This document shows, one piece after another, positions 1 through 64,000 of a stretch of DNA of 64,000 bases; positions within the stretch are counted from its first letter, which is position 1, and the number at the start of each line of letters is the position of its first letter. Below the pieces are notes generated by a model that was given only the letters and a program-made list of their open reading frames with translations, was not told the origin of the DNA and searched no databases. This DNA comes from a virus. The stretch is from IMG/VR virus record IMGVR_UViG_3300036799_000060. One strand, given 5' to 3'. The position numbers were made by a program, and so were the translations under genes.

Positions 1-276
1 GTGATCACACGCACAGCGAGTGTGCCGCAGCGGCACTCCCCGGCGGTCGACCCCCCGCCGCCCGCTGCGGCCGTGCGGCCCGGCCGTGACTCCCCCGAAC
101 ATGGCCGCAGGCCGCACCACCGGGCGGCGCCGACGGCGATCCCCCGTCGCGCGTCGGCGCCGCCTCCTACCTCCCCCGTACCCACGGTGGACCCGCCGCC
201 TACCACGGTGAGCCCTATCCCGGTTCCTGACAATCCGGCAACACCTACCCCGAACACGGCCTTTACCGGCCCATGA
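1..276 (+). CDS. possible 3' end of a Pro-rich protein truncated by the window edge
   Basis: Frame open from base 1 to TGA 274-276 with G/C-rich third positions. Low-complexity Pro/Ala-rich product, so it could be a chance open frame in high-GC DNA. Confidence 0.2.
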   Translation: MITRTASVPQRHSPAVDPPPPAAAVRPGRDSPEHGRRPHHRAAPTAIPRRASAPPPTSPVPTVDPPPTTVSPIPVPDNPATPTPNTAFTGP

Positions 277-295
277 CTCACCTACCATCGTCCGG

Positions 296-898
296 GTGGG
301 CGGCGGTGAGCGGGAACCGGTGCGGGCGGCGGCCAGGGCGCTGCGGGGTGCCATCGCGGCCGGTGAGGCGCTGATCGCCCACCCGGACGAGACAGGGCAG
401 CAGTTCATCACCGGGTCGGCGGCTGAGACTCAGATCCCGTGGAACGCGGGCGCGGCGTGGGCGGTCCTGGACCCGCATGCCGGGGTGCGGGCGCTGGAGA
501 ATCAGATGCGGGCCGAACTCGGCTTGGCCCCGGTGCGGCGCGGCGGCAGCGACCGGAACACGTGGGAAGCCATCGAGTCGATGGTGACCCTGGCGGGTGC
601 CCTGGCGGGTGAGTCGCAAGCGTTCTATGCGCGGCAGCTAGATAAGTGGGCTCAGATGGCGCTAGCCTTGCCGTCTGTCGACCGGCTGCCGCAGTGGCAA
701 GCTCTGCCGATGCGCTCGCCGCCGGATTGCCCGTACTGCCACACACCGAACCTGCGTCACCATGAAGCGCTCGGGATCGTCGCATGCCTGTTCCTGAACT
801 GCCCGGCGATCACTGATGGTGTGCGGCCGTGGGCCGAGGTGGGGTCTAAGCGCGGCCAGCTTCGCTGGCGCTGGCGGGACGGGATGGTGCAGCCTTGA
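296..898 (+). CDS. hypothetical protein (200 aa)
   Basis: Listed ORF with strong GC3 bias and balanced composition. CPYC...C...C cysteines near the C-terminus. No domain recognised. Confidence 0.6.
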   Translation: MGGGEREPVRAAARALRGAIAAGEALIAHPDETGQQFITGSAAETQIPWNAGAAWAVLDPHAGVRALENQMRAELGLAPVRRGGSDRNTWEAIESMVTLAGALAGESQAFYARQLDKWAQMALALPSVDRLPQWQALPMRSPPDCPYCHTPNLRHHEALGIVACLFLNCPAITDGVRPWAEVGSKRGQLRWRWRDGMVQP

Positions 899-932
899 TG
901 GACGATGATCCGACTACCGCCGGGGACACTGA

Positions 933-1205
933 ATGAGCCAGGCGTCGGGGACGGCTGTGGCGAACAGCCTCACCGGGCCGGTGGTGATGAGCCTGGCTGA
1001 CCTGGCTGGCTACCTGCATCCGCGTGTGAGCGAGGAGCAGCTACGGCGGATCTTCGCCCAGCTACCCGGGCTGAACCCGGTGGGCACCAGCCCGAACTCT
1101 TCCGGCCGTGGCCGCCCGGTGGACGTGTACGACGCGGCCACGGTACAGGAATGGCATGCAGCGAACCGGAGGTGGCTCTTATGGACGGCCCGCCCGTGGG
1201 GATGA
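933..1205 (+). CDS. hypothetical small protein, possibly DNA-binding
   Basis: Listed ORF with GC3 bias. Its stop overlaps the next start (ATGA at 1202-1205). The MSLADLAGYL...EEQLRRIF segment looks helix-turn-helix-like. Confidence 0.5.
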   Translation: MSQASGTAVANSLTGPVVMSLADLAGYLHPRVSEEQLRRIFAQLPGLNPVGTSPNSSGRGRPVDVYDAATVQEWHAANRRWLLWTARPWG

Positions 1206-1669
1206 TGACGCAGACGGCCGAGTGGCCGACGGAGCTGGCCATGCTGGTGCGGGACTGCACCTACCGGCCCGGCTGGGCTGTAAAGCTCGGGCACATCGAC
1301 CGGGGCCAGGGCTCTGAGGGCCTGACGCTGATCATCACGACGCTGGGCTATGACTCCTACCACCCGGAGAACGGGCAGACGTACCGGGTGAACCATTACT
1401 TCCCGGTGCCCCCGGCAGCCTACGATGCCCAGTCGTGGCGCCGCTGGCTGCTGGAACGGTTCTTGATGGTGGAGCGGCACGAGGCGTGTGAGTTCTTCAC
1501 CATCGCCGGGGTGAAGCCGTACGCGCCGCACCACGGGCCTGGCCATGATCCGTACATCGTGTTCGAGGTGGGCACCGAGGCTGACCAGCAGATGCGCTAC
1601 ACCGGGGAGATGGCCTCCACACCGGCCCGGATGCCGGACTGGCCAGTGTCCCATAACGACGGCGTGTGA
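1202..1669 (+). CDS. hypothetical protein (155 aa)
   Basis: In-frame ATG at 1202 forms an ATGA overlap with the upstream stop. GC3 bias. No domain recognised. Confidence 0.6.
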   Translation: MMTQTAEWPTELAMLVRDCTYRPGWAVKLGHIDRGQGSEGLTLIITTLGYDSYHPENGQTYRVNHYFPVPPAAYDAQSWRRWLLERFLMVERHEACEFFTIAGVKPYAPHHGPGHDPYIVFEVGTEADQQMRYTGEMASTPARMPDWPVSHNDGV

Positions 1670-2190
1670 TGGCGCGGGGAATCCTGGCCGGTGGGCCGCT
1701 GCACGGCAAACGGCTTGACGAGGCGGCGGGCGAGCATCTGGGCGTGGTGGCGTCGGTGCCGGTGCACTCGCTGTGGTCGCGCATCCCGCCGAGGCCGCGA
1801 TGGTGGCGTGACCCGCTGGGCTGGCTCCACTGGGTGCCGCCTGAGCGGGCGCCGGTTCCCGAGTCGGTGTTCGTCCAGCACCTCTACCGGGCGAACGGCC
1901 AGTTGCGGGACGGCACGCTGGTGCTGTGGTGGTGCGGCCGTTACGACGGGGAGCCGCCTGCGGACCCGGACACGGCGCTGCACCTGCTGATGGCAGAGTC
2001 GGCACGGGTGCCGCCGTGGGACCGGCAGCGCGCGCACTGGGAGATGAGCATGGAGTGGTTCACGGCGATCCGCCGTGCGGCGGGGATCTACGGCCTGGAC
2101 GACGGGCCGAACCCGGGGGATGTGCTGCTGGGCGCCGAGGTGCGGGTGACGGTGGGCTCGCCCCGCCTGGTGACTGAAGAGACGCCCTGA
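1666..2190 (+). CDS. hypothetical protein (174 aa)
   Basis: ATG 1666 overlaps the upstream stop (ATGA-type coupling). GC3 bias. Confidence 0.6.
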   Translation: MMARGILAGGPLHGKRLDEAAGEHLGVVASVPVHSLWSRIPPRPRWWRDPLGWLHWVPPERAPVPESVFVQHLYRANGQLRDGTLVLWWCGRYDGEPPADPDTALHLLMAESARVPPWDRQRAHWEMSMEWFTAIRRAAGIYGLDDGPNPGDVLLGAEVRVTVGSPRLVTEETP

Positions 2191-2200
2191 CTTGCCAAGA

Positions 2201-2383
2201 TCAGTTTGCGGCGGATATCTTGCCCTTGGATCGGTCTGTGGAGACGCGCACCTCGCGCACCTGCCCGCCGATCCTTTCGAGTATCAGGGCCACGGCCCGC
2301 TGATCGGCTGAGGGGCCTTCCGGGTGGCAGGCGGGGCAGGTGTCCTGCCCGCAGCGTTTACCGGGGCGGCATAGCACCAGCAC
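2201..2383 (-). CDS. hypothetical Cys-rich ORF, possibly the frameshifted 3' part of 2358-2672
   Basis: Reverse-strand ORF with good GC3 in a 490-bp gap between forward genes. Contains C..C..CPAC. Overlaps the end of the upstream reverse ORF in another frame. Confidence 0.35.
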   Translation of the reverse strand: MLVLCRPGKRCGQDTCPACHPEGPSADQRAVALILERIGGQVREVRVSTDRSKGKISAAN

Positions 2384-2672
2384 GGCACGTCCAGTCCCGT
2401 TCGCGGAGCCACTGCATCCCGGCGATGGTGTGGCGGCCCTTGCACTGCTCGCAATACCAGAGCGCGGCCGGGTCCTGGTGGGGGCTCGCGGCGCGGGTGG
2501 CGCCGTCGGGCAGCGGGGTGAACCGGGCGCCCTTGGCCTTCAGCCATCCGGCTACCAGCGACTCGGGTTTGCCCTTGCCCCACTTCACCAGCGGCGGCAC
2601 TTCCACGCATACGCCGTCCTGGGTGCCGATCTGAAAACAGGCGTCGCCCCAATCGACCTGTATCCAGCGCAT
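2358..2672 (-). CDS. hypothetical Cys-containing protein (104 aa from ATG 2672)
   Basis: Reverse-strand ORF with high GC3 and a WYCEQCKGRH motif. Its start lies only 9 bp from the divergent start at 2681. Confidence 0.4.
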   Translation of the reverse strand: MRWIQVDWGDACFQIGTQDGVCVEVPPLVKWGKGKPESLVAGWLKAKGARFTPLPDGATRAASPHQDPAALWYCEQCKGRHTIAGMQWLRERDWTCRAGAMPPR

Positions 2673-2680
2673 ACACCGGA

Positions 2681-3034
2681 GTGTACGAGGTGGCCCGGAC
2701 ACGCGGCAGCACCAAGCAGCGCGGCCTCGCTGGGGGCCATCAGTCCAAGCGGCAGACGGCGCTGCGGGATCTTCAGGACATGGATCTGTGCGCCCGGTGT
2801 GAGCTGCGCGGCCGGGTGCACTACATGTGGCGGTCGCTGGTGACGAGGCGGCCCGATGGGCGGCTGGTGGCGCCGCTGCTGGATCTGGACGACTTTCCGG
2901 GGCGCGTGTTCGGCGGGCCTCAGGTCAAGCGCTTGTCCTACCGTCGCTGTAACCGCAGCGCGGGGGCGTCGCTGGGCAATAGGCTGAGGGCTTTGACCAG
3001 GCCAGCTACACCGGCCAAGTACACCAGGTGGTGA
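2681..3034 (+). CDS. HNH-like protein, apparently degenerate
   Basis: N-terminal TRGSTKQRGLAGGHQSKR and C-terminal LDLDDFPG...GGP...RRCNRSAGASLGN resemble the actinophage RGYG..HQ / LDLDH..P..GGP..H..CN HNH family. Asp and Tyr sit where that family has His. Confidence 0.5.
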   Translation: MYEVARTRGSTKQRGLAGGHQSKRQTALRDLQDMDLCARCELRGRVHYMWRSLVTRRPDGRLVAPLLDLDDFPGRVFGGPQVKRLSYRRCNRSAGASLGNRLRALTRPATPAKYTRW

Positions 3035-3038
3035 CCCC

Positions 3039-3194
3039 GTGGCTGACAGCGTGGCCGAGCCCAGCAAGGGCACCAAGACGGAGACGACGACCCGCCAGTA
3101 CGACGACGCGGGCAAGCTGGTGTCGGAGACGACGACCATCGTGGTGCGGGTGCAGGCCGACGATGACAAGCCCTGGCCGGGAATGTACCTGTAA
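3039..3194 (+). CDS. small hypothetical protein (51 aa)
   Basis: Unlisted ORF (below the track cutoff). GTG 3039 lies 5 nt after the upstream stop, preceded by AGGTGG. Very high GC3. Product VADSVAEPSKGTKTETTTRQYDDAGKLVSETTTIVVRVQADDDKPWPGMYL has a YD-repeat-like core. Confidence 0.4.
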   Translation: MADSVAEPSKGTKTETTTRQYDDAGKLVSETTTIVVRVQADDDKPWPGMYL

Positions 3195-3198
3195 GACG

Positions 3199-3555
3199 AT
3201 GCCGGACTATTACGATCTGGGCATGCGCTTTCCGCCACGGCCGCCTGAGGAGCCGTCGGAACTGGCCCTGGTGACGGCGGCCAAGGACGCCGCCTACAGC
3301 GAGCGGGACATGCTGGTGGCGGCACTGTCCAAGGTGTTCCCGGCGCACCTCGCCGAACATGAGGGCGAGTGGGAAGAGGGCTGGCGCACCATCGTGTGCG
3401 TGCACCTGCCGACGGGGCAGGCGACCTGGCATGTGCACGACAGTGAGCGCGGCTGGTTCGGTCATCTGCGGGTGCTGGCTGGCCACTGGGATGGGCACAC
3501 GGTGGAAGAGAAGTACGACCGGCTAGCGCGCCTGGCTGTCTGCCTTGGTACTTAG
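3199..3555 (+). CDS. hypothetical protein (118 aa)
   Basis: ATG 3199 (MPDYYDLG...) within listed ORF 3028-3555. The part upstream of this ATG is Arg/Pro-rich noise, while the downstream part has good composition and GC3. Confidence 0.6.
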   Translation: MPDYYDLGMRFPPRPPEEPSELALVTAAKDAAYSERDMLVAALSKVFPAHLAEHEGEWEEGWRTIVCVHLPTGQATWHVHDSERGWFGHLRVLAGHWDGHTVEEKYDRLARLAVCLGT

Positions 3556-3564
3556 GCTGGGCGG

Positions 3565-4095
3565 ATGAGCCTTACTCCCGATGACCTGCCGCCCGCTGAC
3601 GACGGCATGCAGCAGATGGTGTGCGCCTGCCTGAACGAGACGTTCCACGTGGTGCTCGCCGATGGTGGCGCCACGGTCAAGGCGATCTGCGCCAGGTGCA
3701 AGGCCGTGAACGCGGCATGGTCGGGGTTCGACTGGGGGCCTGGTTTGGATACCAGCCAGATGCTCCCCGGCGGTGGTGAGCGCGACATGCTGAACGTGCA
3801 GCAGCGTGCCACATCGCAGGTGGTGAGCGGGGCCGACTGGGTCGGCGACCCGGCCGATCCTGAGCCGCTGCGGCCAGACGCGGAACTACCCGAGCTGCCG
3901 GTCACCAGCCCCGAGGTGGCCAACGCCGTCCTGGAGGGCGGCCACTATGACACGCGGCTGGTGTTCATCCCCGACGACGTGACCACGTTCCAGATCCGGG
4001 GGTATAGCGAGGGCCTGTACCGCCGCACATCCACCATGCGTGGGGGCCGGACGGTCTACGCGCTGACCCCCTTCCCGGGAGATTTCAATGGCTGA
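3565..4095 (+). CDS. hypothetical protein (176 aa)
   Basis: Listed ORF with GC3 bias. CAC...CARC cysteines. Its stop overlaps the next ATG (ATGGCTGA). Confidence 0.6.
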   Translation: MSLTPDDLPPADDGMQQMVCACLNETFHVVLADGGATVKAICARCKAVNAAWSGFDWGPGLDTSQMLPGGGERDMLNVQQRATSQVVSGADWVGDPADPEPLRPDAELPELPVTSPEVANAVLEGGHYDTRLVFIPDDVTTFQIRGYSEGLYRRTSTMRGGRTVYALTPFPGDFNG

Positions 4096-4234
4096 CCAGG
4101 ACGCACCGCAGCCCGGCATTCCCGTGCCCCCGCACGGCTCGGGCAAGACATGCCCGCATGGCAAGACCGGTGCGTGCAAGCAGTGCCGCAACCAGGACGG
4201 CATGGGCAAGCCCGTCAGCCCGACCAGCTACTAG
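4088..4234 (+). CDS. small Cys-rich protein (48 aa)
   Basis: Unlisted ORF. ATG 4088 overlaps the upstream stop. Product MADQDAPQPGIPVPPHGSGKTCPHGKTGACKQCRNQDGMGKPVSPTSY. GC3 bias. Confidence 0.45.
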   Translation: MADQDAPQPGIPVPPHGSGKTCPHGKTGACKQCRNQDGMGKPVSPTSY

Positions 4235-4254
4235 ACGCCAGGACTGTCGTCTAC

Positions 4255-4338
4255 ATGAGGCGGGATCTGATCTGGCCGGTGGCCGCGTTCATCGCGTACG
4301 CCGTCGGCTCGCTGCTGCTAGTGGTGGCCTGCACGTGA
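4255..4338 (+). CDS. tiny membrane protein (27 aa)
   Basis: ATG 4255 within listed ORF 4150-4338. Product MRRDLIWPVAAFIAYAVGSLLLVVACT is a single hydrophobic helix. Confidence 0.3.
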   Translation: MRRDLIWPVAAFIAYAVGSLLLVVACT

Positions 4339-4392
4339 CCATGGGCATCGTCTACTCTGTGCACCCATAGGGGAAAGCCAGGGAGGTGCGCC

Positions 4393-4497
4393 GTGGACGA
4401 GACGCGGCAAGGTGTTCAGTGGAGACGCGGCATGCTGACGGTGCTCGGTGGCCTGCTGGCGGTGGCGATCGTGCTGATGGTGGCGGCGGTAGTCTGA
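4393..4497 (+). CDS. tiny membrane protein (34 aa)
   Basis: GTG 4393 preceded by GGGAGG at 4381-4386. The product ends in the hydrophobic helix MLTVLGGLLAVAIVLMVAAVV. Its stop overlaps the next ATG (TGATG). Confidence 0.35.
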   Translation: MDETRQGVQWRRGMLTVLGGLLAVAIVLMVAAVV

Positions 4498-4685
4498 TGT
4501 ACCCGGAACTGGCGGAACTGCTGGCGGCCCTGGCCGATGGCGTGGACCTGCTGCTGGCCAGCGCTGGGCCTGATCAGGCGGTGCAGGCGGCCCGGCACCG
4601 GATCAGATCCGCCCGTGACGCCGCACATCTGGAGGCGGCGATGCCCGCCGAGTTCCAGCCCGGGGGGAAGGCAGCAGACTTCTAA
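4497..4685 (+). CDS. hypothetical small protein (62 aa)
   Basis: ATG 4497 (MYPELAELLAALADG...) within listed ORF 4386-4685. GC3 bias. Followed by a hairpin terminator. Confidence 0.45.
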   Translation: MYPELAELLAALADGVDLLLASAGPDQAVQAARHRIRSARDAAHLEAAMPAEFQPGGKAADF

Positions 4686-4724
4686 GCGTGATCATCTCCC
4701 AACGATGAACAGGGGGTGACCACT

Positions 4725-4750
4725 GGGCCGGGGCTGCGTCGCCCCGGCCC
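4725..4750 (+). terminator. GC-rich hairpin, putative terminator
   Basis: Perfect 10-bp stem GGGCCGGGGC / GCCCCGGCCC with the 6-nt loop TGCGTC, about 40 nt after the stop at 4685. No U-tract. Confidence 0.5.
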
Positions 4751-4778
4751 ATCCATGTAGCCACTTAGGGCGTTTCCG

Positions 4779-4788
4779 GTGATATCAC
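4779..4788. promoter_or_regulatory. perfect 10-bp palindrome GTGATATCAC (candidate operator)
   Basis: Lies in a lower-GC intergenic stretch (4751-4889) between a terminator hairpin and the next gene. Confidence 0.25.
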
Positions 4789-4889
4789 TCGACTGCTAGC
4801 CGTCCGAGGGCCAGGCTTGGGCTGTGCGGCGTAGCTGACCTGCGGAGAGGCCCCATGCAGCTACCCGTGCCCACCGTGATGGTGCGGCC

Positions 4890-5123
4890 GTGACAGCGGC
4901 AGACATCCTGCCACTGATTTCCGGCCCGGCTGCGGCCGTGGCGGTGCTGATCTGGGTGGTCTGGATGCAGCGCAAAGACATAGCTGACCTGCGCCGTGCG
5001 CTGGAGGCTGAGCGCAGGCGGGGGGATGCCTCCGAAGAGGCCGCGCGTAGCACGCTGGCCGTCATCAGGGCTATCACCGGGGGACGGCTGCCGGTGCAGC
5101 CTGATGGTGGCGACGGGTTGTGA
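4890..5123 (+). CDS. small membrane protein with charged C-terminal helix (77 aa)
   Basis: Listed ORF. N-terminal hydrophobic segment ILPLISGPAAAVAVLIWVVW followed by RKDIADLRRALEAERRR. GC3 bias. Confidence 0.5.
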   Translation: MTAADILPLISGPAAAVAVLIWVVWMQRKDIADLRRALEAERRRGDASEEAARSTLAVIRAITGGRLPVQPDGGDGL

Positions 5124-5170
5124 GGTGGCGGCCGTGGCGTTGGCAATGGCGCGGCTGGAGGTGGCCGATC

Positions 5171-5329
5171 GTGCGCGCAGCCAGAATCGAAGCGGAACAG
5201 TCCGAGGCCGCCAACGAGCGGGTTCAGACACAGCTTGTGGTCCCGTTGCGGGACATGCGGCAGCGCAACCACCTGGTCGAGGTGATCCAGGCCGAGATGA
5301 TCAAGTGGCGTTCGCGGGAGGACGGCTAA
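5171..5329 (+). CDS. small hypothetical protein (52 aa)
   Basis: GTG 5171 within listed ORF 5120-5329, preceded by GGAGGTGG. The part upstream of this GTG is a Trp/Arg-rich non-coding-looking stretch. Confidence 0.4.
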   Translation: MRAARIEAEQSEAANERVQTQLVVPLRDMRQRNHLVEVIQAEMIKWRSREDG

Positions 5330-5333
5330 GAGA

Positions 5334-5651
5334 GTGCACGCGCAGCGCTTGGTCGCCGAGATCGCGGTGCAAGCGATTTTCTACGGCTCGGTGCTGTTCA
5401 TTGCGGCGGTTTCGACGTTCTGGCCGTGGTGGCGTACGCAGCTTGGCTGGACGATCATTGCCAAGTCGGCGGCGCTGGCGCTCGCGGTGATGCCCGCCAT
5501 GTTCATCTACTGGTTCGGGCGGAACACGTTCACCCAGTCGGACTGGCTGGGATGGGTGTCGGTGGGTGCGCTGCTGATGGTGCCGCCGATCCTGGCATGG
5601 CGCGGGATAGTGCTCTGGCGCGTTCAGCGTCATGGTGCGGAACCTCACTAG
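5334..5651 (+). CDS. integral membrane protein (105 aa, about 4 TM segments)
   Basis: Listed ORF with several hydrophobic stretches (IFYGSVLFIAAVSTFWPWW, WTIIAKSAALALAVMPAMFIYWF, WLGWVSVGALLMVPPILAW). Confidence 0.6.
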   Translation: MHAQRLVAEIAVQAIFYGSVLFIAAVSTFWPWWRTQLGWTIIAKSAALALAVMPAMFIYWFGRNTFTQSDWLGWVSVGALLMVPPILAWRGIVLWRVQRHGAEPH

Positions 5652-5666
5652 GAAGCTGGGACCATC

Positions 5667-5834
5667 ATGGGTGGCAAGCTGCGGGCCTGCTGGGTGTGTG
5701 TGATCGCGGCGCTGGTGCTGGCGCTGGTGTGGCTGCTGTCGGTTGTCACTTCCGGGTTCGCGGCACCATCATGGGTGGCGCCAGCGTCGGTGCTGGCGCT
5801 CGCGCTGGCTGTCCTGCTCAGCCTGATCCCGTAG
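5667..5834 (+). CDS. small membrane protein (55 aa)
   Basis: Unlisted ORF from ATG 5667. Product MGGKLRACWVCVIAALVLALVWLLSVVTSGFAAPSWVAPASVLALALAVLLSLIP has two hydrophobic helices. Confidence 0.45.
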   Translation: MGGKLRACWVCVIAALVLALVWLLSVVTSGFAAPSWVAPASVLALALAVLLSLIP

Positions 5835-5845
5835 AGGAGCCAACC

Positions 5846-6016
5846 ATGATCGTGCTCGGCGTGATCTTGCTGGTGCTCGGCCTGGTGCTCGGCCTCGGCC
5901 TGCTGGTGACCCTCGGCCTGGTGCTGCTGGTGATCGGGGTCGTGCTCATGGCGCTGTCGTTCGTCCCGGCGCCGTCGGCGAACGCGCGGCCGTGGTACCG
6001 GCGCCGCTGGTACTGA
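5846..6016 (+). CDS. small membrane protein (56 aa)
   Basis: ATG 5846 preceded by GAGGAG. Product MIVLGVILLVLGLVLGLGLLVTLGLVLLVIGVVLMALSF... lies within listed ORF 5426-6016. Confidence 0.5.
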   Translation: MIVLGVILLVLGLVLGLGLLVTLGLVLLVIGVVLMALSFVPAPSANARPWYRRRWY

Positions 6017-6041
6017 CGGGGGGTAGCGTGCGGCCACTACG

Positions 6042-6329
6042 ATGGTCTGCATGGCTACCGGGCGGGTGCACCACATGCTGTGGGTGGATACGTCATCGAT
6101 GATGGCGGCCCTGGCGAGGGTGGGCAGCCTGGTGCGGGTGTCGCTGGACTCGCTGGACTCGCTGACGATGGTGGCCATAGACGCCGAGGATGTGCGGGTG
6201 GATACGGTCACCGTCACCTCGGCTGACCATTTCCGGCCATCCCGGCCGCTGCCTGCTACCGAGGAGCCCGACCACAACTGGGCTAGCTCGGCCACCATGC
6301 GGATCTCCTCGGACCGGCCGCACCCATGA
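6042..6329 (+). CDS. hypothetical protein (up to 95 aa; start uncertain)
   Basis: Listed ORF. Its stop overlaps the next ATG (ATGA at 6326-6329), which favours the forward frame over the antisense shadow ORF 5648-6298. Confidence 0.4.
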   Translation: MVCMATGRVHHMLWVDTSSMMAALARVGSLVRVSLDSLDSLTMVAIDAEDVRVDTVTVTSADHFRPSRPLPATEEPDHNWASSATMRISSDRPHP

Positions 6330-6442
6330 TGGACGCCTCGTACCTGGTGAAGCTGGCTGCCCTGTTGGACAAGCCCTGGCGGGGCGAAGCCCTGGACCTA
6401 ATCGCTGGCATATGGGCGATGGACGGCCCCCATGGCCCGTGA
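6326..6442 (+). CDS. small hypothetical protein (38 aa)
   Basis: Unlisted ORF, product MMDASYLVKLAALLDKPWRGEALDLIAGIWAMDGPHGP. Overlapping start and stop with both neighbours. Confidence 0.3.
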   Translation: MMDASYLVKLAALLDKPWRGEALDLIAGIWAMDGPHGP

Positions 6443-6623
6443 TTTCTCACCCGCCGCCCGGGACGGTGCCGTGAGGCTGACCGCCGAGCTGCTGTCGATA
6501 GACGATGGCGAGCAGCCTGACGTGCTCGCGCTGACCTGCCGCATGTGGTGCTATCACCGCGAGCGGCGGCGGCAACTCGCACCGCTCACCGACCCCGAAG
6601 GCGGCCAGGCCGATGGGACCTGA
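6432..6623 (+). CDS. hypothetical small protein (63 aa)
   Basis: Listed ORF with GC3 bias. Start overlaps the upstream stop. Confidence 0.45.
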   Translation: MARDFSPAARDGAVRLTAELLSIDDGEQPDVLALTCRMWCYHRERRRQLAPLTDPEGGQADGT

Positions 6624-6816
6624 CTGGTGGCTCGCCCCACCCTGGCGGGGCCACTGCGGCACCCTGGATTGTGACAACGACTTTCGCGCATGCCCAGAGT
6701 GCAGCCCAAGTTCCCCCCAAAAGAAGGGCTGGCCGGGTAACCCTGGCAGGACACTGGCTGACGAGCCTTCGAGCCAGGTGGATCCCCGGCCAGCCCGCTG
6801 GGGGCGGCCGTCATGA
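6613..6816 (+). CDS. hypothetical small Cys-rich protein (67 aa)
   Basis: Listed ORF with HCGTLDC...CPEC cysteines. Overlaps the upstream stop. Confidence 0.4.
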   Translation: MGPDWWLAPPWRGHCGTLDCDNDFRACPECSPSSPQKKGWPGNPGRTLADEPSSQVDPRPARWGRPS

Positions 6817-6868
6817 CGGACACCGAGATCGTCGCCGCAGCCGTCCACGTCGCCTGCGAGGTGGCCCG

Positions 6869-7183
6869 ATGAGCGAAGGCGTCGCCTCCACTACGGCGAT
6901 CATGTGGACGCATGAGCAGCACGCCTCGGCCGCGTCCGAGGTGGCCGACCTGACGCAGAACGAGTACACCTGGCGTACCCGGGTGGGACAGGGCTACCTG
7001 TGCTGGTGCCCCCTCAAGGGCGTTCCCGCGCTGCCCCACATCCACTACCCGGCCGATACGGTAGGGATACGCTGCGTCTACTGCGGGGAGCCGTTCGCGG
7101 TTCACCCGGTGCCGTGCGACCACACTGATGGTGAGCCGCACAGGGTGGCGCCCGGCAAGGTGGAGCGCGATGGCCAGTCCTGA
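6869..7183 (+). CDS. hypothetical Cys-rich protein (104 aa)
   Basis: ATG 6869 (MSEGVASTT...) within listed ORF 6545-7183. CWC...CVYCGE...C motifs. GC3 bias. Confidence 0.55.
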   Translation: MSEGVASTTAIMWTHEQHASAASEVADLTQNEYTWRTRVGQGYLCWCPLKGVPALPHIHYPADTVGIRCVYCGEPFAVHPVPCDHTDGEPHRVAPGKVERDGQS

Positions 7184-7349
7184 CGATCCGGCCGACCCGA
7201 TCGGCGAGCTTGACGAGATGGCCGCCTCCGTGGCTGAGATGTTCGCCTCCTACTGCAAGGCGGGCATACCGGCGCATCACGTCGCTGTCATGCTCGGCAC
7301 CTGGATGGGGACTATGGGCGGCGCCGGTCAGCCGCCTGGCGATGGTTGA
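7170..7349 (+). CDS. hypothetical small protein (59 aa)
   Basis: ATG 7170 (MASPDDPADPIGELDEMAASV...) within listed ORF 7128-7349. Overlaps the upstream stop. Confidence 0.5.
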   Translation: MASPDDPADPIGELDEMAASVAEMFASYCKAGIPAHHVAVMLGTWMGTMGGAGQPPGDG

Positions 7350-7666
7350 CGAGGCGGGGAATCATGATCACGCGCTGGAGATCACCAGAGACCGCCCGGC
7401 TGAGGGTTCATTGGTCCGTGGCGAGGTGCGCCTATCGGTCACCTGGCCGCGCAGCGCACGTGAACCTGTGGCGGGATCGCCGGTACCGGGCGGCCAAGGC
7501 ACGGGACACGTTCCTGCGCAAGATCGCCTGGCATCTGCCGAGGCGCCTGATCATGTGGTGCTACATCCGGGTCGCCGCGCACGCCACCACCGGGGAGTAC
7601 AGCGGGACAGTGGTCCCGGACCTGACGATGATGGAAGCGCTCAAACGCTGGCCCGATGGCGGCTAG
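7346..7666 (+). CDS. hypothetical protein (about 100 aa; start 7346 or ATG 7364)
   Basis: Listed ORF with GC3 bias and a hydrophobic RRLIMWCYIRVAAHATTG segment. Confidence 0.55.
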   Translation: MTRRGIMITRWRSPETARLRVHWSVARCAYRSPGRAAHVNLWRDRRYRAAKARDTFLRKIAWHLPRRLIMWCYIRVAAHATTGEYSGTVVPDLTMMEALKRWPDGG

Positions 7667-7850
7667 CGCATGTGAGTGCCATAGCTCACTGCACGGCCCA
7701 GATGGGTGCGGTGCCCTGGCTGAGTGGCGCTGGCACTTCCCTGCTGGGCAAACCCTGCCCCACGAACCTGGGTACATCGACCTGTGCCAGGCGTGCAAGA
7801 CGGAGTGGAGACGCCACGGCCTGTCCCCTGTCAAGGTGGTGCGGCTATGA
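7656..7850 (+). CDS. small Cys-rich (zinc-ribbon-like) protein (64 aa)
   Basis: Listed ORF with CEC...C...CQAC cysteines. Overlaps both neighbours (ATGA at 7847-7850). Confidence 0.5.
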   Translation: MAASACECHSSLHGPDGCGALAEWRWHFPAGQTLPHEPGYIDLCQACKTEWRRHGLSPVKVVRL

Positions 7851-8200
7851 AGTGCACAGGCGGCAAGGATGTGGAACGCCTGGAGCTACAGGTGAACCGC
7901 CCCCCACGGGCGTGGCACAGGCGCGGGGGGCGCTGCCCCCACCAGATCTGGCGTGCTGGGCGCCTGGTGTACGACGGGGCACAGATCCCAGTCACCTGGG
8001 ACTGGGGGCCGCAGGTGGGCAGGTGCACTGGCGTGCGCGTCACAGAGGCGGGCCTGGTGGCGAGCGTAGAGATAGACAGGCCCATCCCAGCAGGGACACT
8101 GGCCGAGGGTATGAGCTTCAGGGTCAGGCACCAGGGCAGCATCGCAAGCCAGTGGCTAGAGGTACGCGTAGGCGACACATGCAGGGTCCTCCCTATCTAG
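7847..8200 (+). CDS. hypothetical protein (117 aa)
   Basis: ATG 7847 (MKCTGGKDVERLELQV...) within listed ORF 7724-8200. ATGA overlap with the upstream stop. Confidence 0.55.
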   Translation: MKCTGGKDVERLELQVNRPPRAWHRRGGRCPHQIWRAGRLVYDGAQIPVTWDWGPQVGRCTGVRVTEAGLVASVEIDRPIPAGTLAEGMSFRVRHQGSIASQWLEVRVGDTCRVLPI

Positions 8201-8431
8201 GGTCTGATCTACCACCCCCGCCCCCGCCCGGCTGTGCCGGGACTCCTAGCACCGCGATGGTGGAGTGCCAAGGGACTCCACCCACCCCGCACGGTGGCAC
8301 CCGGCCCCGCTGGCAGGGCCAGCAGATAGCCCGGTCACCATCCCGCGTACGACTCCGCGCCGCAGCCAGTGTGTGCGTGTGTTCACGCGTTGGCGTTGCT
8401 CGTCACGCGCTGTGAAAACACTTGAGACAGT

Positions 8432-9076
8432 TTGGGGCCAATAGTGGACGAGTGGGTGGCTGTGCAGCGGGCGGCGCTGGGCCTGGCGCCTAGGCAGGAC
8501 GATGACGACCTGCCCTCGTTTGTGGGCGAGGTGGATGAGGATGGCCTGGTCGCTGACGCGGAGGAGATGGCGCAGGAGGTTAGCGAGCTTGCGAGGTTCA
8601 ACCCGAACCATGCCCCGCCTGGCTCGGCGGCGGGTGGCCAGTTCACTACTGGCGGGGGCGGCCCTGGCGGGCGAAGTGACGCGCCGGGTACGGCGACGCG
8701 CAAGCGTCGGCTTCACCGGGAGGCGGCGCATCTCCGGGAGCAGGCGCGGGAACTCGCGGCCCAGATAGCTGGCCTGGTGAAGGAGCTGCGGGGGGCGGCG
8801 CGGGCTTCGAAGGCGGCGAAGGCGACGCATGCGGCTTCGAAGCGGGCGGCGGCGTCGGCGGCGAAGGGCGCGAAGGCGGCGAAGAACGCGAAGCCGGGGC
8901 AGAACGCGGCGAAGGCGAAGGCCAAGACGGTGCATCACAGGGCCGCGCAGTCGGCGGCGGCGAAGGCGGCTGGCCGGGTGGTGGTGCTGCATAAGCGGAT
9001 CTTGGGTTTGCGGCATCGCATCCGGGAGCTGCGGGCGCAGGCGGACCGGCTGGACGCGAAGGCGAACTCGCTGTGA
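8432..9076 (+). CDS. Ala/Lys-rich protein with N-terminal NPxH...GGQF motif (histone-H1-like tail)
   Basis: Listed ORF (TTG 8432 or GTG 8444). Acidic N-terminus, FNPNHAPPGSAAGGQF, then AKAAKATHAASKRAAASAAKGAKAAKNAKPGQNAAKAKAK low-complexity and a C-terminal coiled coil. Confidence 0.6.
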   Translation: MGPIVDEWVAVQRAALGLAPRQDDDDLPSFVGEVDEDGLVADAEEMAQEVSELARFNPNHAPPGSAAGGQFTTGGGGPGGRSDAPGTATRKRRLHREAAHLREQARELAAQIAGLVKELRGAARASKAAKATHAASKRAAASAAKGAKAAKNAKPGQNAAKAKAKTVHHRAAQSAAAKAAGRVVVLHKRILGLRHRIRELRAQADRLDAKANSL

Positions 9077-9090
9077 GCGAGGCATGTGTG

Positions 9091-9210
9091 ATGCTGCCGT
9101 CCCGGGCTTTGTGGCTGATCTGGCGGGGCAGGCTGGCCAGGGCGGCTGCCTGGGTTGCTGCTAGCTGCTGTTTGCTGGCTCTTGCCCTGGCTGTGGGCTG
9201 CGGCCTGTAG
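9091..9210 (+). CDS. possible small membrane protein (39 aa)
   Basis: Unlisted ORF from ATG 9091, product MLPSRALWLIWRGRLARAAAWVAASCCLLALALAVGCGL. Moderate GC3. Fills the 9076-9222 gap. Confidence 0.25.
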   Translation: MLPSRALWLIWRGRLARAAAWVAASCCLLALALAVGCGL

Positions 9211-9221
9211 GGTGGCGAGCC

Positions 9222-9602
9222 GTGGCCGCGCTGACGATCGACGTTGACCTGTCTGAGGTGCTGGCTGGGCAGCGGTCGATCCTGGCGAACCAGGCTACGA
9301 TCTTGACGGCTCTATCGAACCTCACAGACAAGGTGGGTACGTTGGCTACTCAGGCGGATGTGGATGCGCTGTCCGGGCGTGTGCAGGTGCTCACCGACGC
9401 GGTAAACACGGGCGTGGGGGCGCTGAAAACCTCGCTGGCTGGCATCCGCCAGGACATCAGCGACCTGAAGAACGCCAACCCGGCCCTGGACCTGTCGTCG
9501 CTGTCGGCCAACGTGGCGGCGGCCGAGGCGGCGGTGGGGACGCTCGGCGGGCAGGTGGCCGACGCGGGCGAGCTGGACGCCGAGAACCCGGCGACGCCGT
9601 AG
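9222..9602 (+). CDS. coiled-coil, fibre-like protein (126 aa)
   Basis: Listed ORF. Heptad-like, Ala/Leu/Thr-rich sequence (LANQATILTALSNLTDKVGTLATQADVDALSGRVQVLTDAVN...). Confidence 0.55.
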   Translation: MAALTIDVDLSEVLAGQRSILANQATILTALSNLTDKVGTLATQADVDALSGRVQVLTDAVNTGVGALKTSLAGIRQDISDLKNANPALDLSSLSANVAAAEAAVGTLGGQVADAGELDAENPATP

Positions 9603-9604
9603 CT

Positions 9605-10321
9605 GTGCTGTTCGGGGCGAATCAGAACCACTACCCGGAGATGGCCGCTAGGGTCCACGGGATGAGTGTGCAGCGCTCGTATAAGCCGATGGCTCTGGGC
9701 TGGCCGGTGATGCCGGACGGGCAGGTGGCGCACTGGTCGATCCGCCCGGATCGTGACGCGCTGCTGGCGGGCGAGCTGGACGCTGGCCTGGTGTCGCTGC
9801 TGGGGGAGGCGCCGCCGGGTTCGCTGCTGACGGGCTGGCACGAGGCCGAGCACGCCGACCTGCCGGGCACGGTGGCGCAGCAGCAGGCGTGGGTGCACGG
9901 CATCCACACCTACCTGCACCACCTGGTGCACGACACCCGGTCCGATGTGCTGTATGGGCCGGTGACGACGATGGGCTCCGGGCGTGGCTGGGTGGTTCCG
10001 GGGATGGACTTCTACGGCGTGGATCTGTACGACCTGCACGGCACCACTGATCCGAAGGCGGCGCTGTCGGCCTGGTCGGCGAAGATGCCGGACACTGGGT
10101 ACCGGGTGGTGGCGGAGACCAACTCGTCGGTGAAGGGGCACCGGCCGTCGTGGTTCAAGGCGGTGTATGAGTGGCTGGCTGGGAACCACGGGATTGCGCT
10201 GGAGACGTTCTGGCTGCCGTCAGGGCCGCTGTCGGGGCCGTGGGTAGATGATGACTGGCCGACGATCTCGGCGCTGCGCCGGGTGGCGGAGTCGGCGGGC
10301 CGCCCGCCGTGGCGGCCGTGA
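9605..10321 (+). CDS. putative glycoside hydrolase-like protein (238 aa)
   Basis: Listed ORF. TGWHEAEH and VVAETNS resemble the acid/base and nucleophile Glu motifs of clan GH-A (GH26/GH5-like) TIM-barrel enzymes. This assignment is from memory only. Confidence 0.4.
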   Translation: MLFGANQNHYPEMAARVHGMSVQRSYKPMALGWPVMPDGQVAHWSIRPDRDALLAGELDAGLVSLLGEAPPGSLLTGWHEAEHADLPGTVAQQQAWVHGIHTYLHHLVHDTRSDVLYGPVTTMGSGRGWVVPGMDFYGVDLYDLHGTTDPKAALSAWSAKMPDTGYRVVAETNSSVKGHRPSWFKAVYEWLAGNHGIALETFWLPSGPLSGPWVDDDWPTISALRRVAESAGRPPWRP

Positions 10322-10608
10322 CTGAGATCGGGCAGGTGGATGCAGACCACCCGGCTGCTGACCGGCCCAGCCCGCATGAGGGTTGCGGCTGGTTTATGCC
10401 AGAGCTTTATTGTCCAGAGCATGGCAACTACGACATGACATTTCTGTCGGTCAAGAAAGGCCCACTCACGCACGTGAAAGCGGTACTCGGAATGCCCCGT
10501 GAGACCGATCCGAGGGCAAACCGCAGATCAGGAGGTAGCGGAGACGCACGAGATCGGGGAGTGGATCGATCCGCATGCCTAGAGAGCAGGAGATCTCGGT
10601 CAAGGTGA
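10318..10608 (+). CDS. possible small protein (96 aa)
   Basis: GTG 10318 forms a GTGA overlap with the upstream stop. CGWFMPELYCPEHG motif. GC3 is weaker than in neighbours and the 3' third overlaps the next gene. Confidence 0.3.
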   Translation: MTEIGQVDADHPAADRPSPHEGCGWFMPELYCPEHGNYDMTFLSVKKGPLTHVKAVLGMPRETDPRANRRSGGSGDARDRGVDRSACLESRRSRSR

Positions 10609-10805
10609 ACGTCATCCCGGAGATCGGCGAGGTGCGGCGGGTGTCGCTCGGCCCGCATGACCGGCTGGTGGTGATGGTGCCTGAGAAGATCACCGTGCAG
10701 CAGCGGGGCCAGCTCCGGGATCGCTGCGCGGCGGTGTTCGGCCCGGATTACCCGGTGCTGATTCTTGACGGCGGGATGGACTTGGCGGTGATTGACGATG
10801 CCTGA
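10575..10805 (+). CDS. hypothetical small protein (76 aa)
   Basis: Listed ORF with GC3 bias. Confidence 0.5.
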   Translation: MPREQEISVKVNVIPEIGEVRRVSLGPHDRLVVMVPEKITVQQRGQLRDRCAAVFGPDYPVLILDGGMDLAVIDDA

Positions 10806-11043
10806 GATCGTGGCGGACGCCGAGCGGATGCTGGTGCCCAAGCCGGGGCCGGATCAGGTTGTGCTGGCGATCTGCGGCGACGATGGGGCGATCTGCTGGA
10901 CGATCGGCGATAAGGCGACGATGGGTGAGCCGGGCATCATGGGGGCGCTGATCGGCTGCCTGGAAGATGGGCAGCGGATACTGCGGGAGCGTCCCCCCAC
11001 GGTGATCGGCGGGAACTCGTTCCGCACGTTCTTGACCCCGTAG
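10798..11043 (+). CDS. hypothetical small protein (81 aa)
   Basis: ATG 10798 overlaps the upstream stop. Lies within listed ORF 10792-11043. Confidence 0.5.
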   Translation: MPEIVADAERMLVPKPGPDQVVLAICGDDGAICWTIGDKATMGEPGIMGALIGCLEDGQRILRERPPTVIGGNSFRTFLTP

Positions 11044-11058
11044 CACCACCCGCACGAA

Positions 11059-11095
11059 CTGACGGCCCCGGTGTCCGCTCCCCCGGGGCCGTCAG
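11059..11095 (+). terminator. hairpin, putative terminator or attenuator upstream of the terminase genes
   Basis: 13-bp stem CTGACGGCCCCGG / CCGGGGCCGTCAG with an 11-nt loop, directly after the stop at 11043. Confidence 0.5.
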
Positions 11096-11120
11096 CATTC
11101 CGGCTGAAGGGAGACGGGGC

Positions 11121-11579
11121 ATGGAGATGATCTGCCAGGGGCCTGACTGCGGGATCGTGTTCGAGGCGAAGCGGAAGAACGCGAAGTACCACGACAAGGC
11201 ATGCTCTGTCCGGGCCAGCCGCGCCGGTCGGCTGGGTGAGGCGACCCCGGCTGGGCCGGGCCGTGGCAGGCGGGTGCCGGTGGCGGTGGCGTCCGAGCTA
11301 GGGCGGACGACGCGGCGGGCGCTTGAGGCGGTGGACCGGGTGGACACGTGGGCCGGGCAGGCGGCGCTCGTGCTCGCGGCGCGGATCGACCGGGGCGGCG
11401 CGGAGACGGGCTCGGCTCTCGCGTCGATGATCAAGGAACATGCGCTGGCGATGGACCGGGCGCTGGCCGAGGCCCGGCAGGGCGACCCGGTGGAGGCGCT
11501 TCAGGACGGGGTGGCCAAGCGGGCCGCCGACGATGTGGCCAGGCAGCGCGAGAAGCATGGCAACGCTTCAGCTAGTTGA
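11121..11579 (+). CDS. terminase small subunit (putative)
   Basis: Position immediately upstream of and overlapping TerL. N-terminal zinc-finger-like CQGPDCG...KYHDKAC followed by a helical region, as in many actinophage small terminases. Confidence 0.6.
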   Translation: MEMICQGPDCGIVFEAKRKNAKYHDKACSVRASRAGRLGEATPAGPGRGRRVPVAVASELGRTTRRALEAVDRVDTWAGQAALVLAARIDRGGAETGSALASMIKEHALAMDRALAEARQGDPVEALQDGVAKRAADDVARQREKHGNASAS

Positions 11580-13071
11580 GCCTGCCTACTGGCATCTGGC
11601 CGAGTCGTTCCGCACCGAGGGGCCTGCGGTAGCGGACCTGTGCGACGGGGCCAGCTACTCGCCGGACGGCGAGCAGCGGATGCTCCTGGACGGGATCTTC
11701 GCCAAGACGGCTGCGGGTAAGAGCGTGGCGTTCGCCATTGCGATCCTGGCGTGCCGCCAGAACATCAAGACATCCACTGAGAAGATGGCGGCGCTCGGGT
11801 GGCTGTTCCTGTTCCACATCGACCCGATCATCTGGACTTCGCACGAGTGGGATCAGGTCACCGAGTCGTTCCGCGGCCTGGACGAGATCATTGCCGGTTC
11901 GCCGTATCTGTCGCGGCAGATGCGCAGCATCAACCGGGCGCAGCGGGACATGGAGATCGTGACCCGCCGTGGCGGGCGGATGCTGTTCAAGACGAGGACG
12001 CCGGGCGGCGGCCGTGGCCTTACCGGGGAAAAGGTGATCCTGGACGAGGCGTGGAAGCTGCGGGCGACGCATGTCGGGTCGCTGACGCCCACGATGAGCG
12101 CCCGGTCGATCACGGGCGATCCGCAGATCGTCTACGGCTCCAGCGCGGCGCATGAGGATTCCGAGGTGCTGCACCCGCTGATTGAGCGCGGGCGGGCGGC
12201 GGCGACAGATCCACGTGCGGCGCTGCTGGAGCGGCGGCTGATGTTCGCCGAGTGGTGCGCTCCGCCCCCGGAGATCGCCTGCGATCGTGGGAGCCGGTGC
12301 ACGCATGACCTCGACACACCGGGCTGCGGCTGTGACAAGCCCGAGTTCATCCGCATGGGGAACCCGGCGCTGGACCGGCGGATCGACCTGGAGTTCATCC
12401 AGACGGCTGAGCGGCGGGATATGCCGCCGCACGAGTTCGGCCGCGAGCGGATGGGCTGGCATGACAAGCCGCCGGGGCAGGGCCAGGTGATCCCGCTGCT
12501 GGAGTGGGCGGCTGGCCTGGACGCCAAGTCCAACCCGGGGTCTACGTTTGCCCTGTCCGTCGTCTACACGTGGGACAAGAAGCGGGCGGCGATCGGCCTG
12601 GCGGGGCGGCGGCCGAGGGACCACGGCTGGCATGTGGAGATCGCCGACCTGCTGGACACCACGGCGCTGCTGCCACGGCTGAAGGCGATCATTGCGAAGG
12701 CGCGCAAGCGGGGGCGCACATGCTGCGGTATCGCGGTCGACCGGGGCGCGTTCGAGGCCGAGTGCATCCCGTCGCTGGAGCGGGCGCATCTGCCGGTGGT
12801 GCGGATGGGCACGGCCGAGGTGGCGGCGGCCTACTCGGGGTTCTACAACTCGGTGATGGCCGGGCATGACCTGTTCCACCGTGGCCAGGATGACCTGACT
12901 CTCGCGCTCATGGGCGCGTCCACCCGTACGGTGGGCGACGCCGGGGAGGCGTGGGGGCGGCGGATCTCCGGTATCGAGATCGCCCCGATTGTGGCAGTAA
13001 CGAACGCCCGGTGGCTGCATGACCGTGAGGCGCCGGACGAGGTGAGCGAACCGGGAGCGTGGGCGCTGTGA
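11557..13071 (+). CDS. terminase large subunit
   Basis: 504 aa from ATG 11557. ATPase-like AILACRQN(I/K)T and VILDEAW (Walker B-like) motifs, then a nuclease-type C-terminal half. Gene order is TerS-TerL-HNH-portal. Confidence 0.85.
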   Translation: MATLQLVEPAYWHLAESFRTEGPAVADLCDGASYSPDGEQRMLLDGIFAKTAAGKSVAFAIAILACRQNIKTSTEKMAALGWLFLFHIDPIIWTSHEWDQVTESFRGLDEIIAGSPYLSRQMRSINRAQRDMEIVTRRGGRMLFKTRTPGGGRGLTGEKVILDEAWKLRATHVGSLTPTMSARSITGDPQIVYGSSAAHEDSEVLHPLIERGRAAATDPRAALLERRLMFAEWCAPPPEIACDRGSRCTHDLDTPGCGCDKPEFIRMGNPALDRRIDLEFIQTAERRDMPPHEFGRERMGWHDKPPGQGQVIPLLEWAAGLDAKSNPGSTFALSVVYTWDKKRAAIGLAGRRPRDHGWHVEIADLLDTTALLPRLKAIIAKARKRGRTCCGIAVDRGAFEAECIPSLERAHLPVVRMGTAEVAAAYSGFYNSVMAGHDLFHRGQDDLTLALMGASTRTVGDAGEAWGRRISGIEIAPIVAVTNARWLHDREAPDEVSEPGAWAL

Positions 13072-13223
13072 GCGCAGGTGGTGCAGGTGATAGCAACAGC
13101 CGGGCCGTGGAGCGGGAGGAGAACCTGAAGCGGCTCGTTGCGGCGCTGGTGGCAGAGTTCGGTGCCCGCAAGGTATACGGGGTGGCTGAGCAGTTGTGGC
13201 TGAAGTCCACCACCGATGAGTGA
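13068..13223 (+). CDS. small hypothetical protein (51 aa)
   Basis: Unlisted ORF. GTG 13068 overlaps the TerL stop (GTGA) and its own stop overlaps the HNH start. GC3 bias. Confidence 0.4.
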   Translation: MSAGGAGDSNSRAVEREENLKRLVAALVAEFGARKVYGVAEQLWLKSTTDE

Positions 13224-13605
13224 CGCCGGGCCGCTGCCCTACGTGGAGTGGACACCCCCACCGGTTACCGGGCTAGCTGCGCCGGTCGCGGGTGAGCGGG
13301 TGCGGCTGGTGATCACCAGCGGTGTGGTGGAGCTTCAGCCGTGCGGCCTGTACGCCTCCCATTTCCACCCGATGCCTGAGAAGCATCACGTAGTGCCCGA
13401 GTCGTGGTGGGTGAAGGCAGGCAAGCCGGTCGCGTCGCCGATGAAGCTGCTTTGCCCGAACTGCCACTACTCCACCCACGTGGCGCTAGACGGGATTTTG
13501 CGCGGGCTGGACGTGGGCCTGCTGCCGCCCCGGTGCGTGGTGCTGGCGCGGGAGGGGATCGCTGGCGCCGAGGCGGCGGGGCTCACCCCGGCGCTGACCC
13601 TGTAG
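13216..13605 (+). CDS. HNH endonuclease (terminase-associated)
   Basis: HHVVPESWW...CPNCHYSTH is a classic HNH core. It lies between terminase and portal, as in HK97-like cos phages. Confidence 0.8.
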   Translation: MSDAGPLPYVEWTPPPVTGLAAPVAGERVRLVITSGVVELQPCGLYASHFHPMPEKHHVVPESWWVKAGKPVASPMKLLCPNCHYSTHVALDGILRGLDVGLLPPRCVVLAREGIAGAEAAGLTPALTL

Positions 13606-13614
13606 GAGGGACCG

Positions 13615-13944
13615 ATGACCCAGGCAGCCGCCCTCATCGCCGTGCGGGCGCAGGTGCATGCCTGGCGCGGGTATGTGCGCGGCCAGGTGCATGAGCGGCG
13701 GTGGAAGCTGCGGCGCTACCTGTCCGCCCATTCAGCGGTGGTGCTGGTGCTCGCGGGCGGGCTCGGGGCGCTCGCCGGGGGCTGGCTGATCGGCCGCTGG
13801 TGCCTCGGCCTGGTGCTCATCGCCGAGTCGGTGTTCGCCATCTATGTGGGGCTGAACCGTGACGACGGCACCGACATGCCGATACGCGGTGCCCGCACCG
13901 TGGCGCAGGTGCTTGAGGACGAGAGGTACCGCCCGGACGAGTAG
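13615..13944 (+). CDS. membrane protein (109 aa, 2 TM)
   Basis: Listed ORF with hydrophobic AVVLVLAGGLGALAGGWLIGRWCLGLVLIAESVFAIYVGL. Confidence 0.55.
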   Translation: MTQAAALIAVRAQVHAWRGYVRGQVHERRWKLRRYLSAHSAVVLVLAGGLGALAGGWLIGRWCLGLVLIAESVFAIYVGLNRDDGTDMPIRGARTVAQVLEDERYRPDE

Positions 13945-13956
13945 CGAGGAGGGGCC

Positions 13957-15456
13957 GTGACGCGGCTGATCGACCGCTGGCTGTCGCGCGCCGACCAGCC
14001 TGGCTACAACGAGAACTACTACACCGGGGCGGAGTACGCCACCGGGCTGGACGTGTCCGGCCAAGGCCGGGAGGGCTCGCCGCAGGGGATCGTGCGGCTG
14101 GCCCGGCAGGCGTACCGGCAGAACGGGATCGTGTTCGCGTGCGAGGCCGTCAAGCAATGGCTGTTCTCCGAGGCCCGGTTCCAGTTCGAGGCGCTGGACG
14201 ACGGGCACATTTTCGGCGACACGTCGCTGCGGCTGCTGGAGCACCCGTGGCCGAACGGTGACAGCGGGAACCTGCTCGGCCGGGCGTGCAACGACGGCAG
14301 CATGGGCAACTGTTACTTCCGCAAGGCGGTCCCGGCTGGGGGCGGCGATCCGGTGCTGGTGCGGATGGTGCCGGAAAAGGTGACGATCATCAGCCAAGAG
14401 CTGGCCGACGATCTGGGCCGGACGTGGAAGCAGCCCATCGGCTACCTGGAGGACATGGGGCCGGGCCGCGAGCCGCAGATGTTCACCACCGAAGAGGTGG
14501 GGCATTTTGCGCCGCTGGTGGACCCGGATGCGGCGTGGCGGGGCATGTCGTGGCTGACGCCGATCCTGTCCGATGTCCGGTCGGACGCCAAGCTGACCGA
14601 GTACAAGACGTTCCACCTGGACAACGGCGCCATGCCGGGCCTGGTGATCAAGTACGCGGTGAAGCTGTCAAACAAGACGATCGACACGCTGCGCAAGCGG
14701 GTGCGGGCGAAGTACGGCGGCGCGGAGAACGCGGGGAACGTGCTGGTGCTGGACGAGGGCGCCGACCTGGCGGTGGCCGGATCGACGCTCGAACAGTTGC
14801 AGTACGACGCGGTGTCCAAGGCCGGTGAGCGGCGCGTGTGCGCGGCGGCGGGGCCGGGCCTGCTGGTGATCTGCGGGTTCGACAAGGGCGGCTACCAGGA
14901 GGCGATCCGCGAGCTGGCGGACCTGTGGGCGCGGCCGAACTGGCGGATGCTGTGCGCGTCGCTGGAGCACCTGATCCCGGGGCCGATGGCGAATCCCGAG
15001 GTGCCGGTGCGCCTGTGGTACGACGTGGGCGGCATCGCCGCGCTGCGCGAGGGCGAGTTGCAGCGGGCACAGGCGTTCCTGGTCAAGGCGCAGGGGCTCG
15101 CGTCGTCGGTGGCGGCGGGGTTCACCCGGCAGTCGGCGGTCAAGGCGGCCGAGACGGGCGACCTGGCGCTGCTGGTGCCGTCGCCGGATGCGCCGCCTCC
15201 GGGTGTGTCGGGGCGGGAGACCGCTACCGAGCGGCTGGGGCCGGGCGGGCAGATGCAGCAGCCGCCGACCGGCGGCCCGGCTGGGAACACGGCCGGGAGG
15301 CCGCCGCAGGGTGGCAGGCCGCAGCAGCTTGCCGGGGCGACGGCCCCGAACGTGCCGAATGCCAAGCCGGGTGCGGCGGCGGCGCTGCCGTCGCTGCCGC
15401 TGGGGGCGCGCGGCGGTACCGGGAACGCGAACGCCAACGGGAGTCCGAAGAAGTGA
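13957..15456 (+). CDS. portal protein (HK97 family)
   Basis: 499 aa in the expected position. The region GMSWLTPILSDVRSDAKLTEYKTFHLDNGAMPGLVIKY is typical of HK97-type portals. Gly/Pro-rich C-terminal tail. Confidence 0.85.
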   Translation: MTRLIDRWLSRADQPGYNENYYTGAEYATGLDVSGQGREGSPQGIVRLARQAYRQNGIVFACEAVKQWLFSEARFQFEALDDGHIFGDTSLRLLEHPWPNGDSGNLLGRACNDGSMGNCYFRKAVPAGGGDPVLVRMVPEKVTIISQELADDLGRTWKQPIGYLEDMGPGREPQMFTTEEVGHFAPLVDPDAAWRGMSWLTPILSDVRSDAKLTEYKTFHLDNGAMPGLVIKYAVKLSNKTIDTLRKRVRAKYGGAENAGNVLVLDEGADLAVAGSTLEQLQYDAVSKAGERRVCAAAGPGLLVICGFDKGGYQEAIRELADLWARPNWRMLCASLEHLIPGPMANPEVPVRLWYDVGGIAALREGELQRAQAFLVKAQGLASSVAAGFTRQSAVKAAETGDLALLVPSPDAPPPGVSGRETATERLGPGGQMQQPPTGGPAGNTAGRPPQGGRPQQLAGATAPNVPNAKPGAAAALPSLPLGARGGTGNANANGSPKK

Positions 15457-15466
15457 GGGAGGGCTT

Positions 15467-18307
15467 GTGCACGGGATCGCGTGGGATGAGGCTGAGCGGG
15501 CGTTCTGGAACCCGCGCCTGCATCCCCGCGACCCCGGGGGCAAGTGGGCGGCCAAGGCTGGCGAGCTGGACGCGCTGGCCAACGAGGTGCAGCACGAGCA
15601 CTTTGTGAACGCGTTCCTGGGCGGCACGGCCAAGGTGGACGATGCGGGCGCGCTGGCCCCGGCGGCAGCCCATCTGCACGATGCGGCGGACGCGTTGCGC
15701 AAGGGTGACACGCACGGCGCGGAGGCCAACCTGGCCGAGGCGGAGCGGCACGCGGCGGCGATGCCCGGCAAGCGGATGAAGGGCCATCACCACAAGATCA
15801 AGGGCCACCACCACCACCTGCGCAAGTACAACGGGGGCAGCTCGTTCGGTGAGTCCCTGGCGGGGGAGCTGGCCGGTGCCCTTGCGGCACGGGCGTTCAA
15901 CCCGCGCCAGCCGCGTGACCCGCACACCGGCAAGTGGGTTGCGGTGGCGGGGCACCTGGACAAGCTGGCGTCTGAGATCGGGCATCACCCGAGCGCGGTA
16001 GCAGCGAGGCGGGCTGCGTCGGCGCTGCGGCACGGCGACCGTGAGGGCGCGATCCGGCATCTGGCGTCGGCGCACCGGCAGGCGGCCACGATGCGCGGCG
16101 GCGAGCGTCACGTGGTGGCGATTGACCGGCACCTGGCTGGGCTGATGGAGCCGCAGCCGATGACCCCGGAGGAGCTGGCCAGCCTGGCTGGGCATATCCC
16201 GCCGGGGATGGAGGCGCCTGCCACTCATGTGGGGCTGGCGATGCTCGGGCTTGAAGGCGGACCGGGGGACCTGGCCGCGATGCTGGCGGCTGAGCCTAAG
16301 CCGCCACGGGTGTGGACCGGTGGCGTTGCCCGGTTCTCGCGGTGGGGGCTGGCGGAGCGGCTGGCCGACCTGGCGGACGCCGACCCAAAAGGTGAGGCCG
16401 TCCGGGCGGCGGCTGGCGGGCACCACATCCCGGGGACGCCGTACCACTACCGGCACGGGTGGATTCCGGTTGCCCCGTACTTCAAGCAGCCGGGTGATCT
16501 TCAGCCGGGTGATGTGGTGGAGTTCCGGGGCCACAAGCACATGGTGCTTCAGGCGCCTGGCCAGGCTGGGCGGGTGAACCTGCCGCCGGACAAGGGCAGC
16601 GGCGTGTATCTGCGGCCGATCGCTGGCAGCAGCATCTTCCCCGAGTCCGGGGTGAAGCATTACGCCACGGCCAGGGTGCATCAGCACAAGATGATCGGCC
16701 CGGGGATCGTCGGTGTGCAGACGGTGACGGGCAAGGGCGAGGTGCTGGGCGGCGCGGCCAAGGTCGACCTGTTCTCGTCAGCGTTCGCGCAGCACCAGCG
16801 CGCGGCCGACGATCTGGCGGCGAGCCTGCCCGGTGTGATCGGCCCGGGGGAGACGCGCCCGCTGAACGGTGCGCAGATCTATGACCGGTTCCCGCCACGG
16901 CCGGGTGAGAGCGCGGGGGCGTACCGGCGGCGGATCTATGGCATGTCGATGCCGCACAACCTGGTGTCCACCACCACGGCCCGCCCGGGGCATGGGAACC
17001 ACGCCATCGGCGGCGGGACGATCCCGAGCCTGGCGACGCCGGGGAAGCCGCCGCACATAACGAATGTGAAGCCGGACCGGCAGCTTCAGCCGCTCATGAC
17101 CCCGGCCGACCCGGCGATGAACGGGCCGCAGCCGAAGGACATGGACGAGGCGGTGACGCAGATCGCGTTCGGGTTGATCCGCAACGCGCAAGGCCCGCTA
17201 GGCGACTACCCGAACGCGGCCGAGATGCTGAGGTTCTGGCCGCCGCACGTGTCCGAGTCCCCGGTGGATTACCGCAACCGGCTCGCGGCGATGACGCCGA
17301 AGGATTTCAAGGACGGCGCGGAGGTGGCGCGCGGCCGCGCCCGGGTCGGCGCGGGCGGCCTCGGTGCGCAGTTCGCGGCTGGGCCTGAGCCGGATCACCG
17401 CCCGGAGTGGGCCAAGGCCGCTGGGCTGGTGTGGAACAGCCAGTTCGGCTGGGTGGTGGAGTCGGATAACGCCAGGCTGCTGGCCGGGGACTCCCTGCCG
17501 CCGGGCTCGGCGCCGCACGTCCAGGTGCCCTCGTCTGCGCTTGCGCCTGAGGGCGAGTCGCGGGTGCAGGTGCTCGGGAAAGGTGTCACCCCTGAAGAGG
17601 TGTCCCTGATTCACTCGATTGAATCGGGGGTCAGGAGCACCGATGAGGAGGGTGTCGGCGGGGCGCAGTCCGAGGCGGAGTTCCTGACGCTGAACGACGG
17701 CGAGCGGGTGATGCACAAGTCCTACCTGTCCTGGGATCAGGGCGGGGACTTCTCCCCAGCGGACCTGGCGGACGCCGAGTACCTGTCTGGGCAGGTGGCG
17801 GATGTGATCGGCGGCACCGGGGCGCCTGCGGTGGTGCGCGGTGATACGCCGGATGACATCTACATGCAGTTCAAGGACATGGAGATAGCCGCTAACTGGC
17901 TGTCGGACCGGGGTATCGACTACGGCGACCCGTTCAGTTCGTCGCCTGACACGTTCATGAATCCGCAGTCGTACCGGATCGGCCTGCTGGACTACCTGAC
18001 GCAGAACAGCGACCGGCACTACCACAACTACGGGTTCGATGCCGACGGCAACCCGGTGCCGATCGACCACTCGTCCACGTTCGGCATCCAGGGCGGCGGC
18101 TGGGATTCGCCGTTCCTTCAGGCGGCCGATACGGCGCTGGAGCATCACCGCAGCGACGCCATCTCGGTGGCTGAGCTGGACGAGATCGGCAAGCGGCTGG
18201 AGCACGTGAAGGGCCAGTTCACTGACGCGGGCCGGGGCGACTGGTACAACGGCGTGCTGTCGCGGCTGGCCGAGTTCCGGCGGGCGACCGAGACGGGGCA
18301 GTTCTGA
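15467..18307 (+). CDS. large head-module protein (946 aa) with C-terminal PI3/4-kinase-like (atypical protein kinase fold) domain
   Basis: GTG 15467 lies 10 nt after the portal stop. Two NPR.(H)PRDP..GKW motifs and a His-rich KGHHHKIKGHHHH run. The C-terminus has VMHKS, DAEYLSG, LDYLTQNSDRHYHNYG (DRHxxN catalytic loop, 18011-18028) and PIDHSSTFG (DxG-like). Confidence 0.6.
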   Translation: MHGIAWDEAERAFWNPRLHPRDPGGKWAAKAGELDALANEVQHEHFVNAFLGGTAKVDDAGALAPAAAHLHDAADALRKGDTHGAEANLAEAERHAAAMPGKRMKGHHHKIKGHHHHLRKYNGGSSFGESLAGELAGALAARAFNPRQPRDPHTGKWVAVAGHLDKLASEIGHHPSAVAARRAASALRHGDREGAIRHLASAHRQAATMRGGERHVVAIDRHLAGLMEPQPMTPEELASLAGHIPPGMEAPATHVGLAMLGLEGGPGDLAAMLAAEPKPPRVWTGGVARFSRWGLAERLADLADADPKGEAVRAAAGGHHIPGTPYHYRHGWIPVAPYFKQPGDLQPGDVVEFRGHKHMVLQAPGQAGRVNLPPDKGSGVYLRPIAGSSIFPESGVKHYATARVHQHKMIGPGIVGVQTVTGKGEVLGGAAKVDLFSSAFAQHQRAADDLAASLPGVIGPGETRPLNGAQIYDRFPPRPGESAGAYRRRIYGMSMPHNLVSTTTARPGHGNHAIGGGTIPSLATPGKPPHITNVKPDRQLQPLMTPADPAMNGPQPKDMDEAVTQIAFGLIRNAQGPLGDYPNAAEMLRFWPPHVSESPVDYRNRLAAMTPKDFKDGAEVARGRARVGAGGLGAQFAAGPEPDHRPEWAKAAGLVWNSQFGWVVESDNARLLAGDSLPPGSAPHVQVPSSALAPEGESRVQVLGKGVTPEEVSLIHSIESGVRSTDEEGVGGAQSEAEFLTLNDGERVMHKSYLSWDQGGDFSPADLADAEYLSGQVADVIGGTGAPAVVRGDTPDDIYMQFKDMEIAANWLSDRGIDYGDPFSSSPDTFMNPQSYRIGLLDYLTQNSDRHYHNYGFDADGNPVPIDHSSTFGIQGGGWDSPFLQAADTALEHHRSDAISVAELDEIGKRLEHVKGQFTDAGRGDWYNGVLSRLAEFRRATETGQF

Positions 18308-20061
18308 TGGCGACTTTGCGCGCGTTCCCGGTGGGCGGCGGCAGGCCGCTGCGCGGCCAGGTCACCGTCTCGGGTGGGGAGCTTCAGCCGGGCGGCGATC
18401 CGGTGATGCTGCGGTTCGTTCAGCAGGTGATCGCCCAGGGCGCGACCCCGGATGAGGCGGTCAGCCAACTGGACGGGTGGACGAACGGCTACGTGATCTA
18501 CTCCACCAGCGCAGCTAACCCGGTCGTGTTCGGTGGGCAGGCGCGGCGGTTCGATGTGAACGAGCTGCGCGACCCGTCGGGGAAGTGGACCCGTGGCGGG
18601 ATGGCCGGGCTGCCGTCCGTCCGCAAGCTGGCGCCGCGAGTGAAGCCGATCACGGCGGCCGAGGCGCGGGGCAACTCGCGGGCCGTGTCCCTGTCGGAGT
18701 TCCAGACGATCGCCCAGGCGGGGCGGGGCAAGCTGGCCGGGCTGGCCCGGCGGCGGGACGGCGTGGAGGGCCTGGACCGGAACTGGCCGACCCTGAAGGC
18801 TGCCGCGTTCGCGGAGGTACGCAAGCCGTGGGGCGGCATGACGATTGACGCCGCCACGGGCAAGCCGCTCGCTTCCGACGCGGACCGGTATGCGCTGTCG
18901 GTGAAGCCGCCCGGCATCCACACCATCTCGGTGCCTGAGGACGCGTCCCAGGCCGATTTCGGGGCGGCGATGGACCGGGCTCGGGTGGAGTTCCGGGGCG
19001 AACTGGACAAGGCCCAGCATTACCTCGGGATCTTCCACGACGACGACAACAACCGGGTAGACATCGACCCGGTGGTGGTTGTGGACTCCGTGCCCGAGGT
19101 GGAGCAGATCGGCGCCTACACCCACGCGATCGGCGGCGCCTACCACTTCAAGAGCGGCGATGGGTTCTTCGCGCCGCACGTGGCCGAGGGAGCTAGCCGG
19201 ATGACAGCCGACCTGCCGGACCTGGGTGAGGGCGTGCACTGGGCTGGGCCTGGCCAGTGGCGGTCGGCGGCGGACGCGGCCCAGGAACCGTTCGATGGGG
19301 ACGACGGCACGGCCGACGGCAGCGCGGTGGGCTCGAACCCGGACGTGCCCGGGGACGCGGGGGACAACCCGGTGTCGCGCGGCCTGGACTGGGAGCCGCT
19401 GGAGTACCTGCTGCGGGCGTACGACCCTGGTGAGCGGCGCGGCCCGGACGGCAAGTGGATTCACGGCGCGTCCCCGGTGGCTGGCCTGATCGGTACGAGC
19501 CATCTGCCGCAGTCCCCGGCGCAGGGTGAGCCGTCCACGGCGCAACTCATGAACATGATCTCCGACCTGCGCGCCCAGATCTCGGTCAACGACACGCGGC
19601 TGCGGTCCGAGCAGGCGTCGAAGCTGCGGGATGTGGTGGAGCAGATGCGCGCCGAGGAGCACCGGATCGCCGCCGAGAAGATTGCGGGCAAGACGGCGGA
19701 GGAACTGAAGGCTGAGCGGCGCAAGGCGATCATCCGCACGGTGGCCACGGTGCTGGGCCTGGTGGCGGTCGGTGTGCTGATCGTCGCCACGGCCGGGATG
19801 GCGGTTCCGCCGCTGGCCGAGGCCGGGGTGGCGGTTGGGCCGCTGATCGGCGGCGAGTTGATCTCGGCTATCGGCGAGCACCGGGCGCGGAAGAAGGCGG
19901 CCGAGAGCATCGGCCGGGCGGACATGGCGTCGGTGCGGGATCAGGTGGTGGAGGCGATGACGACGCTGGTGGCCAAGGTGTGCGGTGTTGGCGCCGATGT
20001 GGCCGCCCGTGCGGCCGAGTCGCTGGTGTCGGCGGCCGAGGGCCAGGTCCAGTCCGCGTAG
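18307..20061 (+). CDS. head-module protein (584 aa) with C-terminal coiled coil and TM segments
   Basis: ATG 18307 overlaps the upstream stop. Motifs RDPSGKW and ERRGPDGKW. C-terminal IIRTVATVLGLVAVGVLIVATAGMAVPPLAEAGVAVGPLIGG is hydrophobic. Confidence 0.6.
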   Translation: MATLRAFPVGGGRPLRGQVTVSGGELQPGGDPVMLRFVQQVIAQGATPDEAVSQLDGWTNGYVIYSTSAANPVVFGGQARRFDVNELRDPSGKWTRGGMAGLPSVRKLAPRVKPITAAEARGNSRAVSLSEFQTIAQAGRGKLAGLARRRDGVEGLDRNWPTLKAAAFAEVRKPWGGMTIDAATGKPLASDADRYALSVKPPGIHTISVPEDASQADFGAAMDRARVEFRGELDKAQHYLGIFHDDDNNRVDIDPVVVVDSVPEVEQIGAYTHAIGGAYHFKSGDGFFAPHVAEGASRMTADLPDLGEGVHWAGPGQWRSAADAAQEPFDGDDGTADGSAVGSNPDVPGDAGDNPVSRGLDWEPLEYLLRAYDPGERRGPDGKWIHGASPVAGLIGTSHLPQSPAQGEPSTAQLMNMISDLRAQISVNDTRLRSEQASKLRDVVEQMRAEEHRIAAEKIAGKTAEELKAERRKAIIRTVATVLGLVAVGVLIVATAGMAVPPLAEAGVAVGPLIGGELISAIGEHRARKKAAESIGRADMASVRDQVVEAMTTLVAKVCGVGADVAARAAESLVSAAEGQVQSA

Positions 20062-20207
20062 GGCTGCGCCTAGCCCTGTGGGCCGCTCCCGGGCGTTCAG
20101 GTACTTCTATGTGTCATCGGTGGGCTGAGCCCCCCCAGGCCGTCTGCGGCCCTTACAGCGTCCCCCCACCGGGGACGGTGATTCACCTATCAGGGAGGGC
20201 TGCGGCC

Positions 20208-20465
20208 GTGGCCGACGACATGCTGACGCACCGGCTGGAGGCCGTCTCGCGCGGCTACAGCCAGCACCACTACCGGGCCGCCGGTCCATGGACCGATGTG
20301 GGGATCGCCCGGCACCTGCACGGCATATGGGTGGAGGGCGCGGCGGGCCGCCACACGATCAGCCAGTCCTATTTCGGCCGGTACGACGCGGACACGGCAA
20401 CGGTGACCGGGCAGGGGGGCAAGCCGGTTCCGGTGACTCATGTCAGGCGGGCTGCCGGTGGCTGA
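20208..20465 (+). CDS. small hypothetical protein (85 aa)
   Basis: GTG 20208 preceded by GGGAGGG. Begins VADDMLTHRLEA, nearly identical to the start of the next gene. Confidence 0.45.
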   Translation: MADDMLTHRLEAVSRGYSQHHYRAAGPWTDVGIARHLHGIWVEGAAGRHTISQSYFGRYDADTATVTGQGGKPVPVTHVRRAAGG

Positions 20466-22368
20466 CGACATGCTGGCCTACCGGCTGGCGCAGATGGAGC
20501 GCGCGTTCAACCCGCGCGAGGCCCGGGGCTTCGGTGGCAAGTGGGTGCATGTCGGCGGGTCGGACTTCACGTTTGACGGCCCGGCCGGTGGCGACGGGCA
20601 TGTGCGGGCGATCATGTCGGCGGCTGATGTGATCGGCCAGCAGCCGGGGATGGCCGACGCGGCGACGGATGTCCGCAACGCGGGCAAGGCCGTGGCCCGG
20701 CGGGACCTGGCGGCGGCGAACCGGCACCTGGACGGTGCCGCCTACCTGGACAGCATCTACGCGGGCGGCTCCAACCGGAACGACATTGAGGCGATCCGCA
20801 AGAGCCTGGCACGGGTCCCCAAGGGTGCGGTGACCGAGCCAGGCCGCCCGGCTGTGCCGAGTTCGCTCGGCGTGCACCAGGGGCGGCTGAGGGGCAAGCC
20901 GGTGGCGCCTGGCCTGGTCGGTGCCTACGCGTCCGCGACGCGGACGGCGGAGACGGCCACGGCGTCCACGGTGCACGAGCCGGTGGGCACGCCCGGCGGG
21001 CCGGGGCTGTGGAAGCACAAGACGTGGCAGCTTCCGCCGTATATCCAGCATCTCGCCAATGACCTGAAGGCCAAGGTCGGCGAGTCGCGGGCTATCGAGA
21101 TGGCCGTGGGCATCGTCCGCAACTGGAGCGAGGGCCACGACGGCAAGGGCAACAAGGTCAGCGCCGAGGTGCAGGCAGCGGCGGCGAAAAACATCGCGCA
21201 ATGGGACGCGATGAAGGCACGCACCCGACATGGGGCAGCGAGGAGTTCAGCAATGGCGGACGACCAGTACGACGCCGACGGCCTGAGCCAGGAGTGGGAC
21301 CGCCTGGACGACCTGCCGGACCTGTCCGGGGTTCAGCTTGAAGATCTGGACGCTGCGGCCAGCGAGGGCAGCGGCTTCAATGACTGGCACGCCGGGGAGG
21401 TGTCCCGTGCCGCCAAGCTGGGCTCTGGTGCCCGGTTCGCCGCCCTCAAGGCGAAGCTGGCCGCGAAGGGGATCAACAACCCGGGCGCTCTGGCGGCGAA
21501 GATCGGCCGCGCCAAGTACGGCAAGAGCAAGTTCGGTGCGCTGGCGCAGCGTGCCCGCAAGGGCAAGGGCGGCCCGGCCCCGGCGATGCGGGCGGCCACG
21601 GCCGGTGAGATCTTCCGGTACTGGCCGCTGGAGGAGTGCCGCATCATGTCCCGTTCCGAGGGCGGCGAGTACGCCTCGGGCCGGGTGGTGGAGGCGTACG
21701 CAGCGATCTACAACACCCCGGCGGAGATCAAGGACCACGAGGGCCACTACGAGGAGGAGATCGACCGGGGTGCGTTCAGCGACGTGCTGCGGGCGATCTC
21801 CCCCGAGCGCAACCGTGGATTCTGGAACGCCACCTGCCTCTACAACCACGGCATGACCGTGCACGGCACCCCGGCCGAACGGTTCTCCCTCCCGGCGGGC
21901 GTGGCCAAGCACATCTCGTCCGAGTCCAAGGGCCTGCTCACCCGCACCGAGTACGCGAACACGCCGCTCGGTGAGGAGCTGCTGGAGCTGGTCAACATGG
22001 GCGCGCTGCGCAGCCAGTCGTTCACGGGTGGCATCGTCCGCTCGGACCCGACGCTGCGCGGCCCCGGTGACAAGTACCGCCGCGCCTACGGCGGCGCGCT
22101 CCAGCGGGTCAAGCGGCTGGTGCTGGGCCTGCGCGAGTACGGGCTTACGCCGTTCGCGGCGTACTCGGGCGCTGAAGTGCTGGGCGTCCGCATGCAGCTT
22201 CCCGGCTCTCTCCTCACCGAGGAGGAGTGGGAGGAGGAGGACACGTCGGCCGACACAGGCCACGGCGGCTCCCCCGAAGAGGAGAACGTGTCCCGTTCCA
22301 CCGGTAACCGGCTGTACCGCCTCCGCGCCGAGGAGGCGCTGCGGGCCGCCGGTATCGAACTGTCCTGA
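20458..22368 (+). CDS. capsid maturation (prohead) protease, HK97/S78 family, with N-terminal extension
   Basis: C-terminal half: AYAAIYNTPAEIKDHEGHYEEEIDRGAFSDVL...CLYNHG...GLLTRTEY...GALRSQSF matches the HK97 prohead protease pattern. The N-terminus carries FNPREARGFGGKW. Start is GTG 20458 or ATG 20440. Confidence 0.85.
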   Translation: MADDMLAYRLAQMERAFNPREARGFGGKWVHVGGSDFTFDGPAGGDGHVRAIMSAADVIGQQPGMADAATDVRNAGKAVARRDLAAANRHLDGAAYLDSIYAGGSNRNDIEAIRKSLARVPKGAVTEPGRPAVPSSLGVHQGRLRGKPVAPGLVGAYASATRTAETATASTVHEPVGTPGGPGLWKHKTWQLPPYIQHLANDLKAKVGESRAIEMAVGIVRNWSEGHDGKGNKVSAEVQAAAAKNIAQWDAMKARTRHGAARSSAMADDQYDADGLSQEWDRLDDLPDLSGVQLEDLDAAASEGSGFNDWHAGEVSRAAKLGSGARFAALKAKLAAKGINNPGALAAKIGRAKYGKSKFGALAQRARKGKGGPAPAMRAATAGEIFRYWPLEECRIMSRSEGGEYASGRVVEAYAAIYNTPAEIKDHEGHYEEEIDRGAFSDVLRAISPERNRGFWNATCLYNHGMTVHGTPAERFSLPAGVAKHISSESKGLLTRTEYANTPLGEELLELVNMGALRSQSFTGGIVRSDPTLRGPGDKYRRAYGGALQRVKRLVLGLREYGLTPFAAYSGAEVLGVRMQLPGSLLTEEEWEEEDTSADTGHGGSPEEENVSRSTGNRLYRLRAEEALRAAGIELS

Positions 22369-22425
22369 CCGGCCTCAGGGCGTCAGTCAATCGCGGCAGG
22401 GAGCCGCCAACTGAGAGGGGGAGCC

Positions 22426-23934
22426 GTGAGGCTCCAGGAAATGCTGGACCGCCAGAGCGCGATCCGCAACGAACTGTCCGAGATGGACGCCGACCCGACG
22501 ACCACCGAGGAGGGCGACGGCAACATCCGGGACACGCTCATTGACGAGTATGAGCAGATCGAGAAGCTGAAGGAGCCGGTGCTTCAGCGGATGGAGAAGA
22601 TCAAGCTCATCCAGCGGTCCGACGGCGGCACCGCTGGCGGCTCGCGCGAGTCCGGCTACGACCCGGGTGCCACCGGCCAGGCGTCGCGGTCGTCGTGGGG
22701 CGGCGGCGGAACGCCTGAGTTCATGACGCGCCTGGACCCGTTCGCCGAGCTGGACAAGGTGCGCGACGGCCTGGTGCGCGGCAGCGACATGGTGGCCCGG
22801 TCGATGTCGGTCATCGATATGCACAACAAGCGGGGCATGCTGCTGCCCGAGCGGGCGGAAGAGGCCACGCGCAAGGTGATGTCCGACCCGCTGATCGCCC
22901 GGCACGCGCTGCTCACCGGCCACGATGAGTACGTGGAGGCGTTCAGGATGTACCTGAACGACCCGATGGGTGAGGGGCTCCGCGCCGCGCAGCGGTCGCT
23001 CACTCTGGGTACCGCGTCGGGGGGGTTTTTGTTGCCCTACGTGCTTGACCCGACCATCGTGTTGACCTCGGATGGGAGCACCAACCCGTACCGGGCGATG
23101 GCCGAGATCAAGACCACCACGTCCAACGCGTGGCAGGGAGTGAACTCGGCGGGTGTGCAGATGGGCTGGCTGGATGAAGGCGGCCAGGCCATCGACAACA
23201 CCCCGACGGCCGGGCAGATCCAGGTGTTCCCGAAGAAGGCTGCGGCGTGGGTGATCGCGTCGTTCGAGTCGAACGCTGACACGAACTTCGCCGACCAGCT
23301 TCCCCGCCTGCTCGCGGACTCCAAGGACATCCTGGAGGAGACGGCTTTCGCCCGGGGAACGGGTGGCGTGGCCAACGCCGGGCAGCCGTTCGGGATCATC
23401 ACCCGGCTGGGCACTGCGCAAAAGGTGCTCGCGGGCGGTTCGGCCGTTCCGGCGTTCACCGGCACCGCCGGTTCGGGCGGCGCCAACGGCGGCGGTGTCG
23501 CGGACGTGATGGCGCTGAACGCGGCGCTCGGCCCGAGGTTCCGCCTGTCGGACCGGGTCGGCTGGGTCATGAACATCACCAACATCAACCGCATCCGCAC
23601 GATCGACCAGTTCGGCGGCGGCTCGTTCTGGGCCAACCTGGGCCAGGGCACCCCGCCGACCCTGCTGGACAAGCAGATCAGGGAATCGCCGTCGATCACC
23701 CAGACCCCGGGTACGGGCACCGCGCTGGTTGCGGCGTCGGCCGTGTTCGGCGACTGGAGCAAGTTCTACATCGTGGACAGGATCGGGTCCACGATGCTGT
23801 TCGACCCGCTCCTGAAGGGCGCCGGTACGGCGAACATGCCGACCGGCAACCAGGGCTGGTTCTACTACTGGAGGGTCGGCAGCGATGTTGCTGCGGCGAA
23901 CGCCTTCCGGTGGAGCACTGGCGGCACCGCGTAG
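22426..23934 (+). CDS. major capsid protein (HK97 fold) with N-terminal scaffold-like delta domain
   Basis: GTG 22426 follows GAGAGGGGGAG. N-terminal coiled coil (LQEMLDRQSAIRNELSEM...EKLKEPVLQRMEKIKLIQ), then LTLGTASGGFLLPYVLDPTIV..., typical of HK97-type capsid proteins. It directly follows the protease. Confidence 0.9.
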   Translation: MRLQEMLDRQSAIRNELSEMDADPTTTEEGDGNIRDTLIDEYEQIEKLKEPVLQRMEKIKLIQRSDGGTAGGSRESGYDPGATGQASRSSWGGGGTPEFMTRLDPFAELDKVRDGLVRGSDMVARSMSVIDMHNKRGMLLPERAEEATRKVMSDPLIARHALLTGHDEYVEAFRMYLNDPMGEGLRAAQRSLTLGTASGGFLLPYVLDPTIVLTSDGSTNPYRAMAEIKTTTSNAWQGVNSAGVQMGWLDEGGQAIDNTPTAGQIQVFPKKAAAWVIASFESNADTNFADQLPRLLADSKDILEETAFARGTGGVANAGQPFGIITRLGTAQKVLAGGSAVPAFTGTAGSGGANGGGVADVMALNAALGPRFRLSDRVGWVMNITNINRIRTIDQFGGGSFWANLGQGTPPTLLDKQIRESPSITQTPGTGTALVAASAVFGDWSKFYIVDRIGSTMLFDPLLKGAGTANMPTGNQGWFYYWRVGSDVAAANAFRWSTGGTA

Positions 23935-24051
23935 CCAAACCCCTAGCTACACCGCCGAGTGTGCGGGGATCGGCTCCCGCGACGGCGTGGCCCCGGCCGT
24001 GATCCACGGGGCACCCACATTCCCTCTCCCCCCGGCCAGGAGATCAAGCAG

Positions 24052-25965
24052 ATGGAACTGATCAAGCAGCGTCCCAAGATGCTGTGGCACAGCAACGACC
24101 CCCAGTCGGACACCGGTTACGGGGTGGAAACGGCGCTGTTCGCGCCGCGCATCCGCGACGCCGGGTGGGACATCGTGCTGTCGTGCATGGGCGGCGGGTA
24201 CGGCCCGCACGAGTGGGAGGGCATCACCTGCCTGCCACCGGGGATGACGCCGTTCTCCACTGACATCCTCGCCTCTCACGCTGTGCACCATTTCGGCCGT
24301 GACCCGGGTCTGGTGCTGGTGCACTATGACGCGTGGGCGATCGGCCCGGAGGCCGTGGCCGGGCTGGCCTGCGCCGCGTGGTCCCCGGTGCACTCGCACG
24401 GGATGAGCCGGGGGGACAAGCTGTTTTACCGGCTGTCCGGCGCCTACCCGATCTCCTACAGCCTGCACGGTGTGCGGATGATGCAGGCGGCTGGGCTGGA
24501 GCCCGCCTATGTGCCGCACGGTGTGGACACGTCGCTGTTCCGGCCACAGTCCCCGGAGGAGCGGCAGGCGGCCCGGGAACGGTTCGGGATCTCCCCGGAG
24601 ACGTTCGTGGTGGGGATGGTGGCCGCGAACAAGGGCACCGACCCGCCGCGTAAGGCGTGGGGCGAAGTCATGGCGGCGTTCGCCGCGTTCCACGACCGGC
24701 ACCCGGACTCGCTGCTGTTCGCGCACACTCTGGCCGCGACGCCGGACGGGTACGGCCTGGACTTGCGCCCGCTGATCCGCCACTACGGGCTCGGCGATGC
24801 GGTGCTGTTCAGCGACGACTACGGGCAGGTTGCCAACTTCTACACGCAGGGGTATGTGTCGCGGATCACCGGCCTGGCTGACGTGTTCCTGAACCCGTCC
24901 TACGGGGAAGGGTTCGGCCTCGGCCCGGTGCAGGCGCAGGCGTGCGGCGTGCCGGTGATCGTCGGCGACAACTCGGCCCAGACTGAGCTGTGCGGCTCCG
25001 GGTGGCTGGTGGACTGCCAGCCGTACTGGCATCCCCGCGATGAGGCGAACTGGTATGTGCCGTTCATCGCCTCCATTGAGAAGGCGCTGGAGAAGGCTTA
25101 CCGGGTGTCGCGGCAGCCAGCGCAGCGGGACAAGCTGGCCCGGCGGGCACGCGCGTTCGCGGAGGGCTACGACGCCGACCTGGTGATGAACACGTACTGG
25201 AAGCCCGCGCTCGAAATGCTGGAGCAACTGTGCGGCGCGGCGCTGGTGCGGCCACCTGCCAAGGCGGCGGTGCCGCTGCCCACGGTGGAATCGGACGGGC
25301 TGCGGTGGCTGGCCAGGGGGCCGCACACCGACGACTGGATTTCGGTCGGGCACGAGGACACGCTGGCCCCGGTGCTCGCCGCGCTGTTCCCATCTGACGG
25401 GGTGCTGCTGGACGTGGGCGCGCACGTCGGCCGGTGGGCGCTGCGGCTGGCCGGGCGGGCTAGCCAGGTCATCGCGGTGGAGGCGATGCCGGACACGGCC
25501 GCGTCGCTGCGCTACCACATCGCCCTGAACGGCATTGAGAACGTCGCGGTGATGGAGGTAGCCGCGTGGGACGTGCCGGACAAGCTGATCATGGCGGACA
25601 AGAACCGGCGGGTGACCGGCGGGTCGACCAAGGCGTTCGAGCGTGACGAGGTTCCCGACGGCGAGGGCGTGCAGGTTGAGGCGATACCGCTGGACGCGCT
25701 GCTTGACGAGGTGGAGCGGATCGACCTGGTCAAGCTGGACGTGGAGGGCGCCGACCTGAAGGCCCTGTGGGGGATGCGGGAGACGCTGGCCCGGCTGCGC
25801 CCGGTCCTGTTCATCGAAGATCACTCGATTTACGGCTACTACACCCAGGCCGAGCTTTACGACCTGCTCGAAGAACTGGGCTATGACGTGCAGCCGTTCA
25901 CCGCGCACCTGGCCGGGGACCGGGTGGCGCCGTATGCGATTGCCCGGCCGAAAGCGGAGGTGTGA
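24052..25965 (+). CDS. glycosyltransferase (GT-B/GT4-like) fused to FkbM-family methyltransferase
   Basis: ATG 24052 follows CCAGGAG. The N-terminal approximately 400 aa carry NPSYGEGFGLGPVQAQACGVPVIVGD (the GT4 E-x7-E region). The C-terminal approximately 200 aa carry LLDVGAHVGRWALRLA...VEAMPDT...IDLVKLDVEGADL (FkbM signature). Confidence 0.8.
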   Translation: MELIKQRPKMLWHSNDPQSDTGYGVETALFAPRIRDAGWDIVLSCMGGGYGPHEWEGITCLPPGMTPFSTDILASHAVHHFGRDPGLVLVHYDAWAIGPEAVAGLACAAWSPVHSHGMSRGDKLFYRLSGAYPISYSLHGVRMMQAAGLEPAYVPHGVDTSLFRPQSPEERQAARERFGISPETFVVGMVAANKGTDPPRKAWGEVMAAFAAFHDRHPDSLLFAHTLAATPDGYGLDLRPLIRHYGLGDAVLFSDDYGQVANFYTQGYVSRITGLADVFLNPSYGEGFGLGPVQAQACGVPVIVGDNSAQTELCGSGWLVDCQPYWHPRDEANWYVPFIASIEKALEKAYRVSRQPAQRDKLARRARAFAEGYDADLVMNTYWKPALEMLEQLCGAALVRPPAKAAVPLPTVESDGLRWLARGPHTDDWISVGHEDTLAPVLAALFPSDGVLLDVGAHVGRWALRLAGRASQVIAVEAMPDTAASLRYHIALNGIENVAVMEVAAWDVPDKLIMADKNRRVTGGSTKAFERDEVPDGEGVQVEAIPLDALLDEVERIDLVKLDVEGADLKALWGMRETLARLRPVLFIEDHSIYGYYTQAELYDLLEELGYDVQPFTAHLAGDRVAPYAIARPKAEV

Positions 25966-25969
25966 AACG

Positions 25970-26143
25970 GTGGAGCACCTGCGGTTCTTCTGGCCGCCGT
26001 GTATGAACCTGCCGCTCGGCGGGCACCGGATTCTGGTTGTCGGCCTCGGCCGCCTGGACCGGCATGGGCGGATGCACCGCTGGCAGATCTGCTGCTACCC
26101 GATGCAACTGAGTTTCTGCTGCGGCCGGAACGAGGATCTGTGA
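25970..26143 (+). CDS. small Cys-rich protein (57 aa)
   Basis: GTG 25970 lies 9 nt after GGAGG. Very high GC3. Product VEHLRFFWPPCMNLPLGGHRILVVGLGRLDRHGRMHRWQICCYPMQLSFCCGRNEDL. GTGA overlap with the next gene. Confidence 0.4.
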   Translation: MEHLRFFWPPCMNLPLGGHRILVVGLGRLDRHGRMHRWQICCYPMQLSFCCGRNEDL

Positions 26144-26799
26144 CCGGCTGGTGGGGCGGCTCGGGTGATGATCCGGTGACGCGGCAGGCGCTCGCCTACG
26201 GCGCGAGCCAGCACCCGGAAGAACTCGCCGCCGTGGTGGAGCTGGCCCGCTCGGCCAGGCCGCTGATCATTGTGGAGATCGGCTGTGACCGGGGCGGCAC
26301 CCTGTATGCGTGGCGGCAGATCTGCCGCGAGGTGTACGGGATCACCCTGGCCGACAACGGCCAGGACGCGGGGGGCTCGGGCCTGCCGCTGGAGCGGCAC
26401 GGCGCGCAGGTGCATGTCGGCGACTCCCACAGCCCGGCGGCGCGGGCGTGGCTGTGCAACCACCTGTACGCCACGAACCTGGACCGCTGGTGCCCGCTAG
26501 TGGACGTGCTGGCGATCGACGGCGACCACACCTACGAGGGCGTGTGGGCCGACCTGGAGATGTACGGCCCGCTGGTGAAGCCAGGCGGCCTCATCTTGCT
26601 GCATGACATCCACTCGGTACCTCCTCACCCGGAGTTCCGGCTGGACGTGCCGAGGGTGTGGGCGGAGTGCGTGGCGGCGGCCTATGACACTTCCGAGATC
26701 CATGCGGGCGGCCCCGGCTGGGGAGTGATCCGCAGGCAGGTAAGCGACTCATTCAGGAGGACCGGCGATGTCCGAGCACCCAGCGTTCACCCAGCCTGA
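26140..26799 (+). CDS. class I SAM-dependent methyltransferase (CmcI / cephalosporin-hydroxylase-like family)
   Basis: GTG 26140. IIVEIGCDRGGTLYAW (SAM motif I) and VLAIDGDHTYEGVWADLEMYGPLVKPGGLILLHDI are typical of CmcI-type sugar O-methyltransferases. Confidence 0.7.
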   Translation: MTGWWGGSGDDPVTRQALAYGASQHPEELAAVVELARSARPLIIVEIGCDRGGTLYAWRQICREVYGITLADNGQDAGGSGLPLERHGAQVHVGDSHSPAARAWLCNHLYATNLDRWCPLVDVLAIDGDHTYEGVWADLEMYGPLVKPGGLILLHDIHSVPPHPEFRLDVPRVWAECVAAAYDTSEIHAGGPGWGVIRRQVSDSFRRTGDVRAPSVHPA

Positions 26800-27004
26800 G
26801 TACAGCGAGGGCGCGAACCCGCATGCCTCCGCCGACGACCGGCCTGGTTCGGTGGTGGCGGCCGAGGCCGCCGAGAAGGCCGAGAAGGCCAAGGCCAAGA
26901 AGGCCGCCGCCAAGGACGAGGGCGAGGACAAGGGCGGCCCTGGCGGGGCTAGCTCCGTCGGTGGGCACCAGTCCGCCGGGGGGAAGGCTGGCGGGAAGGC
27001 ATGA
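26768..27004 (+). CDS. low-complexity Ala/Lys/Glu/Gly-rich protein (78 aa)
   Basis: ATG 26768 follows AGGAGG. Listed ORF. Looks disordered. Confidence 0.5.
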   Translation: MSEHPAFTQPEYSEGANPHASADDRPGSVVAAEAAEKAEKAKAKKAAAKDEGEDKGGPGGASSVGGHQSAGGKAGGKA

Positions 27005-27330
27005 GGGGCGCGGCGGCGCTGATCACCGGTCACATCGACTGGGAGTGCCCGAACTGCCAGACGCGGGACACCACGCCGCTGCTGATCCCGAACCGGTACC
27101 ACCCGTGCCCGGGGCTGCGCGGCCTGCTCGCGCCGCTGGTGCGCGCCGGGACCGATTGCAAGATCACCGCGCTGCCGCGTGAGGACTATCTGGGCGGCGA
27201 GGTGCAGCGCACCGATGAGGCCGGGCGCCCGTATGGGGGCGTGAAGGTGGAGCGGTCCGACGGCTCGAACGACCTGTTCATGTTCGCACCGCTCGCGCAG
27301 GCGAGCGCGGAAGAGATGGGGCACCGATGA
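27001..27330 (+). CDS. hypothetical protein with zinc-ribbon-like CPNC...HPCPG (109 aa)
   Basis: Listed ORF with ATGA overlap at both ends. Confidence 0.55.
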   Translation: MRGAAALITGHIDWECPNCQTRDTTPLLIPNRYHPCPGLRGLLAPLVRAGTDCKITALPREDYLGGEVQRTDEAGRPYGGVKVERSDGSNDLFMFAPLAQASAEEMGHR

Positions 27331-27686
27331 CCAACGCGGCGGCGGGGGCTGGTGAAGCTCTCCCGGTGACGGCGGAGACGGGGCCGCCGGTCGGGGATGC
27401 CCAGGCGGCTGCGCTGGCGCTGGCGGAACTGGCGCTGGCGTCCGAGCGGTATCAGCGGGCGGTGGACAAGTCGGGCAAGGCCGAGCAGCAGGCGGCCGAC
27501 CTGGCGGCCACGGCCGTGGAGAACCTGTCCGAGGCGTCCGCTGCGCTGGAGGCGGCCGAGGCTGCGGCTAAGGCCCAGTTCGGTGACGAGGTGGACGTGG
27601 GCGCGCTCGCGTCGATGGTGGCGGCCGAGACGGCCCGTCATCAGGAGGCGCTGGCCGCTATCCAGGCCGCGCAGAACGGGAGCTAG
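27327..27686 (+). CDS. Ala-rich coiled-coil protein (119 aa)
   Basis: Listed ORF with ATGA overlap with the upstream gene. Confidence 0.55.
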   Translation: MTNAAAGAGEALPVTAETGPPVGDAQAAALALAELALASERYQRAVDKSGKAEQQAADLAATAVENLSEASAALEAAEAAAKAQFGDEVDVGALASMVAAETARHQEALAAIQAAQNGS

Positions 27687-27688
27687 CG

Positions 27689-28174
27689 ATGGCGTTCGGC
27701 ACCTCATCCAAGATCTTCCGCAACTGGCTCGGCGACCTGATGTCCAACGTCACCTCGGCGATCGACCTGGACACCGACGTGCCCAAGGTGGCCCTCTATG
27801 GGAACACCGGCACCCCGAACCAGGACGACACCGCCGCCCACAACGCCTACAACGGTGCAGGCGGCGCGTGGGTGACGGCCAACGAGGTGACCGACACGAA
27901 CTGGGCCGCTGGCGGCCGGGCTCTGTCCGGGATCACAACCCACTTCGCGGACACGGCGGGGGTCGTCTGGTATGACGCCGCCGACACCGCCGGGGCCGGG
28001 AACGTGACCGTGGCCAACGTTTACGGGGTGCTCGTCTATGACGACACGATCACCACCCCGGTGGCCGACCTCGGCATGTCCTACCACGCGTTCTCCACCC
28101 AGCCAGCCGGGGTGACGGCCGGGACGTTCACCGTCGTGTGGGACGCGCTGGGAATCTTCCGCTACACCCTGTAA
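27689..28174 (+). CDS. hypothetical virion-module protein (161 aa)
   Basis: Listed ORF. Composition suggests beta-rich structure. Lies within the head/neck block. Confidence 0.55.
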   Translation: MAFGTSSKIFRNWLGDLMSNVTSAIDLDTDVPKVALYGNTGTPNQDDTAAHNAYNGAGGAWVTANEVTDTNWAAGGRALSGITTHFADTAGVVWYDAADTAGAGNVTVANVYGVLVYDDTITTPVADLGMSYHAFSTQPAGVTAGTFTVVWDALGIFRYTL

Positions 28175-28187
28175 GGGGGGGGGGCCT

Positions 28188-28778
28188 GTGTCTGACTACA
28201 CCCCGACCAAGGTCGAGGTTCTGTCGGCGTCGATCGCTGCTGGCACCCAGCTTGCGACGTTCACCACTGAGGCATCGCTGATGGGTGGCATCCTTGTGCC
28301 GAAGATCCCGGGTGGCTATTTCTTCAACAACAGCTCGGTTGGCCGCACGCTGAAGTTCAAGGGCTACGGCAAGATGGGCTCCACCACTACTGGCCCGATT
28401 TTCACTATCACGCCGCGCCTGTTCACCCACGGGACAGCTTTTAGCGCGGGCGGCGGCATCCTCCTCGGGACGTTCGCCACCCTGATCATGGCGGCCTCGC
28501 AGACCCTGGCTCCGTACGACATTGAGCTAGATATGTGGATGGACAACCCGAACGAGGGCGCAACGTCGAACTTCTCCACGTTCGGGAAGATCACCTCGCC
28601 CAAGGGGTTCACTACGCCGTTCGCTGTCACACTGCCTGACAACAATGTCACGACGAACCTGGCCACCACCTTTGATGCATGGGCGACGTATGACCTGCAC
28701 ATCGGCGTGGCCTGCAACACCTCCAACGCCGCCAACCTGATCAACCTCCAGCGCTACAAGCTGTACGGCGAGAACTGA
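28188..28778 (+). CDS. hypothetical virion-module protein (196 aa), lower-GC gene
   Basis: Listed ORF starting at GTG. Thr/Ser/Asn/Phe-rich, and visibly more A/T than its neighbours. Confidence 0.55.
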   Translation: MSDYTPTKVEVLSASIAAGTQLATFTTEASLMGGILVPKIPGGYFFNNSSVGRTLKFKGYGKMGSTTTGPIFTITPRLFTHGTAFSAGGGILLGTFATLIMAASQTLAPYDIELDMWMDNPNEGATSNFSTFGKITSPKGFTTPFAVTLPDNNVTTNLATTFDAWATYDLHIGVACNTSNAANLINLQRYKLYGEN

Positions 28779-28819
28779 CGCTCCCCCCGGAGGTCTGACG
28801 CGCAGGGAGGTGTCACCCC

Positions 28820-30937
28820 GTGACCACCCCGCACGGCGGACGGTACTGGCGGCGGAACCGCAAGTGGCGCAAGCGGCTGACCCCGGCCATCCCCCCGCCG
28901 CCGCAGACCGGTGGGGGGGGCGCCACCCCCACCGTCCGGTCGTCGTCCACCTATGCGAGCGCGGTCAGCGAAACCACGTTCAGCATCGCGCTGCCGTCGG
29001 GCTGGCAGCCAGGCGACGTCTGCTACATCGCGGTCGAGTCGCGTGGCACCGGTGCGACGATCAGCACACCAACCGGTTTTACAGCAGTCGGGCCGACGTT
29101 TAACCCGGTCGGGGTGACGAACACGGCGATGGCCGTGATGCGCCGCGTCTTGCAGGCCGGTGACACCGACCCGGTGGTATTCACGGGCGCGTCGGCACGG
29201 TTCTCGGCGGTGGCGGTTGCCGTCCAGGGCGCTGACGGGACGACCCCCGAAGATGGGGTGACGCCGGTTGAGGACGCGCAGTCGGCGGCGACCAACAGTC
29301 CGGTAGCTGATTCAGTCACCCCGGCCGGGTCCAACGACTTGCTGCTTTGCTTCTTCGGCGCTGGTGATCCGACGACGGCGAACGTGGCGATGACGTTCAC
29401 GCAGCCGGCGGGGATGACGCTGGTGGCGCAGGCGTCGAGCGCCCTCGCTGCGTCTACTGACGCGGGCATGATGGCCGCCAGCCTGGCGCTGGCGTCGAAC
29501 GCGGCGACGGGCGCCCAGACGGCGACGATCACCCCATCGTCGGGGTCGGTGGCGTGTAACAGCCAGACCGTCACGCTGGTGCTGAAGTCGGCTGGCGGCG
29601 CCCCGGCGACTTCGGCTGCGGCGGGGCTCGCGTCGGCCACGGGCTCGGCACCGGATGCCACGGTGCAGGCGATCGTCGCGGCGGCGGCGGGCCTGGCGTC
29701 AGGTACAGGTTCGGCGTTCACGGTGGGTGCGGCTGTCACGGTGCAAGCCGGGCTGGCGGCAGCTACGGGCACCGCGCCGGGGGGCACGGCCACGGCTGCG
29801 GCGTCGCCAGCGGCGGGGCTTGCCTCGGGTACGGGCGCTGCGCCTACGGTGTCTCTGGCCGCTACGGCGGCGGCGGGCCTGGCGAACGGCACCGGCTCCG
29901 CCCTTGGTGTGACGCTGGCTGCGTCGGTTAAGGCCGGGCTGGCCAGTGGCACCGGGGCGGCTGCGCCGGTCGGCCTGGCCGCTACGGCTGTGCTCGGCCT
30001 CGCCTCAGGCACCGGGAGCGCGCCGGGGGTCACGGCGTCCACGGCGGGCGCCACGAACGCCATCGCGGGTCTGGCGTCGGCCACCGGGTCGGCCCCGGCG
30101 GTGAGCCTGGCTGCGTCGGTGACGGCTGGGCTGGCCTCCGCTACCGGCCAGGCACCGGCCACCGGGCTGGCTGCGTCAGTCAAGGCGGGGCTGGCCAGCA
30201 GCACCGGTTCGGCTCCGGGTGCCACGGTCACCGCTGCTGCGGCGGCCCTGGTGGGGCTCGCCTCGGCTGCGGGCTCGGCTCCGCCCGTCACCGCGTCCAC
30301 AGTGCCAGCTACCCAGGCCAGCGCTGGTGTGGCGTCGGCAACCGGCACAGCACCCGCTATCAGCCTCGCGGCCTCGGCCGCGCTCGGGCTCGCGTCCGCG
30401 ACGGGCGCGGCCCGCACCCCGGCGGTGGCAGCCACCGTCGCCGCTGGGCTCGCCACGGGAACCGGGGTCGCTCCGGGGCCTGCTCTCTCGCTGGCGAGCC
30501 GTGGCGTGGCCGGGCTGGCGTCGGCATCTGGGGCGGCGCCGACGCCAGCCGGTCAGGGTGCGAACTTCTACCAGGCTGGCCGGGCCGACGGCACGGGTAC
30601 CGCTCCGGGGCCTGCCCTGGCCCTGGCTGCCCTGCCGTCTGTGGTGGCGGCGCTGGCATCCGGGCAGGCGATGACGGCGGCGGTGCTGTCTGTCATCCCG
30701 TCCGTATTCGGGACCGCCCTGGCCGGGGGCGGTCCTCTGGCGGCGGCGGCCGTCGGCGGTGGCTTGCCTTCCCAGGCGGCTGCGGGCGGCTCCGCCGCCA
30801 GTGTTGCTGCGGGCGGCCGGACTGAGGTGGGTGGCAGCTACAGCGACATCTACGGCGACACCTACCACGATGACGTGACGACCGGCGCGGCGGGCGGCGG
30901 CGCGGGCAACGGGGCGAGAGGGGGCGGCCAGCCGTGA
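28820..30937 (+). CDS. repeat protein (705 aa): basic N-terminus, globular domain, about 16 tandem AGLASGTGSAP-type repeats, Gly/Ala-rich C-terminus
   Basis: GTG 28820 lies 9 nt after GGGAGG. The repeats are read directly from the translation. Confidence 0.7.
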   Translation: MTTPHGGRYWRRNRKWRKRLTPAIPPPPQTGGGGATPTVRSSSTYASAVSETTFSIALPSGWQPGDVCYIAVESRGTGATISTPTGFTAVGPTFNPVGVTNTAMAVMRRVLQAGDTDPVVFTGASARFSAVAVAVQGADGTTPEDGVTPVEDAQSAATNSPVADSVTPAGSNDLLLCFFGAGDPTTANVAMTFTQPAGMTLVAQASSALAASTDAGMMAASLALASNAATGAQTATITPSSGSVACNSQTVTLVLKSAGGAPATSAAAGLASATGSAPDATVQAIVAAAAGLASGTGSAFTVGAAVTVQAGLAAATGTAPGGTATAAASPAAGLASGTGAAPTVSLAATAAAGLANGTGSALGVTLAASVKAGLASGTGAAAPVGLAATAVLGLASGTGSAPGVTASTAGATNAIAGLASATGSAPAVSLAASVTAGLASATGQAPATGLAASVKAGLASSTGSAPGATVTAAAAALVGLASAAGSAPPVTASTVPATQASAGVASATGTAPAISLAASAALGLASATGAARTPAVAATVAAGLATGTGVAPGPALSLASRGVAGLASASGAAPTPAGQGANFYQAGRADGTGTAPGPALALAALPSVVAALASGQAMTAAVLSVIPSVFGTALAGGGPLAAAAVGGGLPSQAAAGGSAASVAAGGRTEVGGSYSDIYGDTYHDDVTTGAAGGGAGNGARGGGQP
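29618..30610 (+). repeat. in-frame tandem repeats (about 16 units of 17-22 aa, core (A/L/V)GLA(S/A/N/T)(G/A/S)(T/S)G(S/T/A/Q)AP)
   Basis: AGLASATGSAP, AGLASGTGSAF, AGLAAATGTAP, AGLASGTGAAP, AGLANGTGSAL and so on, spaced by short V/T/A/S linkers. Period is about 54-66 nt. Confidence 0.85.
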
Positions 30938-31974
30938 CCTGGTACTGGCCGCTTCCCACACGCCCGGTGGATCAGGGCACGGGCGAGCTGGCCGACCTGG
31001 CGAACACCTACGGCGCGGGCGGGCAACTGGCGCAAGCGCTGGCGGCGGCGCTCGGCTCGCCGGGGCTGTCCGCGTCGGCGGCGATGGATTACGTGCGGTC
31101 GGTGCTGGCGCTGCCGGTGTTCCCGGAGGTGAACTACGGCAACCTGTTCGGCGACGGCTCCGACGGGGTGGCCACCCTGGACGGGGTGGCCACGGTGGCT
31201 TGGGCGTCCAAGGCCGGATCGGTTTACACGCTGACCCGCAACGCGAAGCTGACCAGCCTGACGATCAATAACGGTGTGACGCTGAACACGGGGCCGGGCC
31301 GGTGGCTGGTGTTCTGCCGGGGCACTGTCACGATCAACCCGGGCGGCATCATCGACGCCTCGGGCGGGGCCGGGCAGGCGAACGGGACAGCGGGCGCGTC
31401 CCAGGGCAGCGGCACCCTGGCCGGTGGCCGGGCCGGTGGTGCGGGGAACACCGGGGCCGGGTCGGCGGGCACGAGCCAGGCCAACGCGATTGGGCTCGGC
31501 AGCGCGGGGGCTGGTGGCGCGGGTTCGGCGGGGGCTGGTGGCGCGGCGGGCACGGTGACGAACGTCGCCTCGGTGGCGAACATGGCGGTGCCGCCGGTCC
31601 TGGGCGTGGCGGCGGTGTTCGCCAACGTCTTTGTGGTCGGCGGCGGCCCAGGCGGCGGCGGCGGGACTGGTGACAACACCAACAAGGGCGGCGGCGGCGG
31701 AGCCGGTGGCGGGCCGATCTTCGTCGTCGCTTGGGCGCTGGTGAACAACGGCACGATTCAGGCGCCGGGCGGTGCTGGCGGTACCCCGGCGACGGGGAAC
31801 TGCGGTGGCGGGGGTGGCGGCTCGGGTGGCCTGGTGCTGGTTTACACGCTGACGGCGGTGACGGGTTCGGGTTCGGTGAACGTGGCGCCCGGCGGCGCGG
31901 GCTCGGGCGTGGGCACGGGCGCGGCCGGTTCGGCTGGCTCGGCCGGGGCGCAACTGTTCCAGGTCCTTAACTGA
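30934..31974 (+). CDS. glycine-rich beta-helix/fibre-like protein (346 aa)
   Basis: GTGA overlap with the upstream gene. Runs such as GGAGQANGTAGASQGSGTLAGGRAGGAGNTGAGSAG and GGGPGGGGGTGDNTNKGGGGGAGGG are typical of actinophage glycine-rich minor structural proteins. Confidence 0.65.
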   Translation: MTWYWPLPTRPVDQGTGELADLANTYGAGGQLAQALAAALGSPGLSASAAMDYVRSVLALPVFPEVNYGNLFGDGSDGVATLDGVATVAWASKAGSVYTLTRNAKLTSLTINNGVTLNTGPGRWLVFCRGTVTINPGGIIDASGGAGQANGTAGASQGSGTLAGGRAGGAGNTGAGSAGTSQANAIGLGSAGAGGAGSAGAGGAAGTVTNVASVANMAVPPVLGVAAVFANVFVVGGGPGGGGGTGDNTNKGGGGGAGGGPIFVVAWALVNNGTIQAPGGAGGTPATGNCGGGGGGSGGLVLVYTLTAVTGSGSVNVAPGGAGSGVGTGAAGSAGSAGAQLFQVLN

Positions 31975-31984
31975 GGGAGGCGGC

Positions 31985-32806
31985 GTGCTCAGTGCTGGGC
32001 AGGTGTACCGGGCCACGGTCACGGTCGCCAGCGGCTCCTCCCCGTCTACAGCAGTGCTGACGATCACCAAGCCGGACGCCACTACGGTGGCGCAGTCCGG
32101 GCCGTGGACATGGACGCAGATTTCGCCGGGCCAGTGGCAGACGTTCTTTGACTACACGCTGCCGACCCCGGGGCTGTTCAGGTTCGCGTGGGTGACGACC
32201 GGGCCGGGCACGGCGCCGACGCCGATCTTCGAGAACGTGCGGTTCTACATCTCGGCCGTGGGGCTGAACGAGATGAAGAACCACCTCAACAAGAAGTCGC
32301 TCACCGACGATGACGAACTGGCCAGCTTCATGATGGCCTCCACCGAGCTGGTGGAAAACAAGGTGGGGATCATCGTCCCCCGGGCGTTCACCGACCGGGT
32401 GGAGGGCAGCCGTCACCCGATGCAGCTTGTGGTGCCGCAGCGGCCGGTGCTGTCGGTGCAGTCGGTGGCGTCGGCGCTGGCCGGTGGCCCGGTGTGGGAC
32501 AACGTGGCCTCGCCGGGGGTGCTCGCGGCGGACACCGAGGCGGGGCTGATCTACCAGCCGTCAGGGTTCCAGTTCTGGTGGGGGCCGTGGGATGTGGCCT
32601 ACACGTGCGGGCGGCAGGTGGTGGATGAGCGGTTCATCCACGCCGTCAAGGAACAGGTGCGGCATCTGTGGGAGACGCAGCGCGGTAGCCAGCCGCCGAC
32701 CGTGCTGCAGGGCGAGGAGGTCTACACCTCCACCACGGGCTTTACGTTCAGCGTGCCCCGGCGGGTGCTCGAACTGCTGGAGCAGGACACCGTTCCGTCG
32801 TCATGA
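31985..32806 (+). CDS. head-tail connector/adaptor (gp6-like) with N-terminal Ig-like extension
   Basis: GTG follows GAGGGAGG. ISAVGLNEMKNHLNKKSLTDDDELASFMMASTELVENKVG matches the usual N-terminal helix pattern of gp6-like head-tail adaptors. Confidence 0.6.
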   Translation: MLSAGQVYRATVTVASGSSPSTAVLTITKPDATTVAQSGPWTWTQISPGQWQTFFDYTLPTPGLFRFAWVTTGPGTAPTPIFENVRFYISAVGLNEMKNHLNKKSLTDDDELASFMMASTELVENKVGIIVPRAFTDRVEGSRHPMQLVVPQRPVLSVQSVASALAGGPVWDNVASPGVLAADTEAGLIYQPSGFQFWWGPWDVAYTCGRQVVDERFIHAVKEQVRHLWETQRGSQPPTVLQGEEVYTSTTGFTFSVPRRVLELLEQDTVPSS

Positions 32807-32928
32807 TCGCCGCCGTTCTGGTGGCCGAGCCGTTCCCGTGGTGGCTGCGTGCGGTGCTGTCTGCCTGTCTGACGGCGCTCGCGCTCGGGATTGTCGCGGC
32901 CGTGATGGGCCGGGGAAAGGGGCACTGA
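32803..32928 (+). CDS. tiny membrane protein (41 aa)
   Basis: Unlisted ORF with ATGA overlap at 32803. Product MIAAVLVAEPFPWWLRAVLSACLTALALGIVAAVMGRGKGH. Its stop abuts the next GTG. Confidence 0.35.
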   Translation: MIAAVLVAEPFPWWLRAVLSACLTALALGIVAAVMGRGKGH

Positions 32929-33387
32929 GTGCCGTACGCATCGACGTGCCCGGCCGCGATAGCCGGGCTCCTGTCCCTGTTCCAGACGATCAGCCTGGAC
33001 GGCGAGGTGCGCGACGGCCCCGACGTGGGCGACAGTTCGGCCCGTGAGGTGATCACGGTCGGCTATGTCGGCCCCGACGATGACACGGCGGCCGAGGCGG
33101 CCGAGGTGCGCGGCGACATGGGCGGGGCTCGGGACAAAGAGTCCTACGACATCCATTGCGCCACGGCGGTCCTGATCGGCGATGAGGGGACGGCCGGGGC
33201 TCGGGTGCGGGCGTTCGCCCTGCTCGGCCAGTGCGGCGACTGGCTGCGCCGCAGCCGGAACCTGGGCGGCGCCGTGATGTCGGCGCGGATCTCCACCTGG
33301 ACGCTGCGCGATGACTCAACCACGGGCGGCGCGTACTGCCGCATCCGCTTCGACGTGCACGTAGAAGCGTTCACCGCACCGATTTAG
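32929..33387 (+). CDS. neck / tail-completion-like protein (152 aa)
   Basis: Listed ORF. Assignment rests on position between adaptor and tail tube, plus size and pattern (VRDGPDVGDSSAREVITVGYVG...) reminiscent of tail terminator/completion families. Confidence 0.4.
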   Translation: MPYASTCPAAIAGLLSLFQTISLDGEVRDGPDVGDSSAREVITVGYVGPDDDTAAEAAEVRGDMGGARDKESYDIHCATAVLIGDEGTAGARVRAFALLGQCGDWLRRSRNLGGAVMSARISTWTLRDDSTTGGAYCRIRFDVHVEAFTAPI

Positions 33388-33397
33388 GAGGGGCCAG

Positions 33398-33757
33398 ATG
33401 GGCGCTGCCCTGGCGGCACAGTCATTCCCGCACAACGGTGCGGCGATCACCTACACCACGTCGGGGTCCGGCACGCCGCTGGCCACCACGAACAACACGT
33501 TCCCGTGCGGCCAGGGGCTCGCGCTGCTGGTGAAGAACGGGTCCGGCGGCACGCTGACCGTGAACTTCACGGTTCCGGCGGGGATCACCGTGGACGGCCT
33601 GCCGCTCACCACGCCGTACGCGCCGACGATCGCTACGGGCGCAGATGCGATCTATCCGCTCCCGGCGGCCAGGTACCAGGACCCGGTGTCCGGTCTGGGC
33701 ACCGTCGGGTTCTCCACCGTCACCTCGGTGTCGGCGGCCGTCATCTCCACGAACTGA
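33398..33757 (+). CDS. hypothetical structural-module protein (119 aa)
   Basis: Listed ORF. Beta-rich, Thr/Gly/Ala-rich. Confidence 0.5.
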   Translation: MGAALAAQSFPHNGAAITYTTSGSGTPLATTNNTFPCGQGLALLVKNGSGGTLTVNFTVPAGITVDGLPLTTPYAPTIATGADAIYPLPAARYQDPVSGLGTVGFSTVTSVSAAVISTN

Positions 33758-33768
33758 GGGAGCTACCC

Positions 33769-34053
33769 GTGACCGAGCCAGCCGCGCCCGTCGCTGCTAC
33801 CGCAGAGATCACCCCGATGGTGAAGCTCATCCACCCCGGCATCGGCGGCCAGGTGGCCGAGGTGCCCGCCGCTGGCGTGGGCCAGTGGTACGCGTCCGGG
33901 TGGGTGCCCCTCACTGAGGAGAACGCCCCGCCCGAGGAGGCACCGGCCGAGCCTCCGCAGCCCATAACCGCCGCCCAAGCCGCCGAGGCGGCAGCGGAGG
34001 ACAGCCCAGCGAAGCCAGCGGCCAAGGCTGGCAAGGCCAGCAAGGGAGAGTGA
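33769..34053 (+). CDS. hypothetical protein with acidic/Pro-Ala-rich tail (94 aa)
   Basis: GTG 33769 follows GAGGGA. Lies within listed ORF 33505-34053. Confidence 0.5.
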   Translation: MTEPAAPVAATAEITPMVKLIHPGIGGQVAEVPAAGVGQWYASGWVPLTEENAPPEEAPAEPPQPITAAQAAEAAAEDSPAKPAAKAGKASKGE

Positions 34054-34056
34054 GCA

Positions 34057-34536
34057 ATGCCCCCGTCGCCACTGACTGCCACCTCGCGGTACGTCTCCGA
34101 GGGCGTTCGGAAGATCTACTTCATGTCCACGACGGCCAACTACCTGGCTCCGACGCGGGGTGAGCTGAACGCCGGGATCGACCTCACCAACGAGATCGCC
34201 GAGATGTCCGGGTTCACCGTCTCCTCGGACACCCAGGACGTGCCGGACATGAGCGGGCGCTTCACAGCCAAGATCCCCGGGCGGATCACCGCCGACGACT
34301 CGTCCATCCGGTTCTACGCGTCCCAGACTTCGGCGGACGTGCGCACCGTGCTCCCCCGGGATACGGCGGGCTACATCGTCACCTTGTGGGAGGGCGATGT
34401 GTCCACCCAGAAGATGGACGTGTGGCCGGTGAAGGTCACGGCCTCGTCGGTGCAGACGGTGATTGACGATCCGGCGTCGATCCTGGTCGGGTTCACCGTC
34501 ACCAAGGTCCCGGCGCAGAACGTCACTATCCCGTAG
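34057..34536 (+). CDS. major tail (tube) protein
   Basis: 159 aa, immediately upstream of the G/GT chaperone pair and followed by a strong hairpin. The KIYFMSTTANYLAPTRGELNAGIDLTNEI... pattern is like siphophage tube proteins. Confidence 0.65.
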   Translation: MPPSPLTATSRYVSEGVRKIYFMSTTANYLAPTRGELNAGIDLTNEIAEMSGFTVSSDTQDVPDMSGRFTAKIPGRITADDSSIRFYASQTSADVRTVLPRDTAGYIVTLWEGDVSTQKMDVWPVKVTASSVQTVIDDPASILVGFTVTKVPAQNVTIP

Positions 34537-34540
34537 ACAA

Positions 34541-34568
34541 CGCGGGCCGCCTGACCAGGCGGCCCGCG
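34541..34568 (+). terminator. hairpin after the major tail gene
   Basis: 12-bp perfect stem CGCGGGCCGCCT / AGGCGGCCCGCG with loop GACC. Confidence 0.55.
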
Positions 34569-34629
34569 TGCTGGGGTGCCCTGCTAAAGCACCAGCGAAT
34601 CCACCCTACTCGAAGGGACCGCCCCCCCG

Positions 34630-35040
34630 ATGGCTCTGCTTACTCATGATCAGATTCTCAAGGTTGACGACCGCCAGATCGAAGAGGTGGAGGTGCCCGA
34701 GTGGGGCGGCTCTGTTCTGGTGGCGGGCATGGACGGCAACGGCCGCGATGAGTATTTCGCGTCGATGGCCGTCATGCGGCAGCGGCCCGGGAAGGCGCCG
34801 CAGATGGGCATGAACGCCGAGAGCGCCACATCCAAGCTGGTGGCCCGGTGCATCCTGGACCCCGACGACCCCGACCGCAAGGCGCTGATGTTCACCCCGC
34901 AGGAGGTGTGGGCGCTCGGCGAGAAGTCCGGGGCGGCGCTGAACCGGGTGTATGAGGTGGCGCTGAAGCTGTCCGGCCTGGACAACGAGGACATGGAAGA
35001 ACTGGGAAAAGCCTCAGGCGGGGAGATCATCCCGAGCTGA
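34630..35040 (+). CDS. tail assembly chaperone (G-like)
   Basis: Listed ORF between tail tube and tape measure. Carries a slippery heptamer near its 3' end. Confidence 0.75.
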   Translation: MALLTHDQILKVDDRQIEEVEVPEWGGSVLVAGMDGNGRDEYFASMAVMRQRPGKAPQMGMNAESATSKLVARCILDPDDPDRKALMFTPQEVWALGEKSGAALNRVYEVALKLSGLDNEDMEELGKASGGEIIPS

Positions 35041-35228
35041 TCTTCTACCTGGCGCTGGCGCGGGATCTCGGCTGCACCAAGGCCGAGCTGCTGTCGCGGA
35101 TCTCCTCACGGGAGCTGTCCGAGTGGTGGCTGTTCTACGAGCTGGAAGCCGAGGAGGCCAAGCGGCAGCGCGACCGCAAGCCCGGCGACAGGGACGGCAA
35201 GCCGAAGATCAACACACGGGGGCTGTAG
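34630..35228 (+). CDS. tail assembly chaperone, -1 frameshift product (GT-like; join 34630..35010,35010..35228)
   Basis: After GGGAAAA (35004-35010) the -1 frame stays open for 72 codons (SLRRGDHPELIFYLALARDLGCTKAELLSRISSRELSEWWLFYELEAEEAKRQRDRKPGDRDGKPKINTRGL) and ends at TAG 35226-35228. Confidence 0.65.
35004..35010 (+). promoter_or_regulatory. -1 programmed frameshift slippery heptamer G_GGA_AAA
   Basis: X_XXY_YYZ pattern in the zero frame (ctG GGA AAA), 30 nt before the G stop. Confidence 0.7.
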
Positions 35229-35795
35229 ATGGCTGAGATCACCGGCACCGGGGTGCCTGAGATGAAGGCGCTTGCGGTGAAGCTGCGGGCGGCCGACCCG
35301 GCGCTCCAGCGGGAGCTACGCCGCCAGTTCCGGCAGATCGCCAACCCGCTGGCCGAGTCGGCGCGGCAGTCGATCATGTCGATGCCAGCTAAGGATGAGG
35401 ATGCGCCGCCGCATCTGCGGGCCGAGGTGGCCAAGACGGTGTATGCGTCGGTGGGGATCACCAAGACCGGTGTGCGGGTGGACATCGTGTCCAACGGCAA
35501 CCGGATGCCTGAGGGGATGAGGAACATCCCGGCGTACCTGGATCAGCCGCAGGGCTGGTCGCACCCGGTGTTCGCGCACGGTGAACGGTTCCATCTGGGC
35601 CGGTCGCGGGCACGCAAGTTCCGGTTCCGCCCGGCGGTGCTGCGCCCGCTGGTGAAGCGCGGTAGCTGGACGTGGGTCAAGCAGGTGGGTAAGCCGGGCT
35701 GGTTCGAGGGGCCGCTGGAGGCCCGCGCCGGGTTCGAGGGGCGGGACGCGGCGCAGGCCGCTATCGAGTCGGTCAAGCGGAAACTCGGCGCCTAG
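35229..35795 (+). CDS. hypothetical protein (188 aa), possibly HK97 gp10-like
   Basis: ATG directly abuts the GT stop. It sits unusually between the chaperones and the tape measure. The gp10-like call is weak and rests only on the general pattern RAEVAKTVYASVGITKTGVRVDIVS. Confidence 0.45.
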   Translation: MAEITGTGVPEMKALAVKLRAADPALQRELRRQFRQIANPLAESARQSIMSMPAKDEDAPPHLRAEVAKTVYASVGITKTGVRVDIVSNGNRMPEGMRNIPAYLDQPQGWSHPVFAHGERFHLGRSRARKFRFRPAVLRPLVKRGSWTWVKQVGKPGWFEGPLEARAGFEGRDAAQAAIESVKRKLGA

Positions 35796-36016
35796 CCGGA
35801 CAGTGTTTCATCGCCCCGGTAGGGCGGCGGGTCGTCTGGCTGGCGGGTGTCGGGGACGTGCGAGGCGGACATGGTGAATACGCCGCGTTCGTCCCATTCG
35901 ATGTGCATCCACCCGGGGCCGGGCTGCGGGTAGTAGGACATTTCGCGGGTGGTGCCGTCGGGTAGCTGCTCGTGCACGTCCCAGCGCCAGACCCGGGTCA
36001 CCTGTACACCGCTCAT
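35792..36016 (-). CDS. small hypothetical protein (74 aa), reverse strand
   Basis: ATG 36016 (MSGVQVTRVWRWDVHEQLPDGTTREMSYYPQPGPGWMHIEWDERGVF...) within listed ORF 35792-36151. GC3 bias. Confidence 0.5.
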   Translation of the reverse strand: MSGVQVTRVWRWDVHEQLPDGTTREMSYYPQPGPGWMHIEWDERGVFTMSASHVPDTRQPDDPPPYRGDETLSG

Positions 36017-36027
36017 ACTTGGCGAGC

Positions 36028-36453
36028 CTAGCTGTCCTGGCACACCTGGTGGCGGACAACGACGGCACCTAGCTGGCTGGCCCGGTCGGCTGTCCAGCCG
36101 GACCCGTAGGTGGTTGCCTGGCGGCAGTGCAGCCGCAGCAGGTGGGTGCATCCCTCGGCGATCAGTTCATCCCGCCAGCGGAACCCGCCCTCGCCGTGGA
36201 AGCGGCGCACCTTGGGCTCGTGGATGATCAGCGTGCCGTCGGCCTCGCTGTACCCGGCGGCCTCGGCGGCGGCCTGGCCGATCGCGTCGGCGCCGTCGGC
36301 TCCCCCGGAGATCACCACGTCCGGGCGGAGCCGGGCAATGGCGAGATCGGCTCGGGCGCGGGCGCGTTCGGGGTCGCCGGGGCAGTCCAGCACCCGGGTT
36401 CCGATGATCGCCAGCCTGATAGCCACACCCCGGATACTAGGCGGCCCGGCCAT
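36028..36453 (-). CDS. SLOG-superfamily / DUF2493-like protein (141 aa), reverse strand
   Basis: ATG 36453. IRLAIIGTR...DVVISGGADGADAIGQAAAEAAG... resembles the Rossmann-like GGA.GaD core of DUF2493/YpsA-type SLOG domains. Confidence 0.5.
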   Translation of the reverse strand: MAGPPSIRGVAIRLAIIGTRVLDCPGDPERARARADLAIARLRPDVVISGGADGADAIGQAAAEAAGYSEADGTLIIHEPKVRRFHGEGGFRWRDELIAEGCTHLLRLHCRQATTYGSGWTADRASQLGAVVVRHQVCQDS

Positions 36454-36605
36454 CCGCCTCCTGTGACGCTCTGCGGCCCCCTGCCCGCCTGACGGGTGGG
36501 GGGCCACGTCCTGTGTATGGGCTCTGGCGGCCACGCCGCAGGAGCCGTTCTGACGTGCCCCGTGGGGGGACGTGTAACCGCTTCACGACTCATACAGGAG
36601 GGCGC

Positions 36606-39494
36606 GTGGCAACCACGCTGCGGTTCATCCTCCTAGGCGACGATCAGGCGTCCAGGGCGTTTGACAAGTTCGCCAAGTCGGTCGAACGGTCCAACCAGGC
36701 GGTAACCCGCTCGAACGCGCAACTGAAGGCGCAGCAAAAGGGGCTCGCCACTGCGGCTATGAGTTTCACCCGGCTGGCTGGCGAGGTGACCGGGACGGGT
36801 TCGGCGTTCACTGTCGCCTCTAGCAAGGCGTCGGTGATGACCCGGGTGCTGGCCGGGCTGAACCTGGCCACCGGGCTGGCGGAGCCGCTGATCTCCTCGC
36901 TGGTGGTGTCCACCGTCGCTTTGTCGTCGGCGCTGGTAGCGGGCGGGGCTGGCCTGGCCGCGTACGGGGTGGCGTTCAAGCCGCTGGCGACGCAAATCGG
37001 CACCATCATGAAGTTGCAGCAGCAGGCCGCCAACGGGTCGAAGGCGGCGCAGAAGCAGCTTCAGCAGGCCCTCAAGACGACGCCGCCTGTGGTGGTGCGG
37101 TTCGCTAAGTCGCTGAAGGACGCGCAGACCGCCTACACGTCGTGGGCGGACAAGCTGGCCCGGCCGGTGCTGAAGCCACTCCAGATCGCCCTCGGGGCGG
37201 TGAACCCGCTGCTGAAGGCGATTTCGCCGCTGGTGAAGGCGGCTGCCGGGGCGCTGACGGTGGTGGTGGGGCAGCTCGCGGCGCCGATCCACAACGGCGG
37301 CCTGGAGCGGATCGTGCAGACGATCTTGCCTCATGTCCAGCCGGTGATCATCGGCATGGCGCAGGCCATCGGGAACATCGTGGTCGGCATCGGCGGGGTG
37401 CTGAAGGCGTTTCTTCCGTTCAGCGACAGCATGGTGTTCGGCCTGGACAAGATCACCAGGAAGTTCCGCGACTGGGGGACCACCCTGTCCGGGCACTCCG
37501 GGTTCCACGCCATCGTGGCGCAGTGGAAGCAGGACTGGCCGGTGATCAAGCCGGTGCTGGAGAACCTGCTGAAGATCTTCAAGAACGTTGTCGCGGACCT
37601 GGCGTCGATGGCCACGCCGTCTAACTCCAAGGCGCTGTGGCAGATCGCTAACCCGCTCCTCGCGCTGGCGCTGCGGCTGTCAAGCCATCCGGCGCTGGTG
37701 ACGGCGCTGGCGTACCTGGTGCTGCTGTCCAAGGGCGGGGGGCAGCTTAAGACGGCGTTCGATGGGCTGAAGACCGGATGGGGCACCCTCTCGAACGTTG
37801 TCAACAAGCTGACCGGCGGCAAGATCGGCACCGGTATGCAGTCGGCCGGGGACACGATGCTGGCCGCGTCGCGGAACATGCAGAAAGCGGCCGACACGAT
37901 GGCCGCCGCCAGCGGCGGCAAGGCTGCGGCTGGCGGCGCGGCGGGGGAGGCTGCGGCGGGCGCGGCTGGTGGCGGCGGGCTGCGCGGCATCTTGTCCAAG
38001 GCGGGCAAGCTCGGGCTGGGCGCGCTCGGTGAGATCGGGCTGCCCCTGTTCGCCACCTCCAAGATCAAGCTGCCCGGGTTCGATAAGAACGTTCTCCACT
38101 CGGACATCCAGTCGTTCCAGGACAACTTCACCACGCCGCTGAAGAAGGCGTGGAACGCCGTTGTGCCCGCGCTCGGGTCGGCGTTCACCCCCGGTGGGGC
38201 GCTGAACAAGTCGCTGCTGCACGGCTGGGATCACATGGTGCACGGGCTCACCTCGGCCGTCGGGTCCGCTTTCAGCCCGGGGGGCGCGCTCAACAAGTCC
38301 ATGCTGCGCGGCGGCGCCAACATGATCAACTCGTTCAACAACGGGGCCACGCACGCGTGGGTGACGGTGCGGCAATGGCTGAACCGCACCTCGGACCGGG
38401 TGACGACGGCCGTAGGCAACCTGGGCCGCACCCTATGGAACAACGGGCTGCAATCCATCCGGGGCCTGCTGAACGCCGGGCAGTTCTTCTGGAACGGCAC
38501 CGCCCGGCCGTGGCTGTCCGGTGTCGGTGGCCGCATCCGCAACGCGGTGGGCAACCTGACCCGCACCCTGTTCGCCACCGGGCAGAACGTGGTGCACGGG
38601 CTGCTGACCGGCATCCGCAGCTTCATGGCCGGGATCGGTTCCTGGGTCAAGGGCAACATTGTGGACCCGCTGGTCAACGCCGTGAAGCACTTCTTCGGCA
38701 TCAACTCGCCGTCCACCGTCATGGCCGGGATCGGCGGCCACCTGGTCGGCGGCCTGATCAAGGGCATCGTGGACGCCAACCCGGTGGCCGTGATCAAGAA
38801 GGTGTTCGGCTCCATGCCTGCGGCGCTCGGGCACCTGGTGGAAAAGGGCCTGATCGGGTTCGGCTCGCTCGGCTCCCGGGCGCTTAAGGCCCTCGGTGCC
38901 GTCGGCGGGTTCTTCAAGAACCTGTTCGGCGGCGGTGGCGGCGGCCCGCCGTCGGCTAACCGGACGCTGGCGATGAAGATGTTCCCGTGGCCCGCGTCGA
39001 TGTTCGGCGCGTTTGACTACCTGGAGATGCGCGAGGCGGGCTACTCGCTGACGGCGCGCAACCCTAGCTCGGGCGCCTACGGCATGGCCCAGTTCATTAA
39101 CGGGCCGAGCGAATATTTCCAGTACGGCGGCAACCCGTCCACGGCTTCTGGCCAGTTGATCGGCATGTTCAACTACATCCGCCAGCGCTATGGCAACCCG
39201 GTCAACGCGGCTGCCCACGAACGGGCTTTCAACTGGTATGCGGGCGGCGGCCCGATTGACGAACCGGTGATCGGCCTCGGCATGCGCTCCGGGCGCGGTT
39301 ACGGCTTCGGCGAGGCCGGGGGCGAGTACGTGTCCAGCCAGGCATCCATGCGGGACGTGGCGGCGCTGCTGGCGTCGATCCATTCCGAGCTGATCCGGCA
39401 GGGCCGGACCCACGCAGCTAACCCGGACAGGACGGGTGCGGCTGTGTCCAAGGCGCTCAACTCGACTACCCGGGCTATCGCGGTGAGGGGGTGA
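36606..39494 (+). CDS. tape measure protein with C-terminal lysozyme-like/transglycosylase motif
   Basis: 962 aa from GTG 36606 (after GGAGGG). Long helical, Ala/Gly/Leu-rich sequence with hydrophobic blocks. The C-terminal EMREAGYSLTARNPSSGAYGMAQFINGPSEYFQYGG...FNYIRQRYGNP is a peptidoglycan-hydrolase-type motif known in actinophage tape measures. Confidence 0.9.
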   Translation: MATTLRFILLGDDQASRAFDKFAKSVERSNQAVTRSNAQLKAQQKGLATAAMSFTRLAGEVTGTGSAFTVASSKASVMTRVLAGLNLATGLAEPLISSLVVSTVALSSALVAGGAGLAAYGVAFKPLATQIGTIMKLQQQAANGSKAAQKQLQQALKTTPPVVVRFAKSLKDAQTAYTSWADKLARPVLKPLQIALGAVNPLLKAISPLVKAAAGALTVVVGQLAAPIHNGGLERIVQTILPHVQPVIIGMAQAIGNIVVGIGGVLKAFLPFSDSMVFGLDKITRKFRDWGTTLSGHSGFHAIVAQWKQDWPVIKPVLENLLKIFKNVVADLASMATPSNSKALWQIANPLLALALRLSSHPALVTALAYLVLLSKGGGQLKTAFDGLKTGWGTLSNVVNKLTGGKIGTGMQSAGDTMLAASRNMQKAADTMAAASGGKAAAGGAAGEAAAGAAGGGGLRGILSKAGKLGLGALGEIGLPLFATSKIKLPGFDKNVLHSDIQSFQDNFTTPLKKAWNAVVPALGSAFTPGGALNKSLLHGWDHMVHGLTSAVGSAFSPGGALNKSMLRGGANMINSFNNGATHAWVTVRQWLNRTSDRVTTAVGNLGRTLWNNGLQSIRGLLNAGQFFWNGTARPWLSGVGGRIRNAVGNLTRTLFATGQNVVHGLLTGIRSFMAGIGSWVKGNIVDPLVNAVKHFFGINSPSTVMAGIGGHLVGGLIKGIVDANPVAVIKKVFGSMPAALGHLVEKGLIGFGSLGSRALKALGAVGGFFKNLFGGGGGGPPSANRTLAMKMFPWPASMFGAFDYLEMREAGYSLTARNPSSGAYGMAQFINGPSEYFQYGGNPSTASGQLIGMFNYIRQRYGNPVNAAAHERAFNWYAGGGPIDEPVIGLGMRSGRGYGFGEAGGEYVSSQASMRDVAALLASIHSELIRQGRTHAANPDRTGAAVSKALNSTTRAIAVRG

Positions 39495-39495
39495 C

Positions 39496-42400
39496 ATGGC
39501 CGAGTCGCTGACGATCGCCGGGCAGATTGAACTGCTCGGCCCCGACGGGGGCATGCCGTCCCAGGTGCCGCAGTGTGCGGGTGCCACGTTCCTGCTCGCA
39601 CCCGGTTACGACCTGTCTGCGCCGCAGACCGTGGTGGACATTCTGGCCGCTGGGCTGCTAGACGGCGAGGTCCCGATTGGGCGCCGTGCCAGCAACCGGA
39701 CGATCACCTTGCCTATCAAGCTGACCGCGCCGGACCGGACGACGCTGGCGGCGGCGCGGGAGTTCCTGCTGTCCACCATTGACGAGGACTACTGGCAGCT
39801 CGTGTGGACCCGTGACGGCGGGCTGCCGATGGTGCTGGACTGCTTCCGCGCGGCCCCGGCCGTGGCGCAGTCGGACGTGCTCACCGAACAGCAGTTGGTC
39901 AGCCTTATTCAGGTGTCGTTCCAGGCGCTCCCGTACGGCCGCAGCGATCAGCCCGAGGTGCTGGAGTTCCCGGCGCCGTCCCAGACGTTCAACCAGCCAG
40001 CCAGCCCGGTCAGCGTTGACATCTTCGGCACGGCATCGAACTTCCTTCAGGGCGACGATGCCGGGTTCGAGGCCACGGTGGGCAACTGGCTGGCGGCGGT
40101 GAACTGCGCCGTGGCGCGTACGACGGCGCAGGCGCATTCGGGTACCGCGTCGCTGGGCATCACCAGCTCGGCGGCCGGGAACATGGAGGCGATCTCGTGT
40201 AGCGCGGGCGCGTTCGGGACGCTCATGTTTGCCGTCTCCCCGGGCCGCACCTATACCCTGTCCGGCTGGTTCCGGGCGGCCACAGCCGGGCGGAGCTGCA
40301 ACGTCGGCCTTGACTTCTACGACCCGCAGGGCGTCCAGGTCGGGGCCAGGCTGGCTGGCTCGAACATCACCGACACCACCACGGGGTTCACCCAGGCCAC
40401 GGCGTCGATCGTCGCACCGGCCACGGCCGCTTGGGCGCGGGTGCATCCGCAGGTGGTGTCCACGGCCGCTGGCGGCGAGCTTCACTACCTGGACGATGTG
40501 TCGCTGGACGGCGGCGCCGTCTATTCCTACACCGACAGCAACCAATGGCTGCTGTCGTCGCTGACCCCGGTGACGGGGCACCACTCGGCGAAGTGGATTC
40601 AGACGGCCCAGGACTACCCGGTCTACGACCACATCCTCCCGGCGGCGATCGACATCACGAACCGGGGCAAGTGGACGTTCTGGCTTGGGCTCGGCACGTC
40701 CACGCCAACGGTGTGGACTAAGGGCACGGTGACGTTCGCCGTCACGCTGACGGACAACACTGGCGCCCAGATCTCGTTCTCCGGGCGGCAGCAGTGCACC
40801 GCCTCCAAGATCGACTCTCAGCCGCACTGGCAACTGATCTCGGTGCCGATCGCCCAGGCGCAGTCGGGGTTCGATTACACCCACGTGGCCCGGTACTCGA
40901 TTGCCGCCTGGAACCTGTGGAACGCGGCGCTGGTGCCGGGTGGCCTGACGACGATCGGCCAGCCGGTGCTCCAGTCCGGTGCCTACCTGGCGGAGGTGAT
41001 CGCTGCCGCGACGGCCACCGGGTCGGCGCTGACGCGCGGGTTCTTCGGCACCATGCCGGGGATCGTCGGCAGCGCGCGGGCGCCGCTGGCCATCCAGGCC
41101 ACGCCTGGTGTCGGCTCGTTCTCCACCGTGTCCGAGTTCACCACGCCGGGCAGCAACGCGTTCACCACGCCTGTGGGTCTGACGGTGGTGGACAAGTCCG
41201 AGGTGTGGAGCGGCGGCGGCGGCGGTGCGGGGCGCAGCTCGAACGTCGGCAACCCCGGTGGCGGCGGCGGTGGCGGAACCGAATATGCGGCCGAGACAGC
41301 TATCCCGGTCAATGCTTCCACGAGCTACCCGCCGTTCGTCGGTTCCGGTGGCGCGGGTGGGGCGGCCGGTTCACAGGGCGCCAGCGGCACCGACTCGCAC
41401 TGGGCTGGGCAGTCCGGCCCGACTGTGTACGCCAACGGCGGCCGTGGCGGCTGGCAGTCGTCTACGTGGGGCGGTGGCAAGGGCGGTACGGGCAGCTCGA
41501 ACCGGATTCACTTCCCCGGCGGCAACGGGCACCAGTCCAACGCCAACGGGGATGGGTTCGGTGGCGGCGGCGGCAGCTCGGGTGGTTCGGCCTCGGGTGG
41601 CAACCCTGGTGACGGCGACTCCTACCGGGGTGCGGCGGCGCCGACTGGCGGCGGCCCTGGCGGCGACGGCGGCCGGTCCTCGGGTTCGCCTAAGAACGGG
41701 TCCTCCCCGTCGATCGGCCCGGGTGGCGGCGGCGGCGGCGGTTCCCAGCAGTCGGGTTCCACGGGCGCGGCCGGGGCGAACGGCAAGGTGCGGCTGACCT
41801 ATGGCGCGACGGGCATTCTGCCGCTGGCGTCGCTGCTGTGCCATGTGCCGGGCCGCGATGAGCCGCCCGCGTTCCAGCCGCTCTGCCCGATCCCGACCAG
41901 CGACGTGCCGAACGGTGGCACCGAGTACACGGTGCCGGTGGTGCAGAACTTGAACGCCAGGTACAACGGCACCTACACGATCTACCTGGTGGCCTCCACC
42001 TACAACACCCCGTCCAGCCCGCGCACCGTCACGATCCAGTTCCGGCAGTACCCGTTCTCGGCGGGCACTGCGCAGACGCAGAACCTCGTGCGGACATTCA
42101 CCCCGAGCGCCGATGTGGTGAACGGCTACACCGACATGGGCGCGATCACGCTGCCGATCGCCGATCTCCCGGCGGGCAACCTGTCGGCGATCTTCGCGTT
42201 CACGATCACCTCCACCAACACCTCGGACCGGTTCCAGGACTTGATCATCTTGAGTGCCGCCGGGTCCACGGTGCTGGTGAACGTGCCGGGCAGTTCGATC
42301 TTCAACAACCTGTGGGTCGACCCGCCGGACACGAACCGGGCGGTGGGCCTGGTGCTCGGCAGCGACGCCGACCGGGACCGGGCGTTCAGCGCCGCCCAGT

Positions 42401-42537
42401 ACATCGAACGCTATTCGGGCGGGCCACTGTCGGTGGAGCCGGGCACCCACTCGCGGCTGCTGGTGTACGCCGCGCAAGGGCTGCCCGGGTTCACCGCGTC
42501 CTACGTCCCGCACTGGTGGATGGACCGGGCGCAGTGA
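39496..42537 (+). CDS. minor tail protein (1013 aa): Dit-like N-terminus, CBM4/9-like module, glycine-rich domain
   Basis: Directly follows the tape measure. The central GNWLAAVNCAVARTTAQAHSGTASLGITS...GRTYTLSGWFRAA...ELHYLDDVSLDG resembles CenC-type carbohydrate-binding modules. A long GGGGGxG-rich region lies around nt 41200-41800. Confidence 0.75.
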   Translation: MAESLTIAGQIELLGPDGGMPSQVPQCAGATFLLAPGYDLSAPQTVVDILAAGLLDGEVPIGRRASNRTITLPIKLTAPDRTTLAAAREFLLSTIDEDYWQLVWTRDGGLPMVLDCFRAAPAVAQSDVLTEQQLVSLIQVSFQALPYGRSDQPEVLEFPAPSQTFNQPASPVSVDIFGTASNFLQGDDAGFEATVGNWLAAVNCAVARTTAQAHSGTASLGITSSAAGNMEAISCSAGAFGTLMFAVSPGRTYTLSGWFRAATAGRSCNVGLDFYDPQGVQVGARLAGSNITDTTTGFTQATASIVAPATAAWARVHPQVVSTAAGGELHYLDDVSLDGGAVYSYTDSNQWLLSSLTPVTGHHSAKWIQTAQDYPVYDHILPAAIDITNRGKWTFWLGLGTSTPTVWTKGTVTFAVTLTDNTGAQISFSGRQQCTASKIDSQPHWQLISVPIAQAQSGFDYTHVARYSIAAWNLWNAALVPGGLTTIGQPVLQSGAYLAEVIAAATATGSALTRGFFGTMPGIVGSARAPLAIQATPGVGSFSTVSEFTTPGSNAFTTPVGLTVVDKSEVWSGGGGGAGRSSNVGNPGGGGGGGTEYAAETAIPVNASTSYPPFVGSGGAGGAAGSQGASGTDSHWAGQSGPTVYANGGRGGWQSSTWGGGKGGTGSSNRIHFPGGNGHQSNANGDGFGGGGGSSGGSASGGNPGDGDSYRGAAAPTGGGPGGDGGRSSGSPKNGSSPSIGPGGGGGGGSQQSGSTGAAGANGKVRLTYGATGILPLASLLCHVPGRDEPPAFQPLCPIPTSDVPNGGTEYTVPVVQNLNARYNGTYTIYLVASTYNTPSSPRTVTIQFRQYPFSAGTAQTQNLVRTFTPSADVVNGYTDMGAITLPIADLPAGNLSAIFAFTITSTNTSDRFQDLIILSAAGSTVLVNVPGSSIFNNLWVDPPDTNRAVGLVLGSDADRDRAFSAAQYIERYSGGPLSVEPGTHSRLLVYAAQGLPGFTASYVPHWWMDRAQ

Positions 42538-43043
42538 GCGATGAGAAGCTGTACGCGCTCCAGCAGCGCCACGACCTGCTCATCGCGCAGGGCTGGACGC
42601 TGCCGTGGGAGGCCGTCAAGAGCGCGGACGAGTCCCGCACCTCCACCACGCTGACCAACGACGGCGATCTCCAGTTCACGAACGTGCCGATCGGCTCCTA
42701 CTGGGTGTCGTTCGATTGCCTCTACACGGGCGGCGCGGGCGTGTCCGAGGGCGACTTCAAAATCGACTTCAACCTGCCTGGCGGGGTCGGGTCGCTGAAC
42801 ACCAACGGGATCGCCCGGCTGGCCTCCGACGCGGGCGCCCTGCACCAGGTGTTCGTGACTGGCGCGTCGGGGTTCACCGCCTGGACTAACGGGCTGGCTA
42901 ACACGTTCGGGTTTTCGCTGACCGGCCTGCTGGTGGCCGCCGCCACTGGCACGTTCGTGCTGCGGTGGGCGTGCGGCACCAACACCGGCACCAGCTCGCG
43001 GCTGCTGCAAAACAGCCGCCTGTCGATCGCCAGGAGGATCTGA
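42534..43043 (+). CDS. minor tail-module protein (169 aa)
   Basis: GTG 42534 forms a GTGA overlap. Lies within listed ORF 42312-43043. Confidence 0.55.
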   Translation: MSDEKLYALQQRHDLLIAQGWTLPWEAVKSADESRTSTTLTNDGDLQFTNVPIGSYWVSFDCLYTGGAGVSEGDFKIDFNLPGGVGSLNTNGIARLASDAGALHQVFVTGASGFTAWTNGLANTFGFSLTGLLVAAATGTFVLRWACGTNTGTSSRLLQNSRLSIARRI

Positions 43044-43381
43044 TGACTACCCCCGCACCGGTCACCGGCCCAGGCCGCTCCAGCATCACCCGGGAACTAC
43101 TCGACCAGCAGCTCGCCAACGTGGCGGCCGGGTTCAGGGAGTACCTGTCTGACGTGTCCCCGGCGGCGCGGCTGGCCGAGGCACTGGCGGGCATCAGCGC
43201 CGAGACGCTGACCGCCCCGGAGCCGGAAGGGTTCGGGTACACCGCCGACCAGGCATACGCCATCGGGCTGTTCGGGAACATGCTCGCCGCCGGGTACGGC
43301 TGGTGGCACGGGCAGGCCGCCGCCGCGCAGCCTAGCCCCACCCCGGCTGAGCATTCGGCCAAGTTCGTGCCGCTGGGCTGA
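43043..43381 (+). CDS. hypothetical tail-module protein (112 aa)
   Basis: ATG 43043 follows AGGAGG and overlaps the upstream stop. Confidence 0.55.
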   Translation: MTTPAPVTGPGRSSITRELLDQQLANVAAGFREYLSDVSPAARLAEALAGISAETLTAPEPEGFGYTADQAYAIGLFGNMLAAGYGWWHGQAAAAQPSPTPAEHSAKFVPLG

Positions 43382-43384
43382 CCC

Positions 43385-44542
43385 GTGCCGCAGACGACGC
43401 AGCTAGTCACATTCAACCCGCAGGGCTCCCCGGCGTCGGCGCGGTGGCTGTCCCAGCAGGGGTTCGTGTCGAACCTTGTCTACAGCTTCGCCAACCCGGG
43501 CGGGTGCGACACGCTCACGGCCAAGTTCATGAAGCCACCCAAGTGGCGGGGTGACGCGCTCCAGTCCGGGCGGCTGATCTTCGGGGTTCGCGGGGGCACG
43601 ATCGTCTGGTCGGGCATCCTGGACGAACCGATACCGAGTGACACCGACGGGTGGGACATCACCGCCCACGGGGCGGGCCAGTTCGGTAAGGACTACCTGG
43701 GCATCTACTCGGTGGCGTGGGGCACGGGCGTGTTCAACGACATCGTGGATCAGGCCATCGCCAGGGGCCTGGACTGGGTTCGCGGCCTGGACATCGGCGC
43801 GGTGGCGAACATCTTCACCGGGCAGCAGGTGGACTCCGGTACCGAGTTCATCCCGGATCTGCTGTCGCTCGGCTGTGAGAAGGGCGGCCTCACCTGGTCG
43901 GTGACGACCGGGGCAGGCGGGGCGAACACGCTGTCGGTGTATGCGCTGCCGACGGTGGCGAACCGCATCCTGATTTCGGGGCAGCCCGAGGCCCGGTCGA
44001 TCGGTGACGGCCCGTCCACCCTGTACGCCCGCTACCAGTCCGCTGCGGACACTACCAAGGCGCCTGCGGTGAACTCGCTCACCTCGGTCACTCAGTCGGC
44101 GGAGGAGACGGCGCATGGCCGCCGCGAGAACATCATGGACATCACCTCGGCCGGGACCTACACCTCGGGCCTGGCGCAGGGCGTCGCAAGCTCGGTGCTC
44201 CAGCGCTATCAGCGGGCCGCGTTCGCCGACGCGTTCCTTATCCAGCCGGGTGAGCTGCTGAGCCAGGGCGGCACGCCGCAGGATCTCGGGTTCTACCTGC
44301 CTGACGGGCTCACGTCGATGGTGTGTGAGTTGTGGCTGTCTGACTTCGGCTACGGCGGCGACGTGACACCGGGGCCGATGAAGTTCCTGGTCGGCAACTA
44401 CTCCTACGACCAGGACGCCAACACGGCGACGGCCATCCCGTTCGAGTCGGCGCTGCACGACTTCGCCTCCCTGATGCAGGGCGCGGTGGATTCCACACCG
44501 CCCCGGACACAGCCGATCAAGAAGAAGAAGAAGAGGAAATGA
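43385..44542 (+). CDS. minor tail protein (385 aa) with poly-Lys C-terminus
   Basis: Listed ORF in the tail block. Ends PIKKKKKRK, encoded by (AAG)5-AGG-AAA at 44519-44539. Confidence 0.6.
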   Translation: MPQTTQLVTFNPQGSPASARWLSQQGFVSNLVYSFANPGGCDTLTAKFMKPPKWRGDALQSGRLIFGVRGGTIVWSGILDEPIPSDTDGWDITAHGAGQFGKDYLGIYSVAWGTGVFNDIVDQAIARGLDWVRGLDIGAVANIFTGQQVDSGTEFIPDLLSLGCEKGGLTWSVTTGAGGANTLSVYALPTVANRILISGQPEARSIGDGPSTLYARYQSAADTTKAPAVNSLTSVTQSAEETAHGRRENIMDITSAGTYTSGLAQGVASSVLQRYQRAAFADAFLIQPGELLSQGGTPQDLGFYLPDGLTSMVCELWLSDFGYGGDVTPGPMKFLVGNYSYDQDANTATAIPFESALHDFASLMQGAVDSTPPRTQPIKKKKKRK

Positions 44543-44548
44543 GGGCGC

Positions 44549-45406
44549 ATGAGCCTGCTCGGTGCTGACTACGCGTTCTTCCCGCATCCGCCGATCGCCG
44601 CGCTGAAGGCCGCCGGGGTCAGGTTCGTGGTGCGGTACGTCTCGTCCCTGCCGGTGAACGACACCAACGGCAAGAACCTGCTCAGCGGCGAGTGCAAGGC
44701 CCTGCTCGCGGCCGGTATCGCGGTGTGTGTCGTCGCGGAGGAGGGCGCTTCGCGGATGCTCGGCGGCAAGTCCGCCGGGGTCGCGGATGCCAAGCACGCC
44801 GATCAGGTGACGACGGCGCTCGGCCTGAAGGGCATCCCGGTGTACTTCGCGTGTGACTTCGATGCCAGCGAGGCCAACCAGGGGCCGATCAATGCCTACC
44901 TGGACGGTGCCGCGTCGGTGGTCAGCCGTGGCCGGACCGGCCTGTACGGCGGCTACTGGCCGGTGTCGCGGGCGCTGGACGCGGGCAAGTGCGCCTACGC
45001 GTGGCAGACGCTCGCCTGGTCGGGTGGGCACTGGGATGCGCGCGCGAACATGCGCCAGTTCCTTGCCTTCACCGTCGGCGGCCTGGCGATCGACAAGGAC
45101 ACCACGGCCGCCGGGCACGCGGGGCTCGCCGATGACTTCGGCCAGTGGCCCCGGCCCAAGGTGGTGGAGCCGCCGGTCACGCCAGCTACCCCCACCAAGG
45201 TGTTCGCCAACGGCCATCAGTCGTGGCGGCAGCTCGCCCACGCCCACGGCACGACGGTCGACCGGGCGCTGTGGCTGACTGCCGTCAACCAGCCTGACGG
45301 GTACAGCCGCCCCCGTCAGGTCGCCTACATCCAGGCAGGCGACTGGAACGCGGTCATGCCAGGCCCGCACGGTACGACTGCGGGTATGGCGATGTGGGTT
45401 GGCTGA
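44549..45406 (+). CDS. endolysin, DUF1906/Rv2525c-like glycoside hydrolase domain plus C-terminal domain
   Basis: GADYAFFPHPPIAALKAAGVRFVVRYVS...PVYFACDFDA...GLYGGYW matches the TIM-barrel glycosidase-like DUF1906 pattern. It sits immediately upstream of the holin. Confidence 0.65.
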   Translation: MSLLGADYAFFPHPPIAALKAAGVRFVVRYVSSLPVNDTNGKNLLSGECKALLAAGIAVCVVAEEGASRMLGGKSAGVADAKHADQVTTALGLKGIPVYFACDFDASEANQGPINAYLDGAASVVSRGRTGLYGGYWPVSRALDAGKCAYAWQTLAWSGGHWDARANMRQFLAFTVGGLAIDKDTTAAGHAGLADDFGQWPRPKVVEPPVTPATPTKVFANGHQSWRQLAHAHGTTVDRALWLTAVNQPDGYSRPRQVAYIQAGDWNAVMPGPHGTTAGMAMWVG

Positions 45407-45416
45407 GGAGGCCAGC

Positions 45417-45662
45417 ATGTCGAACTATGCGATCAGCCTGATTCGGACCTGGGTTCCGGTGGGTGTCGGGGCCGTTGCCTCGTGGCTCGCCACCCGGGGC
45501 CTGAACCTGGACGACCAGACGCAGGCGGCCGTGACGGCGCTGTGCACGGCCGGGCTCACGGCGCTGTATTACGCGCTGGTGCGGCTGGCGGAGAAGAAGT
45601 GGCCGCAAGCTGGGATTCTGCTCGGGCACACGGCCAAGCCGGTCTACGCTAAGGCCGCATGA
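45417..45662 (+). CDS. holin (81 aa, 2 TM)
   Basis: ATG 45417. RTWVPVGVGAVASWLA and AVTALCTAGLTALYYALV helices with a basic tail LAEKKWPQAGILLGHTAKPVY, as in many actinophage holins. Adjacent to the lysin. Confidence 0.6.
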   Translation: MSNYAISLIRTWVPVGVGAVASWLATRGLNLDDQTQAAVTALCTAGLTALYYALVRLAEKKWPQAGILLGHTAKPVYAKAA

Positions 45663-45901
45663 TCACCGTGATAGTGGCTGGCGTGCTGCTGGCCGTCGGC
45701 GGGGTTGCAGCCCTGGTGGCGGTGTGGGCGGCGGGCAGGGCCGCTGAACAGGAATGGGTGCGGGTTGACCGGGCGTGGCGGCTGACGGGCGGGGATGTGG
45801 TGGATGCGGTGGCGGCGGAGGTTCGTTCCGAGGTGCGTCGGCGCTCCGACCGGCTCCGTATCCGCCCAGCTCAGAGGCCGTTTGGCCCTGTGCGGCCCTG
45901 A
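45659..45901 (+). CDS. membrane-anchored protein (80 aa), lysis-cassette accessory?
   Basis: ATGA overlap with the holin. N-terminal TM segment MITVIVAGVLLAVGGVAALVAVWAA. Confidence 0.5.
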   Translation: MITVIVAGVLLAVGGVAALVAVWAAGRAAEQEWVRVDRAWRLTGGDVVDAVAAEVRSEVRRRSDRLRIRPAQRPFGPVRP

Positions 45902-46027
45902 GAGCCACACAGACAGGTTGTACCCCCGTTTGCACACGATCACCTTAGGAGGGACCTAGGCGCCTGGGAGCGGCCAGCGTGGCCTGGCCTGCGTCAACTC
46001 CTGGGCACCGGCAAGTCAAGGACCGGA

Positions 46028-46067
46028 AAAGGCGGCCCGCTGGGGATCATCCTGGCGGGCCGCCTTT
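46028..46067. terminator. hairpin terminator at the end of the late operon
   Basis: 13-bp perfect stem AAAGGCGGCCCGC / GCGGGCCGCCTTT with a 14-nt loop. A/T runs flank the stem on both strands. Confidence 0.6.
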
Positions 46068-46171
46068 CGCATGTCCCCCCAACATGGAATGATCCGGGGT
46101 GACAACCACCCAAGCCGTCCGGGGCGGTCGTGTCGGCGGTGCTGCACAACAATTAGACGGGAGGGCATCAG

Positions 46172-46648
46172 ATGATCAGGAGATTGATCCTCGCCGCAGC
46201 CGCAGCGGCGGCACTGGTGGCGCCAGCCGCCATCGGTGCGACCTCGGCCAGCGCAACGGCGAGTGGCAGCATGTGCACGGCGTTCGGTGCAAACCTCTGC
46301 CTCGGGGTGGGCAACATCAGCCTCGGTGAGCAGATCACCAGCGTCCACGAGCCGGGCCGCACGATGTTCTGGGGAGGTGGCGGGGTCGGAACCATCAGCC
46401 AGATCTGCTTCAAGAACGCTCCGTCCCTGTGCATCGCGCCGAGCCAGAACAGCAACAACGTGAAAGTCGTGCTCGGCAATGCCTTCGGCACCAACTGGGA
46501 GAAGCTCCAGGGGCCGAACGGTTTCTACTGGTGGAACACCAGGACTGGTCTCTACCTGACCGATTTCGATTGCACCGGCTGCATCGTCGCTGTCGGCCCG
46601 CATCCGTTCCCGGGAGGTGGGGAGCAGCAGTGGCTCGGCCCGGCCTGA
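46172..46648 (+). CDS. secreted ricin-B/beta-trefoil lectin-like protein (158 aa)
   Basis: Signal peptide MIRRLILAAAAAAALVAPAAIGATSASA. Paired cysteines plus NWEK and QQW motifs resemble the (QxW)3 fold. Its GC content is lower than the flanks. Confidence 0.5.
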   Translation: MIRRLILAAAAAAALVAPAAIGATSASATASGSMCTAFGANLCLGVGNISLGEQITSVHEPGRTMFWGGGGVGTISQICFKNAPSLCIAPSQNSNNVKVVLGNAFGTNWEKLQGPNGFYWWNTRTGLYLTDFDCTGCIVAVGPHPFPGGGEQQWLGPA

Positions 46649-46670
46649 CGGGCTGACCCGGGGAACCACC

Positions 46671-46710
46671 GAGGCCCGGCCCACCCTGCCTTTAGGGGGT
46701 GCCGGGCCTC
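46671..46710 (+). terminator. hairpin terminator after the lectin-like gene
   Basis: GAGGCCCGGC...GCCGGGCCTC stem, extended by CACCC/GGGGT with one bulge, followed by TTCC. Confidence 0.5.
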
Positions 46711-46739
46711 TTCCCGTGGTCCGGGAAGCCTACCGCCAC

Positions 46740-46783
46740 GGCCGAGGCTCCGCCTCCCCCTGCTAGGAGACGGAGCCTCGGCC
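46740..46783 (-). terminator. hairpin terminator for the converging leftward operon
   Basis: 13-bp perfect stem GGCCGAGGCTCCG / CGGAGCCTCGGCC with an 18-nt loop, about 190 nt downstream of the stop at 46972. Confidence 0.5.
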
Positions 46784-46971
46784 CTTCCACTACCACACGC
46801 CCGCCACAGACGTGTACCCCCAAGATAGCAGGGGCAGCCGGTCTGTCTAGTCGCGTCTACCGGGGGAGCGGTAGCTGGCGCTGTGAGCGCAGCGGCACAG
46901 CGGCGTGCCGTCAAACAGGGCATGCCACAGCCACACCGGGAACAGTGGGCTAGTCCAGCCCAGCCACCGTT

Positions 46972-47601
46972 TCACGGGTGGGCTCGGCGTGAGGCGTCCG
47001 GCCAGGACCCCTCTTCGGCTTCCATCGCGGCCCTGGCCGCTGCCACGCTGATCATCATGCCGGGGAAGTCGTGCGGGGTGATGTCGGCCACGGTCAGCCT
47101 GCCGGGGAAGATCTGGTAGAGGTGCTGGTCGGCGCCTGAGCAGTAGCAGCAGTAGATCACCACGGTCTCTTCGCGCTTGCCGCCGAACTGCACCGCGCTG
47201 GTCGGCTGTGTCCACGAGTAGATCGGCCGGTAGAAGTGCCGGTGCTTGTGCGGCCGGTAGTCCCAGGCTGCCGCCGTCACGATGCGCACCGCATCCCACA
47301 CCTGGCCGGTGTGGTAGGTGAAGCCGTGCCACAGGCGGCGCAGCAGGTGACGTGGCGGGTCCTGGAACGGGCCGCGCTGAAGTTCTCTGATCGCCGTCTC
47401 GGTCGCTGCGGCCGGTGGCTGGAGGCCGGTGGCGGTGTCCCAGGTGCCGTCTGCCGCGCGGATGGGCTCGCCGATCTCCGCCGTCTCGGCCAGCAGGGCC
47501 GGGCAGTTCGGCGGGCAGCCCTCGGTGCCGCCCTTGCGCATGTCGTGTGGCATGTTCCAGTCGTGGTCTACGGCCTTCGGGTGGCCGTCGTCCAGTCCCA
47601 T
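46972..47601 (-). CDS. hypothetical protein (209 aa)
   Basis: Listed ORF with GC3 bias. His/Cys-containing (CPPNC, YCCYCSG). No domain recognised. Confidence 0.6.
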   Translation of the reverse strand: MGLDDGHPKAVDHDWNMPHDMRKGGTEGCPPNCPALLAETAEIGEPIRAADGTWDTATGLQPPAAATETAIRELQRGPFQDPPRHLLRRLWHGFTYHTGQVWDAVRIVTAAAWDYRPHKHRHFYRPIYSWTQPTSAVQFGGKREETVVIYCCYCSGADQHLYQIFPGRLTVADITPHDFPGMMISVAAARAAMEAEEGSWPDASRRAHP

Positions 47602-47623
47602 CGTGGATCACTCTCCTCCTGGG

Positions 47624-48130
47624 CTACAGCAGCCCATCTCGAACGGGCACATCCTCTTCCGCCCGGGGTTCGGGCGGGATCGGAAGCTCGGTGTAATCCT
47701 CGGCCGGAAGCTCACAGCCGCGCGGGCACGGTTCGGTGCCGCAGTCCCGCTCGTGGTCGACCCCTGCGGGGGCGTTCACGGTACCGCCACAGGTGCAGGC
47801 GTGCACATAGACGACCCCGGTGTCGTGGCAGCGGCAGCAGCGGGCGGTGCACCAGTGCATGCCCGCGAAGCTCACCCCGCCAGGCTGGTAGGCGGCGCAG
47901 GCGAGGCCGCGCGCCAGCCAGGTGAACGCGTCGGCGGAGCGGCCCGCCTTGGAGCGGAACATCAGGTCGTCGCCGTGCTCGGCGATGTACTGCCCAGCCT
48001 CGGCCGCCAGGGCCAGGCGGGCTGCCTCGGTCAGGGCGCGCACCTCGGCGATGGCGACGGGGACGGCGACGGCCAGCAGCCCTAGCGCGGGCTCACGTTC
48101 CAGCACCCCGGCCGGGTCAGTGGCGGGCAT
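47624..48130 (-). CDS. hypothetical Cys-rich protein (168 aa)
   Basis: Listed ORF with a WCTARCCRCHDTGVVYVHACTCGG cluster. Confidence 0.55.
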   Translation of the reverse strand: MPATDPAGVLEREPALGLLAVAVPVAIAEVRALTEAARLALAAEAGQYIAEHGDDLMFRSKAGRSADAFTWLARGLACAAYQPGGVSFAGMHWCTARCCRCHDTGVVYVHACTCGGTVNAPAGVDHERDCGTEPCPRGCELPAEDYTELPIPPEPRAEEDVPVRDGLL

Positions 48131-48236
48131 GGTTGTCTCCCGGGGCCTCGTTCCGCACTAGGCGCAGGTACCACAGCAGGGTGAACAAGTTCTCGTGCCG
48201 GGCTAGCCGGACGCGGATGCGCTCACGTAGGTTCAT
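48117..48236 (-). CDS. small hypothetical protein (39 aa)
   Basis: Unlisted ORF, product MNLRERIRVRLARHENLFTLLWYLRLVRNEAPGDNHARH. ATGA overlap with the upstream stop. High GC3. Confidence 0.35.
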   Translation of the reverse strand: MNLRERIRVRLARHENLFTLLWYLRLVRNEAPGDNHARH

Positions 48237-48817
48237 GGCGTTTCCACATCCTTATCCACGGCCTGTGGAGCGTAGGTGACCGCTGACGCGGCGGCCTCGC
48301 TGAGCATCTGGTCGGCGTCGGCGCACGCGTCGCACAGGCCGCCCTGAAGCAGGATCGGCCCCAACGGCAGCGACGCGCCGGGGAACCGGAACACGGCGGC
48401 GGGGATCTCCCCGGCTATGACGTGCATCTGCCCGTGGACGGTGACAGCGCGACACCGGTCGCACACGTCATCTTCGGGGGTGCCCAGCGTCGTCTCGGCC
48501 GCCGAGGCGGCGCAGTTGCGGCAGCCCAGTAGCTCGGGCGCGTAGCGCAGCCACACCATCGGCTGCGGGTGCGCCGTGTCCAGGTGCGGGCATGTCGTGG
48601 TGGTGCCGTCGCCGAGCCGTGCGGCGAGCATGTTCTGCCACTCGGCGAGGACACCCACGAGCGGGCCGGGTATTTCGTAGGCCCGGCCGCCGACACGGTG
48701 GCCGAGCCCGGTGAGGATCTGGCGGCCATCGGCGGCGGCTGCGGCAGCCCCAACGAGGGCGGACAGCGGGTGGCCGTCGGGCAGGCGTGTCCAGCCCGGC
48801 CCTGGTGGTGTGCTCAT
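48233..48817 (-). CDS. hypothetical protein (194 aa)
   Basis: Listed ORF with CPH...CRNC...CDRC...CDAC cysteine pairs. Confidence 0.55.
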   Translation of the reverse strand: MSTPPGPGWTRLPDGHPLSALVGAAAAAADGRQILTGLGHRVGGRAYEIPGPLVGVLAEWQNMLAARLGDGTTTTCPHLDTAHPQPMVWLRYAPELLGCRNCAASAAETTLGTPEDDVCDRCRAVTVHGQMHVIAGEIPAAVFRFPGASLPLGPILLQGGLCDACADADQMLSEAAASAVTYAPQAVDKDVETP

Positions 48818-49389
48818 CGTCTGCCTCTCTGCCTGTTCAGCCGCTCGGCTTCCCGTTCAGAGCAGGTGCGCGCGGCTGGCTTGGTCCGGTGGAGGTGCCC
48901 GCACGAGAGCGTGCCGCTGCCTCCGGTGATCTGGCCGGTGTAACGCTCGCTGCCGTACCCGGGCGGCCAGGACCCGACCGGTACGGCCGCCTCATGCAGC
49001 GTGGGGGCTACCCGAGCCGGTACAGCGCTTCGCCGCGTGGCGGCTGGTCGCGGAGCACGAGCAGTTGACTGTGCAGCAGCCGCAGGCCGTGCTCGGCGTC
49101 GGCGGGGCTGAGGTTGTGCATCCCGGCGGCGACCTGTGCGGCGCTGCGGCCGTGGCCGGGCGGGAAGGTTCTCAATTGGGACATCAGACGCGAGGCCAAG
49201 TCCGGCGGCACTGGCAGGTGGGCCATCTCTTCTCTCCAGGTCCCTCGCCCGGCGGGCAACCTGCCGGGTTTCCCCAACCACCGATACCCAGTAGCGGCGG
49301 TCCTCGGCGTGGGTGACGATGCCAGGCAGGCGGGCGCCATCCACCACGGCCCACACCAGTGGGTGCAAGGCTAGCTCCCGCGCCGTCAT
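48814..49389 (-). CDS. composite ORF: coding-looking ends (about 49230-49389 and 48814-48990) joined in frame through a non-coding-looking middle
   Basis: Listed 191-aa ORF. GC3 is high only at the two ends. The middle is Arg/Pro-rich and overlaps the better ORF 49008-49226 in another frame. Confidence 0.3.
   Translation of the reverse strand: MTARELALHPLVWAVVDGARLPGIVTHAEDRRYWVSVVGETRQVARRARDLERRDGPPASAAGLGLASDVPIENLPARPRPQRRTGRRRDAQPQPRRRRARPAAAAQSTARAPRPAATRRSAVPARVAPTLHEAAVPVGSWPPGYGSERYTGQITGGSGTLSCGHLHRTKPAARTCSEREAERLNRQRGRR
49008..49226 (-). CDS. small hypothetical protein (72 aa)
   Basis: ATG 49226 preceded by GGAGAG. Very high GC3. Product MAHLPVPPDLASRLMSQLRTFPPGHGRSAAQVAAGMHNLSPADAEHGLRLLHSQLLVLRDQPPRGEALYRLG. 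Confidence 0.45.
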   Translation of the reverse strand: MAHLPVPPDLASRLMSQLRTFPPGHGRSAAQVAAGMHNLSPADAEHGLRLLHSQLLVLRDQPPRGEALYRLG

Positions 49390-49619
49390 GGCAGATCATC
49401 CACGTAGGCGGCCTTAGTGCGCCACCGACGGCCGCACTCGCCGCACTTGGTCTCGGAATAGTCCGAGCGGGTGCGGTGGTAGCCATTGAACGCCGAGTGG
49501 TTGCACCGCCGCTGGGTGACGTACCAGCTAGCCCGGTGGCTGCGCATGCACTCCACCGTCCGCCCGTGATCCCGTTCCTGCCGGTGCTTCTCGGCCAGTT
49601 CCAGGCCGCGCTCGCTCAC
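49386..49619 (-). CDS. small zinc-ribbon-like protein (77 aa)
   Basis: Listed ORF with C..H...CNH...CGECG cysteines and histidines. Confidence 0.55.
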   Translation of the reverse strand: MSERGLELAEKHRQERDHGRTVECMRSHRASWYVTQRRCNHSAFNGYHRTRSDYSETKCGECGRRWRTKAAYVDDLP

Positions 49620-49792
49620 TGCCTATCCCAGAACGTCAGGCCGGTGATCTGCGCCGTGGCCGGTGCAGATGCCTTCGCCACCCGGCTGGCCTTGTCGGCG
49701 GTCTCCTCGGTGGTGGAGTCGCCGGGCACCACCATTGAGGCGCGCTCGGTCTTGGTGTAGGTGTACTCCACCACCACGACCTTGCCGCTCAT
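49616..49792 (-). CDS. small hypothetical protein (58 aa)
   Basis: ATG 49792 (MSGKVVVVEYTYTKTERASMVVPGD...) with ATGA overlap with the upstream gene. Confidence 0.5.
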   Translation of the reverse strand: MSGKVVVVEYTYTKTERASMVVPGDSTTEETADKASRVAKASAPATAQITGLTFWDRQ

Positions 49793-50172
49793 GACTCGCC
49801 TACCGTCACGTAGCCGGTGCCGCCGCAGGCGGTGCAGTTCAGGACGTACAGCGAGCCGGGGCCGCCGCACGTCGCGCAGTGCACCTCGGTGCCTTCGTCG
49901 GGGTCGTCGTCGGCCTGGTCAAGCCCAGCGGTGATGAACGCCCGCACGGCCGCCTCGGCCTCCACCACCCGCTCGAACGGGCCAGCGTAGCCGACGATCG
50001 GCCGCATCTGCCCGGACGGGTCGATGGCCGCCTTGTTGACCAGGGACAGGCCCTCGCTCGGCCACCACTGCACGAACAGGTTCTCGGTGTCCGGCAGCGG
50101 CCCCCACTCCTGCGCTCCCCACGCCAGCGGGCGCCGCTGCACCTTCGCGGCGATCTGCTCATTCTCCGTCAT
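49789..50172 (-). CDS. hypothetical protein with C-terminal DnaJ-type CxxCxGxG zinc finger (127 aa)
   Basis: HCATCGGPGSLYVLNCTACGGTGYV at the C-terminus. Confidence 0.55.
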   Translation of the reverse strand: MTENEQIAAKVQRRPLAWGAQEWGPLPDTENLFVQWWPSEGLSLVNKAAIDPSGQMRPIVGYAGPFERVVEAEAAVRAFITAGLDQADDDPDEGTEVHCATCGGPGSLYVLNCTACGGTGYVTVGES

Positions 50173-50600
50173 CGCTCCTCCTTGCGGGCCATCATCGCGG
50201 CCGTGGCGTAGGCGTCGCGCAGGCCCCGGGCGTAGAACGAGCCCTCGTTGTCGCCGCGCTGGGAACAGCGGGTGGCGTCGTCTGAGCCGTGCTGGGACAG
50301 GCCGTCCAGCCGCTCACTCAGGGGGGACTGGCCGCAGCGCGGGCAGGCGGTGCCGCTCGTGTGCGGGCGGAGTATGCAGCCGAACAGGGCCGCCGCTGCC
50401 GCCGCGTATTCGGAGTACAGCCGGGCGATTTCACCCTGCCCGCTGGCCTTGCACGCGTCGCGCAAGATGTCATGCAGGGTGCGGTGCCCGGGTGCGGGCG
50501 GGTTGGGGCACAGGGCGCACGCGTGGCCCTTGGGCGGGTTCTTGTGGAACTCGATAACGTCGCGGATCATCTGGTCCTGCTGGCTGGCCAGGGTGCTCAT
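50169..50600 (-). CDS. hypothetical Cys/His-rich protein (143 aa)
   Basis: Listed ORF with GC3 bias and overlapping start/stop with neighbours. Confidence 0.55.
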   Translation of the reverse strand: MSTLASQQDQMIRDVIEFHKNPPKGHACALCPNPPAPGHRTLHDILRDACKASGQGEIARLYSEYAAAAAALFGCILRPHTSGTACPRCGQSPLSERLDGLSQHGSDDATRCSQRGDNEGSFYARGLRDAYATAAMMARKEER

Positions 50601-51031
50601 GCCGCTACCTCCAGTAGCTCTCGTGTCAAGGTGGCCACCTCGTCACGCGCGGCCTCGGCCAGCAGGTAGACGCGGTGGCTCTCGGTGCCGCCCTCGGCGG
50701 CGTTGCACTCTGCCGCGTAGGCCACAGCCTCGGCGCGGCCGAACTGGCCGCCGTCGGCGCCACGGTGAACGGCCGAGCCGTCGCGGGTGTCGATCACCAC
50801 GTGGGTGGGCTGCTCGGCCAGGGAAGCGAAGTCCCACGCCTCCTGCTCGGCGAAGCTGGCTAGGTCGGCCGGGGTGGCGCAGTGCCAGGTGACCCCGGGC
50901 CGGTGCGCCTTCAGGTACCGGCGCGGCCCGAAGTGCTGCGCCGGGTCGCCTGGCCTGGTCGGGTTCGGGGTGCCGGACAGCACCACCTCATCCACGGTCC
51001 ACCCGCCGGGGGTGGCCCACCGGGCCGTCAC
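50597..51031 (-). CDS. hypothetical protein (144 aa)
   Basis: GTG 51031 forms a GTGA overlap with the upstream stop. Lies within listed ORF 50597-51103. Confidence 0.5.
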   Translation of the reverse strand: MTARWATPGGWTVDEVVLSGTPNPTRPGDPAQHFGPRRYLKAHRPGVTWHCATPADLASFAEQEAWDFASLAEQPTHVVIDTRDGSAVHRGADGGQFGRAEAVAYAAECNAAEGGTESHRVYLLAEAARDEVATLTRELLEVAA

Positions 51032-51372
51032 GGGCGCACCCCCTGCGGGTGGTCGGGGCAGCCGACCCGGTGGGCGCCCGCCTCGTTCTTCAGGCAGCCG
51101 CACGGCAGCAGGGCGCGGTGGACGTGCACGGCGAACTCCACATCGTGCCCGCAGTCGCGGCGGCGGATCTGGCGGCGGGTGGTCACGGTCACCTGGCAGC
51201 CGAGGCGGCGGCCCAGGTAGCCAGCCAGGCTGGCACCCACCTGGTAGGCGGGAGCCGACGGGAGCCGCAGCAGGAACAGGCCCTCACCGTCGGCGCGGAC
51301 AGCCAGCCGGACGGGCGCCGGGTACAGGGTGCGCATCGCGGCGGTGACATCGCGGGCGGTGATGGCGGCCAT
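51028..51372 (-). CDS. hypothetical protein (114 aa)
   Basis: ATG 51372 overlaps the upstream stop (TGATG). C-terminal CGH...H.H...CGC...H..CPDH cluster. Confidence 0.5.
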   Translation of the reverse strand: MAAITARDVTAAMRTLYPAPVRLAVRADGEGLFLLRLPSAPAYQVGASLAGYLGRRLGCQVTVTTRRQIRRRDCGHDVEFAVHVHRALLPCGCLKNEAGAHRVGCPDHPQGVRP

Positions 51373-52109
51373 CAGTAGCACACCCCCAGCAGTTCAGCCA
51401 GCGAGGCCGCGAACCGCTGCGCCTCACCCGCGCCGTCGAACGTCTTGCCCGTCAGGACGTGGTGCAGCTTGCCCGTCTCGCCGTCGATGACGCACACCCG
51501 GGTGTACCAGCCTTCGGAGCCGCCGTTCAGGGCGTAGACGATGGTCTGCCCATCGCGGCCACCGGGCCACGGGCCGTCCTTGTCCAGCGCCACGCTCGGC
51601 ATGAAGTATTCGTTGTGGCCGGGGCCGGACTCGCCGACGGCGGACTCCAGGTCGGCGAACACCTCGCGGATAGTGCGGTTCCGCGCCCACCGGATGTAGC
51701 CGGTTTCCTGGCCCTGGTCGCCGAGCACCGGCTCCCACACCTGGGTGTCCACGGTGGGGCCGAACGGCGGCGACTCCGGGTCCGGCGGCGCGTTGTAGCA
51801 GATGCACTCGGCCACGGCGTGCAGGCCCGGGTTGCCGCACGGCAGTTCGCCAGCGGCCACGGCCTCCACCACGGTGTCAACCCGGCCGGTGCCGTGGACG
51901 CGGCGCAGGGTCCCGTCGGCCATCGTGCCGATGAAGTGGTCAACGTCGTCTGAGACGCCCTGGCGGCGCCGGAACCCGGCCAGTGTCTCCATCGAGTCGG
52001 ACCGCTTGGTGACGGCCGCAGCTAGGACGGTCTCGCGGATCAGGGCGTACCGGCGGACGGTGCGCGTCTCGACCCGGTGGCCGCGCGGGGTGGTGAAAGT
52101 GACTCGCAT
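51372..52109 (-). CDS. hypothetical protein (245 aa)
   Basis: ATG 52109 (MRVTFTTPRGHRVETRT...) within listed ORF 51372-52265. GC3 bias. Confidence 0.55.
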   Translation of the reverse strand: MRVTFTTPRGHRVETRTVRRYALIRETVLAAAVTKRSDSMETLAGFRRRQGVSDDVDHFIGTMADGTLRRVHGTGRVDTVVEAVAAGELPCGNPGLHAVAECICYNAPPDPESPPFGPTVDTQVWEPVLGDQGQETGYIRWARNRTIREVFADLESAVGESGPGHNEYFMPSVALDKDGPWPGGRDGQTIVYALNGGSEGWYTRVCVIDGETGKLHHVLTGKTFDGAGEAQRFAASLAELLGVCY

Positions 52110-52110
52110 G

Positions 52111-52341
52111 TCACACCAGCCATTCGCTGATGTCGGTGCCGAACTCATCCGCGAGATCAGCAGCCGCGCGGTACCGCAGTTCCGCTGGCGACTCGACCTC
52201 GGTGAAGTTGGCGGGAACCTCCGGGCTCCCGGTGGTGCGGGCCTCGCGCCGGGCCTTGCGCTCACGGGCCAGTGCCTTGCGGCTGGCCTCGGTGCGCTCG
52301 GCGACGGTCTCAGGCTGCGGGCCGGTGTTGGCGGTAGCCAT
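52111..52341 (-). CDS. small charged protein (76 aa), first gene of the leftward operon
   Basis: Listed ORF. Lys/Arg/Glu-rich N-terminus and acidic C-terminus. Confidence 0.5.
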   Translation of the reverse strand: MATANTGPQPETVAERTEASRKALARERKARREARTTGSPEVPANFTEVESPAELRYRAAADLADEFGTDISEWLV

Positions 52342-52507
52342 GTGGTGCTCCTATCTCTCTTCTCCGCTCCTCATGATACACCAATGTGCCCGGTGGCGTC
52401 TACCTGGGATTACCTGCAAAGACGCCACGCGGCAGTCAAGCCAGTGCAAACCTAACGCCAGGAAACTGCCGTCCAGGAGATCCGCCCGGCCCGGGTGAGA
52501 GGAGGCG
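52342..52507. promoter_or_regulatory. divergent intergenic control region
   Basis: 166 bp between divergent starts (52341 minus, 52508 plus). Locally lower GC. Inverted repeat GTGGCGTCT (52393-52401) / AGACGCCAC (52420-52428) encloses the direct repeat TACCTG-N5-TACCTG (52401-52417). GAGAGGAGG lies before ATG 52508. Confidence 0.45.
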
Positions 52508-53335
52508 ATGCGCGAGCCGCTTCGCCCCACTCCGCTACTCCCGGGAGGACCCGCGAATATGTTCACGCGCATGGCCGCCTCGGCGGCACAGCACACCCGC
52601 AACGCAACCAGCCTGGCCGCCTCGGTCATGGCCCAGGCCCACTGGCCCCGCACCGGGCGCCGCGCCCGCCACCTGACGATCACCGCCGCCGCCCTGGCCG
52701 CGTTCATCCCCGGCGGCCTCGCTGCGGCCTCGGCCGCTGCACCCGCAGCCGTCCACCACATCAGCTACCCGGCGCCTACAGCGTGGCTCGTGGCGCCGCC
52801 TGGCACCGGCTGGCCCGAACCGCCGGTCAGCGGCGACGCGGCCCGCGCCACGGCCACCGTCCACGCCATCCACACAGTAGCCAGGATCAAGGCTCACCGC
52901 CGCGCCGTGCGCCGAGCCCGAGCCAGGCGGCTGGCCGCCATCGCGGCAGCCGCCGCAGCGGCCCAGGCCGCGCAGCAGCAGGCCAGCCAGCAGCAGGCCG
53001 CCCCACCGGCCGTAGCCGGGCCGGTCACCACCACGCCAGCCGCGCCGACGCCGCCACCGGCCACAGGCGGGGTCCTCACCCCCGATGAGGTGGGCCAGTT
53101 CTGGCTCGGCGCTGGCGGCCCCGCCTCAGCCGAACTAGCGGCCGAGGCCGTGGCCATGTGCGAGTCCGGCGACAACCCCGGCGCGTTCAACCCGTCGGGC
53201 GCGACCGGCCTCTGGCAGATCCTCGGCGCCGTCGTGCCGGGCGACCTGACGGACCCGGCGGTGAACGCAGCCAACGCCGTAGCCAAGTTCGAGGCGTCCG
53301 GCGACACGTGGGCACAGTGGGTGTGCCAGCCCTGA
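52508..53335 (+). CDS. membrane-anchored/secreted lysozyme-like transglycosylase
   Basis: N-terminal hydrophobic LTITAAALAAFIPGGLAAASAAA, a Pro/Ala/Gln linker, then C-terminal AEAVAMCESGDNPGAFNPSGATGLWQI...DPAVNAANAVAKF...WAQW, typical of actinobacterial transglycosylase-like domains. Confidence 0.7.
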   Translation: MREPLRPTPLLPGGPANMFTRMAASAAQHTRNATSLAASVMAQAHWPRTGRRARHLTITAAALAAFIPGGLAAASAAAPAAVHHISYPAPTAWLVAPPGTGWPEPPVSGDAARATATVHAIHTVARIKAHRRAVRRARARRLAAIAAAAAAAQAAQQQASQQQAAPPAVAGPVTTTPAAPTPPPATGGVLTPDEVGQFWLGAGGPASAELAAEAVAMCESGDNPGAFNPSGATGLWQILGAVVPGDLTDPAVNAANAVAKFEASGDTWAQWVCQP

Positions 53336-53400
53336 TGTCACACCTGGTGAGGTAGCCTGCTGGGCAGTCGCCTACGTGGCTGACGTATCGGTATGGCACA

Positions 53401-53440
53401 GGAACGGCCCCCCGGAGTTGAGCGCCCGGGGGGCCGTTCC
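53401..53440. terminator. strong hairpin between the transglycosylase gene and the 3' end of the tRNA array
   Basis: Perfect 15-bp stem GGAACGGCCCCCCGG / CCGGGGGGCCGTTCC with a 10-nt loop. Confidence 0.6.
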
Positions 53441-53474
53441 GTTGGTCCTGGAGAACTCAGCAGCGTGTTCACGG

Positions 53475-53550
53475 TGGAGGCGCTGGCGGGACTCGAACCC
53501 GCGACTTACAGCTTTGCAGGCTGCACCATTGGCCGCTCTGGCACAGCGCC
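53475..53550 (-). tRNA. tRNA-Cys(GCA)
   Basis: The reverse complement folds as a 76-nt cloverleaf. Acceptor GGCGCTG/CAGCGCC, anticodon loop CT-GCA-AA, T-arm GCGGG-TTCGAGT-CCCGC, CCA encoded. Confidence 0.9.
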
Positions 53551-53651
53551 GTGGTGGACCCCCCGGGCTTCCAACCCAACCCGGGAGCACGGGGCTCGCG
53601 CGGGGAGTCCGTGGACCGATACCGCTGCGCAAGCGGCCGGTGCTCCAACCG

Positions 53652-53725
53652 TGGGCGCGGCCGGATTCGAACCGGCACCGCGTGGCTTAGGAGGCCACGG
53701 CTCTGTCCAGTTGAGCTACGCGCTC
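53652..53725 (-). tRNA. tRNA-Arg(CCT)
   Basis: D-arm GCTC/GAGC, anticodon stem GTGGC/GCCAC, loop CT-CCT-AA, T-arm GCCGG-TTCGAAT-CCGGC. The acceptor has one A2xC71 mismatch. Confidence 0.85.
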
Positions 53726-53726
53726 G

Positions 53727-53800
53727 TGCGGCTGGCGGGACTCGAACCCGCAACCCCCAGCTTCGGAAGCTGGCGCTCTGTCCTGTTGGGCTACAGCCAC
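53727..53800 (-). tRNA. tRNA-Arg(CCG)
   Basis: Acceptor GTGGCTG/CAGCCGC, stem CCAGC/GCTGG, loop TT-CCG-AA, T-arm GCGGG-TTCGAGT-CCCGC. Confidence 0.85.
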
Positions 53801-53801
53801 G

Positions 53802-53882
53802 TGCCAGGTGAGGGAATCGAACCCCCGGCGCCCGTAGGCGACTGCTTTACAGGCAGCGAAGCGGCCATCGCTAACCCCTGGC
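53802..53882 (-). tRNA. tRNA-Tyr(GTA), type II
   Basis: 81 nt. Loop CT-GTA-AA, long variable arm CGCC-TAC-GGCG, T-arm GGGGG-TTCGATT-CCCTC. Confidence 0.85.
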
Positions 53883-53883
53883 T

Positions 53884-53960
53884 TGGGGAGGGTGACGGGA
53901 CTCGAACCCGCAAGGGGCTGGCTCACAACCAGGTGCCCGATCCGTCTGGCTTCACCCACC
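53884..53960 (-). tRNA. tRNA-His(GTG)
   Basis: Extra 5' G(-1) opposite C73, loop TT-GTG-AG, T-arm GCGGG-TTCGAGT-CCCGT, CCA encoded. Confidence 0.85.
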
Positions 53961-53961
53961 G

Positions 53962-54034
53962 TGGGCGGTGCTGGACTCGAACCAGCGGCCTGCCGGGTGT
54001 GGACCGGCTGCTCTCCCAACTGAGCTAATCGCCC
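53962..54034 (-). tRNA. tRNA-Val(CAC), C at position 33
   Basis: Acceptor GGGCGAT/ACCGCCC, D-arm GCTC/GAGC, stem GCCGG/CCGGC, loop TC-CAC-AC, T-arm GCTGG-TTCGAGT-CCAGC. Confidence 0.8.
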
Positions 54035-54094
54035 GTGCGGTGAGGGGGGCCGGGTGCTCGCAAGCATGGACCGGGGTTAACTTCCCTCACCTCG

Positions 54095-54167
54095 TACGCC
54101 CGGAGGGATTCGAACCCCCATCTGACTGATTCGTAGTCAGCCGCTCTGTCCATTGAGCTACAGACGC
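54095..54167 (-). tRNA. tRNA-Arg(ACG)
   Basis: D-arm GCTC/GAGC, stem GCTGA/TCAGT, loop CT-ACG-AA, T-arm GGGGG-TTCGAAT-CCCTC. The acceptor has three G-U pairs. Confidence 0.8.
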
Positions 54168-54288
54168 TCGGTCGGTCCAGCGGCAGCCCGGCACTCGATT
54201 ACGGTCACTGTGCCGGTGCCCGGGGAAGCGTTAACCGCCTGTGCCGCCTGCCGGGCGAGGGAGCCTAGGACCACTCCCGCTGAACCGG

Positions 54289-54360
54289 TGGGTGACGCAG
54301 GGATCGAACCTGCGGCCTCCGCCTTGTCGGGGCGGTGCTCTCCCGCTGAGCTAGACACCC
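54289..54360 (-). tRNA. tRNA-Val(GAC), C at position 33
   Basis: D-arm GCTC/GAGC, stem CCGCC/GGCGG, loop CC-GAC-AA, T-arm GCAGG-TTCGATC-CCTGC. Confidence 0.8.
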
Positions 54361-54392
54361 GGGGGAGGGCTGAAGGCACGCCTTCGCCCTCG

Positions 54393-54466
54393 CGGGACCG
54401 ACGGGACTCGAACCCGCCCTACCGGGTTGACAACCCGGCGTGCTGACCGCGTGACACTACGGCCCC
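54393..54466 (-). tRNA. tRNA-Asp(GTC)
   Basis: Acceptor GGGGCCG/CGGTCCC, stem CCGGG/CCCGG, loop TT-GTC-AA, T-arm GCGGG-TTCGAGT-CCCGT. Confidence 0.85.
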
Positions 54467-54476
54467 ATGTTGTGCG

Positions 54477-54549
54477 CTCCTGCGGCAGGATTCGAACCTG
54501 CACCTCTCGCCTTAACAGGACGCTGCCCTACCAGTTGGGCTACGCAGGA
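54477..54549 (-). tRNA. tRNA-Asn(GTT)
   Basis: Acceptor TCCTGCG/CGCAGGA, D-arm GCCC/GGGC, loop CT-GTT-AA, T-arm GCAGG-TTCGAAT-CCTGC. Confidence 0.85.
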
Positions 54550-54580
54550 AAGACCGGTGGCCATCAGTACCCTTCAAGCC

Positions 54581-54964
54581 ATGCCCCACAAAGATCCTGA
54601 GGCGCGGCGGGCCTACCACCGTGACTACATGCGCAAGCGGCACGCGGAAGATGCCGAGGCCCGCAAGCTCCAGCTTGCGCGGGTGAAGCGGAACAACGAT
54701 CGGTACGCGGCGGCTAAGCGGGCCTGGTATGACGCCTACCTTGCCGAGCATCCCTGTGTGGACTGCGGCGAGGCCGACCCCGAGGTGCTGGACTTCGACC
54801 ACATCCCCGGGCGTGGCCCCAAACTGGCCAACGTGTCGGTGCTACTCCAGCAGCACTACTCGCTTCGCCGCCTCATAGCCGAGGTGGCGCTATGCGAGGT
54901 GCGCTGCGCGAACTGCCATCGCCGCATCACCCGGCGGCGCGAGCGCGAGGCGCTGGCCGCCTAG
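54581..54964 (+). CDS. HNH endonuclease (127 aa), antisense to the tRNA array
   Basis: ATG 54581. HPCVDCGEADPEVLDFDHIPGRGPKLANVS...CEVRCANCHRRIT is a clear HNH/zinc-finger core. Its stop at 54962-54964 abuts the tRNA at 54965. Confidence 0.8.
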   Translation: MPHKDPEARRAYHRDYMRKRHAEDAEARKLQLARVKRNNDRYAAAKRAWYDAYLAEHPCVDCGEADPEVLDFDHIPGRGPKLANVSVLLQQHYSLRRLIAEVALCEVRCANCHRRITRRREREALAA

Positions 54965-55042
54965 TTGCGGAGGTGGGATTCGAACCCACGATAGGCGCTG
55001 CTTATGAGACAGCCGAGGACGACCGAACTCCTCTACTCCGCA
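54965..55042 (-). tRNA. tRNA-Met(CAT) (elongator-like; Ile2 not excluded)
   Basis: Acceptor TGCGGAG/CTCCGCA, stem GCTGT/GCAGC, loop CT-CAT-AA, T-arm GTGGG-TTCGAAT-CCCAC. Unusually long D-loop (11 nt) and variable loop (7 nt). Confidence 0.75.
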
Positions 55043-55043
55043 G

Positions 55044-55121
55044 TGCCGTCGGCGGGAATCGAACCCGCGTCGTTTCCGAGTTGAAAGCCCGGCTGCCCCT
55101 GGCCATCAGAGCAACGACGGC
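55044..55121 (-). tRNA. tRNA-Glu(TTC)
   Basis: Acceptor GCCGTCG/CGACGGC, stem CCGGG/CTCGG, loop CT-TTC-AA, T-arm GCGGG-TTCGATT-CCCGC. 78 nt with a 7-nt variable loop. Confidence 0.75.
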
Positions 55122-55122
55122 G

Positions 55123-55194
55123 TGACCCCGGTGGGATTCGAACCCACACCGACCAGGCTGAGAACCTGGCATCCTTCCCGTAGACGACGGGGCC
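55123..55194 (-). tRNA. tRNA-Glu(CTC)
   Basis: Acceptor GGCCCCG/CGGGGTC, Glu-type short D-stem GTC...GAT, stem CCAGG/CCTGG, loop TT-CTC-AG, T-arm GTGGG-TTCGAAT-CCCAC. Confidence 0.8.
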
Positions 55195-55282
55195 TTGTGC
55201 GGCTCGGCCAGGCTGGCGTGCGGGGCCTTGCGGCACCGGGCAGTCTGCTGCCTGAGAGGCCAGTAAGTTCTGGCCGAGCCAG

Positions 55283-55356
55283 TGCATCGCCCCGGACTCG
55301 AACCGGGAACCCCGCCGGGTAGAAACCGGCCGCGCTGTCCGTTGCGCCAGCGATGC
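55283..55356 (-). tRNA. tRNA-Arg(TCT)
   Basis: Acceptor GCATCGC/GCGATGC, D-arm GCGC/GCGC, stem GCCGG/CCGGC, loop TT-TCT-AC, T-arm CCCGG-TTCGAGT-CCGGG. Confidence 0.85.
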
Positions 55357-55357
55357 G

Positions 55358-55430
55358 TGCCGTGCCAAGGACTCGAACCCTGCCACTCCGGGGTAAAAGC
55401 CCGGTGCCCAGCCAGCTAGGCGTACACGGC
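55358..55430 (-). tRNA. tRNA-Lys(TTT)
   Basis: Acceptor GCCGTGT/GCACGGC, stem CCGGG/CCCGG, loop CT-TTT-AC, T-arm CAGGG-TTCGAGT-CCTTG. Confidence 0.85.
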
Positions 55431-55431
55431 G

Positions 55432-55505
55432 TAGGCCAGTAGGGATTTGAACCCTCATCACCTGTTCATAAGGCAGGCGCACTAACCATGTTGTGCTACT
55501 GGCCG
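55432..55505 (-). tRNA. tRNA with anticodon TAT (Ile-AUA type), atypical and AT-rich
   Basis: D-arm GCAC/GTGC, T-loop TTCAAAT. The anticodon arm is CCTGC-CTTATGA-ACAGG with a C31xA39 mismatch and G37. Alternatively it folds as a 5-bp stem GCCTG/CAGGT with a 9-nt loop. The acceptor register is ambiguous (C1xT72, or shifted by 1 nt). Confidence 0.55.
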
Positions 55506-55506
55506 G

Positions 55507-55580
55507 TGGGCACCCTAGGGGTTGAACCTAGCTGCTACCGCCTTATCAGAGCGGCCTCGTCACCGGCTGAGTCGGTGCCC
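55507..55580 (-). tRNA. tRNA-Ile(GAT)
   Basis: Acceptor GGGCACC/GGTGCCC, stem CCGCT/GGCGG, loop CT-GAT-AA, T-arm CTAGG-TTCAACC-CCTAG. Confidence 0.85.
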
Positions 55581-55951
55581 TTGGCTCGCCAGCGGCGCAT
55601 ATAGCTGGCTTGCCATGCCCGGCGAAACGCCTTGCACTGTTCGCACGGGCACCGCCACCGGCCCACGCCGGATGGACACAGGGTGGCAGCGTAGTTCTCC
55701 TGGCTGGTCTTGTCCTGGTGGCAACCGGCTCCCCCGCAGAGAAGCTGGCACTTGTCAACCTCGGCCAGGAACCGGGGCAAGGCCCAGTTCGTGATCTCGG
55801 AGATGTTGGCCACCTTGGTGGCCGGATCGACGTGGTCGAAGTGGAGCCCGTCAGTGGTCCCACAGCCAGCGCAGTGCCCGCCAAGGCGGGCTCGGGCCAT
55901 CTCTAGCCGCTCGGCCCGGCGGCGGCGCTGGTATTCCGCGAAGTCGCGCAC
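55535..55951 (-). CDS. HNH endonuclease (138 aa)
   Basis: Listed ORF starting at GTG. HCAGCGTTDGLHFDHVDPATKVANIS...CQLLCGGAGCHQDKT. Its last approximately 15 codons overlap the 5' half of tRNA-Ile(GAT). Confidence 0.75.
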   Translation of the reverse strand: MRDFAEYQRRRRAERLEMARARLGGHCAGCGTTDGLHFDHVDPATKVANISEITNWALPRFLAEVDKCQLLCGGAGCHQDKTSQENYAATLCPSGVGRWRCPCEQCKAFRRAWQASYMRRWRAKGTDSAGDEAALIRR

Positions 55952-55984
55952 CTGGCCAGGTTATCAGGGTGCGCCTTCACTGGG

Positions 55985-56079
55985 AGGATGGGGCGGGATT
56001 CGAACCCGCACGGGGACTCCCGCCCCCTAACTGTTTTCGGGACAGCAGCCGGTAGGCCCAACCGTCGGCTTACCCATCC
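55985..56079 (-). tRNA. tRNA-Ser(CGA), type II, C at position 33
   Basis: Acceptor GGATGGG/CCCATCC, stem GCTGT/ACAGT, loop CC-CGA-AA, long variable arm GGGG-GCGGGAGT-CCCC, T-arm GCGGG-TTCGAAT-CCCGC. Oversized D-loop (about 16 nt), 95 nt in total. Confidence 0.7.
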
Positions 56080-56083
56080 ATCG

Positions 56084-56172
56084 CGGAAGGCGAGCGAATC
56101 GAACGCCCGCAGGACTCGCGCCCTGACCTCCGGTTAGCAACCGGGTGCCTTACCAGCCTCGGCCAGCCTTCC
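56084..56172 (-). tRNA. tRNA-Ser(GCT), type II
   Basis: Acceptor GGAAGGC/GCCTTCC, loop TT-GCT-AA, long variable arm, T-arm GGGCG-TTCGATT-CGCTC. 89 nt. Confidence 0.8.
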
Positions 56173-56182
56173 ATCGTGATGA

Positions 56183-56566
56183 TCACATCCGTGCCCGCCG
56201 CGCCCGCGCTCGGTTCCGGTTCCACGCCCGGCAGAGATCGCAATGGCACCTGTGGACGCAGTACATAGCTCGCGTGCCATGCCGGTACCCGGTGGCCTTG
56301 CTGGCGTTCTCGGCCAGCAGTTCGGTCTTGGTCTCGTGGCAGTAGTGGCATAGAACCTGGCACTTCGCCAGTTCTGCCTCGCGTCGCGCTTGCGCCCAAC
56401 TCCAGATCCGGTGACTGGCCTTGGCCAGTGCATTTTTGTGATCTAGCTCCAGGTCGTCCGTATCGCCACACCAGGCGCAGCGCTTGCCAGTGAACCATTC
56501 AGCGCGGCGCCGGGCCGCCCACTCCCGCTGGTACCTAGCCTGCTGGGCAGGATCGGCATAGGGCAT
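56183..56566 (-). CDS. HNH endonuclease (127 aa)
   Basis: Listed ORF. CAWCGDTDDLELDHKNALAKAS...CQVLCHYCHETKT. Confidence 0.75.
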   Translation of the reverse strand: MPYADPAQQARYQREWAARRRAEWFTGKRCAWCGDTDDLELDHKNALAKASHRIWSWAQARREAELAKCQVLCHYCHETKTELLAENASKATGYRHGTRAMYCVHRCHCDLCRAWNRNRARARRARM

Positions 56567-56592
56567 GTGTCCAGTCTAGCGGGCTGAACCTT

Positions 56593-56669
56593 TGGTAGCG
56601 CTCCGGGGACTCGAACCCCGAACACCCCGGGTCTGAGCCGGGTGGCTCTGCCAATTGGCCTAGAGCGCC
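56593..56669 (-). tRNA. tRNA with Leu anticodon CAG but class I (short variable loop) structure
   Basis: Acceptor GGCGCTC/GAGCGCT, D region TAGGCCAATTGGCAGAGCC, stem CCCGG/CCGGG, loop CT-CAG-AC, 5-nt variable GTGTT, T-arm CGGGG-TTCGAGT-CCCCG, A73, CCA encoded. Confidence 0.75.
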
Positions 56670-56670
56670 T

Positions 56671-56746
56671 TGGAGCGGCCGACGGGGATCGAACCCGCAT
56701 CCTCCACCTTGGCAAGGTGGTGCGCAGCCAGTTGCGCCACAACCGC
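56671..56746 (-). tRNA. tRNA-Gly(GCC)
   Basis: Acceptor GCGGTTG/CGGCCGC, D-arm GCGC/GCGC, stem CCACC/GGTGG, loop TT-GCC-AA, T-arm GCGGG-TTCGATC-CCCGT, CCA encoded. Confidence 0.85.
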
Positions 56747-56747
56747 A

Positions 56748-56819
56748 TGGAGCCCAACCCCGGTGCCGACCCGGGCGTCCCGTCCGTACCAGGGACGGGT
56801 GCGCGCTGGCGCGCTGGGC
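56748..56819 (-). tRNA. tRNA-Thr(GGT), miniaturised non-canonical form
   Basis: Acceptor GCCCAGC/GTTGGGC, D-hairpin GCGC-CAGC-GCGC (4-nt loop), loop CT-GGT-AC, T-arm CCCGG-GTCGGCA-CCGGG, T73, CCA encoded. Confidence 0.65.
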
Positions 56820-56823
56820 ATCG

Positions 56824-56895
56824 CTCCAGGGGCAGGGCTCGAACCTGCGTGATCCCGGTTCAAAGCCGGGGGTGGTAGCCGTCAACCACCCTGGA
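56824..56895 (-). tRNA. tRNA-Gln(TTG)
   Basis: Acceptor TCCAGGG/CCCTGGA (U1-A72), stem CCCGG/CCGGG, loop CT-TTG-AA, T-arm GCAGG-TTCGAGC-CCTGC. Confidence 0.85.
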
Positions 56896-56966
56896 TGGAG
56901 CCGCCTCCCGGTGCCGACCCGGGCCGCGCTGCTTACAGGGCAGCGGCCACGGCCGCGTGCGGCGGC
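56896..56966 (-). tRNA. tRNA-Thr(TGT), miniaturised non-canonical form, C33
   Basis: Acceptor GCCGCCG/AGGCGGC, D-hairpin CACG-CGGC-CGTG, stem GCTGC/GCAGC, loop CC-TGT-AA, T-arm CCCGG-GTCGGCA-CCGGG, T73, CCA encoded. Confidence 0.65.
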
Positions 56967-56970
56967 AAAG

Positions 56971-57044
56971 TGCCCCGGGCGGGAATCGAACCCGCAACAC
57001 CCGGCATCTCGGGCCGATGGCTCTGCCAGTTGGCCTACCAGGGC
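56971..57044 (-). tRNA. tRNA with Leu anticodon GAG, class I structure, C33
   Basis: Acceptor GCCCTGG/CCGGGGC, D region TAGGCCAACTGGCAGAGCC (paralogous to the CAG tRNA), stem TCGGC/GCCGG, loop CC-GAG-AT, variable GTGTT, T-arm GCGGG-TTCGATT-CCCGC, A73. Confidence 0.75.
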
Positions 57045-57115
57045 TGGAGCCGCCACCCGGTGCCGACCCGGGTCTCCCGCCTTACGGGGGCGGGGCCGCA
57101 GCCGTGCGCGGCGGC
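57045..57115 (-). tRNA. tRNA-Thr(CGT), miniaturised non-canonical form, C33
   Basis: Acceptor GCCGCCG/TGGCGGC, D-hairpin CGCA-CGGC-TGCG, stem CCGCC/GGCGG, loop CC-CGT-AA, T-arm CCCGG-GTCGGCA-CCGGG, T73, CCA encoded. Confidence 0.65.
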
Positions 57116-57119
57116 GAAG

Positions 57120-57193
57120 CTACCGGGGCTGGACTCGAACCAGCGGCGGCCAGGGTTCAGAGCCCTGGTTGGGATGCCAGCACCCACCCGGTA
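57120..57193 (-). tRNA. tRNA-Gln(CTG)
   Basis: Acceptor TACCGGG/CCCGGTA (U1-A72), stem CAGGG/CCCTG, loop CT-CTG-AA, T-arm GCTGG-TTCGAGT-CCAGC. Confidence 0.85.
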
Positions 57194-57198
57194 TCGCG

Positions 57199-57272
57199 TA
57201 GGCGGCGCGGGATTCGAACCCACAAGCACCAGGGTTTGAGCCTGGTCGCTCATCCGTTTGGCGTAGCCGCCC
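57199..57272 (-). tRNA. tRNA with Leu anticodon CAA, class I structure
   Basis: Acceptor GGGCGGC/GCCGCCT, stem CCAGG/CCTGG, loop CT-CAA-AC, 5-nt variable TGCTT, T-arm GTGGG-TTCGAAT-CCCGC, A73. Confidence 0.75.
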
Positions 57273-57276
57273 CTAG

Positions 57277-57350
57277 TACGCCCCGTGGGAGTCGAACCCA
57301 CACCCCGATCATTAAGAGTGACCTGCTCTGTCCAGTTAAGCTACGGGCGC
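57277..57350 (-). tRNA. tRNA-Lys(CTT)
   Basis: D-arm GCTT/GAGC, stem GGTCA/TGATC, loop CT-CTT-AA, T-arm GTGGG-TTCGACT-CCCAC. The acceptor has a G7xG66 mismatch. Confidence 0.8.
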
Positions 57351-57770
57351 TAGTCGATGGCTGCCGAACGTCCGCGCCGTACGACGGCGGTGATCGTTGG
57401 CGCAGACCACCTCACACTTGGCCATTTCCGCCACGATGGCGGCGAGGCCGTTCTTGCTGATCATGTCGCTGATGTTCGCCACCTTGTCGCCCTGGTGATC
57501 GAACTCCAGGACCACGATGTCCGTCTCCCCACAGTCCACGCACGGGTGCGTCCGCAGGTAGTCAGCGACTAGCCGTTGCGCCGCGCGCCTGTTCCGTTCC
57601 CGGCTGGTGGCCCTGGCCGCAGCGTGCCGCGTCCTTGTGGTGAGGTAGTACGCCGCGTTGTACGCGCTTTTGCACTCGCTGCACATGCTGTTGCGGCCAT
57701 CGGTGCGGGCGCGGTTCACCGGGAAGCCTGCCAGCGGCTTGTCCCGCTGGCACTTGTAGCAATGCTTCAC
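57336..57770 (-). CDS. HNH endonuclease (144 aa), paralog of 54581-54964
   Basis: GTG 57770 (VKHCYKCQRDKPL...). HPCVDCGETDIVVLEFDHQGDKVANIS...CEVVCANDHRRRT. Its 3' end overlaps the 5' end of tRNA-Lys(CTT) by about 15 nt. Confidence 0.75.
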   Translation of the reverse strand: MKHCYKCQRDKPLAGFPVNRARTDGRNSMCSECKSAYNAAYYLTTRTRHAAARATSRERNRRAAQRLVADYLRTHPCVDCGETDIVVLEFDHQGDKVANISDMISKNGLAAIVAEMAKCEVVCANDHRRRTARTFGSHRLAPVA

Positions 57771-57801
57771 GGCGTCAGAGCCTACGGCTAAGAGCCGACA
57801 G

Positions 57802-57877
57802 TGGAGCGGATGACAGGAATCGAACCTGCGTAGCCAGCTTGGAAGGCTGGAGCCTAATGCCATTCGGCCACATCCGC
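57802..57877 (-). tRNA. tRNA-Gly(TCC)
   Basis: Acceptor GCGGATG/CATCCGC, stem CCAGC/GCTGG, loop CT-TCC-AA, T-arm GCAGG-TTCGATT-CCTGT, CCA encoded. Confidence 0.85.
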
Positions 57878-57881
57878 ACAG

Positions 57882-57955
57882 TGACTCCCGCAGGGTTCGA
57901 ACCTGCCTACCTCCGGGGTTTCAGTCCGGCGCTCATCCACCTGAGCTAGAGAGCC
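57882..57955 (-). tRNA. tRNA-Phe(GAA)
   Basis: Acceptor GGCTCTC/GGGAGTC, D-arm GCTC..., loop CT-GAA-AC (A31xC39 mismatch), T-arm GCAGG-TTCGAAC-CCTGC. Confidence 0.8.
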
Positions 57956-57959
57956 ATAG

Positions 57960-58034
57960 TCGGGGCGGCGGGATTCGAACCCGCGATTACCTGCTCCCAA
58001 GGCAGGTGGCCTAGCCAAACTGGCCCACGCCCCA
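57960..58034 (-). tRNA. tRNA-Pro(TGG)
   Basis: Acceptor TGGGGCG/CGCCCCG, D-arm GGCC/GGCC, stem CCTGC/GCAGG, loop CT-TGG-GA, T-arm GCGGG-TTCGAAT-CCCGC. Confidence 0.85.
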
Positions 58035-58059
58035 TCACCGGGCCAGCTAGGCCCGTTCG

Positions 58060-58133
58060 TCTGGATGGCAGGATTCGAACCTGCGCCCTCGTGCACCCGA
58101 AGCACGCGCGCTACCAAGCTGCGCCACACCCAG
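58060..58133 (-). tRNA. tRNA-Pro(CGG)
   Basis: Acceptor CTGGGTG/CATCCAG (C1-G72), D-arm GCGC/GCGC, stem CGTGC/GCACG, loop TT-CGG-GT, T-arm GCAGG-TTCGAAT-CCTGC. Confidence 0.85.
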
Positions 58134-58138
58134 TCCAG

Positions 58139-58211
58139 TGGAGATGGTGGGACTCGAACCCACGGCCTCCCGGTTGCGGGCCGGGTGCCCTACCAATTGG
58201 GCCACATCCCC
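58139..58211 (-). tRNA. tRNA-Ala(CGC), C33
   Basis: Acceptor GGGGATG/CATCTCC with G3-U70, D-arm GCCC/GGGC, stem CCCGG/CCGGG, loop CC-CGC-AA, T-arm GTGGG-TTCGAGT-CCCAC. Confidence 0.8.
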
Positions 58212-58296
58212 AGGTAATTCGGCGCTGCGGGCACCGGTCGGCACACCCGCCGATCCTGGCGGACCTCGCCTTCCGGGGGATCAACCCGCAGCCCCG

Positions 58297-58368
58297 TGGA
58301 GCCGGTGAGATTCGAACTCACGACCGTCTGCCTGCCGGGCAGGTGCACTACCGCTGTGCTACGGCCCC
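58297..58368 (-). tRNA. tRNA-Ala(GGC), C33
   Basis: Acceptor GGGGCCG/CGGCTCC with G3-U70, D-arm GCAC/GTGC, stem (C)CTGC/GCAG(A), loop CC-GGC-AG, T-arm GTGAG-TTCGAAT-CTCAC. Confidence 0.8.
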
Positions 58369-58374
58369 TTGATA

Positions 58375-58406
58375 GGTGGCGGTTATCTCCGACGCTTCCC
58401 GCCACC
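58375..58406. other. hairpin inside the tRNA array
   Basis: 8-bp perfect stem GGTGGCGG / CCGCCACC with a 16-nt loop, in the 185-bp gap between tRNA-Trp and tRNA-Ala(GGC). Confidence 0.4.
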
Positions 58407-58490
58407 AGCCAGGCGCCTCTCGGCCGTGTGTAGCCGGGCGAAGACCTGGTGCCAGGCGGATGGCGCCGCCCGGCAAAGGTGAACACGCTG

Positions 58491-58502
58491 TTGAGTTCTC
58501 AA
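58491..58502. promoter_or_regulatory. palindrome TTGAG-TT-CTCAA in an A/T-richer island (candidate operator or internal promoter element)
   Basis: Read directly from the sequence. On the minus strand the context is CCTTGAGAACTCAACAGCG, and a similar CTTGAGA occurs at 8421-8427 upstream of gene 8432. Confidence 0.25.
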
Positions 58503-58553
58503 GGTGCGAGCCGGTTGCCTGCCGTTCCCTCCCGGGTCGGGCTGGTGGCTGCG

Positions 58554-58626
58554 CAGGGGCCGCAGGATTTGAACCCGCATCTGTCGGTTTTGGAGACCGG
58601 CGCTCTAGCCGTTGAGCTAGACCCCC
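58554..58626 (-). tRNA. tRNA-Trp(CCA)
   Basis: Acceptor GGGGGTC/GGCCCCT, D-arm GCTC/GAGC, loop CT-CCA-AA, T-arm GCGGG-TTCAAAT-CCTGC, G73. Confidence 0.8.
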
Positions 58627-58646
58627 ATGTTGTCCTGGTAAAGCTA

Positions 58647-58681
58647 GAAGCCGCCTCCCGGGGCTCCCGGGTGGCGGCTTC
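58647..58681. terminator. hairpin upstream (in the transcription sense) of tRNA-Trp
   Basis: 9-bp perfect stem GAAGCCGCC / GGCGGCTTC enclosing a CCCGGG-rich 17-nt loop. On the minus strand it is followed by TAGCTTTACC. Confidence 0.45.
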
Positions 58682-59021
58682 AGGTTGGGCCTGACGGTCC
58701 TCTACCCTGTTGCCGCCCCGGTGGGCTGCCCGATCGTGTCATAGCCGGACAGCAGCGAGCATGCAGTATGATTCGCTGCTTCTCGCCTGGTGGTCCGACT
58801 GCGTGTCACGGTGCTTGCCCTTCACCTCGTTCGGTGATCTCCTAAAGTACCTGCCCGTACACCGATGTGTCAAACGGGTTTTACGGCGGGAATGTTCCGG
58901 GCGGCTGGACGGCGCCGCCCCGGCCACCCAGAGGTGCAGCCGGGGGCGGGCCGCTGGCTCACATTAACCCGGGCGGCAGCGGCCGTCCAGGACCGGGATG
59001 CGTCCCCCGCCGGGAGACACC

Positions 59022-59100
59022 AGAACGGCCGCTGCGCCTCCCGGACACTGTACCCCCAGTCCTACATGGGTGTACCGCCAGGATGGCGCAGCGGCCGTTC
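59022..59100. repeat. 17-bp perfect inverted repeat AGAACGGCCGCTGCGCC / GGCGCAGCGGCCGTTCT separated by 45 nt
   Basis: Read directly. Lies in an approximately 420-bp region (58700-59121) with no convincing ORF. A third copy of CAGCGGCCGT lies at 58977-58986. Confidence 0.7.
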
Positions 59101-59121
59101 TGAGGCCCTTCACGGGTGGCG

Positions 59122-59388
59122 TCAGCCGCCTGCGCCTCCGCCGGTCGGGCCGGGCTGGTAGCCGCCGAACGCGGGCGCCTTCGCGGCGCCGTTGCCGGTG
59201 TCCGTCCACTGTTCCAGTGCCGTGATCGCCTCACCGAGCCCGGCGGCCTTGGCCTTCTCCTCGGTGGCCTTCGCCGGGTGGCTGTCCGCTAGCGACTTGG
59301 CCGCCCCGGTGTGCCCGCTGCGGAGCGACTTGAGGTAGCCGATCAGCGCGGCCCTGTCGCCCGAGATCGTCACCTGAACTTTGCTCAT
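59122..59388 (-). CDS. small hypothetical protein (88 aa), paralog of 59435-59653
   Basis: ATG 59388 (MSKVQVTISGDRAALIGYLKSLRSGH...ITALEQWTDTGNGA...). GC3 bias. Confidence 0.5.
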   Translation of the reverse strand: MSKVQVTISGDRAALIGYLKSLRSGHTGAAKSLADSHPAKATEEKAKAAGLGEAITALEQWTDTGNGAAKAPAFGGYQPGPTGGGAGG

Positions 59389-59434
59389 GCCGTTCACCTC
59401 CTTCCCGAGCTTCCGTCGCCGTCCACCGGGCCAG

Positions 59435-59653
59435 CTAGGCCGGTGGCTTGGCGCCGTCGCCCGTGTTCTCCCACGAGCGCAGGATCGCCAGCGACTCCTC
59501 CAGGCCCTCCGCCTGGTAGGTGTGCCGGTCCCGGTCCGACTTGCGCCGGGCGTCCGTCGCGGCCTCGTTGTGCGCGTCGCGCAAGCCCTCCAGGTACTCC
59601 ACGAGCCCCGCCTGGCTGCCCACTATGCGCACCGTCACTGCTGCTGATGCCAT
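59435..59653 (-). CDS. small hypothetical protein (72 aa), paralog of 59122-59388
   Basis: ATG 59653 (MASAAVTVRIVGSQAGLVEYLEGLRDAH...LAILRSWENTGDGA...). Same architecture as its neighbour. Confidence 0.5.
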   Translation of the reverse strand: MASAAVTVRIVGSQAGLVEYLEGLRDAHNEAATDARRKSDRDRHTYQAEGLEESLAILRSWENTGDGAKPPA

Positions 59654-59674
59654 GTCCAATCACCTCCCCTCCAG

Positions 59675-59747
59675 TGCCCCCGCCGGGAATCGAACCCGGG
59701 CCACCACGCCCCTAACGGCGGGTACCTCTCCATTGGGCTACGGGGGC
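59675..59747 (-). tRNA. tRNA with Leu-type anticodon TAG, class I, irregular anticodon arm
   Basis: Perfect acceptor GCCCCCG/CGGGGGC, T-arm CCCGG-TTCGATT-CCCGG, A73, short variable loop. The anticodon arm folds only as a 4-bp stem CGCC/GGCG with the 6-nt loop G-T-TAG-G. The D-stem is weak. Confidence 0.6.
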
Positions 59748-59770
59748 TGCCACCCTCCCAGGTGGCTCGG

Positions 59771-60271
59771 TCAGGGCAACGCCTGGACTGACCCCTGGCT
59801 CACGAGCGGCTGCCCGCTGGCCAGCTTGCAGCCGTCCAGGATGTCCTGGTAGGAGGAGAACAGGTGGTTCCGGTAGCCGTACACCGGGCAGGTGATCGTC
59901 TTGCCGACCTGCTGGTTGAGCGCGGCCTGAATGTCGCTGCTGTCGGTCTTGCCGTGCAGCCACGCATCGGTGTTCTCGAACACCACCGGCCGCCCGTCGG
60001 CGAGCTTGCCGAACACCAGGTACTTGTGCCCGCTGGAGCCGGTGGACTGGTCGTCCAGTTGGGTGACCGTGAACGTCACCGTGTGCTGGGTGCCGTACTC
60101 CATCTGCCAGAACCACGAGCCGAAGATCACCACGGCCAGCGCGGCCAGCAGCAGGCCGCCGAGGCATCCCCAGTGCATCCGGTGCTCTTGTGAGCGGACC
60201 CGCCCGTAGGTGGGCACCCGGTAGGTAGTGCGCGTGGCCCTGGCCCGCGCCCGTTCGTAGCTGTCCATCAC
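59771..60271 (-). CDS. membrane-anchored hypothetical protein (166 aa)
   Basis: Listed ORF with one TM segment (CLGGLLLAALAVVIFGSWFW) followed by a soluble domain. A possible DUF1523-like pattern (FENTDAWLHGKTDSSD) is only a weak recollection. Confidence 0.55.
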   Translation of the reverse strand: MMDSYERARARATRTTYRVPTYGRVRSQEHRMHWGCLGGLLLAALAVVIFGSWFWQMEYGTQHTVTFTVTQLDDQSTGSSGHKYLVFGKLADGRPVVFENTDAWLHGKTDSSDIQAALNQQVGKTITCPVYGYRNHLFSSYQDILDGCKLASGQPLVSQGSVQALP

Positions 60272-60310
60272 TCTCTCTCCGTTCCCCCCGGCCGCCGTGC
60301 CGGGGAAGTC

Positions 60311-60646
60311 TCATACCGCCGGGGTGTGGCCCGCCGGGACGGGGGACCACTCAATCAGGAACTCGAACTCGCCCAGCGCAGCCACCTTGGCCCGGTGCGC
60401 CTCGGCCGCCACCCCGGCCGGGTCGGCTAGCTCAATCAGCCGGTCCAGCACGTCGCGCAGATCATAGAGTTCATCCGCGCCGCGCAGCGGCGAATCCTCG
60501 CCCTGCTCGCCAACCCACTCGCCGTACTCCTCAGCGATCTTCCTGGCGCATGAGGCGATCGGATTGCGCGAGGTGCGCCACTGCCCGGAAACGCCGTTCT
60601 CACGGCACCAGTCGGGCTGCCTGTCCCGGACGAGTTTGAAACCCAT
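60311..60646 (-). CDS. MazG-like nucleotide pyrophosphohydrolase (111 aa)
   Basis: ATG 60646. MGFKLVRDRQPDW...IAEEYGEWV...ELYDLRDVLDRLIEL matches the KLVRD..P / EE..E / E..D pattern of the small MazG/PRA-PH family. Confidence 0.55.
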   Translation of the reverse strand: MGFKLVRDRQPDWCRENGVSGQWRTSRNPIASCARKIAEEYGEWVGEQGEDSPLRGADELYDLRDVLDRLIELADPAGVAAEAHRAKVAALGEFEFLIEWSPVPAGHTPAV

Positions 60647-60647
60647 G

Positions 60648-60899
60648 TCAGGCCGCCACCGGGTCGGGCTGCGGGTACCGCCGCGCCAGAGCCGACCCGG
60701 GGTAGATCGCCACAAGCTCGCCGACGATCCCCGGGTTCTCCGCCAGCACGTCACGGTAGTTGCGGGCACAGTCAGCACCCACGCCGAGCCGCCGCGCGGC
60801 CTGGTGCAGCGACATGCCGAGCACGCCCGTGAAGAACGCGAACTCCTCACACGAGGTGTAGAACTCCGGGGTGTGGCTCTGGGCTCCGATGCTGGGCAT
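60648..60899 (-). CDS. helix-turn-helix protein (83 aa)
   Basis: ATG 60899. FFTGVLGMSLHQAARRLGVGADCARNYRD is HTH-like. The start overlaps the upstream stop. Confidence 0.5.
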   Translation of the reverse strand: MPSIGAQSHTPEFYTSCEEFAFFTGVLGMSLHQAARRLGVGADCARNYRDVLAENPGIVGELVAIYPGSALARRYPQPDPVAA

Positions 60900-61507
60900 C
60901 ACGCCACCCCCTTGGCCGCCGCATACCAGGCGCGGATCGCCGACCGGCGCATCCGCCACTCACCCGGCGAGGTAGGCCACTTCGCCACATACTCGAACTT
61001 GAACGCCTGATACGGCAGCGGCGCCCAGCCGCCCGTGCACGTCCAGCACTTGCCGTACCGCTCGGGGTCCAGCAGATCCCGGGGGCCGTCGGCGGCCGGG
61101 TTGTACGGCCGGGCCGAGCCGGTGGGCGCGGACTGGTCGAAGATCACAAGCTGGGTGCCGTTGCACTCCGGGCAGCGGGCCTTGTCCGGGCCGAGCGCGG
61201 CGATCAGCAGCGACCGGGCACAGTCGGCCGGGCCGCTCCCCGCGTACCCCCAGCCCATGCCCGTCGGCGAATGGTGGGGGACGTGGGACACCATGCCGGT
61301 GACTTCCCCGGCGGGCGTCTCAGTCAGGACGATGCAGCCGCCCGTCTCCCGGTAGACGCCGTGGTAGATCACGTCATCGGGGCAGGTGACACGCTCGGGG
61401 TCTTCGGTGACGGCCTGCCCGTCGGCAAGCTCCAGGTAGTTCCTGTCACAGCACAGCAGGTCCAGGGCGGCCCCGCTGGCCAGGTGCGTCGCACCCATGA
61501 TGATCAC
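60899..61507 (-). CDS. DUF6166-like protein with C-terminal zinc-ribbon (202 aa)
   Basis: HSPTGMGWGYAGSGPADCARSLL is the motif I associate with DUF6166. CPECNG...CWTCTGG lies downstream. Confidence 0.5.
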   Translation of the reverse strand: MIIMGATHLASGAALDLLCCDRNYLELADGQAVTEDPERVTCPDDVIYHGVYRETGGCIVLTETPAGEVTGMVSHVPHHSPTGMGWGYAGSGPADCARSLLIAALGPDKARCPECNGTQLVIFDQSAPTGSARPYNPAADGPRDLLDPERYGKCWTCTGGWAPLPYQAFKFEYVAKWPTSPGEWRMRRSAIRAWYAAAKGVA

Positions 61508-61559
61508 TCTTCTCCCTTTGGTTCAGCAGCAGACCAGATTCCGCCGCTCCGGTATCTCC

Positions 61560-62261
61560 TCAGCAGCCCCGCACGGGCATGACCAGGGCGCGGAACTGCT
61601 CGCCGATCGTCACGCCGACCGGGCCGCCTGTCTTGGTGAACTGGAGCGCCACACGCGGCGACACGCCGCCCGGCAGGCCGTCATCGACCTGGCCGAGGCG
61701 GGCCAGCCACTCGGCGGCGATCACCCAGCGGCGGTTAAACGCCATCCCGTCCAGCTTCGCCACCCGCTTGCGCAGCTTGTCCCAGTTCCGGTCCAGGGTG
61801 CGCTCACACCAGCCGTCGGGAAACTCGCGGCGCCCGATATGGCACTCCATGATCGTCAGGCCGTCAGCTACCAGCGTGAGCGCCACCGAGTCGGCTCCCT
61901 CGGTCGCGGCCAGGTTCAGCGTCATGCCGTGCTGGTGCCGCTTGTGGAGCCGCCGCTTCAGTTCGGCCCGGATGTCTTTGGCGGCCTTGGCCGTTTCCCG
62001 GGCGTCCAGCAGCATGCCCTCCACCAGGCCGTTCCGCGCGGTGCGGATCTGCGCCTGGCCGGTGGTGTACCGGTCGGTGGCCTCAGCCACCAGCGTCCCG
62101 TCCACCGTCCGCAGGTGCACCACACACAGCACCGGCAGCGTGGTGTCGGTGGAGGCGAACAGCGCCGCGTTCCACAGGGCGCGGGCCAGTTCGTCCGCGT
62201 CCGCCGTCAGCGTCGCCGCAGCCAGGTGGTACGGCTCGGGCTGCACCGCTGCGGCCGTCAC
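61560..62261 (-). CDS. DNA polymerase III beta-clamp-like protein (233 aa)
   Basis: GTG 62261 forms a GTGA overlap. LPVLCVVHLRTVDGTLVAEATDRYT resembles the clamp N-terminal LP.L..v.l...g.l.l.atD motif. The size fits short phage DnaN-like proteins. Confidence 0.45.
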   Translation of the reverse strand: MTAAAVQPEPYHLAAATLTADADELARALWNAALFASTDTTLPVLCVVHLRTVDGTLVAEATDRYTTGQAQIRTARNGLVEGMLLDARETAKAAKDIRAELKRRLHKRHQHGMTLNLAATEGADSVALTLVADGLTIMECHIGRREFPDGWCERTLDRNWDKLRKRVAKLDGMAFNRRWVIAAEWLARLGQVDDGLPGGVSPRVALQFTKTGGPVGVTIGEQFRALVMPVRGC

Positions 62262-62881
62262 CGGTCCCGCCCCCCCCAGCGCTTCGGCTGCTGCCGGGTG
62301 GGGGAGACGGCCGCCAGGGCCGCCACCTCCTCCTCGGTCGGCGGGGTGTCCGGCCAGTCCCGTATGCGGGCCAGCCGGTAGGCGCGGGTGGAGATCGGGT
62401 GCAGGTTCACCACGTGGTGCTCGCCTAGCTCCCCGTCTGGTTCGATCTTGGAGAACCAGTTGCCGTACCGCCAGCCGCGCGGGTACGCCGCGTCCAGCAG
62501 TGCCAGCGTCTCCTCCGCCTCGGCCACCGCCTCCAGCCCCCTGGACTGGAGGCTGCGGATCGCCTGCCGTTCGCGGGTGATGAACTGATCCCGCGTCGCA
62601 ATGTGGCCGTAGATCGTCGCCGACGGCGGGCCTAGCGGGCTGCCGTCGCCAGTGACCCGCAGCCACGCGTAGTCCCCCCAGCCGATCTGCTGCTGTTCTT
62701 CGCTCGCCTGCGCGAGCCAGCGGGCCTCGCGGGCCTTCAGTTCCAGGAATGTCTTGGACAGGTCGCGGGCCACCAGCGACGGGGCGGCGGCGAGGATCTT
62801 GGCCTCCTGGTCGGGGGTGAAGTGCTCCCCGTCGATGATGACCAGGTCGCCATCTTTGGATGTGAAGCTGATCACTGGCAT
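62258..62881 (-). CDS. hypothetical protein (207 aa)
   Basis: Listed ORF with GC3 bias and balanced composition. Confidence 0.55.
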   Translation of the reverse strand: MPVISFTSKDGDLVIIDGEHFTPDQEAKILAAAPSLVARDLSKTFLELKAREARWLAQASEEQQQIGWGDYAWLRVTGDGSPLGPPSATIYGHIATRDQFITRERQAIRSLQSRGLEAVAEAEETLALLDAAYPRGWRYGNWFSKIEPDGELGEHHVVNLHPISTRAYRLARIRDWPDTPPTEEEVAALAAVSPTRQQPKRWGGRDR

Positions 62882-63228
62882 GTCACTGCCCCCTTCCCGG
62901 CCGAGGCGGCCGTTGCGGCCGACTCCAGCACCGTGACGCCAAGCTCATCCAGCAGCCCGGCCCAGCGGCCGTTATCGTGCGCCCACTGCCACGCCTCACC
63001 CCTGGCGGAGTCAGGCAGGCTGGTGGACAGGAAATAGTGCAGCGCCGAGTTCCGCAGCGACGTGCGCGGGTCCGAGCAGATCGCCTGCGCGTCCTTGACC
63101 GGCACCCGCCACAGGACCCGGTGCTTAGCCGGGCCGCCGTGGGCCGAGATCATCACCACTAGGGCTGTGGGCGCGGGGGCACCGGACGCGGCCTCGGCCA
63201 CTGGCCGTGTGAGCGTGTCAGCGGCCAT
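62872..63228 (-). CDS. hypothetical protein (118 aa)
   Basis: ATG 63228 (MAADTLTRPVAEAASG...) within listed ORF 62872-63552. The part upstream of this ATG is Arg/Pro/Trp-rich noise. Confidence 0.5.
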   Translation of the reverse strand: MAADTLTRPVAEAASGAPAPTALVVMISAHGGPAKHRVLWRVPVKDAQAICSDPRTSLRNSALHYFLSTSLPDSARGEAWQWAHDNGRWAGLLDELGVTVLESAATAASAGKGAVTCQ

Positions 63229-63619
63229 CGCGCACCTCCGCCTCCAGCGCCGTCTTGACAGCGCAGCCGTCACGGTGCTTGACCACGGCCGGGCTCTTGC
63301 CCGGGGTGCCCTCGTACCGGGCGAACTCGCCGCAGCCCTCAGGCCACGACGGGCACCGGGCCGCATGTGACTGCGCCCGGTTCGCCCACTCCAGCGGCAG
63401 GTGCGGCAGCGGGCCATGCTCGCGGAAGCGCTGCGCCGCCGTCCGCAGCGTGTTGGCCATCGTCCGGTACTCGCCCACCAGGGCAACCAGGCCGGATTCG
63501 CCCGAGGCGGCCAGCTTGTCCGCGTCGGTGCGGTAGCTGTCGGCCTCCGCATGCAGCCAGCCCACCACGTCAGCCTTGTAAAGGCGGCTGTTCAGCTCGT
63601 ACTGCTCACTCGCCGTCAT
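63218..63619 (-). CDS. hypothetical protein (133 aa)
   Basis: ATG 63619 (MTASEQYELNSRLYKADVVGW...) within listed ORF 63218-63829. Confidence 0.5.
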   Translation of the reverse strand: MTASEQYELNSRLYKADVVGWLHAEADSYRTDADKLAASGESGLVALVGEYRTMANTLRTAAQRFREHGPLPHLPLEWANRAQSHAARCPSWPEGCGEFARYEGTPGKSPAVVKHRDGCAVKTALEAEVRDGR

Positions 63620-64000
63620 CGTCGGCCTCGCCGTCCAGCAGGCCCTCGTCGCGCAGGTTGGCGACCACGGTCTCCCAGTTGTCCGACACTGCGCGCAACA
63701 CCGTCTTTTCCCGCTCCTCCTGCTCCACCCGGGCCTCCCACCCGTCCATGTCCAGCCGGGCCAGGATGGCCTCTTCCACCAGCCGCTCCAGGTCGGCCGG
63801 TTCGATCGCGTCCAGCTCCCAGCACTCATCGGTGCCGAACTGGTCGATGTAGCCGTTCGTCCGGGAGTCCGTCACCTTGACGGGCGACGGCGGCGGGTTC
63901 AGGTCAAGCACCTGATCCATGTTCAGGGCGATCCGGTCGACCCGGGCGTCGCACCGGAACAGGTTCAGCCGGTCCTGCACGTCGCGGGGAATGTCGATCC
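63606..64000 (-). CDS. 3' part of a larger gene truncated by the window edge
   Basis: The frame is open to base 64000 (...IDIPRDVQDRLNLFRCDARVDRIALNMDQVLDLNPPPSPVKVTDSRTNGYIDQFGTDECWELDAIEPADLERLVEEAI...). The LNPPP.P.K.TDSR...ELDA motif seems familiar from DNA-metabolism (Toprim-associated) proteins, but I cannot place it. Confidence 0.45.
   Translation of the reverse strand, partial: IDIPRDVQDRLNLFRCDARVDRIALNMDQVLDLNPPPSPVKVTDSRTNGYIDQFGTDECWELDAIEPADLERLVEEAILARLDMDGWEARVEQEEREKTVLRAVSDNWETVVANLRDEGLLDGEADDDGE

Follow-up and report, generated by a model that had tools for sequence, protein, structure and literature searches.

To our knowledge, natural tRNAs with a remodelled core are few outside organelles: tRNA-Sec, tRNA-Pyl and the allo-tRNAs. 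The known architecture closest to that of the compact tRNA-Thr family described here is tRNA-Pyl, a resemblance that implies no homology. The two have in common a very short connector, a small D-loop, a 6-bp anticodon stem, a variable loop of about 3 nt, a T-loop departing from T-Psi-C and a body of about 69 nt (PMC7609411). tRNA-Pyl is set apart by its CUA anticodon, dedicated PylRS, 1-nt connector and lack of G18G19; the compact family has Thr anticodons and ThrRS identity, a connector that is usually 0 nt long, a C-G-G-C D-loop, retained U55 and C56 and a variable loop of 3-4 nt. It thus has the compact core of tRNA-Pyl but not the CUA anticodon or PylRS. Mammalian mitochondrial tRNA-Ser(UCN) is similar in its 1-nt connector, small D-loop, 6-bp anticodon stem, short variable loop and retained D/T elbow bases (PMC7609411). 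It is, however, organellar and A/U-rich, with Ser identity and a T-Psi-C T-loop, whereas the compact genes are G+C-rich (67-84%), bacterial or phage-borne, and have a G54/G58 T-loop. tRNA-Sec also has a 4-nt D-loop, which still makes contacts with the T-loop (PMC7609411), indicating that a loop of this size is compatible with an elbow. Its 6-bp D-stem, 8/5 or 9/4 acceptor/T branch, long variable arm and special factors distinguish it from the compact family, where the D-stem is 4 bp and the branch 7/5. Allo-tRNAs and (8/4) tRNA-Ser/His are, likewise, non-canonical cloverleaves from phage tRNA clusters that standard tools miss, and some of them are functional in translation (Mukai et al., PMC5389517). 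Their novelty lies in the acceptor/T branch (8/4, 9/3); in the compact family the branch is canonical and it is the D-arm, core and T-loop that are remodelled. Canonical tRNA-Thr (RF00005) shares with the compact genes the anticodons, A37, the pairs G1-C72, C2-G71 and C3-G70, U73, the 7/5 branch and the position in the array. The compact genes differ in lacking U8/N9 and A14, in a D-loop of 4 rather than 7-11 nt, in G54 with G58 and in an extra 26:44 pair. Finally, the tRNA-Thr(UGU) variant of phage T5 is also phage-encoded, differs from the host copy and plausibly serves in an arms race (PMC12409363). It keeps the canonical cloverleaf and has point changes close to the cleavage site at 40/41, whereas in the compact family the whole core is restructured and the link to defence is putative.

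The window, a 64,000-nt stretch of viral DNA, carries three genes that, judged from their sequence, are probably functional elongator tRNA-Thr genes (GGU, UGU and CGU) with a remodelled, compact core. All three lie on the minus strand, at the coordinates given in the initial annotation. The Thr(GGU) gene (W1, 56748..56819) has a 69-nt body with an encoded CCA and, as the reverse complement (56819-56748), reads GCCCAGC GCGC CAGC GCGC ACC CGTCC CTGGTAC GGACG GGACG CCCGG GTCGGCA CCGGG GTTGGGC T CCA. The Thr(UGU) gene (W2, 56896..56966; 68-nt body plus CCA) reads, from 56966 to 56896, GCCGCCG CACG CGGC CGTG GCC GCTGC CCTGTAA GCAGC GCGG CCCGG GTCGGCA CCGGG AGGCGGC T CCA, and the Thr(CGU) gene (W3, 57045..57115; 68-nt body plus CCA) reads, from 57115 to 57045, GCCGCCG CGCA CGGC TGCG GCC CCGCC CCCGTAA GGCGG GAGA CCCGG GTCGGCA CCGGG TGGCGGC T CCA. 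In the sequence, the D-hairpin of Thr(GGU), GCGC-CAGC-GCGC (56801..56812, minus strand), adjoins the acceptor stem without an 8/9 connector; the corresponding hairpins of Thr(UGU) (CACG-CGGC-CGTG, 56948..56959, minus) and Thr(CGU) (CGCA-CGGC-TGCG, 57097..57108, minus) are seen in the sequence and in the covariation of the family. The anticodons GGT, TGT and CGT occupy 56788..56790, 56935..56937 and 57084..57086, all on the minus strand, as are the T-arms, CCCGG-GTCGGCA-CCGGG with G54 and G58, at 56759..56775, 56907..56923 and 57056..57072, respectively. Hairpins, T-arm, G54/G58, T73, encoded CCA and body lengths of 68-69 nt were thus found as first reported. Other details required correction. 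The 7-bp acceptor stem ascribed to all three genes is present in Thr(GGU) and Thr(CGU), but that of Thr(UGU) consists of 6 bp and a G7-A66 mismatch; the 4-nt variable loop holds for Thr(UGU) and Thr(CGU), but in Thr(GGU) the loop has 5 nt. Nor is the anticodon arm fully normal, as had been thought: position 33, where U is near-universal in tRNAs, is C in Thr(UGU) and Thr(CGU), and the last base of the linker and the first of the variable loop form a C26-G44 pair in the window genes, making the anticodon stem 6 bp. The proposed absence of G18G19 is doubtful, the D-loops being C-G-G-C or C-A-G-C, with GG in two of the three and G as third base in all.

The genes escape standard detection. Rfam RF00005 (gathering threshold 29 bits) gave no match over any of them, even at E<=10 in a 461-nt search, and on eight other loci none of 20 compact genes was among the matches listed at E<=1. 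ARAGORN did not call the three window genes by default, nor did it find them in its mitochondrial modes (-mt, -mtmam); with -ps80 all three were called, as Thr. The initial annotation had suggested such a comparison of finders, and its suspicion of unusual tRNAs was borne out. Default ARAGORN does call some relatives (L009, L088, L100, L152, L165). Because RF00005 and default ARAGORN skip compact genes, phages and arrays carrying them appear to be without Thr tRNAs. A covariance model, R2, built exclusively from relatives outside the window, scored Thr(CGU) at 85.7 bits, Thr(UGU) at 77.8 and Thr(GGU) at 55.2 (E 1e-17 to 1e-10); the last gene, absent from the seeds of both models, was found at E 1.4e-10. 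In the window R2 picked out exactly the three compact genes, the next-best match reaching 21 bits, and overall it separated the compact family (at least 44.6 bits) from ordinary tRNAs (at most 42). The 17-nt T-arm occurs three times in the window against 0.19 expected. This excess, together with the R2 scores, places the window genes beyond chance.

Members of the family were collected from viral and genome collections. Megablast and blastn searches of deposited phages and plasmids, with a 901-nt region and with the Thr(CGU) gene alone, gave no match to the compact genes; the region matched through its neighbouring canonical tRNAs only. Protein synteny could not be used to fetch relatives, since few window proteins match related loci. 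An exact 17-mer scan of viral contigs gave 13 loci, of which eight were chance matches in coding DNA. In a skeleton scan that left the anticodon free, chance accounted for 46 of the 65 matches from the viral collection and for 100 of the 124 from the genome collection (these failed the helix filter and had no common loop), and the structurally valid ones carry NGT anticodons only. The family comprises 55 copies, 51 of them distinct, from 36 sources, namely viral contigs, MAGs of actinobacteria and two actinomycetes in culture, Actinomadura scrupuli KCTC 19488 and Actinoallomurus iriomotensis NBRC 103681. Among the distinct sequences the anticodon is CGT in 22, TGT in 21, GGT in seven and a degenerate CAT in one. 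The compact class has thus been conserved in actinobacterial phages and mobile tRNA arrays that differ widely, including phages with largely diverged proteins. It apparently constitutes an undescribed, conserved non-canonical class of tRNA-Thr; in agreement with the initial impression, no published description of this kind was found in the literature searched.

The fold of these RNAs was established by comparison. Taken singly, only the Thr(GGU) gene has the cloverleaf as its RNAfold minimum free energy structure; those of Thr(UGU) and Thr(CGU) differ, with non-significant z-scores of +0.21 and -0.75. Single-sequence folding is uninformative in RNA of 80% GC, so comparative data were relied on instead. 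Plain MAFFT placed the length difference in the D-arm rather than in the variable loop, and model-guided alignments (A4, A5) were used. Across the family 98.9% of helix cells pair, against 37-47% with the partners slid; since the alignments were fitted to the model and the sequences are related, such counts overstate independence. Compensatory changes occur in 17 of 21 pairs, including all four of the D-hairpin. The D-stem is paired in 99.5% of cells and the T-stem in 100%, with covariation in four of its five pairs. Covariation scored 0.67, compared with 0.17 on shuffling, and none of 500 shuffles came as high. RNAalifold independently returned the same cloverleaf plus the 26:44 pair, which forms in 49 of 55 sequences with five pair types. 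The initial view of a selected, covarying structure is thereby upheld. The family consensus has a 7-bp acceptor stem, a connector of 0 nt (rarely 1), a 4-bp D-stem with a 4-nt loop, a 2-nt linker, a 6-bp anticodon stem with a 7-nt loop, a variable loop of 3-4 nt and a 5-bp T-stem, i.e. a cloverleaf supported by covariation. The D-loop is C-G/A-G-C/U, C-G-G-C in most members and always with G as third base; the T-loop is G54-U55-C56-G57-G58-C59-A60. The canonical core (U8, A14, G18G19, T54-Psi55-C56, A58, U33) is not preserved in full: positions 8/9 are absent, U33 occurs in 38 of 51 sequences, and 54 and 58 are both G in 48, the remaining combinations being C/A (two) and U/A (one, in L128:6907). 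A concerted loss of G18G19 and of their partners 55/56 had been proposed; this does not fit the family, in which U55 (49/51), C56 (51/51) and the D-loop GG are retained. The concerted change lies at 54/58, not at 18-19/55-56. Retention of U55 and C56 and the invariant G in the D-loop suggest that the elbow contacts may survive. Among the five sequences that vary, no covariation pattern links D-loop position 2 (G/A) with position 55 (U/C). No solved structural precedent was found for a 0-nt acceptor-to-D connector.

Conservation of Thr identity is equally strict. G1-C72, C2-G71, C3-G70, U36 and U73 are invariant in the 51 sequences, G35 and A37 are each present in 50, and the canonical Thr tRNAs of the same arrays also have GCC...GGC-U. 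We take G1-C72 and C2-G71, named in the E. coli and T. thermophilus sets, to be the specific identity pairs; the compact family has both, along with G35 and U36. Compact and canonical genes are moreover interchangeable, as a given syntenic position can be occupied by the compact form in one array and by the canonical form in another. According to the initial annotation, canonical Thr tRNAs at these positions in relatives, with the compact form not conserved, would speak against its proposal; canonical genes do fill some of these slots in certain relatives, yet conservation of the compact form is wide. In about 16 arrays with all three anticodons each anticodon is present once, in compact or in canonical form. 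Overall, compact genes outnumber canonical ones for CGT (24 vs 5) and TGT (23 vs 5) but not for GGT (7 vs 15).

Thr identity resides in acceptor-stem pairs and the anticodon (PMC9976931). As ThrRS reads only these, the core is free to change. The compact tRNAs would be co-transcribed with the array, excised by RNase P and 3'-processing enzymes and folded into an L-shape, with the D-loop G's docking on U55/C56 and a G54-G58 contact replacing T54-A58. Host ThrRS would then charge them through G1-C72, C2-G71, C3-G70 and G35-U36, and they would decode the ACN codons of the phage. As to what caused the remodelling, we would guess first at evasion of some host factor by which the D-arm or core of canonical tRNA-Thr is recognized. 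Alternatively, the tRNAs may have become independent of host modifying enzymes, since U8, the dihydrouridine sites, T54 and A58 are all missing.

The first of these causes refines the main reading: the compact core would be invisible to a host nuclease or modifier that recognizes the canonical D-arm, core or T-loop of tRNA-Thr. This seems possible, though we hold it only tentatively. The tRNA arrays of phages and of actinobacterial mobile elements are viewed as counter-defence (PMC10264068; PMC12803027). The PARIS effector AriB cuts tRNA-Thr(UGU) of the host strongly but its tRNA-Thr(CGU) weakly, and escape from PARIS requires the tRNA-Thr variant of phage T5 (PMC12409363); a toxin specific for Thr(GGU) is known as well (PMC13617354). 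That compact genes prevail for CGT and TGT, and not for GGT, is consistent with such a role. However, the known escapes come about through point changes to the anticodon-arm cleavage site rather than through a remodelled core (PMC12409363; PMC10264068). In addition, many arrays carry compact and canonical Thr genes mixed, and the anticodon loops of the two are alike. It also counts against escape that we know of no Thr-directed nuclease in the likely hosts. The full proposition, namely an undescribed bacterial-type elongator class with a tRNA-Pyl-like core, Thr identity, a G54-G58 T-loop and no 8/9 connector, kept because Thr decoding can then go on when canonical tRNA-Thr is attacked or withheld by an immune effector of the host, is in our judgment doubtful.

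The surroundings of the genes bear on whether they serve translation at all. They lie in a tRNA array on the minus strand (53475..59747) in which 34 genes called by ARAGORN and the three compact Thr genes make 37 in about 6.3 kb; the array thereby exceeds the 20 genes that define a dense cluster (PMC4758250). In related arrays the number of genes per locus is 10-33; several of these arrays are truncated by a locus or contig end. The compact units, each with U73 and CCA, plug gaps in the array to within 0-3 nt: Thr(GGU) lies 3 nt from Gln(ttg) and 1 nt from Gly(gcc), and Thr(UGU) and Thr(CGU) adjoin Gln(ttg) and Leu(gag), respectively, with 0-nt gaps. HNH motifs were seen by eye in ORFs 55535-55951 and 57336-57863; Pfam and PHROGs gave no confirmation. 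These two databases recognized no aaRS, CCA-adding enzyme, ligase or nuclease near the array, and no aaRS was found within the window, so that tRNA-handling enzymes provide no independent link of the compact genes to translation. One might then envisage non-translational tRNA-like RNAs, acting as processing punctuation in the array, as decoys for a host factor or ThrRS, or as regulators. The non-canonical core, rejection of the genes by general tRNA models and C33 in two window copies would fit, and some irregular polycistron tRNAs are indeed charged yet unused in translation (PMC5389517). We nevertheless consider this improbable. Besides the compact genes, ARAGORN, RF00005 and R2 found no Thr tRNA in the window, and only with them does the otherwise complete array span all 20 amino acids. 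Thr accounts for 6.0% of codons in the likely genes (ACC 361, ACG 350, ACT 55, ACA 44). Conservation extends to all three Thr anticodons, to A37 and to the identity pairs for ThrRS, and a decoy or punctuation role would not need compact and canonical genes to complement each other anticodon by anticodon.

A functional role in Thr decoding being preferred, two further ideas can be dealt with briefly. Decay of canonical Thr tRNAs with partial loss of the D-arm, which the short D-arm, altered T-loop and a few imperfect relatives (L081:2317, of 66 nt with the CAT anticodon, and an L003 copy with a C6-A67 mismatch, both degenerate in appearance) might evoke, is hardly credible: it is effectively refuted by covariation in every helix, by the conserved loops and identity bases and by persistence across diverged phages, while the diversity of the 51 sequences argues against one recent clone. 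Equally remote is a repeated DNA element that is merely tRNA-like (a homing-endonuclease or recombination target, or a REP-like palindrome), to which the exact threefold T-arm repeat and the HNH-motif ORFs inside the array might point, since it is contradicted by the compensatory changes: what relatives conserve is RNA pairing, not DNA sequence, T-stems varying from CCCGG/CCGGG to TTCGG/CCGAA, GACGG/CCGTC, ACTGG/CCAGT and others, and all but one degenerate copy have Thr anticodons.

The compact family amounts to a natural experiment in which the standard aaRS identity set was kept while U8/N9, most of the D-loop, T54 and A58 were dropped, and it indicates that bacterial translation can dispense with much of the canonical core. 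The co-variation of 54 and 58 points to a specific, testable tertiary contact, and with members in two cultured strains the class is open to experiment. At least two toxin or defence systems are known to act on tRNA-Thr; the compact bias to the UGU and CGU isoacceptors offers a concrete lead. Were the counter-defence reading true, tRNA counter-defence would for the first time be seen to work by remodelling of the whole core instead of by point mutation, and nature would have supplied a compact tRNA scaffold that a standard aaRS reads.

The window (G+C ~69%) carries a tailed-phage structural module, with a portal gene (13957-15456), a prohead protease domain (within 20440-22368) and an HK97-type capsid gene (22426-23934) whose product shares only ~30% identity with its counterparts in phages of Mycobacterium, Gordonia and Rhodococcus. 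The module further includes an Rv2525c-like lysin domain (44549-45406). Directly after the capsid gene, a 668-aa ORF (23959-25965, plus strand) combines group-1 glycosyltransferase and FkbM-type methyltransferase domains in a single fusion and could specify a virion glycosylation enzyme. A dense tRNA array occupies 53475-59747 on the minus strand, and a DUF6166 protein (60899-61507, minus strand; E 1.5e-15) is encoded just upstream of this region. ARAGORN called 34 tRNA genes in the array and Rfam model RF00005 called 29, none of them for Thr. Both left three gaps of 71-72 nt, coinciding exactly with the genes that the initial annotation had assigned to Thr (W1, GGU, 56748-56819; W2, UGU, 56896-56966; W3, CGU, 57045-57115). 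Even at E<=10, Rfam scanning of 56700-57160 gave no tRNA match over the three gaps; lowering the ARAGORN threshold to 80% resulted in all three being called Thr. W1-W3 lie 0-3 nt from their neighbours, as do all other genes of the array. W1-W3 all encode a full CCA, as otherwise do only Cys, His, Leu-cag, Gly-gcc and Gly-tcc (in total ~8 of 37 genes in the array); in relatives, only about half of the genes of the type described below do so.

Several other features of the array were recorded. ARAGORN reports a "tRNA-???" at 59674-59747 (minus strand) with a 6-nt anticodon loop, a 2-base "anticodon" (ta) and the acceptor stem GCCCCCG; located ~1 kb upstream of the remaining array and lacking an Rfam call, it may be degenerate or another non-canonical tRNA. 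Two Ser(gct) calls adjoin each other (55983-56079 and 56083-56172, minus strand), and the 97-nt one scores only 33 bits in Rfam: its anticodon stem pairs poorly and its variable region is long and unstructured. No Ser tRNA for UCN codons was called in the window's array; related arrays carry cga, gga or tga. A tRNA-Ile with a genomic TAT anticodon (55433-55504, minus strand) has, at 53% GC, an unusually A/T-rich composition in this genome and keeps the same array position in related loci L001, L100 and L119. HNH-like motifs (e.g., HFDHVDPATKVANISE and EFDHQGDKVANISDMI) were noticed by eye in array ORFs at 55535-55951, 57336-57863 and ~56180-56570, all on the minus strand. A Pfam search of these ORFs gave no match at E<=0.01; they may be homing endonuclease genes interrupting the array.

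All three Thr units were found with the 68-69-nt bodies, hairpins, T-arm, U73 and CCA originally described. They lie on the minus strand, a point on which the first account needed amending. The 7-bp acceptor stem begins G1-C2-C3 and, contrary to the full pairing reported, has a G7-A66 mismatch in W2. The 5' strand of this stem runs directly into a hairpin of 4 bp closing a 4-nt loop (GCGC-CAGC-GCGC in W1, CACG-CGGC-CGTG in W2, CGCA-CGGC-TGCG in W3), followed by a three-base linker and an anticodon arm with a 5-bp stem and a 7-nt loop in which GGT, TGT or CGT precedes A37. This arm, previously termed normal, has C33 in place of the near-universal U33 in W2 and W3; C33 recurs in 13 of 51 family members, always together with C32 (CCTGTAA/C or CCCGTAA). 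The variable loop, given as 4 nt throughout, has 5 nt in W1. The T-arm is CCCGG-GTCGGCA-CCGGG, a 17-mer occurring three times against 0.19 expected, and after it come the 3' acceptor strand, T73 and CCA. The absence of G18G19 is not a safe statement either, because the D-loops hold G-G (W2, W3) or A-G (W1).

When IMG/VR was scanned for exact copies of the T-arm, five contigs emerged that have the whole architecture, other stem sequences and tRNA arrays syntenic with the window's. The shared order is Trp-Ala-Pro-Phe-Gly-Lys-Leu(caa)-Gln(ctg)-[Thr CGT]-Leu(gag)-[Thr TGT]-Gln(ttg)-[Thr GGT]-Gly(gcc), and further Thr genes of this compact type were located in gaps of syntenic arrays left uncalled by ARAGORN. 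A skeleton scan fixing only G1C2C3, the D-loop C.G, G53-GYCGGCA-C61 and GGC-U73, with the anticodon free, returned 19 hits passing a four-helix filter in viral contigs (plus three mis-registered in parsing), all with NGT anticodons; hits failing the filter had no shared loop. In genome assemblies, where G35-U36 was additionally fixed, 24 true members were found. Eleven 68-nt members served to build a covariance model (R1), which scored family members of the window and viral loci at 50-92 bits; with genome loci added, the minimum was 44.6 bits (L100:5998, a CTCGACA T-loop variant), a gap separating the family from ordinary tRNAs (<=42 bits). A second model (R2), for which 23 non-window sequences were used, was applied unfiltered to the full 64 kb and recovered exactly the three genes (W3, 85.7 bits; W2, 77.8 bits; W1, 55.2 bits), the next hit scoring 21 bits. 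In all, 36 sources yielded 55 copies, of which 51 are distinct.

The compact fold is under selection. In the 51 distinct sequences, which are related and whose alignment was fitted to the model, 98.9% of helix cells form standard pairs; displacing the 3' partners by 1-3 columns lowers this to 37-47%. Both sides change in 17 of 21 pairs, and the remaining four are invariant. The covariation score is 0.67 versus 0.17 for shuffled alignments, and none of 500 shuffles reached 0.67. Pairing is complete (100%) in the T-stem. In the D-hairpin each of the four pairs covaries, with 99.5% of cells paired, which bears out the proposal, originally drawn from three genes, that this hairpin is a selected structure. 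Unguided RNAalifold prediction returned the same four helices and, in addition, joined the final base of the linker to the opening base of the variable loop (26:44); 49 of 55 sequences form this pair, using five pair types. It in effect lengthens the anticodon stem to 6 bp, leaving a 2-nt linker between D-hairpin and anticodon stem and 3-4 nt in the variable loop. The design tolerates some variation: the connector is 1 nt long in L022, L025 and L027, L088:2282 combines a 1-nt connector and a 6-nt D-loop with the GTCGGCA T-loop, and L128:6907 joins a compact D-arm to a canonical TTCGACC T-loop.

The D-loop reads C (51/51), G (49; A in 2), G (51/51), C (48; U in 3), with an extra U in seven sequences. 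In the T-loop, G54 is found in 48 of 51 sequences, U55 in 49, C56 in 51, G57 in 50, G58 in 48, C59 in 51 and A60 in 49. Hence the idea that G18G19 and their partners at 55/56 were lost together does not hold: U55 and C56 are kept, as is the D-loop GG, its second G being invariant. The 4-nt D-loop of tRNA-Sec can still make G19:C56-type contacts (PMC7609411). Positions 54/58 are G/G in 48 sequences, C/A in two and U/A in one, so that A58 is seen only where 54 is not G. This joint change, read from three variant sequences, suggests that a G54-G58 contact may replace the T54-A58 reverse-Hoogsteen pair.

Two candidate explanations for the remodelled core fit the data. The compact form might confer independence from host modification enzymes: the s4U8, dihydrouridine, m5U54 and m1A58 sites are all absent, and the stems are very G+C-rich. 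It might alternatively provide escape from a tRNA-Thr-directed defence. Host tRNA-Thr(UGU) is a strong target of cleavage by PARIS AriB and tRNA-Thr(CGU) a weak one, and the Thr variant of T5 contributes to escape (PMC12409363); in the family described here, compact genes dominate for CGT (24 versus 5 canonical) and TGT (23 versus 5) but not for GGT (7 versus 15). In known escape cases, however, the anticodon arm carries point changes, and compact and canonical forms are mixed in many arrays.

The closest known architecture is that of tRNA-Pyl (1-nt connector, small D-loop, 6-bp anticodon stem, 3-nt variable loop, no T-Psi-C), with mammalian mt-tRNA-Ser(UCN) next (PMC7609411). Membership in either group is ruled out by the Thr anticodon and identity and by retention of U55/C56 and the D-loop GG. 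A precedent for functional non-canonical cloverleaves in phage tRNA clusters comes from Mukai et al. (PMC5389517); what sets those apart is an acceptor/T branch of 8/4 or 9/3, whereas the compact family has the canonical one. No description of a compact tRNA-Thr was found in the literature, whose coverage was incomplete; the class is thus provisionally undescribed.

Thr identity resides in acceptor-stem base pairs and anticodon nucleotides, position 73 carrying little weight (PMC9976931). G1-C72, C2-G71, C3-G70, U36 and U73 are invariant in the family, G35 and A37 each being present in 50 of 51 sequences, and the canonical Thr tRNAs of related arrays have GCC...GGC-U ends and anticodon loops identical to the compact ones. 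Thr codons make up 810 of 13,529 (6.0%) in the window's likely genes (ACC 361, ACG 350, ACT 55, ACA 44), and the window encodes no Thr tRNA other than W1-W3. One syntenic slot holds a compact gene in some arrays and a canonical gene in others. In ~16 arrays with all three Thr anticodons, each occurs exactly once, compact or canonical; for example, CGT is compact in L003, where GGT and TGT are canonical, and TGT is the compact one in L024, L032, L069 and L165, where CGT and GGT are canonical. Functional equivalence of the two forms predicts both patterns; a decoy, punctuation or pseudogene model would yield neither. The compact genes are therefore regarded, on comparative grounds, as predicted working Thr tRNAs. 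The window yielded no recognisable aminoacyl-tRNA synthetase or other enzyme acting on tRNA, making host ThrRS the presumed partner. The 55 copies and their covariation support, and considerably broaden, the case for a non-canonical class of Thr tRNA maintained by selection.

Members come from IMG/VR viral contigs, many Actinomycetota MAGs, one Streptosporangiaceae MAG and two cultured strains, Actinoallomurus iriomotensis NBRC 103681 and Actinomadura scrupuli KCTC 19488. Deposited phage and plasmid records gave no match, and in eight other arrays none of 20 compact genes was among the Rfam tRNA matches listed. Members nearly always lie within arrays of 10-33 tRNA genes; a solitary compact Thr(TGT) is the lone tRNA in a few viral contigs (L019, L022, L025, L027, L055). 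Several long-arm tRNAs of related arrays, called Ser or Tyr by ARAGORN (L100:3263-3345, L152:3810-3899, L088:2966-3053 and others), score best with Rfam tRNA-Sec, and the L100 gene, at 47.5 bits, just exceeds the gathering score. The long variable arm probably makes these matches artefactual. On MAG contig L171, a canonical tRNA-Thr(cgt) (931-1006, plus strand) ~4 kb outside the array could be a host gene and the integration site of the array-bearing element. In the two isolates the immediate array flanks look chromosomal, not phage-like, so that the arrays there resemble the "tRNA array units" or "L-arrays" known from Mycobacterium and other phyla (PMC5966550, PMC8421152). These cultured carriers make the compact Thr class, which should clearly interest tRNA and phage biologists, experimentally tractable.
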